Source: Antechinus flavipes (Eukaryota). Taken from it: 64,000 nucleotides of DNA. Where the stretch lies: assembly GCF_016432865.1 (NCBI RefSeq), contig NC_067403.1, forward strand, positions 242,854,001 through 242,918,000, read 5' to 3'. The notes below the pieces were generated by a model. The model did no database searches. It was not told the origin of the DNA and saw only the letters and a program-made list of their open reading frames with translations. Below, piece by piece: positions 1-64,000 of the stretch; position 1 is the stretch's first letter; each line of letters begins with the position of its first letter. Both the position numbers and the translations under genes were made by a program.

Positions 1-3000
1 TATTTCAAGTCTTCCTGATTCCATATTTAGTACTCTATCCACTGTTTTACTTCACTGCCCTGTAAAATATTATATATCACATATAACATACTAATATACA
101 AATGAAACTTATCATTCTCTATTAGTAAGATATTGTGTAATAAAATGAAGATAGAGCTTTATTTTATATATTTTAATAGAATGAATAAATAAAATTACTT
201 GCAGGACAAACTGGTACCATGTAAAGAAGAGATTTTTTTAAAAAGCATTTTATTCAGTAGATTGTGAAATATATTATTAGAGGTACAAAGCTTATGTAAA
301 AAACAAATTGTTTACTAAGAGAATATAGTTTAGAAGAAAAATAAGACAGGTACATAAAGTTTTAAGTCACATGCTTTCTGGAGAAAATGAAGACAACCAA
401 AGATCTGGAAGAGGATTCTGTGATGTATATTTTAAATGAAAAAGTCAGACATCTTAATAAAGACCTTGGAAGAGACAGGTGGCAAGAGTGGAATACTGGA
501 CAAAAACAAAAGCTTCATTACCATAATCAAGAGGTAAGTGAGCACAATAAGAAGTGCATGGTATGAAGACACACATCTTATCATTCTTTATGATGTCTGC
601 AATTTTACTGAGAAAATTTTGTCCAATAGTTTTGTCTGGAGTTCTTTTAATCAATTTTTTACTCATAAAATCTTTTAATTTAATTTTAAATTTTGGATTT
701 CATTTAAATTTACTTGCCAGAACCACAATAATATGAATCAATGAATGTATCTAGATATATTACATAGATATATACACATCCATACATATGCACATGCATG
801 TATGCACATGAATCTATATTTGTGTATATGTTTGTGTTTATATGTGGGGGTTGATGACATTTTGAAATAGCATACATTTGTGTATTATAGATATTTTCAA
901 TCCTGTATAAATATTTGCTCACATCATGTATGCATACATTTAGTAACATTTATTTGAGGGGCTATGCCATTTCACTAAGTTATATATGAAGAGACATTGG
1001 ATTTTGATCTCATTAAATTCATGAAATCATATTTTATAGAAGAGCAAAATTAATTTTGCATAGCTAATTCTAGGAAAGCATTTTGCAATTTATAAAATAT
1101 TATATAATTATTGTAAGTTTTGTTGATTTCTGCACTTCAGCAGCATTCTTTGTAGGTGCTCTATTCACTGATGCAAATAACATTCCCTTTTATAACTTCC
1201 TAAAATAAAATTGAGTAAGTAAAATTTTACCAATCCTTAATGGTTCACTATGAGATAGCATACAATTAGTCAATCCTAAACCCCATATTCTGATTTTTCT
1301 TACTTTCTTGGCTTCCCAAACGTTATATTCTGTGGGAAAAACTTTCAAGTGCACAGGATCATCTTGATACCATAATAGTATAGGATTTCATTAAAGTTAT
1401 TATCATTGCTGCTGATGTTAATTAGTATTTTGTGGTGATTAGCATTAATATTATGATAAACTTGCTTGGGTTATATATTTTTGGATTATTTAAATTTTAT
1501 AATTATTTTATAGTTATTATTGACTGACAATGAGAATTAAAAGATTATCACATCTGTTTTGATCAAATTTTAATCATGCTGTTATTAACAAGTGTAATGA
1601 TACTGTATGTGAAATTATTCATAAATACATTCCAAAGGCACGTCTGAATGACATTATCTAGCATGAGAAAGTGTGTGTATTATATAATTATGTGAGAACA
1701 TTTGGGATCAAAATATCTCTCATATCTGTTATGTTTTTTTTTGTGAAGGAACATATATCTCAAAAAAGATGTTCACTTCCTATTGCTTATTTCCTGGCCC
1801 AGCACTTATGATTTAAGAAACCAGGGGAATTTCTTTCTGGCTATATGAACTTTAGAACCACAATCATCATCCCAGGGTAAATATACCCACCTACTTTTCC
1901 TAATACTTGTTCCTCATCATCAGAACATAGAAAATGGATTTACATTGTTATGCCTTATTTTTCCATTCATTAACATTCCTATTCCAAAAGATTTTTGTGA
2001 AAACAAGACCAGTTTTTAAAGCTGATCATTTCTTCCTCAATTCTAATACTAGTTAAATGGTAATAATATTTTTATTTATAGGTAAATCAATTTTGACTTT
2101 TGAATTCATACATTAGAAAAAGAAAGAAAAATATGGAAAGCAAGAACAATGTGACTGAATTTGTCCTCCTAGGACTCACTGAGAATCCTGAGATTCAGAA
2201 AGCATTATTTGTTGTCTTCTTAGTAATCTACATTATAACTCTTGGGGGCAACCTTTTGATTGTGGTAACAGTGATTTCCAGTAAGTCCTTAGACTCCCCC
2301 ATGTACTTCTTTCTTGCATATTTATCTCTTATGGATGCTGTCTATACCACAGCTATTTCCCCCAAAATGATCATAGACTTGCTCTATGAGAAGAAGACCA
2401 TTTCATTCCAGGCTTGCATGACCCAGCTTTTCATTGCACACTTTTTTGGTGGTTCAGAGGTCTTCCTCTTGATGGTAATGGCTTATGACCGCTATGTGGC
2501 CATCTGTAAGCCCTTGTATTACTTGGTTATCATGAGACGTCGTGTATGTGTTTTATTGATGATTGTAGCCTGGATTGGAGGTTTCATTCATTCAGTGGTT
2601 CAGCTCCTTTTAATTCTACAGCTGCCCTTTTGTGGCCCGAATGTCATTGATCATTTCATATGTGACATGTACCCGTTATTAGAACTTGCCTGTACTAATA
2701 CCTATATCATTGGACTCTCAGTGGTTGCTAATGGAGGAGCGATCTGCGTTGTCATCTTTACAATGTTGCTCATCTCCTATGGAGTCATCCTACGCTCCCT
2801 GAAGACCCATAGTTTGGAAAGCCAGCGCAAAGCTCTTTCTACCTGCATGTCCCACATTACAGTTGTTGTCCTATTCTTTGTTCCTTGTATTTTCATGTAT
2901 GTCAGACCTGTTCGTACCTTCTCCGCTGATAAAACAATGACTGTAATTTTTACTATTGTCACTCCCATGTTGAACCCCTTAATCTACACCCTGAGAAATA

Positions 3001-5587
3001 AGGAGATGAAGAATGCCATGAAGAAACTCAAGAACAGAACAAATGACTCAATTATACATTGATGGCCTCTAAGGGAAACACAAAAGGATATTTCATACTT
3101 AAGTCTTGTTTTCTGGGAAGGGAAGGAAAGTGGCTAATGAAGAGAATATCTTTTCTATCAGTCAATAGACAAACATTTATTTTATCATCACTTTTATGTT
3201 TCCCAAAGCTAATTTTGATGAAAACACTACTCTAGGCGGAATATAAACTCCTTACAAAAACAACTATTCATTTTGTGTTTGGGGCATTTTTTTTCTCAAA
3301 AGAAATGGGTCTAATGATTACAAAAAGAAGAAAATTGTAATCTATAACAAATATCAAACATGGTGCTGAGAACTGATTATAGATAGGGAGGGCTTCTGTG
3401 GGAATATACTTTCTTACTGAATAAATGAGATTATTTCTTTATTGACTTGAATATATTACATTTCACATTTTAAGTACATATTCATTGAAGTCAGTAGGAC
3501 ATATAATTATATTTTTGCCTTTAATGATGTAAAAGACAGCATGATTTTGTGAGAAGAAAAATCTACTTCAGCAGGAAGAAGATGCCAGCTCAAGTGCTGT
3601 GTTTGACCCATATACCCTGTGTGACATCGAACTAAACTTTTTAGTTACTCAAGCACTTCTCTAATAGAAAGATTTCTTTAGTAGCAGTTTCTGTACTATT
3701 GAAATCTCATGTTTAATATACTAGTTCCAACATCAACAAAAATATAAGTATAATAATGATGAGCATAAGGTCAATGAGCATAATATGAAACCTATAGATG
3801 CATGAATATTTTGTTTTATATAAAGGATATATTTATACAAACAACATATGTATTATGATACAGAGTAGAGAAACACTCACTGTTAAGGATCAAGTCCTAT
3901 TTTCAAATTATTCCAGTGATGTTTACTTTTGTTAACATGGGAAAATAAATTATTGGGCCTCCATCTCCTAATTAGTAATGAGACTTAAATTAGATAATGT
4001 TTGAATTCTCCTGCAGTTGTAATTATAAAGTTATAACTGAATTTTATAGATTAAATTATAATTTATCCTTGAATTAAAAACAACCAAAAAATATGAATGT
4101 ACTATGATGAATCTGGTCTATCTCTCATGATTTGTTAATTATTCCTTTGGAAGACACACAATGCAGAAATTGTTTCCATATAAAAGGGAAAACATGGGTT
4201 GTGAAAAGATAGAAAAAGGGCTATCAGGGAGTTTTAAAGTTGAACCACATTTAGACCTGCAGAAAGGGATGCACTAAAGACCACAAGCAATATCCATTTA
4301 AGGCACCATGGGACAGATCTAACAGGGACCAGTACTAGATCAAAACTCTTGGAGAAACTACATTCTTATAATTAGCCATTGAGATGGAACCCATAATCGA
4401 CAAAAATGTTTGACTAATTACAGAATAACAAAAGTCTTATAGAAGAGAAAAATCTATGTGCCAGGGGAAAAAATGAAAAACAGAATTGAGAAAGAAAAGA
4501 AGAACAAAAAAGTAAATGTTATAAGTTATAGTATCATGTTATAAAGCAGCAAATCTAGACCATGACACTAGCAGTATGAAATTGATATAACATGTGAATC
4601 CAAAGAGGAAAGATTGAAACTTTAGTACTTGTAAGCTATGAAAAAAGGACTATAATTCAAAAAGACTCATATAAGTCCTTATAGAAAATGTGAGTTTGAT
4701 TACAATTGGTAACAAATGTTTTCTGTATTTTAGCTATATAAATATTAAAAAATAAAGTTGTTTTTAAAATTAATGATCTTTTTTTCCTAAGTCATTCTAC
4801 TGGGAATATTCAGGGCCTTTCCTAGGAAGTAAAATGAGTTTTATGTTGCAGTTCTCAGAATAATGAGCTAGAGATCTTTGTGACAGACCTCACCAAAACT
4901 TTATCCAGATTTTAATTTCTGGAGGGTCCATTTGCTAGAAGCAAATTCTAATACATTTCTCTTGTTTGCAATGATATTTTGGTCAAAACAGCTCTTAATA
5001 CAAGAAAATATAAATATTATTAGTCCTATTATGGTTATATAACTAGGGAAACTTAGGCCTATGGCAGTTGAGTGGCCTACAGGATAAACAGCTAATTCAC
5101 AACAGAGTAAGAACTATTAGCCAAAATCTTTTATTTCCTTGTCCTAAGCTCTTTCCTTCCAAGTAAAATGCTTACTTAGCATGAATATAATCAGAAGTTT
5201 TTTCTAAGTTGGCTCAGCACAAGATAAAATCATTAACTTTGAAACCACATAAATATTTTCTAAAATATTTTACCAACTTAATGCAAATTAGTCCCAGATC
5301 ATTCTTATAATGGAGAAAGATAATTATCTGAAAACCTGAGGGGGCATTAAAATATATTTAAAATATCCCGAGATTTAAGAAAAAATAACTATAAATGTGT
5401 TCTTGTATATGAAACAGATTTTTTTTTCCTAAAGGGACTTTGGAAAAAAAGGATGGAAAAAAACTGGAGCTCACAACTTGAAGGAATTCCATCATTTAAT
5501 GGAAGAATCAAGTTGTGTCACATGTTCAAAACTAAGAGAACAGGGGAAATCTGAGAAGCTTATAGATACATATTTGTTAATAAATAA
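1..5587. repeat. Segmental duplication, copy 1 (paralogous to 12823-18480; probably extends past the left edge)
   Basis: Colinear near-identity from tcaagtcttcctgattcca (5 vs 12827) to tatttgttaataaataa (5587 vs 18480), where the copies diverge abruptly. Several indels, roughly 4-5% substitutions. Confidence 0.95.
2133..3062 (+). CDS. Olfactory receptor, family 4 (OR4A-like), 309 aa, intact
   Basis: True ATG at 2133 ([10 protein letters not shown]); the ORF-track start at 2100 is a TTG extension. OR motifs: N-glycosylation [41 protein letters not shown]. MDAVYxTAxSPK is typical of OR4A. Candidate splice acceptor tttttatttatAG ends at 2081. Confidence 0.95.
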
Positions 5588-6762
5588 GTATTAGTATAGG
5601 CAAGAGAATGAAACAATTTTGCTGCAACTTTGGCAAAATTCCTAACAAGAGCAATTATGCATTCTCCAAGGAATTCTGTGCCCATTGCATCACCAAGTTG
5701 TCAAAGTGCCTGAAGTGAACAGAAAATAAATCTTTGCATCGAGAGGAGAAAGATATGGAGAATTTGCAAATATTCACAAAAAGTTATTCATAAAGAAAGT
5801 ATCCCTCTACCAATTATAAATGGACATCCTGTGTTTCTTAACTCCAATCCTGCCTTCAAAGGAAAGAAAACTCCAGCCCTAGGAGGAAAAAAAAATGTCT
5901 CCAAACTGAACACTGAAAGGATTATAGAACCAGAAAGGATTTAGAAGTGCTGTATTTGGCAGATTTCACATGCATGAATTCCATTGTTAAATTCAAGGTA
6001 CCAATTACCCTGAATTTACCTACTTTACAAACATATCTTGTATTTTCTGGCATCAAATCATGTGTATTCTCTGGTCTGGTAGTTTTGTAAATTATCCATT
6101 TTGTCAATGATTTCTTATACATGGTTCGAGAGAAGGCCAAGCCTTAAGATAGGGCTATTTGGAGATTTGGAATGATTAGGTAAGAAGATGATGAAATCTC
6201 AGACATGAAGTAGTTTCATATTCTCTCTCTGCCTCTGTTTCTCTGTCTCTGTGTTTCTCTCTGTCTCTCTTTTAAAGCTAAAAATTTCTTTTTGGGGTTA
6301 TAGATACTATCTAAATGAATGTTTCTATAAACTCACTGGAAAGAAGGATGTTAATTGATACGAAAAGTGGGACATTTCTCATCTGGATTCCTCCCACTCC
6401 AACTCTCTACATGAATCAGCATTTAACTATATATATATCTCAAAATCTATTGAGCAGAATTCTTCTTTAAATTGGTTGTTGGCAGTTGCTATAAGCATAT
6501 TTACTTATATTTCCTTATCCTGTTTTATATGAAAACTATATATTCACAACTTTTTTCTACTCAACTGTTTTCATAGCCATGTGTTGACATTGAAATAAAG
6601 ATAACTTTCTTGAAGGTTTTGCCCAAAGAGTAAGCAGTCTAGCATACTTTTATATCATAAGGGATTGAGATGCTTAGCAAGGCATTAATGAGTAGTAAAG
6701 GTTGATTTTAAGGGAATTTTAAACAGAATTTGTCATTGGGTAATGAGATACTTTAGACAATT

Positions 6763-6930
6763 TATATATATATATGTATAGATATGTATAGATATGTATG
6801 TGTGTAGATATGTAGGTATAGATATGTATAGATATGTATGTGTGTATATATATGTAGGTATAGATATGTATAGATATGCATGTGTGTATGTATAGATATG
6901 TATGTATAGATATGTAAGTATGTATAGATA
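6763..6930. repeat. Compound TA/TAGA/TGTA microsatellite
   Basis: Repeated tatagatatgta and tgtgtg units; these explain the spurious YI/HT-rich ORFs. Confidence 0.9.
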
Positions 6931-7105
6931 TTTAGTAGTTTGCAAAAAAGTTTCCAGAGTAGGGAATACCTAAACAAATACATTGAAATCAAAGGCCATT
7001 TGAGGTATAAATGCAGATAAGTTTGGAAACAAAAACAAAATATTAGGAATATTTGAAATTTATTTTATTGATTAAAATTAACCTTGATTTAAAAATTGAT
7101 TTAGA

Positions 7106-7350
7106 CTGAATCCAATTCTCCCTGTGCAACAAGAGAACTGTTCAGTTCTGCAAACATATATAAAAAGTATCTAGGATATACTGCAACATATGTAACATAC
7201 ATAGGACTGCTTGCCATCTAGGGGAGGGGGTGGAGGGAGGGAGGGGAAAAATCGGAACAGAAGCAAGTGCAAGGAATAACGTTGTAAAAAAATTACCCTG
7301 GCATGGATTCTGTCAATATAAAGTTATAATAAAATAAAATAAAATATAAA
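7106..7350 (+). mobile_element. 5'-truncated L1 3' end with poly(A) and TSD
   Basis: Marsupial L1-type 3' UTR with G-rich tract (ctaggggagggggtggagggagg) and A-rich tail. TSD aaaaattgatttaga (7091-7105) vs aaaaatttgatttaga (7351-7366). Confidence 0.8.
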
Positions 7351-7842
7351 AAAAATTTGATTTAGAAATGTTTTGCTTAATCATCAGTTTACTTGGGGAA
7401 ATAAATTTATTTATTTTTAATATTTATATTTGGATGGAAAAACACCAAATTCCCCTGCATTCTAAGATTATATTATTTATTGCATCATAGCTCTCTTGTA
7501 ATAAATTTGTTCTTGTATGTTTGATTACGTGTGTTTCTGTGCAAATGAGAAAGAAACAGAGACAGAGAGAAAAGGTGATAATATATCTTGCTATAAAATT
7601 TGTTGAAGTAGATATTGGATATATATGAATTTAAAACTGTAATGTGTATACTGTGAACTCATTATATTTTTTATTATTTTACTTTTCTCTTAAAATAATC
7701 TATGTCTTTTTTGGGACAAGAAATATATATATTCTAAATTGTTTGTGATATAAATTAAAATATAAGAGTTGAAAAATAAAATGAATATATAGTTCATTTT
7801 TAAATGAATGATGACAGACAACAATAGTACACTATGTTGGAT

Positions 7843-7990
7843 TTGGGGTCAGAAGACTTGGTTACAAATTTTGATTTTCATATATACCTGTATATCTTTT
7901 GCGTAGTCATACCATTTCTTGGCCTCTCAGTTTCCTCTTCTGTAAATTGAGGGAATTGGGCTCAATGATGTTACATTGCTTCTCCAATTC
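7843..7990 (+). mobile_element. MIR-family SINE fragment
   Basis: ggggtcagaagacttggtt...cctctcagtttcctcttctgtaaattgaggg matches the CORE-SINE pattern. Confidence 0.6.
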
Positions 7991-8651
7991 AAAATATAGG
8001 TATCCTTTCAGTTCAAAATTCATTTGGCTGATGTCTAATTTCTTCACTTAATAGATTGGAATGGTGTATGTTTAGATGATGTATCCACTGGACAGAAAGC
8101 TAAGGAATAAATTAAGTTATAAAACTAGAGTTACATCTAAGCTGAAATTAGAGTTTTAGAAACTTAAGTCCCACAAGTAATATTCCTTTACTTCCCATTT
8201 ATCCGTTAGTGGAATTTTGAGAGTAACTTTTTTTTTCTTTTATGTTTTCCATTAAATATATATATATATATATATATATCTTTGCTAAACAAAGATAGAC
8301 ATAACAGATGTAATCTCCATTTAGAATGTGATGCTTTATAAGGAAACAGGTACCCTTTCATTGAAAGGAGGTCATTAAAAAAAAAAACACAACAATGACA
8401 ATGACAGATCAATGGCTTTTATTTAGGAATGGTGCAGAAGGGTGTCTTTTGAGGTATAGTGTTTACTTAATTAGCTCTCAATTTGATTGAAATTCTATAC
8501 TTTGGATTCTGTCTTACCTGGCTGTGTAATTCACTATACACACACACACACACATACATATACATACATACATATATATATAATTATAATTATTTTTGTT
8601 TTTGCAGTTAAATCGACTTTCATCTATGTGGCCATCTTCAAAAATGTAAAG

Positions 8652-8900
8652 ATGGATAGTGCAAACAATGTAACTGAATTCATTTTTCTGGGCCTCACAC
8701 AGAATCCAGAGATGCAGAAAATGTTTTCTTTTTGGTGATATTTTTACTCATCTACCTGTTGGCCTTTGTGAGAAATCTACTGATTGTCATTATCATTGCA
8801 GCCAATCAGACTCTAAGCTCCCCTATGTACACCTTTCTTTCTTACTTGTCCTTCTTAGATAGTTGTTCTTCTTCCATGGGCCTCAAAATGTCACTTAAAC
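8652..8900 (+). pseudogene. OR4-like pseudogene fragment (N-terminus to TM2, frameshifted, 3' end lost)
   Basis: MDSANNVTEFIFLGLTQNPEMQKMF, then a frameshift into VIFLLIYLLAFVRNLLIV...SSPMYTFLSYLSFLDSC. Homology stops near 8900. Candidate acceptor tttttgtttttgcAG ends at 8607. Confidence 0.9.
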
Positions 8901-9010
8901 TCTTAACCCTAATCTTCTCCTCTGTTAAATACTGATAGTACTACTCACTTCATAGTGCTGCTATTGGAATAAATGAAATAGTGCATCAAAAGTGTTTGTA
9001 TTCCTTTGAA
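8901..9010 (+). mobile_element. MIR 3' fragment abutting the truncated OR pseudogene
   Basis: tcacttaaactct...ctcctctgttaaatactgatagtactactcacttcatagtgctgctattggaataaatgaaata resembles the MIR core and tail. Confidence 0.55.
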
Positions 9011-9240
9011 CACTGAAAATTATTTTCATTTTCTTAAATGATTGAATTGGAATTGGTGCATTTGAATCACATCAGCAGAGACATAAGCTTTATTTTGATC
9101 TTCCTAGAGGAGACTCTAGGTGAAAAAAGACAGTAATTTGGAGTAGTAACCCAGGACTAACTCTGGTTACTATCAGTACACAGTATCTGGTTCTAGACTA
9201 CTGATTAAAAAGACATTTGGGGAATATGACCATGAAATAG

Positions 9241-9241
<1 letters not shown>

Positions 9242-9291
<50 letters not shown>

Positions 9292-9300
9292 TCTGTATGT
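9242..9300. repeat. (TG)n microsatellite
   Basis: About 21 uninterrupted TG units followed by degenerate units. Confidence 0.95.
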
Positions 9301-9380
9301 ATTCTCTTTAGTAGGAAACTGCTCCAATAAACTTAACTTCATTGGCTATTTCTTGCATTCATCATCAAGTAAAAATCTTA

Positions 9381-9520
9381 CTATACTGTGACATATTCAA
9401 CATGTATAGGACTGCTCACCATCTGGAGGAGGGGATAGAGGGAGGGAGGGATAAAGTCAGAACAGAAGTGAGTGCAAGGGTTAATGTTGTAAAGAATTTT
9501 TTTTTTCAAAATTAAAAAAA
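9381..9520 (+). mobile_element. Short L1 3' end with TSD
   Basis: Same 3' UTR type as 7106-7350 (ataggactgctcaccatct...gagggagggaggg...gtgcaaggg). TSD agtaaaaatctta (9368-9380) vs agtataaatctta (9521-9533). Confidence 0.7.
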
Positions 9521-10629
9521 AGTATAAATCTTATCCTATACAATGTTATAGTCCATTAATAAAGTCCTTTGAAATTTAATTTCTAAGCATTTAATCAGTT
9601 GTGCAACAAAGGAAAGCCATCTTTTGTTGTAGATTTGCTTAAATTTTTGCAATCAGATAAAACTAACAATCAATTCTAAGGAGATTTTTAAGACATCTAA
9701 AGATCTTTTCCCATCTCAATCCGGGGGAGGGAGTAGTGATGAAAACCTCTTACAGAAAATGAAAATTAAGATTAGCATTGAAGGAAGCCTGGGAAACTCG
9801 TAGAAAGAAATGGGTAGGCAGATGATCTTAAGTATGAAGGATAGCACATGAACACATTTGGAAGTGATCAATGGCATGAGTGAAACCAGAAGAATTTATG
9901 TTAAGTTGACAACATTGTAGATAAACTCAGTTTTAGAGAATTTAAATTTTAATTAATACATTGAGCAGTCCCAAATCCAGAAGATCAAAGATGAAGCATT
10001 GTACTCACCTCCAGCCAGAGAAGAGATCAAATTAAAAAAAAAAAAAAAGGAGATATATCTTTTAGGTCATGATTAATATAACTTGTTTTGCTGAACTAAT
10101 AAATGATTGTGGTAGAGATTTCTTTTATTTTTCCCCGTAATTCAATCAGAGTAAAAAACATGGATAATATATGAACATGACAATTAAAAAGCCATTGATA
10201 ACTATATACCAAAATGTTTCAATTAAATGATGTCATTAGTCAATTTGTAGATAGTATAAAGTCTAAAGACAGGCAAGGAAGTGGAGGCACAAAAATGTAG
10301 ATAATTTTCTCGAGAAGTTTATCTTCCAGGGTGAAGGGAGATATAGAAGACTAATGACTACAGTCAGATAAAATAAAATTTTGAGATTGTGTAAAAAAGG
10401 AAGAAATTGATTCAGAGTGAGATACTGGTAAGTTAGAGTTTAGTGAGGAGAGTAGAAGAATGGAGAAATAAAGTGAAAATAGGGGAGATGAAAGAATGGA
10501 AGAGAAAACATAGGGATAGGATGCAGAAATATGAGATAGAATATGGTTCAGTCATTTTAAAAATCATATCTGATCCTTCATGTCCCATTTGGAATTTTCT
10601 TGACAAAGATCCTGGAGTAGATTACCGTT

Positions 10630-10765
10630 TCTTTCTGCAACTCATTTTATAGATGAGTAAATTGAGGCAAGCAAGGGTAAGTGCTTTGGCCAGAGTCACA
10701 CAGCTAATAAGAAACAGGTCAAATTTGAACTGAAGTTTTCCTGACTCCAGGCCTAGCACAGTAGA
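10630..10765 (-). mobile_element. MIR-family SINE fragment
   Basis: cattttatagatgagtaaattgaggc...ggccagagtcacacagcta...tttgaact...cctgactcc is the reverse MIR core. Confidence 0.65.
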
Positions 10766-12822
10766 TACAAAGTCAAGAAAACTTGAATACTTTACAGTAT
10801 GGAATAGTTCATAAATTGATCATTAAAAAGAAACTTTGAAAGGTTAATGAAATTAATCCTAAAAATTTCCAAATAAAGAAGATACATATGTGTGAGTGTA
10901 TGTATTCCTTGTCTAGATGAAAAGCGGAAGGATATAGGAGGGGCTTTCCTATTCTCTTACTGCGAAGTCTGGATTGAGGAGTAACAAGAAATAATCAAGA
11001 TTGATATTGAAGCATTATGTGAAGAAAGTAATCATTAGGCTACTGAACTACCCTTTATCATTCAAAAGTATCTAGAAAAAATTGATTTTAATGGACTAAG
11101 AAACACAGCTTGGAATTTATATTCATACTGGAGAGATGTATGTACTCTTTGTAGCTCTGTAGCAACTATTCGGGTTCATAAACAGCAAAGTATTTTGCAA
11201 TAAAAAAGAACTTTACTACTTGTACCTGTTATTATTACTTCCCCAGATACATCCTTTATTTCTGCAATATTGATTTTCAAAAGTAGCATTTAAAAATTGG
11301 AAAGTGATAGGCTTCTTTTGAAAAGTGAATAAAAGTGTATATGTATACAATATATATGCAATATACATACACATACACATGTTTGTACAGTTTTAATGAA
11401 ATGTTGAATTTTTGGTAAACAAATAGATAGTTTTCTTATGTATAAATCACAACTTTAATTATTGTCCTGTTCTCTAGAAATTAGGATACTCTCCCCACTC
11501 TGCCCCCTAAATCAGGAATATTTCTGGACCATGGTTTTATAATTAGCTCTGGAACATCTCTGGAGATGTTTGATATACATGAAGGTCTATGTGGAAAGTC
11601 CCTTTTCCCTGAAGCAAATTTAATTAAAAAAAGAATATGCAATTAATGGCTCAATGAAAAGCATTGTTGTTGCTATATATCTCTTCAATTTATCTCTCTA
11701 TGCATTATAATGGTTGGGCCTCCTTTTGATTTTTTGCACTTTAATGGAATCCCTTCTACCATTCAAGGATAAACAACTTCTTGAAAGAGTTAAGAGATAG
11801 AAGTTGAGAAAATAGGAACTTACTACGATCTAGGTAGGCCTTTTATAATACTTATATTTTAAAATAGCTTCTCTGATTTTGGTGGCTGAAATTGGCTGGC
11901 TAGGATGGGATCCTGAAGTACTCTGTTCACTAAAAAAGTTTTTTCTACTTTCAGGGTGGTTTGGTACAAGGAAAAGGTCTTAATATCTCAGACAAAAACA
12001 GAACCAAATAGCTGAGCTCTTAAGAGAAAGGAATATATTTCAGGTAATACGTTTATGAATAATATTATATAAAATAACTTACTGTTCACATAATTGCACA
12101 TACTTCAAATTTACTTTAACATGATTTTATAATTTAATATTTTTCTTTATTTATATTTGGATGTAATTTGAATAAGTTAGATTTGGAAAAAGCTAAAATA
12201 TGGGTACTCAAGAATTAACCATCATTTATAGGTCATGAATTTTTTCCACATTTTTATTTTGAGCATATTTTTTATTCTATCATGCAAAAATAAGAAAATA
12301 TTTATTTTAATTTCAAAAATTAAATTGTGAGTGAAAAACATCATTCATAAATTATATATATTCATAAGTCATTCATAAATTATACATACATATATATGTT
12401 TTATTTTTTGGTATTAATTGTGAATAATTTTTCTTGTTTGTTCATATGTTTATCTGTTTATCCTAGTTGCATTTATTTATATTTAAGACTAGAAAATTAT
12501 ATTTGCCATGGATTATAGAGGTAATGGTATGATTACAGTTATTCAATTCTCCTTTAATTCCAGAGCTGCTAAATTTCTAATACACTTAAATAATCCCCTT
12601 TTCATATGATAGATGTAGATTTATTGAAAAACCAAAAAAACATGAAATAGATTGCTGTTCAATCACTTCTCTATGACTCTATTTGTGGTTCTTCTAGCAA
12701 ACATATTGAGGTGCCTTGCTATTTCTTTCTTCACCTTGTTTTTCTGAATTAAAAAGGGTTAAGTGATTTACTCAGGGTCGTGGAACTAGTAAGTTTCTGA
12801 GGCTAGAGTTAAACTCATGAAA

Positions 12823-15800
12823 ATTCTCAAGTCTTCCTGATTCCACATTTAGTATTCTATCCACTGTTTTACTTCACTTCCCTGTAAAATATTATATATC
12901 ACATATAACATACTAATATACAAATGAAATTGATCATTCTCTATTACTAAGAAGGTATTGTGTAATAAAATGAAGATGGAGTTTTATTTTATATATCTTA
13001 ATAGAATGATAAATAAAATTACTTGCAGGACAAACTGATACCATGAAAAAAAGAGAGTGTTTTTTTTTAAAGCATTTTATTCAGTAGATTGTAAGATATA
13101 TTATTAGAGGTACAAAGCTTATGTAAAAAACAAATTGTTTACTAAGAGAGTATAGTCTAGAAGGAAAATAAGACAGGTACATAAAGTTTTAAGTCACATG
13201 CTTTCTGGAGAAAATGAAGACATCCAAAGATCTGGAAGAGGATTCTATGATGTATATTTTAAATGAAAAAGTCAGACAACGGGATACTTAAGAAAATTGT
13301 AGATCTTTGCCTCTCATCTTAATAAAGATCTTGGAAGAGACAGGTGGCAAAAATGGAATACTGGACAAAAACAAAAGTGTCATTACCATAGTCAAGAGGT
13401 AAGTGAGCACAATAAGAAGTGAATGGTATGAAGACACATGTCTTATCATTCTTTATGATGTCTGCAATTTTACTGAGAAAATTTTGTCCAATAGTTTTGT
13501 CTGGAGCTCTTTTAATCAATCTTTTACTCATTAAATCTTTTAATTTAATTTTAAATGTGGGATTTCATTTAAATTTACTTGACAGAACTACAATAATATG
13601 AATCAATGAATGTATCTAGATACATTACATAGATATATACACATCCATACTTTATGCACATGCATGTATGCACATGAATCTATATTTGTGTTTATATGTG
13701 GAGGTTGATGACATTTTGAAATATCATATATTTGTGTATTATAGATATTTTCAATACTGTATAAATATTTCCTCATATCACATATCATATACGCATATAT
13801 TTAGTAACATTTATTTGAGGGGCTATACCATTTCACTAAGTTATATATGAAGAGACGTTGGATTTTGATGTCATTAAATTCATGAAATCATAATTTATAG
13901 AAGGGCAAATAAAATTTACATAGCTAATTCTAGGAAAGCATTTTGCAATTTATAAAATATTATATAATTATTGTAAGTTTTGTTGATTTCTGCACTTCAG
14001 CAGCATTCTTTGTAGGTGCTCCATTCACAGATGCAAATAACATTCCCTTTTATAACTTCCTAAAATAAAAGTATTTTATTCCCCTGGTTATATATAAAAA
14101 TATATATATAAATAAAAGTAAAATGAGTAATCCATATTCTGAGTTTTCTTGCTTTCTTGACTTCCCAAAGGTTATATTCTGTGGGAAAAACTTTCAAGTG
14201 CACAGGATCACCTTGATACCATAATAGTATAGGATTTCATTAGAGTTATTATCATTGCTGCTGATGTTAATTAGTATTTTGTGGTGATTAGCATTAATAT
14301 TATGATAAACTTGTTTGGGTTATATATTTTTGGATTTTTGGATAAAATTGTTTAAATTTTATAATTATTTTATAGTTATTATTGACTGACAATGAGAATT
14401 AAAAGACTATCACATCTGTCTTGATCAAATTTTAGTCATGCTGTTATTAACAAGTGTAATGATACTGTATGTGAAATTATTCATAAATACATTGCAAAGG
14501 CACATCTGAATGACATTATCTAGCATGGGAATGTGTGTGTACTATATAATTATGTGAGAACATTTGGGATCAAAATATCTCTCATATCTGTTATGTGTTT
14601 TTTTTTTTTTTTTTTTTTGTGAAGGAACATATATCTCAAAAAAGATGTTCCTCGTGCTTCCTATTGCTTATTTCCTGGCCCAGCACTTATGATTTAAGAA
14701 ACCAGGGGAATTTCTTTCTGGCTATATGAACTTTAGAACCACAATCATCATCCCAGAGTAAATAAACCCACCTACTTTTCCTAATACTTGTTGGTCATCA
14801 TCAGAACATGGAAGATGGATTTACATTGTTATGCCTTATTTTTCCATTCATTAACATTCCTGTTCCAAAAGATTTTTGTGAAAACAAGACCACTTTTTAA
14901 AGCTAAAGAAATTCCTCAATTCTAAAACTAATTAAATAGTAATAATATTTTTATTTATAGGTAAATCAATTTTGACTTTCGAATTCATACATTAGAGAAA
15001 GCAAGAAAAATATGGAAAGCAAGAACAATGTGACTGAATTTGTCCTCCTAGGACTCACTCAGAGTCCTGAGATTCAGAAAGTGTTATTTGTTGTCTTCTT
15101 AGTAATCTACATTATAACTCTTGGGGGCAACCTTTTGATTGTAGTAACAGTGATTTCCAGTAAGTCCTTGGGCTCCCCCATGTACTTCTTCCTTGCATAT
15201 TTATCTCTTATGGATGCTGTCTATTCCACAGCTGTTTCCCCCAAAATGATCATAGACTTGCTCTATGAGAAGAAGACCATTTCGTTCCAAGCTTGCATGA
15301 GCCAGCTTTTCATTGAACACTTTTTTGGTGGTTCAGAGGTCTTCCTCTTGGTGGTAATGGCTTATGACCGCTATGTGGCCATCTGTAAGCCCTTGTATTA
15401 CTTGGTTATCATGAGACGCCGTGTATGTATTTTATTGCTGGTTGTAGCCTGGATTGGAGGTTTCATTCATTCAGTGGTTCAGCTCCTTTTAATTCTACAA
15501 CTGCCCTTTTGTGGCCCTAATGTCATTGATCATTTCATATGTGACATGTACCCGTTATTAGAACTTGCCTGTACTAATACCTATATCATTGGACTCTCAG
15601 TGGTTGCTAATGGAGGAGCGATCTGCGTTGTCATCTTTACAATGTTGCTCATCTCCTATGGAGTCATCCTACGCTCCCTGAAGACCCATAGTTTGGAAAG
15701 CCAGCGCAAAGCTCTTTCTACCTGCATGTCCCACATTACAGTTGTTGTCCTATTCTTTGTTCCTTGTATTTTCATGTATGTCAGACCTGTTCGCACCTTC

Positions 15801-18480
15801 TCCGCTGATAAAACAATGACTGTAATTTTTACTATTATCACTCCCATGTTGAACCCCTTAATCTACACCCTGAGAAATAAGGAGATGAAGAATGCCATGA
15901 AGAAACTCAAGAACAGAACAAATGACTCAATTATACATTGATGGCCTCTAAGGGAAACACAAAAGGATATTTCATACTTAAGTCTTGTTTTCTGGGAAGG
16001 GAAGGAAAGTGGCTAATGAAGAGAATATCTTTTCTATCAGTCAATAGACAAACATTTATTTTATCATCACTTTTATGTTTCCCAAAGCTAATTTTGATGA
16101 AAACACTACTCTAGGCGGAATATAAACTCCTTACAAAAACAGCTATTCATTTTGTGTTTGGGGCATCTTTTTTTTTTCTCAAAAGAAATGGGTCTAATGA
16201 TTACAAAAAGAAGAAAATTGTAATCTATAATAGATATCAAACATGGTGCTGAGAACTGATTATAGATAGGGAGGGCTTCTGTGGGAATATACTTTCTTAT
16301 TGAATAAATGAGATTGTTTCTTTATTGACTTGAACATATTACATTTCACATTTTAAGTACATATTCATTGGTGTCAGTAGGATATATAATTATATTTTTG
16401 CCTTTAATGATGTAAAAGACAGCATGGTTTTGTGAGAAGAAAAATCTACTTCAGCAGGAAGAAGATGCCAGCTCAAATGCTGTGTTTGACCCATATACCC
16501 TGTGTGACATCGAACTAAACTTTTTAGTTACTCAAGCACTTCTCTAATAGAAAGATTTCTTTAGTAGCAGTTTCTGTACTATTGAAATCTCATGTTAAAT
16601 GTACTATTTTCAATAATATCAACAAAAATATAAATATTATAATGATGAGCATAAGGTCAATAAGTGTAATATAAAACATATAGATGCATGAATATTTTGT
16701 TTTATATAAAGGATATATTTATACAAACAGCATATGTATTATGATATAGAGTAGAGGAACACTCACTGTCAAGGGTCAAGTCCTATTTTCAAATTATTCC
16801 AGTGATGTTTACTTTTGTTAACATGGGAAAATAAATTATTGGGCCTCCATCTCCTAGTTAGTAATGAGACTTAAATTAGATAATGTTTGAATTCTCCTGC
16901 AGTTGTAATTATAAAGTTATAACTAAATTTTATAGATTAAATTATAATTTATCCTTGAATTAAAAACAAACAAAAAAAATATATGAATGTACTATGATGA
17001 ATCTGGTCTATCTCTCATGATTTGTTAATTATTCCTTTGAAAGATACACAATGCAGAAACTGTTTCCATATAAAAGGGAAAACATAGGTTGTGAAAAGAT
17101 AGAAAAAGGGCTATCAGGGAGTTTTAAAGGCCATTGAACCACATTTAGACCTGCAAAAAGGGATGCACTAAAGACCACAAGCAAAATCCATTTAAGGCAC
17201 CATCGGACAGATCTAACAGGGACCAGTACTAGATTGAAACTCTTGGAGAAACTGCATCTTATAATTAGCCATTGAGATGGAACCCATAATCGACAAAAAT
17301 GTTTGACTAATTACAGAATAACATAAGTCTTATAGAAGAGAAAAATCTATGTGACAGGGGGAAAAAATGAAAAGCAGAATTTAGAAAGAAAAGAACAAAA
17401 AAAGAAATGTTATAAGTTATAGTATCATGATATAAAGGAGCAAATCTAGACCATGACACTAGTAATATGGAATTTATATATCATATGAATCCAAAGAAGA
17501 AAGATTGAGATTTTAGTACTTGTAAGCCATGAAAAGAAAGACTATAATTCAAAAAGACATATAAGTCCTTATAGAAAATGTGAGTTTGACTACATTTGGT
17601 AATAAATGTTTTCTGTATTTTAGCTATATAAATAAAAAAATAAAGTTGTTTTTAAAATTAATGATCTTTTTAGCCTAAGTCATTTTACTGGGAATATTGA
17701 GGGCCTTTCCTAGGAAGTAAAATGAATTTTATGTTGCAGTTCCCAGGATAATGAGCTAGAGATCTTTGTGACAGACCTCACCAAAACTTTATCTAGATTT
17801 TAATTTCTGGAGGGTCATTTGCCAGAAGCAAATTTTAATATATTTTTCTTGTTTACATTGATAATATAGTCAAAACAGCTCTTGATACAAGAAAATACAA
17901 ATATTATTATTCCTATTATGGTTATATAACTGGGGAAACTTAGGCCTATGGTAGTTGAATGGCCTACAGGATAAATAAATAGCTAATTCACAACAGAGTA
18001 AGAACTATTAGCCAAAATCTTTTATTTCCTTGTCCTAAGCTCTTTCCATCCAAGTAAAGTGCTTACTTAGCATGAATATAATCAGAAGCTCTTTCTAAGT
18101 TGGCTCAGCACAGGATAAAACCATTAACTTTGAAACCACATAAATATTTTCTAAAATATTTTACCAACTTAATGCAAATTAGTCCCAGATCATTCTTATA
18201 ATGGAGATAGATAATTATCTGAAAACCTGAGGTGGTATTAAAATATATTTAAAATATCCCGAGATTTAAGAAAAAATAACTATGAATGTGTTCTTTTATA
18301 TGAAACAATTTTTTTTTCTTCTAAAGGGACTTTGGAAAAAAAAGGATAGAAAAAAATTGGAGCTCACAACTTCAAGGAATTCCATCATTTAATGGAAGAA
18401 TCAATTTGTGTCACATGTTCAAAACTAAGAGAAAAGGGGAAATCTGAGAAGCTTATAGATACATATTTGTTAATAAATAA
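12823..18480. repeat. Segmental duplication, copy 2 (paralogous to 1-5587)
   Basis: Colinear with 1-5587 at an offset of about 12.8-12.9 kb; contains the second OR4A-like gene. Confidence 0.95.
15012..15941 (+). CDS. Olfactory receptor, family 4 (OR4A-like), 309 aa, intact; paralog of 2133-3062
   Basis: Full ORF with all OR motifs; 13 aa differences from the first copy. Candidate acceptor ends at 14960. Confidence 0.95.
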
Positions 18481-18489
18481 AAACAATGT

Positions 18490-19700
18490 GTATTCAATCT
18501 ATGACTTCTCTGTGTAAGGAATTATCCTAGGAATAGAAAAATTATAAACCAAATAGTACATGACCTTAAAGGTCTCATATTCTATTTGGAAGACTACCAA
18601 TTAAAATGTTAGTAAGAACAAAATATCTACAAAACTTCAAAAAAAAATAAAAATATATATCTAGAAAGAAGGATGTCCAAAAACTGGAGGAGAGATCTAA
18701 TAAGACCTAAAAAAAGAAGTATTTAATTTATGATTTGAAAGAAGATAGGCATTTTAATGAACCAGACATGAGAAGAGAATATATTCCCACCATATGGAAC
18801 TTCTTAGCCAAAGGCATGTGATGAAAAGTCATTTAAAGGAAATAACTAGAATGCCTTTTTTTTTTTTTAACCAGTAGTGCAAGTATGATAAATACCTTAA
18901 GGATAATAATGTGTAGTTATTTGTATTGTGTTGTGTTATATTTTTTTCATATCAATAATATGATACCCTTGAAGATTTTTGAATAGGTGATGGTATGGCC
19001 ATCTGTGATTTATAGCTATGTGAAATAGATTGGAAAGTGACGAGACCATAAGCATAGTTTAATTAGAATGTTACTCCCAATAACATAAGAAAGTGATGAA
19101 GATCAGACTTTTCCTATATAATATAAAAAATGAAACAATAGGAGAAAGGTATAAAAGATATTGTGAACTTAGACATCAATGTAACAATAGATTTGATAAT
19201 GAGGAACAAGCACAAACTGAAAATGATTCTAAGGATATAAATCTTTTAGTACTGGAGAAATGATGATGATGATGATGATTTCAATAAAATAAAAGTTTGA
19301 ATAAGGCAAACTTTGGGAAAACATGTATTTTATTTTTAGGAAGCTGAATTTCAAATGGCTATAGTACTTCAAATTAGAGTTTTCTAACAAGAATAGGTAA
19401 TGAAGAATTAAAATTCAAAAGAGAAATTAAGGGTGATTACACACATTTTGGAGTACCCTTTTAAGATCATAATTTAAATGATAAAAACTATTGAAATAAT
19501 CAGGAGAGTTTATAGAGAGAGGAGTTGAGAGTTCCAGATTAAGCATTTTTACAATGTACATACAGTGGACAAAAGAAGAATCGTGTTGTAGGAATGTAGA
19601 ACAAGAATTTGTGAAGAGAACCAAAAATGATCCATGTCACAAAATGCCCTAGGTAAGAAGAAAGCAAGATTAATGTCACAGAAATTAAGTTAGTAGAGGA
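18490..19700 (-). mobile_element. Old, degenerate L2-like LINE remnant
   Basis: Purine-rich degenerate sequence with L2-like tracts (aggaagctgaatttcaaatggc..., gagttgagagttccagattaagcattt). Recognised from memory; boundaries approximate. Confidence 0.4.
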
Positions 19701-19772
19701 AAAGTATACTAATTTATAATAAAAACTATAACGAAAGTATAAAACTATGTAATGTTCTCCTTTAAAATATAA

Positions 19773-20315
19773 TGTTCTCTGGGATTAGGTTTCTTGGGGG
19801 CTTCCAGAAGCAGCCTTAGTTTCAGTTCAGTGTAATAATCACCTCAAATGCCAGGTATTAAAGTCCAAATCTTTTATTACCTCTTCCAAAATCTTATCTC
19901 CTTCACTTGGGGCTCCAGCTAGGTTTCTGGAGGCCTTCCTGATCTTGGTTTCAGTGTTCTCCACAGGAAAGCCTGCCATCACCTCTCTGACTTCCTTTGT
20001 TCTGCCCAGCTGCCATCTCCTTCACTTGGGGCTCCAGCTAGGTTTCTGTAGGCCTTCCTCATCTTGGTTTCAGTGTTCTCCACAGGAAAGCCTGCCATCA
20101 CCTCTCTGACTTCCTTTGTTCTGCCCAACTGCTTGTGAATCTCTGGAAGTCCAACCTGCTTGAGTCTCCTAGTTTATATATGCTTTTTTAAAGGTGTGAA
20201 TCTTGTGGAACTGTAGTAAGTGCTAAGTACATTTAGAGAACTGTTAAGCACCCCTGCTAAACAACCATTGTCTCCATCAATTCCACTGACTTAGCACCTT
20301 GTAAGAATTCTAACA
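19773..20315 (-). mobile_element. Solo LTR (ERV), antisense
   Basis: On the minus strand it starts TGTTAGAATTCTTAC and ends CCCAGAGAACA (TG...CA). Both ends resemble the LTR at 21462-21984. No convincing TSD. Confidence 0.7.
19896..20132. repeat. 119-bp tandem duplication inside the LTR
   Basis: atctccttcacttggggctccagctaggtttct...ttctgcccagctgc occurs at 19896 and 20015 with about 3 substitutions. Confidence 0.95.
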
Positions 20316-21461
20316 AAACTATACTAAACTATATAAACTATACTAAAAGCTGGATAATAATTTAAAATGAGAGGGAAGGGGAAAAAACACATTCAGAATA
20401 TTTTGATATTTTGATAACCTTCAACACTTGAGTCTTAGCTGACTGATGATACCAATAACTATTTTTTAGAAGAATAGATGGTGAAAAAAGGTGGGGGGAC
20501 CCTTAGAAACAATATATCTTAGATGTTTTAGCTATACAAAGTAAGAAAACTTTAAGGAAATAATTTGACTAAATGAAGCTTCCAAGTGCTTTTTTTGTTT
20601 GTTTGTTTGTTTGTTAATAAGTGTGTCAAATATATCTTCCAGTAGAATGAAGAAACTAATTCTAAGATAAATTGAAGAGGAGAAAAATTGAAAAAAAAAT
20701 GATTAAGGCATCAAACTCCCTAGAGGAAATGGGAGAGGGCATAATCAAGATATTAAGCAAATGGGCTAGCTTTGGAAAAGAAAAGAAATACATCTAATCA
20801 GGGACTGAAGAAAAGGAGGAAAATGGGGGGGAGGATGATTAAGAGAGAGTTCAATGTTTTAAAAAGAGCAAAGGGTAATTGCATCCTTTCAGATCATAGG
20901 GATTTGAAAAAAATAGATCCTTTCTTTTGAGGAGAGTTTGATGGCATGCTAAAAGTTATTTTTCCCTCTTCATTATCTAATCATGTTTCTCTTCCTTGAG
21001 TACACATTTATGTCCAAAAGTTTGTTAAGTGTGTGTGGGAGTGGGAGTGTAATATTCTTGCAAAGCATTTCTGAAAGTATGCTTTTTCAACTTTATCATC
21101 ATTTGAGGATGAAGGTAGGTAAAGCATGAAGGGAATGAGTTCATGGTTCATTCCTATGTGCAGATAAATAAAATTTCTTGGGAATATTTTTAATGGGATG
21201 AAGAAATATATCTATTCACTATTTTTGATATGACTAAATTCTGTATGTTTTTCTTTAAGATATCTGGAAATTTACAGTGGCAGGAGGTATTATATTCAAA
21301 TCATTTGCAAATCTAGTCTGAGGCTTCTCATTTTCACCATTAAGAAAAAAACAAACTATATAGTAATTTTCTCTCTTGGCAACAGAAAATCAAGGTCTTC
21401 AATCATGGATGGGAAAACCTAGAACAGATTACTGTGGTGTTCTTTTTTTTTCCCTCAAATA

Positions 21462-22200
21462 TGAGGGTTCTCTGGGTGCAGGTTTCTTGGGGAGCTTCTG
21501 GAGGCAGCCTTAGTTTCAGTTTAGTTCAAAGTAATTCCAAAATAGCGCGGTTGGTTTTCTTAGAGGCCTATCTCCCTGCTTGGTTCCAAGAGCTCTTGAA
21601 GCTTGTCTGTAGCTTCAGCCTCCAGCTCTCTCTGAATCTTGGTTCTCAATTTCCCAACTGAATTCTGGCTCTCAATCTCTTCAACTATCTCTGACTGACA
21701 CACTGAGAGCTTCTTATATGTGATCTCTTAAAGGTGTGAATCCAGAGGTTGACTCCTTCTCTGAGAGAGTGGGATTGTGGGTTTCTGATTTGTGAGGATT
21801 AGCACCTATGAATCTCCCAAACTTGTGAACATGTATGAGCTAATGTGTGAACTCTCAAAGGTATAAGCATTGTTTCTATCAATTCTAGTGACTTAACACC
21901 TGTAAGGATTCGCTCTAATGTGTAAACCAATTACATAAGCATTGTTTCTATCAATTCCATTGAGTTAACACTAGGATTCTAACATCTCCCACTTTCTTTT
22001 GATTTAGAACATAGGTGGTCATGACCTCCCTGACTTCTCAAGGAGATGAGAACCCCCAAAAAGGTGATCATGCCTTCCCTGACTGCTCAAAAAAGAAGTG
22101 AAAACACCATAAAAAGAAGGTGGTCACATCCTCCCTGACATTTCAGGAAGGGAGATGAAAACACCAAAGGAAATGGGAAATCAAATCAGATTAGTGGGAT
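21462..22200 (-). mobile_element. Truncated ERV 3' end: LTR (21462-21984), PPT and about 200 bp of internal sequence
   Basis: Minus strand reads cctatgttctaaatcaaaagaaagtgggaga|TGTTAGAATCC, which is 28/31 identical to the pre-PPT/PPT of the ERV at 53748-53778. The LTR shares agagctcttggaaccaagcag(g/a)gagataggcctctaa with the young LTR. Confidence 0.8.
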
Positions 22201-23029
22201 TTTAGTGCTATGTACTTTTTTTCAATACAATAAGTGTTCACTTGCTGTTATTGTTGTTTAAGCCTTTTTATATCTTTATTTTTATTTACAAACACTTTGT
22301 CAAAAGTGCTTTATCAGCATTTTGCACTAGAATCTGAGAGGTATTCATTCCTTTGAATGCCATTCTATCTGTATTCTCAAGTGTAGATTAGTATATTTCT
22401 GGGGTCCAAAAGGAAAATCCATTATTGATTTCTATGTTCTTTCCAAACAAGAGTCTTTGAACAGGAAGGGAGCTTATGTGTACATCATAGACTCAGCAGT
22501 TGGTTGATGGATTACAACAAATGGTGTTCAAGCATTAAAAATAAATAGATTTTGTTTTTGTGGTTCTTTTTGAAGGTTATTTTTCAGTAGGCATAGGTCT
22601 TTCTTTCTACCAAATTTGAATAAAGAGATCTCACCAGTAACATAGCATGGTCATATATCAGAATTTTTTTGGTATTATATGTAAATATTGTACAAATGAC
22701 CAAACATAGAATTCTATTAAGCTCAGATTTCCTTTCGGATACATATAAACTTGGAAGGAATGTGACGTTTCACAACTTTGTGAAAAATTAAGAAACATTA
22801 TAGTAGGAAAAACAATAACAACAACTACAACGACAATGACAACAACAAAATGATATATTTAGAGTCAGAAGACTATGGGTTAATTCCTGACCCTGCCACT
22901 TCTTAGTTGTCTTTCCAAAAAATTCCTTACCATAATAGCACTAAAAATGAATAATAAAGTAGAATATAAATAACTCATTCAGAGAATAAACTGACATTCA
23001 GAGAACTTAAAGTATTTGCCAACAGCAAT

Positions 23030-23280
23030 ATATGACAACTAGGTCTTAGGTGGGTAAAGTGTCTGGTCTATAGTCAGCAAAATCAGCTTCTTGGATTTCA
23101 ATCTGGCCTCGGCACTTACTAGTTGTGTGACTCTGGGCAAGTTAAATAACTTTTGCTTCAGTTTCTTCTTCAATAAATAGAGCTGGAGAAAGAAATGGCA
23201 AGTTCACTGTGATATTTTTGCAAAGACAACCTGAATGGGGTAACAAAAAGTCAGACAAATGTGAAATGATGAAAAAAGAA
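23030..23280 (+). mobile_element. MAR1/MIR-like marsupial SINE
   Basis: cacttactagttgtgtgactctgggcaagtt core plus the gctggagaaagaaatggcaa...tatttttgcaaagacaac tail. Confidence 0.7.
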
Positions 23281-24943
23281 TGATGCAAATATAAGACATT
23301 AAAAAGAGTTATGATCTGAGTTTAAAACCAGGACTTTTCTTTTATTACAAACAAATTCACAGAATTTGTGAACTGTGGGGAATCTCTATAGCCCATCTGG
23401 CACAGCATATATAGATCCTATACCTTCGTGAATTTCCATTGTAATATACCCAGTAGATCACCATTCTGCTTTGATGTCACTCCATAGTAATGTAACTTAA
23501 TCTTTTCAGTTTTCTCATCTCTACAATGGGAATAATATTTGCTTTATCTATTTATGGTTATTATGCATAATTAAATGTTTATTTATTGTGTGGCAAAATT
23601 TACAGATATATATTCCATGATGTGGTTGATTAGAATTGATTCCTGAATTGTCTTAAAATGTAAATATATGGTCCTATTATTACTAGATTGATTGCATTTT
23701 TTAAACCAGTTACTCAATTGTTTTGTTACATATAAATTACTTGTAAGGAAATAGTACTAATTTGCACATACTTCAAGTTAATTTCATGGAAAGAAGTTTC
23801 TAACTGTAAATTTGGGAATTTCTCTCTTGTGATTTACTGGTCTGTAATCTACTTGAAGGATATGCCTAATAATACTGTAGCTGGGTACATGGAGGTTTAA
23901 GCAAAGTAGTAACTTTGAGGCATAACTCACACTTTCTTTCCAGAATGGTTGAGCAATTCTATCATTAAAAAAAAAAAAAGCTTGCTACCAAAGCAACCTA
24001 TCTCCATGTATTGGCAACTAATTTATTTAATCCAAATTTTAGTAATGCTTAATTGGTTTGGTAGATTTTATAGAAGCATAAATGGTCATATTTCCTAATA
24101 AGGAATAATTAATAAGCTAATCACATCCACATATATATTTTTTATTTTATTTAAGGCTAAATTGTTGACAGGATTGAGACGTAAGCTAACTTATAGGCAG
24201 TCTTTTAAATCTTGTACCTAAGAGATCATTAGAAAATAAATAGACATCAAAGGCAAATATAAGGTAAATTAAATTTACTTAGAAGTGAAAGTACCATATA
24301 AACATCTCTTGTAAAATGCCTGAAAATAGTTATTCTATTTCATAAAAATAAAGGCTTTTAACAAGACTACAAATCAAATTTCTAGAACACAAATCATATT
24401 ATTTCATTGACTTCTATGATAAAATAAGGCATATTATTCCTATGTCAGAAGCAATTCCTTAAAGTAAATTATATTCTTTTAGTTAATAAAATTATAACAC
24501 TACCCCACTGTCATATCGTAATATACTAGTTGGGTTTTGGCAAAACAATCCATTTCCTTGCAAAGGCACCTGCTGATTCCTTTTGCACAAAATTAGCTTA
24601 TGTGTATTATTTAAACACTTTGTATATATTTATATGTTGTCTCCTCCTATTGAATGTAATCTTTTCAAAGGCAGATAATATTTTATCTTTGTGTCTCCAC
24701 TATCTGTCACATAGTTGTTTAATAAATGCTTGTTGCAAGATTGATTTTTATGCATTTATGTGAAGTAGACACCATAATATATGTCTTCTTGACTGTTTCA
24801 TAGATTTATTACGAAAAGGAATCACTATAATCAAAATGCTTGAAATCATCAGAAGGCACCTACATTTAGAAACATCTATTTGTCCTTAAGACAACTTTTA
24901 TACAACAATTTATAACTAAATTGAAAATTTGTGTAAAGGTCAG

Positions 24944-25096
24944 ATGGCGTATAAGAATATCACTGAATTTGTTTTATTGGGTCCCATGAGGAATCCTGAA
25001 ATGCAAAAAATCTGCAGAAAATAATTTGCCACATCGCTTACCACTTATATTATTACTATCATGAGTATTCTGCTCATTGTGATCACTATTGCTTTT
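24944..25096 (+). pseudogene. OR4C-like pseudogene fragment (N-terminus and TM1 only, internal stop)
   Basis: Translates MAYKNITEFVLLGPMRNPEMQKICRK*FATSLTTYIITIMSILLIVITIA; compare [25 protein letters not shown]...[17 protein letters not shown] at 42516. Not in the ORF track. Confidence 0.8.
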
Positions 25097-25830
25097 GTTG
25101 TTGTTGTTGTTGTTTGGGCTTTATTCTCAAAGAGGGCCATGATATCAGGGAGGTGATATCATGACATGTAAATGAATTGGACTTAAATGAGGGATCCCTG
25201 TGCAAAGTTACCTGCTTCACTTTTCCCTCTAAAGCCATCTGGGTACAGGGGTTAAATCTAGATTAAGATGACTGTAGACTGTTGTGGATGAAATGGGAGA
25301 ATAAGCTGAGGTCCTCAATAGGTGTCAGTTTGACTGAGACAGCATCCATTTACTATTGAGGCAAACATTCTTTTCTTTCATCAAGTTCCCCAGAAATCTG
25401 AATGAGTGATTGAATAAATAAATGAATGAATCTGGAAGGGGAAGACCCTCAGGATTTCTGGCTAAATCAGAAATGATTGCTATTTACATTCAACCTAAGT
25501 CAATCAGGACCCAAACAATGACTAAATAGGGCTTAGCTAGAACCTTTTGTGGCCAATTAGAAGCAGAATGGCTTTTAGTTTAAGGCCAGGTCCTTAAGAA
25601 AGAAATCTAGTCAAAAGCTCAAGATATTTTGGGAGGGTTCAGAAGTGCAAAAGAGAAAAAAAATACTTTTAAGAGCATCTGTAGGTAAGGATATGTTGTT
25701 GTGGTATTGCCAATGTATAGAGAGGTAAAACTCCAACAGCCAATCAGGTGGCCTTTCCTAGGGAAATCCGAATTGTCCCAGTCTTCATCATACTGTTGGT
25801 AGAATGGCATAGGGAATTTTCAATCACAGA
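25095..25830 (-). mobile_element. RTE-type marsupial retroposon fragment
   Basis: (TTG)n tail followed by ttattctcaaagagggccatgatatcagggaggtgatatcatgacatg, recalled as a marsupial RTE 3' end. Left boundary clear, right boundary approximate. Confidence 0.55.
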
Positions 25831-28800
25831 TTTGACTATGAAATCATCAGTGGTATAACTTGAATAGAAGTCAATAAATTAATTTTGATAATAACTCCAT
25901 GCATATTTAGAAATGTAATTGAATATGAATAAGGAAGTGTATGTTGGAAATATGGAATATTTATTCTGAAATATCTTGATTTGTTTGAAGTCATTTCAGT
26001 TTTTTTATTGTCAAGCTATATTCCGGATATCAAGTATTAATCTCTCTTTCTTAGGACTGTGATGGTCAATGATCATTGGGCTACTTACACTGTCTCAAGT
26101 TAATGTATTGCTTTGATACCTGAAACTTTCAGAGAAAATTTAAAAAAAAATCAACTTTAATATTTTCAGATTTCAAGATCAAGGTTTATGCTTCCATCCT
26201 TCTGACAAAGAATTATTTCTTAATATAGTCTGTGATAGACCACTTCCATAGCCATGGGTCTCCTAGAAATATTATACTAGATTGGATAGGTATCTATTTA
26301 AATCATAGCTCACAAGGTCTTAACAAAATGTGACATTTTGTCAAGCAACATTTCTTAAGAACAACTCAACTGAACAACAAACACAATAATAATAGAAAAT
26401 TCTATGTCCTCTGAAGAACACATGTGGGATATTTTCCTATAGCTTACTACCCAAGGGGAAGAAACAGATATGTAGCACATTTAAAAGGACCCAAGAGTGA
26501 TAAGTGAATGTGCCCAAGAGTCATGCATATGAGGAAGATACATAAGGAATATGTGGATTCATTGACATATCACAAGCAAAGAAAGTAAGTTTGAATATAG
26601 AAAATGTTAAAACTTAAGCAATATATTTACTTGAGACAATGTAAGTAGCCTATGATCAATAATCACCACAGTCTTAAAAAAGACAGATTAGGACTTGATA
26701 CCTGGAATATAACTTGACAAGAAAAAAACTAAAATGTTCAGGAAGGAAATTCATTTTGGCCAGTCATTTCCCACATTTTAAATTATAGACTGCTGACACA
26801 TTGCCTCTTTCTCTTTATATCTCTTTTGGGAATTTTCTATTGTTATTAAAAATGAGAGTTCATTGTCTTTTTTACTCATCATTTCATTGGTCAACCAATC
26901 ACTCCACTGACAAACATTAATTAAGAAATTTTGTGGTGAGCAGCATTTAGATGGAACTGGAGAGTTAAACACTAAGACTCTCATGACACCTGCTGGGATT
27001 GTTGAGAGCAAGGATAAGGTGGTAGAAATTATATGCTAAAATTATACACAAGATGATCGATCTCTTATTTAACTATGAACCCTACTTTTTGGGAGGGATT
27101 GTAAAAGAAATATTTTAAGACTTTGGCAAAGGACTCCTGGCAATTCAGCTAAGCTCCTTGCTAAGTAGTTTTAATTCTTTACTTTTAGCCTTCTGAACAA
27201 AACAGGTAGACAGATATGTATATATACATACACATATATGTATATATGAGTGTGTATGTGTATACACACACACATTTATATACCTGTACCATATATAGAT
27301 ATATAAGTATACATGTATGTGTGTATACACACACACAGTGAGAAAGATTTATTCTTATCTTTCTAGATCAAAACAATTTTATGACAATTTCTGCTGGTAT
27401 GCTGGTATATTAATAACAAGGACAAAAAATCTCAACAATCCTGTCAAACAAATAGATTCTGAGGTGCAAAAGATATTTTGTGAGTCAGAAAGTTGCCCTG
27501 GTATAATAAACTCATTAATATCCTTTAAAATCTTGGTCAGGTTCTCTGTTGTCTTCAATTTTTCTTTTGAAGATATTTATATCTTTCTTCAATTTTCCTA
27601 GAATGCTTGACATGGGTTTTTCTTCTGTCTTTGCCTATTGTACCATATATTTATCTTTTGCATAAATGTTAGGTATTAATTAGATTTGAAATTCTGGAAA
27701 AGCTAACTTATTATCTTTAAGCTGGGTTGTTTTCTAGTTTAACACAACGGTTTACTCATAGCAGGTATCTAATAGTTATTTACGGGATTTCATTAAATAC
27801 AGATGGATAATCTGGAGATTTGAATCAGTCTATCAGATATTTTTATCTCATTTATAATGAGAGGTAAGTGATAAACACGAAGTCAAAAATATGTTGGCAC
27901 TTCTAAAAGTTCCTCTCTGATGTTCAATTAACATGAAGTTTAATTGTGTCTTTGGTGCATGTATCTAATTAGAGAGTTGCACCCATGGGATCTCATTACT
28001 GCAGAATAAGATGCTTTATACAATGTATTCCCAAACACAATACATGGAAGAACTTTTGAAGCTCCAGAGAAAGGCATTTTACAAAGATGCCAGAGAGAAT
28101 ATGTTTATTAACCAACAGAGATTTATTGTAACTGAGCCAGTCAGAACTTTCCTCTATGTACTTTTTCTTCTCACTGGACCATCCTATGCCAGCTGTCTTA
28201 GTTTCTGGGATTGAATCCCAGTCCAAAGGGCTCATAGGTGAAACTTCTTTGTCAGACAGACTAATTACATTGACTCAAGACTTAGGCTCTGTTTATACAG
28301 TAGCTAGCTTGATCTTTTTCATGGGGATTAAGCCATCACTGCCATCATAACCAACTGGCCTAGAAATGTGTGAGCAAGTTTGTGTATAGATACACAAACA
28401 GCTGTGTACAGCTAGAAGAAAACCATTTATTTGCTCTGTGTGAGAAATAGTGTTTATTTAAAGAATTCTGTCTTTTTAATTTTAATTTTTTTTCTAACCC
28501 CATGGAATCAATATGCTTTTCCTATTATATATACCTCTCCATCTTTAGCCCCACCCACTACCCCATCCAGCTAGCCATCTACGAATAACAAATAAAACCA
28601 TTTCAATTCATATCTTATTTTTTTCTTGTTATATTTGTCATTTTCTTCAGCACTGTGTAGTAGAAAAAATATTGAAATAGGAATTAGGGGAAAAACCATA
28701 TTAAAATCACAAACCCACAAATAATTTTAGCTTTCTGGGTGATAACTTCTAATTACATTTGTAAATCTTGTGTAGTTATTGAACAAGTAAGTATAAGATG

Positions 28801-29824
28801 ATAGATTTGAAGTTATAAGGGTCTTAGTATATTGGAATATAATTATTGTGTTTTTATATTATTATGTTTTTATAATTGGTGAAACAGGTATAGAGAGGTT
28901 AAGTGACTATCTATATCTATCAATCCAGATATACTTACATTTATGTAGATATTTCTCTGTCTCTCTGATTCTGTCTCTCTCTATCCACATATTTATATAT
29001 CTCCAAGGTAGGAGACAAACTTAAATACTTCAAGTCTAACAAAGTTTAGCTATTCAATTCATTTCAACCCCTGCCTTTTCCACCAACTCATCTATCCACA
29101 GGTTAGTGAAAAATATATTTGTCAAAGTATAATTTTCTGAATAATAACATAAGTAAATATGGAAATGAATGTATTTTTGGTTGTTCAACAAATGTCTCTG
29201 TTTTGTAGATTCAAACTTGAATAAAATTACATTTGTTGATTCTACTGATGGAGGATATAAATGGATGCTTGAATTTTTTTTCTTGCTGAGTGTACAAATT
29301 GAGTAATTGAACAGGAATTTTAAAAAAAGGAAAAACAAGTAAACAACCTCTAAATTAATTCAAACATCATTTTTTATTACTACAAGCAACCAAACTACTA
29401 ATTCAACACAATCCTCCCATTAGGCAATTGATTATATTTGAACTCAGAGCTTCCTAAGAAAAGAAGGTAAGCTTGGCATTTATGAATTGTGAACTATAAT
29501 TTTTTTTCACAAGATATGTACTTATTTCCTTAGCATTTTGCAAAATGTATTTGCAAATACAAAAAATAAAAAAAATGGGGAGCCCTTCTTTTTAGTCTAT
29601 GTATTTTATAATTTTCTTTGTGACTATTAATTATATATGATTATTAATGCCTGCTTAGGTGTGCGATTAATTATACATAATAATGTGCCTTCTTCATTGC
29701 TTTACAGGCTTCTGTGCACAAAAATATTCTACTACATTCAACAGAATGGTTCTATATTCATAAACATCTACATTTTCACAGGATTTTGGCATTTCTGTTG
29801 AGTTCAAATCTTCATGAACATGAG

Positions 29825-30754
29825 ATGGAAAATAAGAACAATGTTACTGAATTCATTTTACTAGGTCTTGTGAACAGTCCTGACTTTCAGAAAATCCTTT
29901 TTGTTCTCCTGTTATTTACTTATATTGTCACTGTAGTTGGTAATGTACTCATTTTGATCACTATAATTTCCAGCCAGACTTTGTACTCCCCAATGTACTT
30001 CTTCCTTGCCTTTTTGTCTTTAATAGATGCATGCTATTCAACTTCAATTGTCCCCAAGATGCTTGCTGATTTGCTCTGTGAGACAAAAACGATTTCCTTC
30101 AATGGATGCATGACCCAGGTATTTGTGGAACATTTCTTTGGTGCCTCTGAGATTGTCCTCCTCATAGTAATGGCCTTTGACAGATATGTGGCCATCTGCA
30201 AGCCACTGCACTACACAACAATCATGAACCACCAGCTTTGCTGTAACCTTGTGTGTTTGGCTTGGACAGTGGGCTTCCTGCATTCAATGGGACAGATTCT
30301 TACGACATTCTGGCTCCCCTTCTGTGGACCCAATGTCATAGACCACTTTATGTGTGATATTATCCCTTTGATCCAACTTGCCTGCACAGACACTGTTTTC
30401 ATTGGTCTATTGATTGCTACTAATGGAGGATTAATTCCTTTGATTAGTTTTATTGTTTTAATGACATCCTATGTTGTCATACTACATTCTCTAAAAAGTT
30501 ATAGCTCTGCAGGGAGAAGCAAGGCCCTTTCCACTTGTATCTCTCACATCACTGTGGTCTTCTTTTTTTTTGTCCCCTGTATTTTCATGTATCTGCGACC
30601 AGTGGCCACCTTTCCAGTAGATAAAGCTGTAACGGTATTTTATACTCTTATCACCCCCATGTTAAACCCCTTCATCTACACAGTGAGGAATTCAGAGGTA
30701 AAAAATGCCATAAAGAAATTGTGGAATGGAAAAATGGCTTTAGGACATAAATGA
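29825..30754 (+). CDS. Olfactory receptor, family 4 (OR4C-like), 309 aa, intact
   Basis: ATG at 29825 (MENKNNVTEF); the ORF track adds 37 codons from a GTG. Motifs [40 protein letters not shown]. Candidate acceptors end at 29707 and 29781. Confidence 0.95.
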   Translation: MENKNNVTEFILLGLVNSPDFQKILFVLLLFTYIVTVVGNVLILITIISSQTLYSPMYFFLAFLSLIDACYSTSIVPKMLADLLCETKTISFNGCMTQVFVEHFFGASEIVLLIVMAFDRYVAICKPLHYTTIMNHQLCCNLVCLAWTVGFLHSMGQILTTFWLPFCGPNVIDHFMCDIIPLIQLACTDTVFIGLLIATNGGLIPLISFIVLMTSYVVILHSLKSYSSAGRSKALSTCISHITVVFFFFVPCIFMYLRPVATFPVDKAVTVFYTLITPMLNPFIYTVRNSEVKNAIKKLWNGKMALGHK

Positions 30755-33407
30755 TACCACAAATAAATGATGTTATTAATTTCCAAAACTTACAGGATGC
30801 ATACTAGCTTTTTCATTAAATATCCACATAGGGAAAAATACCTTTGGATAAGATTGTGATATAGATTATGCTTTCTTACATATATCCAGCCTATTATACA
30901 TTCATCCACCCATTCCATTGTGGAATCAAGTATTTATTTTCTAATAAAGGGGTAGAACAGAATTGAGGAAAATGTGATACACATCTAGTCATTTTAATTT
31001 CCTTGGCTAATATTTCACAATATTTTTACAAATATTTGTTGTCTTTCATTTCTTCTTCTCAATGAAAAACAAAAAGGATTTTGAGAAATGATACATTATA
31101 ATTGTTTGCATGTTTTTTTTTTTTGGGGGGGGGTTGGTTTGTTTTTTTTTTTTTTTGGTTTGTTTTTTTGGTTAAAGACTAAAGATTGTGAAAATGTCTT
31201 TGCCTTATAAATTTAAGGTATAGAAGTACAAAAAGTTTGGAACTGCTAGAGATTTTAACAACAATCTATCAATTTTACAGATAAAGATACAGAGATGAAG
31301 ATGCGTTCTTTACCTAGAAATATATGTTTAGCAAGAAAATACATGAGAACATTTGATTCCAGAACTTTGATTCAAAATTCATTTCAAAATTAATTTAAAT
31401 TCAAAATTTAACAATTTAGGAAAAATATGTTTTGAAAGATAATGATTTATTACTAAGAAATAATAACATAGTTATTCTTGTATGTTTGCAAAAGAGGAAT
31501 CTAGATATTCTCAATATTGTCAGTATCATTGAAATATAGACATAGACTGATAAGAAGAAAGGTTTTAGTTTTTAAATAGAGCTGTTTTAGTTATGATGTG
31601 GATATTTCTTGCCATTGATAGAGATTATAACTTATTTGTTTGTCAACCTATGAAAATTTTATATATAACTTCCCATTGATGTCAAACATAAGCAAAATCT
31701 ACCTATTCATTGTGTAAGGTAACTATCTTTGCTACCTTTAAATGATCTGAATAACCATGGAGTAAATATTTTATTTATTAAGAAATCTTTCTTCTCATTT
31801 AATATGCAAACTACATTCTCTTCTTGCACATATCTATTTCATGATATGTTTTCTTTAATATCAATATTCAGGGTTGATCCAATGCAATGTTTGCTAATTC
31901 TGTTTTTCTAGGGCCAAGGATAGAACAATTAATTATCAGGTCTCTCAAAAGATTCTCAAAAGCATTTTACGAAGCTTTAACATCAGGAGACCTAAATTCA
32001 AGATGCAGCTGTTCCCTATCAGGTGTGTTTTAGGACAAATCACATAACATCTCTGATCTGTAGTTTTTTCATTTATATTTAAGAATAGTTGGAGATAGGA
32101 AGTGTTTGGATATAGATAAGACATGGGTATTTCCTCTCTTTGGCCCTGAAAAAGTAGAGCTTTTTCTTAATTCTCCTGTGAACATTGCTTTGATCTCATT
32201 TTTCTTTGAACAAGTGAAGCACCTATAGTAATATTTTTTAAATCACAATTATATCTTAATACTAGACCATTTTGGTCTACATAAAAAATACATCCTTCTC
32301 AAAAATTAGAGAGAAAATATTTGAAGCAGATATAATTTTTTTTCTTGAGAAAGAGAAATAAGTAAAAAGGAAGAATAGAATCTTCACCTTAGATTAATTC
32401 ATTTTTCACGTTGAAAAACTTGTATCCACCCATTTGGTTTGTGATGCAAGAGTTGATTAATGCTCTTGTCAAAACATCTGGAGTGACCATTTTTGCTCTA
32501 TGTGCACTTTCCATTTTCTATTTTCCTTGACCCACCTTTCTTTGTGATGGCTAGATAGCCTTGCCTCTTTTGTTACATACCCCATCCATTCAGACCAGTA
32601 TCACCATCTTTGTTCAGAATCTCTTGTTCTTTATTTTATAACCCTAAGCTTTTAATAACAGGGAAGCATGGTAAAATAGGAGTCACATGTAAAATGATTA
32701 GATGACTATAAATATCCATCCCAGACCTAAATATATAAACATTCTCTCATTTAGATTTTGTGCTTTAGAGTCTCAATGTAAACAACTGCAAACTCCTTTA
32801 ACGTATATGTATATGTACACATTATATATGTGTGTGTATCTGTATATATATACACATACATATCTAAAAATAAATTTATATCTGTCGTATATATTCACAT
32901 TATATACATTGTCAACATTTTACTAGAGTACTAGCCAAAAATAGTATGACTGCCTTTTCTATGAAGAAATCACAAGGATTCTAATTGAGAAAAAAAAAAA
33001 AAAAGGAATTCCAACCTTGGCCATTTGTTTTTAATCACTTTTTTTTTTTTTTTTGCATAAACACAAACTGCTTCTTGATGTGGTGTAAAATTGTATTTGT
33101 CATTCCATGGTGTCCATTAAAACACTTTCCACACAGTTTTGTGAGTGAAAATTTCTCTCTTTCTCTCTCTCTGTGTGTGTACACACACACACACACACAC
33201 AGAGCTATGTTCATTAAGGGATAATAAATATAGTTCTAAATGTGTTGCAATATTTAAAAGAAAAAAAAACAATTAGTGACTGCTCTTAAGGATAGGAAAC
33301 AAAATGTACCTCTTGCATGTAATAAATGCAAGATGTCTGGGGGGCTGTTATTTTGGTAACCAGCAAACTCTCGTTTGGAAAAGTAAGAAACCTAGATATA
33401 GGTTCTA

Positions 33408-33487
33408 GAGGGAGGGAGGGAGGGAGGGAGGGAAGGAAGGAAGGAAGGAAGGAAGGAAAGAAGGAAGGAAGGAAGGAAAGAAGGAAG
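33408..33487. repeat. (GGGA)n/(GGAA)n purine microsatellite
   Basis: Directly visible tetranucleotide run. Confidence 0.95.
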
Positions 33488-34256
33488 ACACAAACAAAGA
33501 AAAAACAAAGTAAGGAGAAAGAAAGAAAGAAAGACTGATATAGTTGATTGAGCACAAGAATCTACTTAGAAAATTTACGTTAAATAGAAATGAAAGTATA
33601 CCAAGGTTCCTAGGTTACTAAAAAAAAAAAAAAAAAAAACTTACAATTATAAATCTAAAAGAGTATACAATTTTTTATCTTCTTTTTTGATCCATTTTAT
33701 ATCACATTAATATTCCATGGTATTCATTCACTGAATCCTTTTTTAAAATAAAAAAACAGCATATTATGCAGATTAATGAAACACTCCATCCAGCAGTTAT
33801 ATAACTTTTATACTTGTAGATCTCTTAACTATCTACTGAAAGCATATATATATATATACACACACACACATACATATACATATGAGATATTTCTTTTTTC
33901 TCTATTTCTGATTTTCTCTATTTAAATTAAGCAAAATTCAGCTACCCTAAAGATATTTTAAAAATCATTTTTTTGCATTTTATGAAATTTTTGCCTGATT
34001 GAACTCCTTTCATCCTGTCATTTTTTCCCAAGTGTATGTTCTCATATTCATCACTTCTAAAGTTTTGTAACATTCATTACATTTACATACTAGTTTATCC
34101 ACATTCCCCAAGTGTTGAGAATCAAAGCTGCTTCTACTTTTCTTGTTGGTTTGTTTTTTGCTAATATAAAATTTGCTGAGTGAATAAGTGAAGATATACA
34201 TGAAGAAAGCATTTATTAAACATTTACCATAATCAAAGTACTTCACTGAGCATCAG

Positions 34257-34389
34257 NNNNNNNNNNNNNNNNNNNNNNNNNNNNNNNNNNNNNNNNNNNN
34301 NNNNNNNNNNNNNNNNNNNNNNNNNNNNNNNNNNNNNNNNNNNNNNNNNNNNNNNNNNNNNNNNNNNNNNNNNNNNNNNNNNNNNNNNN
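34257..34389. other. Assembly gap (133 N)
   Basis: Run of N. Confidence 1.
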
Positions 34390-34480
34390 GCTATAATCAC
34401 GTTGGGAGAGAAAAATCAGAAGAAAAAGAAAAATTTATAGGAGAGATTTTTTTAAAGAGCAGGAAAAAAAAATGAATGTA

Positions 34481-34929
34481 GCATGTATTGATTTACATTC
34501 AGTCTTTCTTAGTTCTTTTTCTGGATGCAAATGACATTTTCTGCCCAAAGTCTATTGGGATTTCTTTGGATCACTGGACCACTGAGAAGAACCAAGTCAT
34601 CAGAGTTGATCATCACATATTCTTGCTATTATTGCATACATTGTATTCCTGGTTTTTCTTGCTTTGCTCAGCATCAGTTCATGTATATCTTTCCAAGCTT
34701 TTCTAAAATCAGCCTGTTCATCATTTTAATAGAACAATAACATTCCATTGTCTTCATATACCATAACTTGTTCAAATATTTCCCAGTTGAGGGACAGTTA
34801 CTCATTTTCCAATTCTTTGTTACCACAAAAAAGAGCTGATATAAACATTTCTGCACATGCATATCTTCCCCTCCATTGTAATTTCCTTGAGGTATAAACC
34901 CAGTAATGGCACTGCTAGATCAAAGGGTT
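34481..34929 (-). mobile_element. L1 ORF2 C-terminal and 3' fragment
   Basis: Minus-strand translation LFFVVTKNWKMSNCPSTGKYLNKLWYMKTMECYCSIK matches the L1 ORF2p C-terminus pattern (LFxxAKNWK..CPS.GEWLNKLWY...EYY). Confidence 0.8.
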
Positions 34930-35507
34930 GCATACATGTTCTTAAGAAATAATATACCTTGTTCCTGCTGTTGCTGCTGTTGTTATGGCATGTATATTGT
35001 TCCCACTACATATCAAAGGACTTTATAAATAGTATCTCAAGTGTTTGATCTTCACCACAGCTTTGGGAAATAACTGCTATATTATCTCCATTTTCCATTT
35101 GAAAAAAAATAGGCAAATTGATGGTAAATGCCTTGCCTCAAATCATCCATAGCTAATTAATGTCTGATAATGAATTTGAACTAATGTCTTCCTCAAATCA
35201 TCCTCTTTATAACTTTTTATCAATCAATTAATTATTATTAATTTAAATAATTCATTGTTATTAATAATTAAATTTTTATTAATTATTAATTATCAATATA
35301 ATTTTATTGATAATTAATACATTTTATTAATTTATTTTTATTAATCATCAAATGTACAAGTTACAACTAATTTAGTCATTCTCCAATTGATGGACATCCT
35401 CTTAAATTTTATTTTTTTCACCACCACAAGTTGTTGCTAGAAATATTTGTTTGTATATACATATACACATAATGTACACAAATAAACACAAATGTATACA
35501 ATATACG

Positions 35508-35835
35508 TGTGGGGCTTTATTATCATGTTTCCTGGTTATCTGATACCTGAGGGCATAAAAGACCTATCCATGTGCAGTCCAGGCCCCTCAGACTTGGTGA
35601 ATATTTAAGGATCCCACTCAAATCAGCATTCCCCATCTTTCTGAAGTGACAAAATTCCATATGGGGGGGAGGATGGGTGACTTCTATAAAATCTATGTGC
35701 TTTGTGTCTTTGTTGAAGATCTTTATAACCTTAGAGTCAAGTGAACCTCATTTTTGTTGTGTTCAATGAATCCCTCTTTTTATCCCAGAATCAAATCTAA
35801 TTAAACAAGACACATCTGACCTACTAGTTATATCA
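35508..35835 (+). mobile_element. Possible old solo LTR
   Basis: TG...CA ends, GC content above background, TATA-like ctataaaa and attaaa near the end. No clean TSD. Confidence 0.35.
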
Positions 35836-36099
35836 CGTATTGCACATGAGGAGAGAGAGATGGCCAAATATGGATACCAGAGAAAAGACATGGAGTACTA
35901 TTTGAAGACTATCAAGGCTGATCTGGCTGGGCCCTAGAGAGAAGAAAGGGGAATAAAAGATAATGTTTGACCTGTACTACATGGACCATAAAGTTATATG
36001 TCTTTAAAAAAATTCTTAAATATCCAGTTGTTTAGTGTCTTCTATAATTGTGTAAAACACAATATACATTCTGTGTTGCTGGTTTTTTTTTATTTATTT

Positions 36100-36545
36100 G
36101 TTTGTTTTTTTGAAGAGAACTAATGACATCATGGGTGATGTCTTGATTTGTGCATGCTTTGGATTTCAGTTAAGCAGAGTTGCACACAAACTTTTCATCT
36201 TTATTTGTCTCTTCCTGAGATATCAAAGGACAGTGGTAGGACAAAAATCTTGATGATGGCCTGAGATACAGTTAATGACCTTAGTGTTTTTAATACCTGA
36301 CCCAATCTTTAAACTATTGGATTAAATTATTCTTATATTTCCAATCCACAAGAGAAAGTTTTCACATACTTGTAATTCACTGACACATTTGAAGCCCTCT
36401 GGCTGCCTTCAACTTGGTTAAGCTCATGTGCCCAAATGGCTTACCAGGATGTGACTATTGCGCATATTACAGTTTCTTGGAGCACAGATAAGAGTTGAGT
36501 GAATCAAGTGGACATCAAAGATGGATGAGGATCCCCATATTAAAT
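36100..36545 (-). mobile_element. Degenerate RTE-type retroposon fragment
   Basis: gaagagaactaatgacatcatgggtgatgtcttgatttgtgc...ggatttcagttaagcagagttgcac parallels the start of the 25095 element. Confidence 0.45.
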
Positions 36546-38963
36546 GCATTCTTCAAACAGGTTTAATAGTTTCTGTTGTAGATTCTGATCACATTTGCCT
36601 AATCCCTCATCCTCTGTCATGTTCTATAAATTGATATATATATATTAATTTATTGGATACAGTATGTTGTCTGTTTGAAATGTACTATATACACAATTAT
36701 ATTTCTGTAAATAATTTTCATCTGATAGTTTATCTTAGGAGCTACCAACTCCAAGATGCCCTTTCCAATTCCCCCAATTCTCTTTTCTCTCTTTGGTTAT
36801 TTTAAAAAATCTTTTGCTTGACCTTTTAAATACTTATTTGTAAACATTTACTATGTTAGAATGATTTTCCAATACAGAGCAGAGCCTGTGTTATTTTTCC
36901 ACTGTAAGCACAGGATTACCATAATAAATTGCAGATGATTAGATCTTATATTTAAAGACAGTTTGCTGGCAGAATTCTGGACTTTGATTCAAGAAAACCA
37001 GAATTTAAATCCACCCTTGATATCCACTTTGGACAACTTACTTAAAATCTTTAAGACTCAATTTCTTCAACTGGAACATAGGGAAAATAATAGCTATTAT
37101 CTCACAGGGTCATTAGGAAGATCAAATGAAATAACAAAGGCAAAACTTTGTAATATTTAAAGTGCTCTCTAAATGTAAGCAATTATCATTGACCTTGATG
37201 TATGGAATACATTGATTAAGAAACTATCTAAATCTGGGGAATTTGGGGATTTTTTTTCCCTAGTTAGAATTTTCTTTCTTCTTAACTCTCTGCTTTTTGT
37301 CTTCCCTGGCTCCCTTCAAATTTCATCTAAAATTCCCCCATCTTAACATGTTACTTTTGGTTACTTACTTTCTGGGGCCACATTATTGTCTTCTGCTGAA
37401 TTAACATTGTTGTGTAACTTTTTTCCAATTCTAGGAAGGAGGATTTTAAAATTATTTTAGCTTTTTTTGTTGCTCTGGGTTATCTCAAAGAATCTAAATC
37501 CTAAAGACATTGCTTCTGGTTAGCCTATAGAATTCTTTGGTCTTCAGTTAAATCTATCTTTTCCTCAGTATTTCCTCCTACAATATGAAATCAGTCTTTT
37601 TAATTATTCAAATAAAATTTCTGTCAAATCCTTTCTCATTCTGGGGTGACATCATGGTGTATGAATATTCTTAGTCTGGATCCTTAATTTAGAAATTAGA
37701 ATAGCAGCTTGAAACTAACAATTTTTTTATTAATGATACTGCCTCATTTTCCTGCAATAGCAATATTGGTAGTTGACCTAAATATCTACAAAATTGACTC
37801 AGTTTGCCAAGGATGTTTTTCCCCATGGAGACATAAGCATACAAAACAAATACACATCCCTCAAAAATTTAGGGAGGCTAAAATTCATTTTTTTGATGTT
37901 TAGTTAAGTAATAAGAAGCATAATTGTGTCATTGGCAATTTTATCTAATTAAGGGAATATGCTCCTGAGGTCTCATTAGTCAAAATAAAGATAATTCAAA
38001 GAATTTATTCTTAAATATGACATATAACAAAATGGCTAAGACTCAAGAGGATCACATATTCTAATGGTGTCATATAAATCAGTAGACATTTATTATAGGT
38101 GAAGCTTTCAACCCACTATGCAGACCAGAGTGTCTCTCTTCTCTTCATGTCTCATTCAGCTGACCACCTAGCCTTTGAGCTCAGGACAAAGAGTTCATAG
38201 GTGAGAATTTGGGGACAGAGGATGCTTCTTGCTCTAATAATTTAGTTATAATCCATATCTCCACAGTGCAAATATATCCTGAAAGGGTCATCCTAATTCC
38301 AGCTCTGAGAAATAGTATTTGATAATGCAGTTTTTTAGACTTTTATCTCCACCTCCTCATTCCTATTACTAATGAAAACTTTCCACTTCTCATTGCATTT
38401 CATCTTATTTTCTCTTTGCATAAAATATTTTTTACTTTTGTGCATATTTTATTTTTATCTTTTTTGTCACACTCCAACAAAATATAGAATAGGGTGGTTA
38501 GAGTAGGAGAAAGATGAAGCTGATTTCAAATTTCTACTTGCTAACCGATTTTTGGAAAAGGTGTTTCATTACATGGGGGGAAATTCTAATATTTCTGAGA
38601 TATCTTTTAATCCAGACAATTTAAATAACCCCTTTTAAATCAATTAACCCTTTTCAAGTTTCCATTTTCTGGGAAGTATCAGAACAATACATTTCCCTAA
38701 TATTCACCTGATTTTTTTTTCCTTTTCAGAAACAGATGCTTGAATTTGATATTTAGCAATAGTTTATTAACTTCTTTTAAAGTTTTCTTTATAATTTGCT
38801 CTCAAGGCAAGTTTCTTAGAGATTAAATTAAAATTGGAAAAAAAATTAATAGAATCTATAAACATTCTTTCAACTCTTGTATTTAATTCATTCATTCTCT
38901 CTCTCTCTCTTCTTTCCTCCCTCCCTCTGTCCCTCTTTTTCTGTCTCTCTTCCTCCCTCTCTT

Positions 38964-39001
<38 letters not shown>

Positions 39002-39002
39002 A

Positions 39003-39142
39003 TTTTTTTTTTTTTTTGCTGAGGCAGTTGAAGTTAAGTGACTTGCCTTAGATCATACAGCTAAGAAGTGTTAAGTGAGGTCAGATTTGAACTCAGGTCC
39101 TCCTGACTTCAGTGGTCTATCCACTGCACCAAATAACTGCTC
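39003..39142 (-). mobile_element. WSINE1-like SINE
   Basis: Poly(T), then gctgaggcagttgaagttaagtgacttgcc...tttgaactcaggtcctcctgact...tatccactgcacc. Confidence 0.75.
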
Positions 39143-39415
39143 CTTAAGTAATTCTCAAGAAGAAAGAAAGATTTAGAAAATGGACTAAATGGCTATATTA
39201 TCATATGAATGTCTATTATAAAGTTCCTAGAATGTGGGTAGGGTAACATATTCCTTATTTTAAATAAATTTTATTTCAGCCATTAATTTAATATTTAATT
39301 TTTAAAGTTTAAATAAATTTATTTGAATAAATAAACTTAAAATCAATGTCACAAAGTTTAACAATACTTCAATTTTCTATAAATTAAAAATCTTCCCCTT
39401 TTGTTTTTCCTCCTC

Positions 39416-39446
<31 letters not shown>

Positions 39447-41074
39447 GTGTGTGTGTGTGCATCTATATCCATCTGTCTATACATTTATATCTATCTATAT
39501 ATTATGGGAAAATAGGTTATTTAGAATACCAAAGGTAAATTATAACCTCAAGCAGAAAGCACAAAAAAACCTAATTGCCACACTGCATCATGCTTATTAT
39601 GAGTTAAATATATATTGCATCTTTATTAATATTTGTCCCTATCTCAATTTCTTCCATCCTATTTATCATCCATTTATCTATCCATCCATCCATCTATCCA
39701 TCTATCCATCTATCTATCATCTCTTATCTGTCTATTGGGACTTGAAGTAATGAACAGAGTGACTCTTACTGTCAGAAAGAACTTAGTCCAAGTTCTATTT
39801 CTGACACATACTGGTTGGTCGAGATGCTATATGTCACTTAACTTCTCCCTCCTGTTCCCAGACAACATCCAAACAATTTAATTTGCAAAATAACTTTTAG
39901 TCTACATTACTAGAGGGAGTTTCTGTGCCAGACATGAACTTGGTATAGGGGAGTTTCATAAACCAAGGAAGACACAAGTCCATATATAAATATAGACTAT
40001 ACTCAAACAACAACAACACTAACAACACCAATATTCACACACACCACACACATTTGTTTTATTTTAATTTATATGATATTTTAAATTTTGCAAATACTTG
40101 TACTGGATACTGGATCTCAGGCCACAGATATGATCACATTTCCCTACTCAACCAACTCTGCTTAGATACCTATTGACTTAAGGATAAAATATAGATCTTA
40201 TTAAGGATAAGATATAGATCCAAAAGTAGATTTATTTAGGGAGAAAGGGTACAGATAAAATGAATGGATACCCAGGAATGGTAAATATGAAATAGAATTG
40301 GGAGAACATATAGTCAGTGTTAGCCAGATAAAGAAGAAAGACATCATTAGAAAGAAGGCACCATGAAGAGGGAGAAAGAAATCTCATAGTGGACTTTGTC
40401 TTGAAAAGAACTTAGCTGGCCTCAAACTATCTTTCATTCTTTGTTATACTCTATTCCCTTTTATTACTTGTCTGGGCTAACTAAAATGATACTATTTCTT
40501 TCTTATGCCATTTTGTTTCCTGAATTCTTGCCTTTTATTGGCTATCCCTCATGTCTAAAATGTAAACTCTTTATCCAACCTTTTAGAATCTTAATTCCCT
40601 TCAGTGATCCTTTTGGATTCTACCTTTTACAGATGTTTCTACTGCCCCCTTTCCTCCTCCCCCAATAGTGACCTTTCCCAATTATATGGATGAATAGACA
40701 GATAACAGATAAATATAGTTATATGTCTACATTTTCTCTTTTCTTATATAATGGACTATGAGATCAGAGGCTATTTTAATAACAAGAAACATATAAAGAT
40801 ACTTAATAAAAGCTTATTAATTAATCATTTGGTTGTTATTTCAATTTTATAATAACCCCATAATGTAAATATTATAAACATTGTTTATTCCATCCAAAAA
40901 AAATGAGTAAAAAATCCCTGAGTGGCTAATTCCTCATGGTAGTAAACCATTAGTATATAAGCAAATTGCAAACTAATTATGAACAAAGACATTTGACCTC
41001 AGTTCTTCTTAAAAACCAAACTGGCACCCTATCTATTATGCGAGATATTCTTTATGTATAAATAGGCACAACAT

Positions 41075-41275
41075 CACAAATTTTCATAATTGGAAGGGAC
41101 CTCAGAAAGCATCTAGTCCAACCTGTGATTTTAGAAGAATCCTTCTAACATCACTGGCATTTTTTCCTCCATCCTCCATTTGTATAACCCTACTGAAGAG
41201 GGAGCCTGCTATCTCTAGTGGCAGCTCATTTACACATGCGAATTGTTTTCATTGCTAGGAGGTTTTTGCTTATGG
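41075..41275 (-). mobile_element. CR1/L3-like 3' fragment (duplicated at about 44969-45169)
   Basis: ttggaagggacctcaga...atctagtccaacc...gagggagcctgcta...ggcagctcattt...ctaggaggttttt follows the reverse CR1 3' end. Confidence 0.5.
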
Positions 41276-41942
41276 TCCCTTTGTAACAAACCATATTTCA
41301 CACTCTCACATGTTATTCAGGGACCTGCTTTGAACAATAAATCGATATTCCCTCCCCTCTCTTTTGGATCTAATTCTGTTGTTGCTTTCATAATTTTTTC
41401 AAGAGTGGAGAGTGATTTTTTTCAAAGCCATTTCTCTTTGAAACAAACATATATTCTTTCATGAATAAGACCTAGTACTAAAACTAGTATTTAACTACCA
41501 TTAAAATGAGGAATAGGTGAGCATGTTTGTAGGATAAAAAAAGCCTTTAATGTTTGGACAAAGTTATAATTTACTTATGATTACCTGAAGACTTAATGTG
41601 TCTAATAACCATCCCATTTCAAATGTCCCTTTATCCTTTTTGTCATATAACAATATAAGATCCCTGAGGGTATAGGCCTTCTTCATTGCTTGGGTTCTTA
41701 TCCCCAAGTGTTAGCACAGACCTGACATATATTAAAAATTGAATTATTTATCTATCCATCTATTTATCTATCGGCCTTTCACTTGCCATTTTCTACTGAA
41801 TATCATCTATATTTGCCTATCTCTTCTCTTCTCTTCTCTCTCAGACACAGACACAGACACACACACACACACAACTACTCTCAGTCGCTGTGTCTCTGTC
41901 TGTCTATCTGTCTCTCACTCTGTCTCTCCTGCCCCTTTCTCC

Positions 41943-42100
41943 TGGAAACTATTCAGGTCCTTGAAACTTAGTTTCTCTTGGAAACTATTCAGGTTCTTGA
42001 AACTTAGTTTCTCTTGGAAACTATTCAGGTCCTTCAAACTTAGTTTCTCTTGGAAACTATTCAGGTGTTTGAAACAGTTTCTCTTGGAAAATATTTAAGT
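41943..42100. repeat. 36-bp minisatellite, 4 units plus a partial unit
   Basis: Unit tggaaactattcaggtccttgaaacttagtttctct with minor variants. Confidence 0.95.
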
Positions 42101-42515
42101 CCTTCCTCACCTTTGAAACAGTTTTCATATATTTTTTAATCTGTATCTCTTCTCCAATGTACTAATCTCACTGGAGAATTTAAATGATGGGGAAGGTCAG
42201 ACTCCAATTATATTCATATAATAAAGAATCAATGGTGGCAATAGATATTAGGTGTGGTGAAGAAAAAAGAATAAGATGTTCCAATGAGTTATGTTAAGGC
42301 TTATTGGATAATAAAATATTCTAGTTGTTGTTATGGACAGAATATGCAATAAAAAAATCTGAATTTGTCAATTGTGAGCTATATGATCTTGGTTTCTCCA
42401 TATAGGCATAGAGTGGAAAAAAAGTGTGTTGACAAAACTTGGACTCATTAGGAGGCATCTATATTCAGAACCACCTGACATTTGCCTCTGAATTCTGCAT
42501 TAGTATAAAAGTGAC

Positions 42516-43445
42516 ATGGAAAACAGGAACAATGTGACTGAATTCATCCTATTGGGTCTTATAAAAAATCCTGAGATGCAGAGAATATTATTTTTAATCA
42601 TTTTAATGACCTATATCATTACTGTGATGGGTAATGTTCTCATTGTGATCACCATAACCTCTAGTCAGACTCTGAATTCTCCAATGTATTTCTTCCTTTC
42701 TTTCTTATCCTTAATTGATGCCTGCTATTCATCTTCAATTGTCCCCAAAATGCTTGCAGATCTACTATGTGAGAAGAAAACAATTTCTTTCAATGGGTGT
42801 ATGACACAAGTATTTATTGAACATGTTTTGGGTGCCTCTGAGATTGTCCTCCTCATTGTAATGGCCTTTGACCGATATGTGGCTATCTGCAAACCCTTGC
42901 ATTATACTACTATAATGAATCATCAATTATGTTGTATCTTGGTGGGCTTGGCTTGGATAGTTGGCTTCCTACATTCAACAGGCCAAATCCTCATCACATT
43001 GTGGCTCCCCTTCTGTGGACCTAATGTCATAGATCACTTTTTATGTGACATCATACCTGTGATCCAACTTGCTTGCACAGATACCTTCATTGTTGGTCTC
43101 CTGATTGCTGCAAATGGAGGGTTAATTTCCATGATTAGCTTTGTTATGTTGATGTGTTCTTATGTTATCATCCTGCACTCCCTAAAAAGTTACAGTTCTT
43201 CAGGGAGACGCAAAGCTCTCTCTACTTGTAGTTCTCACATCACCGTTGTCATCTTATTTTTTGTTCCATGCATTTTCATGTATCTTCGACCAGTGACCAC
43301 TTTTCCAATGGATAAAGCTGTGACTATATTTTTCACTCTTATCACCCCCATGCTAAACCCATTTATCTACACAGTGAGGAATGCAGAAGTTAAAAATGCC
43401 ATGAGAAAGTTGTGGAGCAGAAAAGTTGTTTCAGATTACAAATGA
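42516..43445 (+). CDS. Olfactory receptor, family 4 (OR4C-like), 309 aa, intact
   Basis: Complete ORF with OR motifs ([36 protein letters not shown]). Candidate acceptor ends at 42405. Confidence 0.95.
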
Positions 43446-45741
43446 CAAATGACCAGTAAACTTGGATTATCCCTAAACTAAGACGTGTGCATAAAGGCTG
43501 GTGGATCAGATGATAACGAAGAAATAAGATGCACAAAGGATCAGTACAGAAGGACAGACCAGACCAGACAGTGACTGGATAGACCCAAGGGCAAATTCTA
43601 AGGAGTTCAATATACAGTTGGGCATTCATAGATTTTTTTTTTTAATAAAATTAGTATGTGACAAAGGTGTGGTCTATATGCTTCATGAAACTCTTTAGAT
43701 TCACATTCATTGTATAACTGGTGTAAATTAATAAATTTCTACTACAAGAGCCTTCAGATGTGTTTATGTACCTAGATAGATTTCCCAGGGCTGCAACATT
43801 TTTAAGCCAGGGAGAACATACAGAGGTTATCAAGAAAGTTTCAAATACTTTATTTCTCATAGTGCATTGGTACCAAGAAATGTGCTCAATAGAAGAAAAA
43901 AAATGTATTTTCAGAAAGTACATAAAAGTTCTAGAATGCTATGAAGACTCCATTTGATGTAGACCATTTTACAAGAAGGATATTAAAAATCAGATGGTTG
44001 TCAGAGTTTGGATAACTCAAATGAAGAAACAGAAGAGAAGAAAAAGAATAAAATCAAGAGTTTGCAAACTAGAGAGATGAAGCCATTGATTTTGATGAGA
44101 ATGCAAGAGGGAGGAGAATTAATTTCAAGGTACTGTATACATTTCTACAAAACCAGTAGTCATGGGAGAATCCTGATTTCAAAATTAAGACAAGAGGCTT
44201 TTCATTTGCCAAGTTTCCAACTTGACAAATGAAATTTGCTAACCAGAGTTTCACCATATCACAAATTTGATAGTTGGAGGGGATCTCAGCAGCTTTCACA
44301 TTCCATATATTAGCTCAGAAATTCTAAAATTATAACCCATCCCAAATCTGAGAAAGTGTAGTAAATTGAATTCATTTCTCTAATTTGTTCAGATCTTACT
44401 TTTACTATTTGATTCCTGTTCCCATTCTTTGTATTGCTACATGTCTTAATTAAATACTTTTGTTGTTGAATCGAAGTGTCTTTGTATTGTACAGTGATGG
44501 AAAATGGATGAGATAGGAATGTGCATCAAATACATCAAAGAGATCTAAAATGTATGAAGGGTTCTTGGGTCACATAAGACCATTGTCACAAGAAGTTGAA
44601 GGATTTGTATAAATTTTTAGGGAAATGACCACAGAGAGGGATAAATAAGGAATTCATTATTTTAAAGGAATTTTTCCCCCCCAAAAGATATGTCTTCTCT
44701 AGGACATTCCTCTAAGCATTTTTACAGTTAACGTAAATTTTAATGGAGTGGAATTGAATGAAAGGATATGATATCGATGTATTTTATCCTAAATAAATGA
44801 GTAAAAAATCCCTGAGTGGCTAATTCCTCATGGTAGTAAACCATTAGTATATAAGCAAATTGCAAACTAATTATGAACAAAGACATTTGACCTCAGTTCT
44901 TCTTAAAAACCAAACTGGCACCCTATCTATTATGCGAGATATTCTTTATGTATAAATAGGCACAACATCACAAATTTTCATAATTGGAAGGGACCTCAGA
45001 AAGCATCTAGTCCAACCTGTGATTTTAGAAGAATCCTTCTAACATCACTGGCATTTTTTCCTCCATCCTCCATTTGTATAACCCTACTGAAGAGGGAGCC
45101 TGCTATCTCTAGTGGCAGCTCATTTACACATGCGAATTGTTTTCATTGCTAGGAGGTTTTTGCTTATGGTCCCTTTGTAACAAACCATATTTCACATTCT
45201 CACATGTTATTCAGGGACCTGCTTTGAACAATAAATCGATATTCCCTCCCCTCTCTTTTGGATCTAATTCTGTTGTTGCTTTCATAATTTTTTCAAGAGT
45301 GGAGTGATTTTTTTCAAAGCCATTTCTCTTTGAAACAAACATATATTCTTTCATGAATAAGACCTAGTACTAAAACTAGTATTTAACTACCATTAAAATG
45401 AGGAATAGGTGAGCATGTTTGTAGGATAAAAAAAGCCTTTAATGTTTGGACAAAGTTATAATTTACTTATGATTACCTGAAGACTTAATGTGTCTAATAA
45501 CCATCCCATTTCAAATGTCCCTTTATCCTTTTTGTCATATAACAATATAAGATCCCTGAGGGTATAGGCCTTCTTCATTGCTTGGGTTCTTATCCCCAAG
45601 TGTTAGCACAGACCTGACATATATTAAAAATTGAATTATTTATCTATCCATCTATTTATCTATCAGCCTTTCACTTGCCATTTTCTACTGAATATCATCT
45701 ATATTTGCCTATCTCTTCTCTTCTCTTCTCTCTCAGACACA

Positions 45742-45776
<35 letters not shown>

Positions 45777-45844
45777 CTACTCTCAGTCGCTGTGTCTCTG
45801 TCTGTCTATCTGTCTCTCACTCTGTCTCTCCTGCCCCTTTCTCC

Positions 45845-46110
45845 TGGAAACTATTCAGGTCCTTGAAACTTAGTTTCTCTTGGAAACTATTCAGGTTCTT
45901 GAAACTTAGTTTCTCTTGGAAACTATTCAGGTTCTTGAAACTTAGTTTCTCTTGGAAACTATTCAGGTCCTTCAAACTTAGTTTCTCTTGGAAACTATTC
46001 AGGTGCTTGAAACTTAGTTTCCCTTGGAAAGTATTCAGGTGCTTGAAACTTAGCTTCCCTTGAAAACTATTCAGGTGTTTGAAACAGTTTCTCTTGGAAA
46101 GTATTTAAGT
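45845..46110. repeat. 36-bp minisatellite, 7 units plus a partial unit
   Basis: Same unit as at 41943 with three extra, more variant units. Confidence 0.95.
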
Positions 46111-46527
46111 CCTTCCTCACCTTTGAAACAGTTTTCATATATTTTTTAATCTGTATCTCTTCTCCAATGTACTAATCTCACTGGAGAATTTAAATGATGG
46201 GGAAGGTCGGACTCCAATTATATTCATATAATAAAGAATCAATGGTGGCAATAGATATTAGGTGTGGTGAAGAAAAAAAGAATAAGATGTTCCAATGAGT
46301 TATGTTAAGTCTTATTGGATAATAAAATATTCTAGTTGTTGTTATGGACAGAATATGCAATAAAAAAAATCTGAATTTGTCAATTGTGAGCTATATGATC
46401 TTGGTTTCTCCATATAGGCATAGAGTGGAAAAAAAGTGTGTTGACAAAACTTGGACTCATTAGGAGGCATCTATATTCAGAACCACCTGACATTTGCCTC
46501 TGAATTCTGCATTAGTATAAAAGTGAC

Positions 46528-47457
46528 ATGGAAAACAGGAACAATGTGACTGAATTCATCCTATTGGGTCTTATAAAAAATCCTGAGATGCAGAGAATAT
46601 TATTTTTAATCATTTTAATGACCTATATCATTACTGTGATGGGTAATGTTCTCATTGTGATCACCATAACCTCTAGTCAGACTCTGAATTCTCCAATGTA
46701 TTTCTTCCTTTCTTTCTTATCCTTAATTGATGCCTGCTATTCATCTTCAATTGTCCCCAAAATGCTTGCAGATCTACTATGTGAGAAGAAAACAATTTCT
46801 TTCAATGGGTGTATGACACAAGTATTTATTGAACATGTTTTGGGTGCCTCTGAGATTGTCCTCCTCATTGTAATGGCCTTTGACCGATATGTGGCTATCT
46901 GCAAACCCTTGCATTATACTACTATAATGAATCATCAATTATGTTGTATCTTGGTGGGCTTGGCTTGGATAGTTGGCTTCCTACATTCAACAGGACAAAT
47001 CCTCATCACATTGTGGCTCCCCTTCTGTGGACCTAATGTCATAGATCACTTTTTATGTGACATCATACCTGTGATCCAACTTGCTTGCACAGATACCTTC
47101 ATTGTTGGTCTCCTGATTGCTGCAAATGGAGGGTTAATTTCCATGATTAGCTTTGTTATGTTGATGTGTTCTTATGTTATCATCCTGCACTCCCTAAAAA
47201 GTTACAGTTCTTCAGGGAGACGCAAAGCTCTCTCTACTTGTAGTTCTCACATCACCGTTGTCATCTTATTTTTTGTTCCATGCATTTTCATGTATCTTCG
47301 ACCAGTGACCACTTTTCCAATGGATAAAGCTGTGACTATATTTTTCACTCTTATCACCCCCATGCTAAACCCATTTATCTACACAGTGAGGAATGCAGAA
47401 GTTAAAAATGCCATGAGAAAGTTGTGGAGCAGAAAAGTTGTTTCAGATTACAAATGA
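46528..47457 (+). CDS. Olfactory receptor, family 4 (OR4C-like), 309 aa, protein identical to 42516-43445
   Basis: Identical translation; one synonymous difference seen (GGC vs GGA, Gly). Confidence 0.93.
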
Positions 47458-49936
47458 CAAATGACCAGTAAACTTGGATTATCCCTAAACTAAGACGTGT
47501 GCATAAAGGCTGGTGGATCAGATGATAAAGAAGAAATAAGATGCACAAAGGATCAGTACAGAAGGACAGACCAGACCAGACAGTGACTGGATAGACCCAA
47601 GGGCAAATTCTAAGGAGTTCAATATACAGTTGGGCATTCATAGATTTTTTTTTTTTATAAAATTAGTATGTGACAAAGGTGTGGTCTATATGCTTCATGA
47701 AACTCTTTAGATTCACATTCATTGTATAACTGGTGTAAATTAATAAATTTCTACTACAAGAGCCTTCAGATGTGTTTATGTACCTAGATAGATTTTCCAG
47801 GGCTGCAACATTTTTAAGCCAGGGAGAACATACAGAGGTTATCAAGAAAGTTTCAAATACTTTATTTCTCATAGTGCATTGGTACCAAGAAATGTGCTCA
47901 ATAGAAGAAAAAAAATGTATTTTCAGAAAGTACATAAAAGTTCTAGAATGCTATGAAGACTCCATTTGATGTAGACCATTTTACAAGAAAGATATTAAAA
48001 ATCAGATGGTTGTCAGAGTTTGGATAACTCAAATGAAGAAACAGAAGAGAAGAAAAAGAATAAAAACAAGAGTTTGCAAACTAGAGAGATGAAGCCATTG
48101 ATTTTGATGAGAATGCAAGAGGGAGGAGAATTAATTTCAAGGTACTGTATACATTTCTACAAAATCAGTAGTCATGGGAGAATCCCGATTTCAAAATTAA
48201 GACAAGAGTCTTTTCATTTGCCAAGTTTCCAACTTCAAATGAAATTTGCTAACCAAAGTTTCACCATATCACAAATTTGATAGTTGGAGGGGATCTCAGC
48301 AGCTTTCACCTTCCATATATTAGCTCAGAAATTCTAAAATTATAACCCATCCCAAATCTGAGAAAGTGTAGTAAATTGAATTCATTTCTCTAATTTGTTC
48401 AGATCTTACTTTTACTATTTGATTCCTGTTCCCATTCTTTGTATTGCTACACGTCTTAATTAAATACTTTTGTTGTTGAATCGAAGTGTCTTTGTATTGT
48501 ACAGTGATGGAAAATGGATGAGATAGGAATGTGCATCAAATACATCAAAGAGATCTAAAATGTATGAAGGGTTCTTGGGTCACATAAGACCATTGTCACA
48601 AGAAGTTGAAGGATTTGTATAAATTTTTAGGGAAATGACCACAGAGAGGGATAAATAAGGAATTCATTATTTTAAAGGAATTTTTCCCCCCCAAAAGATA
48701 TGTCTTCTCTAGGACATTCCTCTAAGCATTTTTACAGTTAATGTAAATTTTAATGGAGTGGAATTGAATGAAAGGATATGATATCGATGTATTTTATCCT
48801 AAATATGATGATGAAAATAACATTTCATTTCTTTTCTTTGATTTCCAGGTATATGGAAAGAAATAAACAAGTTATCAGATTCCATTTGCTGCACATGGTT
48901 ATGAAATGTTTTTTTTTATGTGCTAGTACATGCTTTTTATTAACATATCTTAAGTATTTTATTTGAGTTTTTCTCAATTTAAATCCCTTAGAGATACTAC
49001 ATGTTTATTCTGATGAAGGTAACATGCTTAAAAACATTTCTAGTGTTCTTTTCTAAGTTAATGAAACATCTTTCTATTTTTTTTAATATTTTGAATATTT
49101 TTAACCCTTTGAGATTGAATTTGACCTTTAGAATTAACCAATTTTAATTCAGGACCAGTTCTAATAGATATGACAAGACTGAATTGGGAGTCATGTTATA
49201 ATGAGAGCAAAAAAAAATATGATTCTTAAAATAAATAAACTAGATGCATACTAAAAGAAGATCTACAATAATATTATCTGACATTATCAAGTGAAAGAAG
49301 GGTAATTTGGGGGCAATGAATTAAAAATTGTCCCTCCAAAAAAATCAAAAAGAAATTCAGAAGTATTCTGAGAAACATTCTTATATCAAGGAAATATTAG
49401 AATGACTTATAAAGGTGAATTTTATTATTTTCTTTATTTAATTTTAAACATAAAGCTGTTTTCAAAAATTATGGATAAATACTTAAAAAGAATATGGGGT
49501 GTATTTCCAAATAAAAACACATATACTTGGACTACTTTATATATTTCAAAATATGTACTTTCAATTTGAGATTACAAATCTATAGCAATCATTTAGAAAT
49601 TATACTACGAGATTCAGAACAAGAAGGAAGCTTATAGATCATTCAGTACAATCTTTTCATTTTGCAGAGTAGCCAGCTTTGTTCCAAATATATCCAAGGT
49701 TTCAAGCTAGTAAGTAAGGGATCTGGGAGTGAAACTCAATTAAACTCTTATACCACCATGTCATCCAAAGGTTCCTTCCCTACTCTTAGTTTCTAGGGAT
49801 TCCTTATCCTGAAATGTGTGAACAGCTCTACATATTTGTTTATATGTATATTTTATGTAGAAATATAAACATGTGTGTGTCTATGTATATAATGTAACTT
49901 GAGCAAGAAGATTTGGGGAAATAGATTAACTCCCTG

Positions 49937-50577
49937 AATATATTTATAAGAAAGATCTCATTATGATCATGTTATAAAAGATTCTTAACTGGTGATTATC
50001 CTTTCATTTGCATACAATTTGGTAAAAAAAAAAAAAAAAGATAATTATTTTGTTGTTGTTATGAGGATTAGCACATAATAGAATTATGACCTGTTTTTGT
50101 TAAATAATAGAGAAAATCAATAATTAATACTTAAAGGTACAATTTCTCATTACAGCTATGACACTATACTCATTAATAAGGACCTACTATGTGGCTTTTT
50201 CCTTCTCATTTTGAGGTCATTTTATATTCTGCTCTATATATTCATTTTCTTTAAGTTTTAAAATTTATTATCATTTAGCTCTGATTAGCATCTCATGTTA
50301 ATTTTATAGCTTTGGGTTAATTTTACTATGATCTAGTCCTTTTCATTTTCAATGTTGGTAATATTAGTTTCTGTTCCTTAATTTTTTTTTTTTTACCAAA
50401 TTATTTATTTGTTAATTTTACTTCCCAGTCTGGATTGCTTTGCTACCTCTTCTCTGTCTCTTAGAATTCTAGATTGCTTATGTCACTTTTAAAAAGACTA
50501 TATTCCATAGCTCTATATCCATCTCTCCTACAAAACAAGTATCAAAACAATTTCCTAAATCATGAATACCCATACAC
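49937..50577. repeat. Host segment A, the 5' flank of the ERV (duplicated at 54280-54916)
   Basis: 641 vs 637 bp; 5 substitutions and two homopolymer length differences. Confidence 0.95.
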
Positions 50578-50983
50578 TGTTGGAATCTTTACTAACTGCT
50601 AACTAATTAGAGTTGATCTAATCTTACAAGAAGATGTTTTGGGCAGAACCTGAAACAAGGTACTAAGTAGAACTACCCATAATCCCTCTCTCTGGAAGGA
50701 GCATAAATAGGCCAATGGGCCAGTCGGAGAGGGCTTGGGAGAGTGAAGACGCTACAAGTCGAGATTTCAGCGGAATGACATGAAGAGTTGGAGCTGGCTG
50801 GAGGCTGAAGAAAGCAGAGGCAGAGGCTGAAGGACCAGACCTTTGGATTTAGTGACATTCGGAGAGAGCTCTTGGAACCAAGCAGAGAGATAGGCCTCTA
50901 AGCTAACCGGGCTATATTGGGATAATAAAAGATCTGAACTTTTATCACCTGGCTGCGTTTTTGAGAAGAAAAAGATCACAACA
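50578..50983 (+). mobile_element. 5' LTR (406 bp)
   Basis: TGTTG...CAACA terminal inverted repeat, TATA-like CATAAATA at 50702, AATAAA at 50924-50929, followed directly by the PBS. Confidence 0.95.
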
Positions 50984-50986
50984 TTT

Positions 50987-51006
50987 TGGCGCCCTGAACG
51001 TGGGAC
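50987..51006 (+). promoter_or_regulatory. Primer binding site, tRNA-Lys type (imperfect)
   Basis: TGGCGCCCTGAACGTGGGAC, 3 nt after the LTR end. Compare Lys1,2 TGGCGCCCAACGTGGGGC and Lys3 TGGCGCCCGAACAGGGAC. Confidence 0.9.
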
Positions 51007-51028
51007 AAACAGAACCCTCAGTGGATTT

Positions 51029-51093
51029 CAGTGGAAAAGCTCCGATCCTGATTCAAGTGGAAAAGCCTCTGATCCTGATCCAGTGGAAAAGAC
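51029..51093 (+). repeat. Three short direct repeats in the ERV leader
   Basis: cagtggaaaagctccgatcctgat / caagtggaaaagcctctgatcctgat / cagtggaaaaga. Confidence 0.85.
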
Positions 51094-51108
51094 TTCAACC
51101 CAGAAATT

Positions 51109-51117
51109 AGGGTGAGT
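51109..51117 (+). promoter_or_regulatory. Putative major splice donor
   Basis: AGG|GTGAGT consensus 5' splice site between PBS and gag ATG, the usual retroviral position. Confidence 0.65.
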
Positions 51118-51165
51118 GCAACAAAGAAATTTTGTTAGAAGAGTTAAAGTAGAATTTCAGCTAAG

Positions 51166-52860
51166 ATGGGACAGATATTTAGAAAACAGCCTGTTTCTGT
51201 TCAAGGAAAATGTTTAGAGAGCATTGTCAAAGTTATGGAAAGCCAAGGTTTAATTATAAGTTTACAGCAAATCACTGAACTTTTACAAACTGTAAAGGAC
51301 ATATGTCCTTGTTTCTCTCTTGATAAGGAATTAGATCTAAATGAATGGAAATTAGTTGGAGAGGATCTTTGTCAATTCTATGATAAAAATGGGCCTAACT
51401 CAATAATTAATACATATAATGTAACACAATTGGCTATAAGAAGTTATTTAAGTGATAGAATGATGAAAAGGAAAGTACAAGAGGAAGAAATGCCAACTTT
51501 ACTAGGTGAAAAGGAGGACGAATCAGATGAGAATGGAGTTAATTATAATTCTGAGTATGATACTTCACAGCAGGAGGAATTAGGTGATTCCACATCTCAT
51601 GACCCTCCCTCTGCAATTAACCCTTCATGTGTGGAACAAGGGGGAGGGAGAGAGACAGAAACACAGTCAGCTTCTCCTGTAAAGCAGAATTTGACAAGAT
51701 TAGAAAAAGCATTAATTAAAGCAAAAAATGAAGGAGAAGGTATATCTGATTTTATAAATGCATATCCTGTGATTGAAGAGCTCAACTCCTCAGGTCAAAA
51801 AGAGAGAAAATACACTCCTTTTAATTTGGGAAAAATTAAAGATTTGAAAAAGGGTTGCACTCTTTATGGGGCTACATCAACTTATGTGAAGATGTTACTG
51901 GATAATTTGTCTTATGAAATCTTAACCCCGAATGACTGGAAATCCATCACTAAAACTTGTCTAGAACCGGGACAAAATTTATTGTGGCTTTCGGAGTTTC
52001 ATGAATTATGTAGGATTCAAGCCCAATGCAATAGGCAAACAGGAGCTATTGTACAAGTTGCTTTTGACCAACTAACTGGAGAAGGTCAGTATGCAGAGAG
52101 TTCAGAACAGATTTATTATCCCATAACAGTGTATGAGCAAATTTCTAAGGCTGCAATAAAAGCTTGGAATTCTCTCCCTGGACAGAAAGATGGAAATAAT
52201 GCTTTCACAAAAATAGAGCAAGGTCCCAATGAACCTTTTGCAGATTTTGTGGGACGTTTACAAACAGCTGTAATAAGAACCATTGGAGACAATGCAGCAA
52301 CAGAAATAATGACTAAACATTTGGCTAAGGAAAATGCCAATGAGGTTTGCAAAAGAATTATATGGGGGCTAGACAAAGATGCTCCTTTAGAAGAAATCAT
52401 AAGACGCTGTGCCACAGTGGGCACAAATGCTTATTATGCCCAGACTATGATGAACATGGAAAGACAAGGTCCTTCTTGGCAGAGGAATTCTAGAGAAACT
52501 CGTCGATGTTTTCAGTGCGGAAAAATTGGACATTTGAGAGCTCATTGTAGATATGGAGATAGAGTGAGAAGACAGGGTGAGAGAAAACCCAAAACCCCAT
52601 GTCCAAAATGTAACAGAGGCTTTCACTGGGCCTCTAAATGTATATTGACCCAGAGGAATGAGAGGCAGGGCCCAGCTCTAAAGTATCAATCAAAGGATAG
52701 GTGGGGCATGATAGCAGCTGAGGTTACACCCAGAGAGACTTTAGAAATTCAGAACTCTGATGTCATCAACCAACAGAAAAGCAATCAGGATTACAGTTGG
52801 GAAGAATACAGGCCTTTTAAGACAACAAGACAATATCCAATGCAAACAACTCCAATGTAA
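51166..52860 (+). CDS. gag: Betaretrovirus-like Gag polyprotein, 564 aa, intact ORF
   Basis: MA motif ICPCF...LDLNEWKLVGEDL; CA start AYPV and KDLKKGCTLYGATSTYVKMLL; MHR IEQGPNEPFADFVGRL; two CCHC knuckles CFQCGKIGHLRAHC and CPKCNRGFHWASKC. Confidence 0.95.
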   Translation: MGQIFRKQPVSVQGKCLESIVKVMESQGLIISLQQITELLQTVKDICPCFSLDKELDLNEWKLVGEDLCQFYDKNGPNSIINTYNVTQLAIRSYLSDRMMKRKVQEEEMPTLLGEKEDESDENGVNYNSEYDTSQQEELGDSTSHDPPSAINPSCVEQGGGRETETQSASPVKQNLTRLEKALIKAKNEGEGISDFINAYPVIEELNSSGQKERKYTPFNLGKIKDLKKGCTLYGATSTYVKMLLDNLSYEILTPNDWKSITKTCLEPGQNLLWLSEFHELCRIQAQCNRQTGAIVQVAFDQLTGEGQYAESSEQIYYPITVYEQISKAAIKAWNSLPGQKDGNNAFTKIEQGPNEPFADFVGRLQTAVIRTIGDNAATEIMTKHLAKENANEVCKRIIWGLDKDAPLEEIIRRCATVGTNAYYAQTMMNMERQGPSWQRNSRETRRCFQCGKIGHLRAHCRYGDRVRRQGERKPKTPCPKCNRGFHWASKCILTQRNERQGPALKYQSKDRWGMIAAEVTPRETLEIQNSDVINQQKSNQDYSWEEYRPFKTTRQYPMQTTPM

Positions 52861-52861
52861 T

Positions 52862-52990
52862 TACCAGATGATGAGGAGAAATCCCAAACTTGGTAAATAG
52901 AAGGGAATTAGATTAACTGCATGGGGAAGAGGATCTGCTTATATTTCCACAGATGGAGAAAGAATCAGATGGCTGACTATGAAACTGTTA
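52862..52990 (+). pseudogene. pol: Integrase C-terminal domain remnant
   Basis: Frame from 52862 reads YQMMRRNPKLGK*KGIRLTAWGRGSAYISTDGERIRW. This matches the betaretroviral IN CTD pattern W(K)G....WGRG.A..S..GE...W, with TAG in place of TGG. Confidence 0.75.
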
Positions 52991-53300
52991 AAAAGACTTT
53001 TAAAAGCTTCAGGAATCATTGGATTTCCTAACACAAGATGAAACTGTTTTACTTCTTGAAAAACCAGCAAGAATCATTGGGTTCCCTGAGATGAAAAATT
53101 GTTGATGAGACTTTTGCAGTACTTCAGGGCTTACAGGAACTATTGGATTCCTGGCACATGAACTAATGGACAATGGAATCCTATTGGACTGTTTCTAGGA
53201 CTTATGGACATGTGTAAATTTTTAGGTTGATTCATGTTGTTACATTACTACTAGCCTGTGTTATATTGCTATGTACTTATGTAAATTATGTATAATGCCT

Positions 53301-53729
53301 CCCATATTGATGGATTTATGTATACCATGTATATCTGTTACAAAGTTCTGGCCCATATTGATGGATTTATGTATACCATGTATATCTGTTACAAAGTTCT
53401 GGCCCATATTGATGGATTTATGTATACCATGTATATCTGTTACAAAGTTCTGGCCCATATTGATGGATTTATGTATACCATGTATATCTGTTACAAAGTT
53501 CTGGCCCATATTGATGGATTTATGTATACCATGTATATCTGTTACAAAGTTCTGGCCCATATTGATGGATTTATGTATACCATGTATATCTGTTACAAAG
53601 TTCTGGCCCATATTGATGGATTTATGTATACCATGTATATCTGTTACAAAGTTCTGGCCCATATTGATGGATTTATGTATACCATGTATATCTGTTACAA
53701 AGTTCTGGCCCATATTGATGGATTTATGT
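53301..53729. repeat. Perfect 51-bp tandem array, 8 identical units plus 21 bp
   Basis: Unit cccatattgatggatttatgtataccatgtatatctgttacaaagttctgg starts at 53301, 53352 ... 53658, with a partial unit at 53709. Confidence 0.98.
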
Positions 53730-53762
53730 GTACCCCCTCAGAAACCCCCTATGTTTTAAAAC

Positions 53763-53778
53763 AAAAGAAAGGGGGAGA
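53763..53778 (+). promoter_or_regulatory. Polypurine tract
   Basis: AAAAGAAAGGGGGAGA immediately before the TGTTGG of the 3' LTR. Confidence 0.9.
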
Positions 53779-54024
53779 TGTTGGAATCTTTACTAACTGC
53801 TAACTAATTAGAGTTGATCTAATCTTACAAGAAGATGTTTTGGGCAGAACCTGAAACAAGGTACTAAGTAGAACTACCCATAATCCCTCTCTCTGGAAGG
53901 AGCATAAATAGGCCAATGGGCCAGTCGGAGAGGGCTTGGGAGAGTGAAGACGCTACAAGTCGAGATTTCAGCGGAATGACATGAAGAGTTGGAGCTGGCT
54001 GGAGGCTGAAGAAAGCAGAGGCAG
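53779..54024 (+). mobile_element. Truncated 3' LTR (first 246 bp, no poly(A) signal)
   Basis: Identical by eye to 50578-50823; breaks at agaggcag. Confidence 0.95.
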
Positions 54025-54279
54025 GGCCCAGCTCTAAAGTATCAATCAAAGGATAGGTGGGGCATGATAGCAGCTGAGGTTACACCCAGAGAGACTTTAG
54101 AAATTCAGAACTCTGATGTCATCAACCAACAGAAAAGCAATCAGGATTACAGTTGGGAAGAATACAGGCCTTTTAAGACAACAAGACAATATCCAATGCA
54201 AACAACTCCAATGTAATTACCAGATGATGAGGAGAAATCCCAAACTTGGTAAATAGAAGGGAATTAGATTAACTGCATG
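54017..54279 (+). repeat. Exact duplicate of ERV 52661-52923 (gag end and IN remnant start)
   Basis: 263 bp, identical by eye; shares the 8-bp agaggcag with the LTR. Confidence 0.95.
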
Positions 54280-54916
54280 AATATATTTATAAGAAAGATC
54301 TCATTATGATCATGTTATAAAAGATTCTTAACTGGTGATTATCCTTTCATTTGCATACAATTTGGTAAAAAAAAAAAAAGATAATTATTTTGTTGTTGTT
54401 ATGAGGATTAGCACATAATAGAATTATGACCTGTTTTTGTTAAATAATAGAGAAAATCAATAATTAATACTTAAAGGTACAATTTCTCATTACAGCTATG
54501 ACACTATACTCATTAATAAGGACCTACTATGTGGCTTTTTCCTTCTCATTTTGAGGTCATTTTATATTCCCCTCTATATATTCATTTTCTTTAAGTTTTA
54601 AAATGTATTATCATTTAGCTCTGATTAGCATCTCATGTTAATTTTATAGCTTTGGGTTAATTTTACTATGATCTAGTCCTTTTCATTTTCAATGTTGATA
54701 ATATTAGTTTCTGTTCCTTAATTTTTTTTTTTTACCAAATTATTTATTTGTTAATTTTACTTCCCAGTCTGGATTGCTTTGCTACCTCTTCTCTGTCTCT
54801 TAGAATTCTAGATTGCTTATGTCACTTTTAAAAAGACTATCTTCCATAGCTCTATATCCATCTCTCCTACAAAACAAGTATCAAAACAATTTCCTAAATC
54901 ATGAATACCCATACAC
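54280..54916. repeat. Host segment A', second copy carrying the empty integration site
   Basis: Ends catacac|tacaaatg with no LTR, whereas copy A ends catacac|TGTTGG. Confidence 0.95.
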
Positions 54917-55462
54917 TACAAATGTGAGTGTACATTATTGAAATTGCAAAATTGACCATAATAGTTTCAAAAAATATCCTAATAAAAACTTATGCGTTGG
55001 GAACCTTCACTTGGTGACAATAAAAAGATGGACAATTCCTCACCAAAAATAAGGAACACATGATTAAATGATCAAAAATGAACAAAAAAATTGGAATTGA
55101 GGAACAAGTAGACATAGTTTCACTAGATTATAGCAGTGGATGTTTAGCTGCTAAACTAGAGTATACTCGTGAATGTTTGACTTTGCTCACTGTAATCCAA
55201 AAGTGATTTGCTTCTTACATAAAATAGTGAAAATATAAGAAAGAAATAAAATAAACTTTTTTTTTTGGGGGGGGGTCAAATTTCAAGCAAAATAAGCATT
55301 GACCAAATAAATAAACCATATTGTTTAGCTAATAGAAACATAGGAGGTTTAGAATGGCAATTCAAAGCCATGTTACATCCAGACGAAAATAGAGTAGGGG
55401 CACATAGATGGATATGTCTTTAAATTCTTCCTTTGACATATACTGATTTTGATCACTTGATC

Positions 55463-55843
55463 TTTTTTTTTTTTTTTTTTTTTTTGAAACTGGTGAATTC
55501 CTTTTATTTTTTTTCCAGCCAGGGGAAAGAATTTATTAAGTTACATGAGCAGATCACATAGGGTTGTATTGTTAAATATCATTTTGCAATATTATTATCC
55601 TAAGATTCTTAAAAAACTTTTTTTTCTTTATGCATGGGTAATTTTACAGCACTGACAATTGCCAAACCTTTTGCTCCAATTTTTTTCCCTCCTTTCTCCC
55701 ATCCCCTCCTCCCAATGGCAGGTTGACCAATACATGTTAAATATGTTAAAGTATAAATTAAATACAATATAAGCATACATATCCTAACAGTTATTTTGCT
55801 GTATAAAAAGAATTGGAGTTTGAAATAGTGTACTATTAGCCTG
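55463..55843 (-). mobile_element. 5'-truncated L1 with probable 3' transduction
   Basis: TSD tgatcactt(g/a)atctttt at 55450 and 55844; 23-T tail; about 130 bp of unique sequence; short second T-run; then an L1 3' UTR (ttatgcatgggtaatttt...cctcccaatggcagg). Confidence 0.75.
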
Positions 55844-57012
55844 TGATCACTTAATCTTTTGGTATCTGGGGCAAGTCACTAAGATTTAACTTACAGAGAA
55901 ATTTCCATTGATAAGAGTTTCCTCATTCAAGAACTGACTGTACCAAAGAAACATCTTGTACCTATATCTATATGTTGCAATATGTGTGGTGTATTATTCT
56001 GTGTGTGTGTGCGTGTGCGCATGTGTGTGCGTGCATGTGTGTGTGTCTGAGAGAGAATATATGTGTGTTATTGAATGCTTGTGCATGAATTTATTTGCAC
56101 ATGTTTCTTTATAGCCGAGTTGAGGACATTGGATATAGTAAACATATCCATCAATCCGAGTTCAGCAGTAATAATAATAACAATAAAATAATAATTTATG
56201 ACCATTATATAGAATTTTAATATTTTCAAAATATTTTATATATTTTAATGCTATTTTATCATAACCCTTTTATATGTTTTTATTTTATATATGTTTTTAT
56301 GTTACAAATGAATAAATACAAGAGAAGTTACATACTTGCTAGATATTATACTTCAGGTCAGTTTCTCTGGTAGAATTTTAACTCCAATATTTTTTCTCTT
56401 AGAACTTCAAGTTGTCATTTCTAAATGTGTTTAAAAAAAACTAGAGATTTTCTTTTAATGAAAGCATTCAAACAATAAAAATTAAGTGAAACTTAAGTGA
56501 TCACTATTTGTACAGATTGTTCCACCCAAAAATAGGGAAATAAAAAGACTTGCTAACTGAACTTGGAGGGAAAGACATCTATTTATTGTGAGTGGCTATC
56601 AGCTGAAAATTTTATGCATTTTATTTTAAGATGTGTCATCTGCATAAATTTGAAGGCTGTAATGCTCTTCAACTCAAAATACTGGTGGGTCATATTTATA
56701 ATCCAGAATAGATTATCAATAATACTAATGCTAAGAGTATTCTGTTACTTCACTGTCCAAGCATAAATCATGGCCCTAAAAAACAAACAAACAAACAAAC
56801 AAGTTAACTCAGAAATTTGGTGGTCAGACAATTAACTTATGCCTTTATATCTCTTGCTATTTAAATGTAAAGCAATTACAATGCAGTTAACTAATTTTTA
56901 TTTCAAAAAATAAATGTCTTTACTACACATAATATACTATTTTAGGACCCCCAAAGGAGCTTACAATTTAACAAAGGGGATATGATATATACTTAAATAA
57001 ATAAGTTACTAG

Positions 57013-57510
57013 TTTATTGCTCTTCAGTCCTTCAGTTGTGTCTATTTGTGATGCCATGGATCCTTCACTATCTTCAATAATCTGTCCAAATTGATGATCA
57101 CTGTTTCCATGACTCTATGTCTCTCATCTTCTCCCTTCCCCTTTTCTTTTTGCCTTTGATCTTTCCCAGCATCAGGGCCTTTCCCAATGAATCCTGTCTT
57201 CTCATTATGTGTCCAAAGTATTTAATTCATATTTGTCTTTTCAGTGAATAGTTGTTCATTTATTTAAATATTGACTGATCTGATCTCTTTGCTATTCAAG
57301 TTTTGTTCAACAGAACAATTTGAAAGCAATACTTCTGCAGCTCTTAAATTTCCTTATAGACCCACTCACATACATTACTATTGTGGAAAAAGCAAAACTA
57401 TGGAAAAACAACAACTCTGACTTCATGAAATTTTATTGGCAAAGTCCTGCCTCTGCTTTTTAGTGTGCTGTTTACATTTGGCATAGCTTTCCTTCTAAAA
57501 AGTAAGTATT
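57013..57510 (-). mobile_element. BovB/RTE-clade LINE 3' fragment
   Basis: atctttcccagcatcagggcctttcccaatgaatcc and ggcaaagtcctgcctctgctttttagtgtgctg...catagctttccttc follow the recalled BovB 3' sequence (atctttcccagcatcagggtcttttccaatgag; ggcaaagtaatgtctctgctttttaatatgctg). Confidence 0.75.
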
Positions 57511-57769
57511 AACTCTTATTTTAAGTGTTTTGTATTTTATTATTAATTATATGTATCCTAATTTTTAACATTCATTTTTAAAACTAAAAATTTAATTTTT
57601 CTACTTCCCTTCTCTTTTCCCTCTTTGAAAAGACAATATTTTCATAAATGGCATACATATATATTATATATACACATATATGTGCAGTGGGGCATATCAT
57701 ATATGCATATCAGACATATTGCAAAAGTAAAAGAGAAAACATGATTTTTTAAAAAAGTATGTGTCAATC

Positions 57770-58190
57770 TGTATTTAAATGTCATGTTTTTTTCTTGAGT
57801 TGGATATGAGTTTTCCAATTCCTCTTAGAATTGTCTTCAATCATTGTATTGCTGAGAATAGCTGTCATTCAGCATTAAATATCATACAATGTTGCCATCA
57901 CCATGTACAATGTTCTCCTGGTTCTGCTCATTTCACTTTATATCAGTTCATGCAAATCTTCCCAAGTTTTTCTGAAGGCGTCCAACTGATTTTTATAGCA
58001 CAATAGCATTCCATGACACTCCTTTGTCACAACTTGTTCAAGCATTCCCCAACTGATGGGCATATTGTCAATCAAGTCAAGAGAATTGATATAATTATTT
58101 TGTACATATAAGTCCTTTTCCCTTTTTGTTTTATCTCTTTGGAGTGCAGACCTAGTAGTGGTATGCTGGGTGATTAGTGTGTATTATTTT
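57770..58190 (-). mobile_element. Degenerate L1 ORF2-end/3' UTR fragment
   Basis: Parallels 34481-34929 (atagcacaatagcattccatg...aacttgttcaagcattccccaactgatgggcat...cagacctagtagtgg). Confidence 0.65.
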
Positions 58191-59127
58191 GTAATCCTTT
58201 AGATATATGAACTAAAATGTTTTTGACTCATTTTTGAAAATGTTTGTTCTCTTCTAGACAAACAAGATGGAAAAGCTCCAATATTTCAGAACTTTCAAAG
58301 TAATACAATAGTGTTTACTTAAACAATAAGAACAATTACATGTTCACCAAGTTTATCTAATTAGGCTGAAATGCTCTTGAGAACTCATTACCTGCCATAG
58401 TTGAAGACATTTCAAAAAACTTACTCTACAAAACAACACCTGTTGAAAGTTAGGGCTCCAAAAATATTTTCCAAGGATTCCCTTGAAGATTATACTTATC
58501 AATCAAGAGAATTGTAGCTGAAATATTCAACTTTTCATGGGTGACATCTTCACTTCTCTCTGCTGACTATAACTGTATCATAGTCAGCTGGGTACTTGAG
58601 CTGTGTGCCTAGCCTAGCTGAATACAAAGGGCTCAAAGGTGAGACTCAGGGATTTAAAAACATATTTTTTGACTTCTGGATTGAAGGAGAATTTGGCCAG
58701 GCTTTTTAAAAAAGATTGAGTAGACATGTTGGTAGTTATACAATATCACCCCTGACTATTTACTATGCTTTTTTTTCCGGTGTAGTTTTCCCTGCCATTC
58801 TGTTCAATAATGTTAGCTATTCATCAAGTGGTCAAGATGTATGAATGGGTGTGTATATCGATGTAGTTTGAAAGAAGAGTTTATAAGCCTTAGAAGTAAT
58901 ATAATTTCCTTAATTTATAGAAGTTTGAAAATATTTTAGTACCTTTATGCCTCTCCTCCTAGAGATGACCATTTTTAACCACCACCAGTGCTAGCACTAC
59001 TACCACTCCATACAAATTTATAATTCTTCTGCTCTAAACAAAAGCATTTGTGAACCTTTGCCATATTACTCAATGTGATTTGTGTGTGTATGAGAGAGAA
59101 ACACAGACAGACATAGAGACACATACA

Positions 59128-59159
<32 letters not shown>

Positions 59160-60076
59160 TACACACACAAGAGAAAGACAAAGACAGAGAATGCATGGGG
59201 GTGGGGGGGTAGAGGGAGGAGAAGAGCTGATTCACATCCTCTGTGCCAGTCACCTTGAGAAGTTGTATTTTCTCCATCTCTCTTATATCACCTAAACAAT
59301 CAAGAAGGTCAAACTTATGCTATCTGTAGTGACCATAGAATTTCAAGACAGAAGAAAACTTAAAAACCATTTAGTCATTTAATAGATAATGAAATTGAAA
59401 CCCAGAGTGATGAAATAATTTTTTTCCACACAGATGCAAAGTTTCAGCATTATTTCAACCCAAGGCTTCTACCTTGAATCCCAGTTTTTTTTTTTTTTTC
59501 ACTGTAATGAAAGGATTTTGCAAATTATTTAGAACAAAATAAAACAAAACTAAGAAAGCCAATAGTTAGTCAGAGTTATTGTTTTGAACTTCTATACACT
59601 GTTATATTCATTGAAAATAGACATGTTTGGAAAGCAAATGTAGAATTTTAAAAATATGTCTAAAAAACTCCCATTTCTATCTTTTGAAATGACCATGAAT
59701 CTAATCATGATTGATGTGAAGATGATTTTTGTTCCATCTCTTTGTGAAAGGCAGAAAAAATGTTTGGTTTTTTTTTTAATGAAAAAGTTCATTTTAATTA
59801 TATCCTGCTTTGGGAAAAGTAGGCAAGTGATTTAATGAATTTATTTCTTGATTAGATAGTTTTGTTTTCCTAAAGTCAGGGTAGTAGTAGCTAAGAGATA
59901 GCATTGAGTGCGGGGGGAGCTATTGAAGGTAAGGGAGAGCAGAGAGAAGGTCTGAAAACAAGCAGTCTTGACAAGAAAGGAATGGGGCTGTGGGCTGAGG
60001 ATTTGTCCAGTGGATATGACTGTTGATTCAGAAAATGCTATAGAACACCATTAAAACCTATTAGTATGCAGAACAG

Positions 60077-60330
60077 AGGTAGGCAGGTATCAGAGTGGAT
60101 AAAGTGTCACTTATGGATTCAGAAAGACTCATCATTCCGAGTTCAAAACTGTTTTCAGACCCTTAAAAGCTGTGTGAAATTGAGTAAGTCATCTAATCAA
60201 GTTTGTTCATCCGTAAAATGATCTGGAGAAAGAAATGGCAAACCACTCTTGTATCTTTGCCAAAACCACTCAGCAAAATTAGGTCATAAAGAGTGGGACA
60301 TGATGAAATGACTGAACTACAACAACAAAA
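60077..60330 (+). mobile_element. MAR1-like SINE
   Basis: tctggagaaagaaatggcaaaccactcttgtatctttgccaaaacc...gaaatgactgaactacaacaac tail after a tRNA/CORE head. Confidence 0.75.
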
Positions 60331-61609
60331 TGCATGTAAGTCTCATAAATAATTAATATTTGGACATAAACCAGTTTGGAAAAACAAATCAGTAAATAGC
60401 TACAGAAAGGGAATAACAATTCAGTATTTACCTAATATATTTCTTGCTTATGTTATCATATTTAAAATTATTTTAAATAGAAAATTTTTGTGAAAGAAGA
60501 ATTTTTATGTTTTTAGTGTTTTGATCTTGTGTAAAATAGTTTCTCATATATATATTTCTCATGATTTTGTGGTTAAAATTATTAAATTGTGGCTAAAAAT
60601 AGTAGATAGTGACAATATTCATTTCTATTTTGTACATATTCAAATAAAGAAAAACATAATAATGAGCTGCTTATTTTACTTCTGAAACAACCTGAAAATT
60701 GGCAGATTTCTATGTATTCTTTTTCATAATTATATTAACACTTTCATATCCCTGGGGTTCTATACAACTCAAAGAAATGCTTGGGATTCTAATGACCTGG
60801 AAGCAAGATTTTTTTTTTCCTTTTTTCTTTGCATTTTTTTTTAACAAATAGACCAATTACAAAATATTTTAAGATGTGTAGAGCACATAATCTCATTAAG
60901 TGTATCAAACCACTGGAAGTTTATTCTAAATGTATAGCTGAAACTTATGTTAAGATATATTACATAACTTTCTTATGAAACTGATAAGTGACTGAGGCAC
61001 TATTTGCATTGTCTATTAGACTATAGTTCTATCCACTATACCTAGTCATTAGCTGGTGGACTACTTTCCTACTTTTATATCAGGGATTATGTTGCAGAAT
61101 TCTCATCAAGGTTAAGCTAAGAGTAGGAATAGATTGGTAGCATTTTTAATCCTTTATTGTATGGATTTATTACAAAACTCATAATATACCTAAGAGATTC
61201 AATAAAGCAAATTTCTTTAACAAATGAGGAAACTGAGCCTCAGAGAGATTAATTTTATTTCCCAAGATTTTAATCCTAGCTAATTGAAGACACAAGTCCT
61301 GCATTTTATTCCTCTAATTTTAGGTCAATGAATTATCCATTGCAATTAATTGTGTTGTAATTGTGAAGGAGTGCCATAGAATGAAGGCAGGAGGGTTATA
61401 GAAGAGGTATGGGAGAAGAATGGTGAATAAAAAGGAAGGGGGAAAAAAAAGCTCTCCCAACTTTAGGATTTAGAGAACAATACAGTGCATTGAAAAATGA
61501 ATGATTACTTAATTGTTCTCTAGGAATGTAAACATTTTGTCTTTTGATGGATACATTTAATAATTAGATATATTTTTCATTGACCATAATTCTTTTAAAA
61601 ATGTAATAC

Positions 61610-61745
61610 AGGAGGCAACTAGATGACCCAGTTCTAAAATCAGGAGGATCTGAGTTCATATCCAGCCTCAGACACTTACACTTACTAGCTGTGTGACCTT
61701 AGGCAAGTCACTTAACCCATATTGCGTCAACAACAACAATCCCCC
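61610..61745 (+). mobile_element. WSINE1-like SINE
   Basis: aatcaggaggatctgagttca...cctcagacacttacacttactagctgtgtgaccttaggcaagtcacttaaccc. Confidence 0.75.
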
Positions 61746-62165
61746 CAAAAAAAGAGAAAGAAAAGAAAAGGAAAAGGAAATGAAGAGTCTTCCTGATTCT
61801 TTTTCTCAGTTTTTGTTTTGTTTTTGTCCATGATTTCATTGACGTAAACACATAAATGTTTATTTTCCTTTTATTACAAAAACACATGAATTTAAAAAAT
61901 GATGATTTGACAACTAGAGATTTTGAACTCCAGTTTCAACTCTATTTTGTATTACCTTACTTAAATGATTTAGCACTTAATTAATTTCCTCATCTTATAA
62001 AATGAAGTTAGACCTTTTCACTTCTAAGATCCCTATGAGCTCTCAAATCATGATCCTATGATCTTTGTCCCTTGGAGAATCTGCCTGTGGTACAGAAACA
62101 ATTAATTGGGTGTGTATTTTACTCTTTTTAGGGAAGCTGGTTTTCCGTGAATTCTTCCTTCCTGA

Positions 62166-63104
62166 ATGGAATACTCTGACTCTCCAAACAATGTGACTGA
62201 ATTTATTCTCCTGGGACTTACACAAAATCCACAACTGCAGAAAATACTCTTTGTTGTATTTTTAGTCATCTTTCTCTTCACTGCATTGGCCAACCTGTTC
62301 ATTGCAGTCACCATTGCTCTAAGCCCTACACTTTCAGCTCCCATGTACTTCTTTCTCACTTTTTTATCTTTTATTGATGCCTGCTATACCTCAGTTCCCA
62401 CCCCTAAGATGATTATTGACTTGTTGTATCACAGAAGAACTATCTCCTTCAATAGCTGTCTCACTCAACTATTTGTTGAACATTTTCTTGGGGGTTCTGA
62501 GATTATCCTTCTCATCGTCATGGCCTATGATCGCTATGTTGCCATTTGTAAGCCCTTACACTACATGACTATTATGCGGCCTCGCGTGTGCTGCTTATTG
62601 ATAATAGTGGTCTGGGTTGGGGGCTTGGTACATGGCACTGCCCAGATCCTCTTCATCATCCATCTACCCTTCTGTGGCCCCAATGTCATTGACCACTTCA
62701 TGTGTGACCTATTCCCATTGCTACAACTTGCCTGCACTGATACCAGTATGCTGGGGATAATTGTTTCTGCTAACAATGGAGTCATGTGCATATTGATTTT
62801 TTCCATGCTTCTTGTCTCATATACTGTCATCTTGTGCTCCTTAAAGACACACAGCTTGGAAGGGCGACGCAAAGCCCTCTCTACCTGTGGCTCCCATTTT
62901 CTTGTGGTAGTCCTGTTCTTTGCACCCTGTATCTTCACCTACACACGATCTGTACGTACTTATGAGATTGACAAACTAGTCACTGTTTTTTATGCTATTT
63001 TTACCCCCATGTTAAATCCTATAATTTACACAGTGAGGAACACAGAAGTGAAAAATGCCATGAGAAATTTGCTTAAAAAAAGAGTCACTTCTACTTCCCA
63101 ATGA
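62166..63104 (+). CDS. Olfactory receptor, family 4 (OR4C-like), 312 aa, intact
   Basis: Complete ORF: [48 protein letters not shown]. Candidate acceptor tttttactctttttAG ends at 62131. Confidence 0.95.
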
Positions 63105-64000
63105 TATTTGCATTTGCCCAAATATTATAACATATGGTAAGTTAATCATGGAGGGATTATCTGATTTAAAAAAAAAAGGAATTGGAGGTTTATAGCACAA
63201 AATAAAGTTTTTGGCTATATGGATATGTAGGGTTGTGAAGTAGGAGACAAATCATGGCATTCTAAAATTATAGTTCTGTATTGTCAATTATCCAATTGTT
63301 ACTAGAGGTATTAAAAAGATGAATAAAGCTGAGAGTTATTTAAGGAATCATTTTGGCCAATTCTCTTATTTCACAGATAAAATAAATTGTGACCTAGAAT
63401 GATGTTACCAACTCAAAAGGAAGACGTTAGGAAGGGACATACATTAGCACAATGACTTTCAAAAGTCACTGTTTAATTCTAGAGCTTTCTTTTTTCATTT
63501 TTTTCCTTGTATATAGTTGACATATAATAAATACTTTCAAAATGCTTGATGGTGATTAAATGGAATGGTTTCAGAAGAGGGAGAAGTAAAAATTGTACTG
63601 GCTTCATCCTGGATAAACATGAGGATAGTATTAATGCTATTTGAGGAGCAAAATGTATAAGTAGAAAGACCATTACTTTTCTTGTTATAGAACTTGTGTT
63701 CCAATCTCATGCCTGCTATTTGATATCCTTGTGACCTTGGGCAAAGATTTTACCTTTCTAGGTTGAATTAAATGATCCTATGAACACTTTGAAATTATGT
63801 TATGTAGGGTTATTTAGAAAGGAGAACTTTATAACTAGCCACTAGCTTTTGAATGTTAATTATTATTTTGTGCTGGCAGACTAGTAGAAAAAAGGGTAGA
63901 AGTCCTTGGGTGGTATTCAGGGGTAGAACTTAAAATAAGAGCCTTTAACATGTAAAGGGGACGATACATAAATCTCCCATAAATCTTTTTTCCCCAGAAA

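Follow-up and report, generated by a model that had tools for sequence, protein, structure and literature searches.

A stretch of 64,000 nucleotides from Antechinus flavipes (contig NC_067403.1, positions 242,854,001 to 242,918,000; hereafter the window) contains an element that had been predicted, from its letters alone, to be a young betaretroviral insertion with an intact gag and without pro, reverse transcriptase (RT) or env. The locus raises the question of how such an element has spread: it could belong to a mobile gag-only family that supplies its own capsid and borrows Pro and Pol, or it could encode a transdominant Gag. We found the element to be a member of a large, replicating, non-autonomous endogenous retrovirus (ERV) family.

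Structure of the Element and Its Insertion Site

The 5' LTR, primer binding site (PBS), splice donor, uninterrupted 564-aa gag with two zinc knuckles, and polypurine tract (PPT) of the original prediction were all located (Table 1), and MA and CA were recognized using Pfam. Gag_p10, Gag_p24 and Gag_p24_C scored above their cut-offs and zf-CCHC_5 below its own; MA spans amino acids 19–93 and CA about 201–425, and the window gag contains no PSAP, PTAP or PPxY late motif. The best solved structural relatives of the Gag include HERV-K Gag. Of its 21 protein matches, one was a rodent entry, and the rest included devil and dunnart proteins (best 77% and 68%, respectively). The features of class II ERVs were found both in the beta-type Gag (p10 matrix, p24, two knuckles) and in the TG...CA LTRs, PBS, PPT and 6-bp target duplication.

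Table 1. Features of the gag-only element and its surroundings (positions within the window)
Feature	Position	Strand	Remarks
6-bp target site	50572..50577	+	Duplicated 3' of the complete 3' LTR in contig C182
5' LTR, TG...CA, 406 bp	50578..50983	+	Unlike the helper's LTR (no match)
Primer binding site	50987..51006	+	Imperfect; commonest form in the gag-only family; presumably tRNA-Lys-like
Splice-donor-like motif, leader	51110..51117	+	Also present in the helper's leader; putative function
gag, uninterrupted, 564 codons	51166..52860	+	MA, acidic linker, CA, NC, junction-made tail
Two CCHC zinc knuckles	52507..52641	+	aa 448–461 and 479–492
Site of the helper's slippery motif for gag-pro frameshifting	52651..52659	+	Motif missing in the gag-only element
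Family-wide deletion junction at 52807/52808	52800..52815	+	pro, RT, RNase H and most of IN absent, about 3.0 kb in all
Decayed integrase C-terminal remnant	52808..52983	+	Gaps, stop; helper residue kept at 27 of 55 codons
3' untranslated region	52990..53300	+	About 69% like the helper's repeat-bearing 3' region; env absent
51-bp tandem array	53301..53734	+	8 units in the window, 2 in C182, 1 in most copies
Polypurine tract	53765..53778	+	31 of 34 surrounding bases match the helper
3' LTR, its first 246 bp in the window assembly	53779..54024	+	Complete in C182
Exact second copy of 52661–52923	54017..54279	+	Joined through short shared letters; absent from C182
Second version of the upstream flank	54281..54916	+	5 substitutions and 2 gaps in 640; continues into the empty site

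The predicted integrase (IN) remnant was present and, at about 175 bp, longer than the roughly 130 bp claimed. It begins inside gag, its start overlapping the final 53 bases of the gene, and the gag frame reads into it for about 16 codons before a stop, which does not amount to a true fusion protein. The distance of about 2.8 kb between the LTRs was correct for this copy but not typical of the family (usually about 2.44 kb, for a total length of 3.24 kb), the difference arising because the 51-bp unit is present eight times; of 88 other copies, 80 have a single unit, and in the remaining eight none was found.

The identity of the two LTR segments over 246 bp (50578–50823 and 53779–54024) was confirmed, but the placement of the element's 3' end at 54024 was not. 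The second LTR ends there because the window jumps to a copy of 52661–52923 and then to a copy of the upstream flank, and in an unplaced contig, C182, this insertion has its whole 3' LTR of 405 bp, two units of 51 bp and the 6-bp target duplication. C182 matches the window element at 2,335 of 2,337 bases and has the same downstream flank (22 mismatches in 4,394). The complete LTR pair differs by two bases and one gap in 406, and the insertion is therefore young, as predicted, although its LTRs are not fully identical. A contig from a related organism (run X2), spanning 54368–55246, passes the site without the element; together with the structure of C182, this indicates a normal insertion with a coexisting empty allele. 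The broken 3' end of the element in the window most likely reflects an assembly error that joined the filled and the empty haplotype, the flank version at 54281..54916 most likely being the empty allele, and the empty version of the site is probably on the other haplotype; the window structure could alternatively be a real rearranged allele. The joint between LTR and gag as assembled in the window was in no contig listed from four runs, which proves nothing alone. The truncated LTR and 640-bp flank duplication fitted the pattern of one-ended integration (PMC5041404, in part), but this aberrant route was rejected given the whole LTR and normal 6-bp duplication of C182.

A Large Family of Young Copies

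Allowing up to three mismatches, the deletion junction matched the genome 2,604 times, a gag marker 2,740 times and the LTR start 18,161 times, with no matches for the reversed control of any of the three. The search for the junction thus revealed the many dispersed copies that the original prediction had named as a sign of a replicating family, the deletion not being unique to this locus. Most of the LTR matches are known by their start sequence alone, and about 13,000 of them exceed the number explained by paired copies. The short layout was common to the best 40 of 6,434 candidates. We oriented 88 copies and delimited 59, of which 49 showed a 6-bp target duplication and 10 an LTR pair without mismatch; the median LTR-pair difference was 0.5%, and 0.7% in 33 copies picked by marker. 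Substitutions accumulate at 1–2 per billion sites per year, and at this rate such a difference corresponds to a few million years at most, with some copies near zero. Reverse transcription and integrase have carried the shortened element to at least 2,600 sites.

The full-length gag frame was open in 19 of the 29 best matches and in 17 of 60 marker-picked loci, which lean young because they come from one chromosome arm and from near-exact matches; six more of the 60 had a gag of 490–499 codons. Seven of the 60 belonged to a sub-lineage lacking 65 in-frame CA residues, with matching LTRs and target duplications where delimited. As this sub-lineage replicates, the whole capsid is not needed in cis by every copy.

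Purifying Selection on gag during Copying

Selection was studied in 49 gag frames chosen for being open, using site counts among related, recombining copies, in which the sites cannot be counted as independent. Private variants, found in one copy each, were neutral (S59/N165, dN/dS 1.05), and the ratio was 0.67 (p=0.04) for variants in two to three copies, 0.51 (p=0.03) in four to seven and 0.45 (S27/N29, p=0.003) in at least eight, the last class differing from the private one (Fisher p=0.0009). Constrained shared variants and neutral private ones are what would be expected if selection works on source copies while they replicate and not once they have inserted. By domain (43 frames), selection was significant in CA (S19/N20, dN/dS 0.41, p=0.005) and the linker (0.32, p=0.03) and not in MA, NC or the tail. 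Between the gag-only and helper lineages, dN/dS was 0.29 in CA and 0.16 in NC versus 0.68 in the unconstrained IN remnant, the latter from 55 codons only. Gag has been kept under moderate purifying selection during copying. The dN/dS below 1 that the original prediction had asked for was found in the shared variants.

A Diverged, Likely Helper

We searched for a helper with the RVT_thumb profile and examined 20 loci. Eleven sampled copies belonged to an env-less element of roughly 7 kb with a 907-codon pol, several of them with identical LTRs; gag, pro and pol were all open in three of the eleven. The helper's RT marker matched the genome 3,809 times, and by marker counts the ratio of gag-only to RT-bearing copies is roughly 2:3, with some 18,000 LTRs in addition. 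A search with RVT_1 was not used, as it gave only long frames of the 1,281-codon type, presumably LINE-like. Late motifs were found in none of the 49 gag-only frames, and the helper Gag is likewise without one, which fits an intracellular retroviral cycle. The env-bearing beta ERVs of the genome are poor helper candidates, their Gags being about 30% identical; both of their readable frames (n=2) contained late motifs.

By eye, the helper matches the MEBrv3 representative in the supplement of PMC11334065 and is likely this published envelope-less element, described there as a 7.3-kb gag-pro-pol ERV dominant in dasyurids. The gag-only family has its nearest Gag in MEBrv3 and shares with it the pro start, IN end, 3' repeats and PPT region, which aligns between the two; env is absent in both. 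In a Gag tree, the MEBrv3 clade of 23 rows stood apart from the env-bearing beta Gags (support 96/99). Judged from sequence, both the Gag and the IN remnant trace back to this clade. Against one helper copy, the deletion begins at the pro start and reaches the IN end, and the remnant retains a 76% nucleotide match to the helper's IN end, with a G-to-A excess among the differences (21 of 46). Splicing was rejected as the origin of the deletion, since no GT donor was found at the helper's breakpoint.

The original prediction had suggested seeking a helper with the same LTR, but the helper found has an unrelated one: a blastn comparison of the gag-only LTR with those of the helper loci gave no match. 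CA-NC identity between the two is 66% and the synonymous distance in CA 0.82. With LTRs unrelated and CA-NC this different, MEBrv3 is no recent parent of the gag-only family, which differs from it further in having lost pro and pol.

A closer autonomous partner, with the same LTR and gag, could exist or have existed until lately, in which case the conservation of gag would be inherited through recombination. The ~13,000 LTR starts beyond the paired copies would agree with this, as would three chimeras joining helper IN to the gag-only 3' end and a protein, P0005, that combines a Gag of the gag-only lineage (83% identical in CA-NC) with a protease piece. P0005 is known as a protein alone, outside its DNA context; it may be a spliced gene model, or could mark a fuller form of the lineage elsewhere. 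On the other side, the near-equal counts of gag markers and junctions speak against such a partner, as do the loci inspected. This comparison rests on the marker counts and on 15 gag-marker loci lacking a perfect junction match, none of which contained pro or pol (13 carry the deletion and 2 are interrupted). Likewise, this gag was joined to pro in none of 40 pol-bearing loci from the RVT_thumb search; in the second set of 20 such loci, five were not MEBrv3-like. Shared variants inside the deleted family are, moreover, themselves under selection, and we consider a recent autonomous partner very unlikely.

Recombination with the Helper

At one locus, L153, a gag-only sequence switches to the helper in the second zinc knuckle and returns within the IN remnant, where the two have a short stretch in common, the mosaic being flanked by paired gag-only LTRs. 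Double-crossover mosaics with helper nucleocapsid made up 24 of the best 40 matches and were found on five chromosomes; 23 of the 24 were 98–100% identical over 441 bases, and one of six examined had a fully open gag. A double switch that is later copied is the product of reverse transcriptase acting on two RNAs in one particle, and the dispersed mosaics point to co-packaged RNAs. As read from these junctions, the gag-only family recombines with MEBrv3 RNA. The three chimeras of helper IN and the gag-only 3' end lie in nested or rearranged loci and carry little weight.

Age and Distribution

In two dunnart proteins (P0001 and P0004) the tail created by the junction recurs, as does the short gap in the remnant, whereas autonomous Gags end before the position of the tail. 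The dunnart gag-only proteins are 76–78% identical to the window family in CA-NC; a devil protein is 85% identical over 234 columns and stops short of the tail. Contigs bridging the junction were found in runs X1, X2 and X10 and in RNA run X15, representing four organisms, those of X15 being evidence of presence, not of transcription. Since the Gag tree does not resolve the base of the two gag-only groups, the argument for their common origin is the shared junction together with the shared 6-residue gap. The relevant dasyurid split is dated to 20.6–28.6 million years ago (PMC5715987, in part), and the deletion would predate it on the two assumptions that the host is on the devil's side, as its Gag suggests, and that descent was vertical. 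With the tail shared by dunnart, the deletion may date back about 20 million years.

Probable Replication with Borrowed Enzymes

A single ancient deletion stripped an MEBrv3-clade element of pro, RT and most of IN. We propose that the RNA of the gag-only element is translated into Gag, which would preferentially bind its own RNA and co-assemble with MEBrv3 Gag-Pro-Pol in germ-line cells, and the helper's protease, RT and integrase would complete the cycle in such mixed particles. That Gag made from the element's RNA brings this RNA into mixed particles with helper Gag-Pro-Pol is, in our judgment, probable, and the element would then supply its own capsid as predicted. A kept Gag would let the RNA enter particles even with an LTR and packaging signal unlike those of the helper, which would explain how far the two have drifted.

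The selected trait could instead be translation of the open frame, or an NC acting in cis on RNA stability or delivery to the assembly site, in particles with a capsid mainly from the helper. The in-frame internal deletions in replicating copies agree with this, as does the weaker constraint on shared variants (0.45–0.51) than between lineages (0.16–0.29), and the fusion protein of mouse IAP 1Δ1 provides a precedent, helping in cis and needing GAG and POL in trans (PMC7411935, in part). Selection for an open frame alone, however, would not preserve residues, yet the amino-acid signal is clearest in CA, and CA-NC has stayed similar to that of dunnart while the IN remnant decayed. We therefore regard this explanation as unlikely, and less probable than entry of the RNA through the element's own Gag.

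Gags can also be retained for restricting related viruses, as in Fv1 and enJSRV, and a host-domesticated or transdominant Gag directed against MEBrv3 was the second reading of the original prediction. The gag is open and related to an active element, and an enzyme-free Gag could dilute Pro and Pol in mixed particles. This copy is, however, young and one of thousands, private variants are neutral, and the site is empty in a related organism and probably also on the other haplotype; we found no fixed orthologous locus under selection after insertion. A restricting role for the locus is thus the least credible of the explanations, although interference with the helper is possible as a side effect of the family. 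The thousands of dispersed copies, the shared-variant dN/dS below 1 and the coexisting empty site strongly support the other reading, a mobile gag-only family borrowing Pro and Pol.

Relation to Known Elements

Among known systems, mouse IAP 1Δ1 is likewise a class II, intracellular element with an internal gag-pol deletion, a translated frame useful in cis and enzymes obtained in trans (PMC7411935, PMC1331978, both in part). It is, however, a recent subtype of its helper's family and encodes a Gag-Pol fusion that needs GAG in trans, whereas the gag-only family has a whole Gag, which stops about 16 codons beyond the junction, and its lineage is distant from the helper. Mouse ETn/MusD and the D-type of ERVK[2-1-LTR] in cattle are high-copy non-autonomous betaretroviral elements mobilized in trans (PMC1331978, PMC10924933, in part), and an imperfect PBS with "reverted" copies is common to ETn/MusD and the present family (PMC7472051, in part). 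By these accounts, ETn and the bovine D-type lack intact genes and ETn LTRs are nearly identical to those of MusD; the gag-only family differs in keeping a selected gag and in not sharing its LTR with the helper. Plant TR-GAGs resemble it in being active elements under 4 kb with LTRs, a single gag frame and no enzymes, and no closely similar autonomous element was found for them (PMC4350172, in part). As they are Copia/Gypsy-related, the gag-only family with its retroviral Gag is a betaretroviral parallel and not a member; the excerpted text of PMC4350172 mentions neither selection nor animals.

The words "non-autonomous", "gag-only" and "in trans" are absent from PMC11334065, where short ERVs were sorted by mapping to long representatives; the gag-only family was therefore probably counted as MEBrv3. 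Our literature search, with Repbase, Dfam and most subscription journals outside its scope, found no description of a gag-only family in dasyurids or other mammals. Gag-bearing MaLR and fish elements are further candidates outside this comparison. The large gag-only family is a real and new form of a known kind of non-autonomous ERV.

Taken jointly, the results allow a tentative reading, which as a whole we hold to be somewhat doubtful, of a satellite retrotransposon. The gag-only lineage may, across dasyurids and over some 20 million years, have kept its own Gag and specialized it for packaging its RNA and for capturing enzymes from a diverged helper, independently of the helper's LTR and packaging signal. 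It may host second-order parasites (the capsid-deleted copies), brake the helper by interference and form a large, unrecognized share of the ERV load linked to cancer risk in dasyurids.

In mouse and cattle, the known non-autonomous ERVs either encode nothing or have branched recently from their helpers, unlike the gag-only family. Simulations have suggested that such parasites drive a family to die out (PMC10924933, in part). In the present case, the parasite has kept its gag and has apparently persisted alongside its helper up to a synonymous distance of 0.8 and unrelated LTRs, both still with young copies. The pair offers a natural test of whether retroviral Gag prefers RNA in cis, whether diverged capsids co-assemble and how helper and parasite persist. 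Given the gag-only share of copies and LTRs, it also changes how the expansion of MEBrv3 in dasyurids is read.

Primer binding sites, base changes and repeats in the gag-only family

We compared the primer binding sites of 59 gag-only copies (loci L002-L109) and found an imperfect hybrid to be the most frequent form (26 copies), followed by what we take to be a tRNA-Lys1,2-type site (18 copies) and a presumed tRNA-Lys3-type site (4 copies), while the form of the helper, the putative Pro/Pol source MEBrv3, was found once. The mixture fits the use of two primers, with tRNA sequence copied back into daughter elements. It also fits a family evading tRNA fragments, an escape that PMC7472051 argues for ETn/MusD.

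G-to-A changes account for 21 of the 46 positions at which the integrase remnant of the window element (52808-52983) differs from the helper, and A-to-G changes for 2. The private variants in gag were also rich in G-to-A changes (50, versus 33 C to T), and a deaminase or RT bias is a possible cause of the excess. The 51-bp unit was expanded at 18 loci, with 31 unit joints, and formed long arrays in three cases (window 53301-53734, G000 C4:370314515 and G000 C6:56316639).

Genomic surroundings

The element appears to lie inside a receptor cluster: six intact frames in the window encode 309-312 amino acids each and, judged from their motifs, are presumably olfactory receptors. The duplication beginning at 40886 carries two identical receptor proteins and could be another erroneous merging of haplotypes.

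Intact receptor-like frames and tandem duplications in the window
Feature	Position	Similarity of copies
Intact receptor-like frame	2133-3062	
Intact receptor-like frame	15012-15941	
Intact receptor-like frame	29825-30754	
Intact receptor-like frame	42516-43445	
Intact receptor-like frame	46528-47457	
Intact receptor-like frame	62166-63104	
Tandem duplication	5-5587 / 12827-18480	93%
Tandem duplication	40886-44795 / 44780-48805	98-99%

Related elements and Gag lineages

Other betaretroviral families are represented in the same genome by young proviruses that carry env and have long open frames (L042-L050), and some helper copies are interrupted by gag-only elements or their LTRs (L012, L146). 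Among the dunnart Gags, P0001 and P0003 are almost alike in capsid and unlike in matrix, one matrix resembling that of the window Gag and the other that of P0006, a sequence pattern suggesting that matrix was swapped between Gag lineages. At eight loci (L060, L063, L067, L095, L098, L105, L109 and L136) the N-terminal domain of the capsid has lost 195 bases of its coding sequence, with the reading frame kept. This sub-lineage continues to spread, and it is possibly a parasite of the gag-only parasite.
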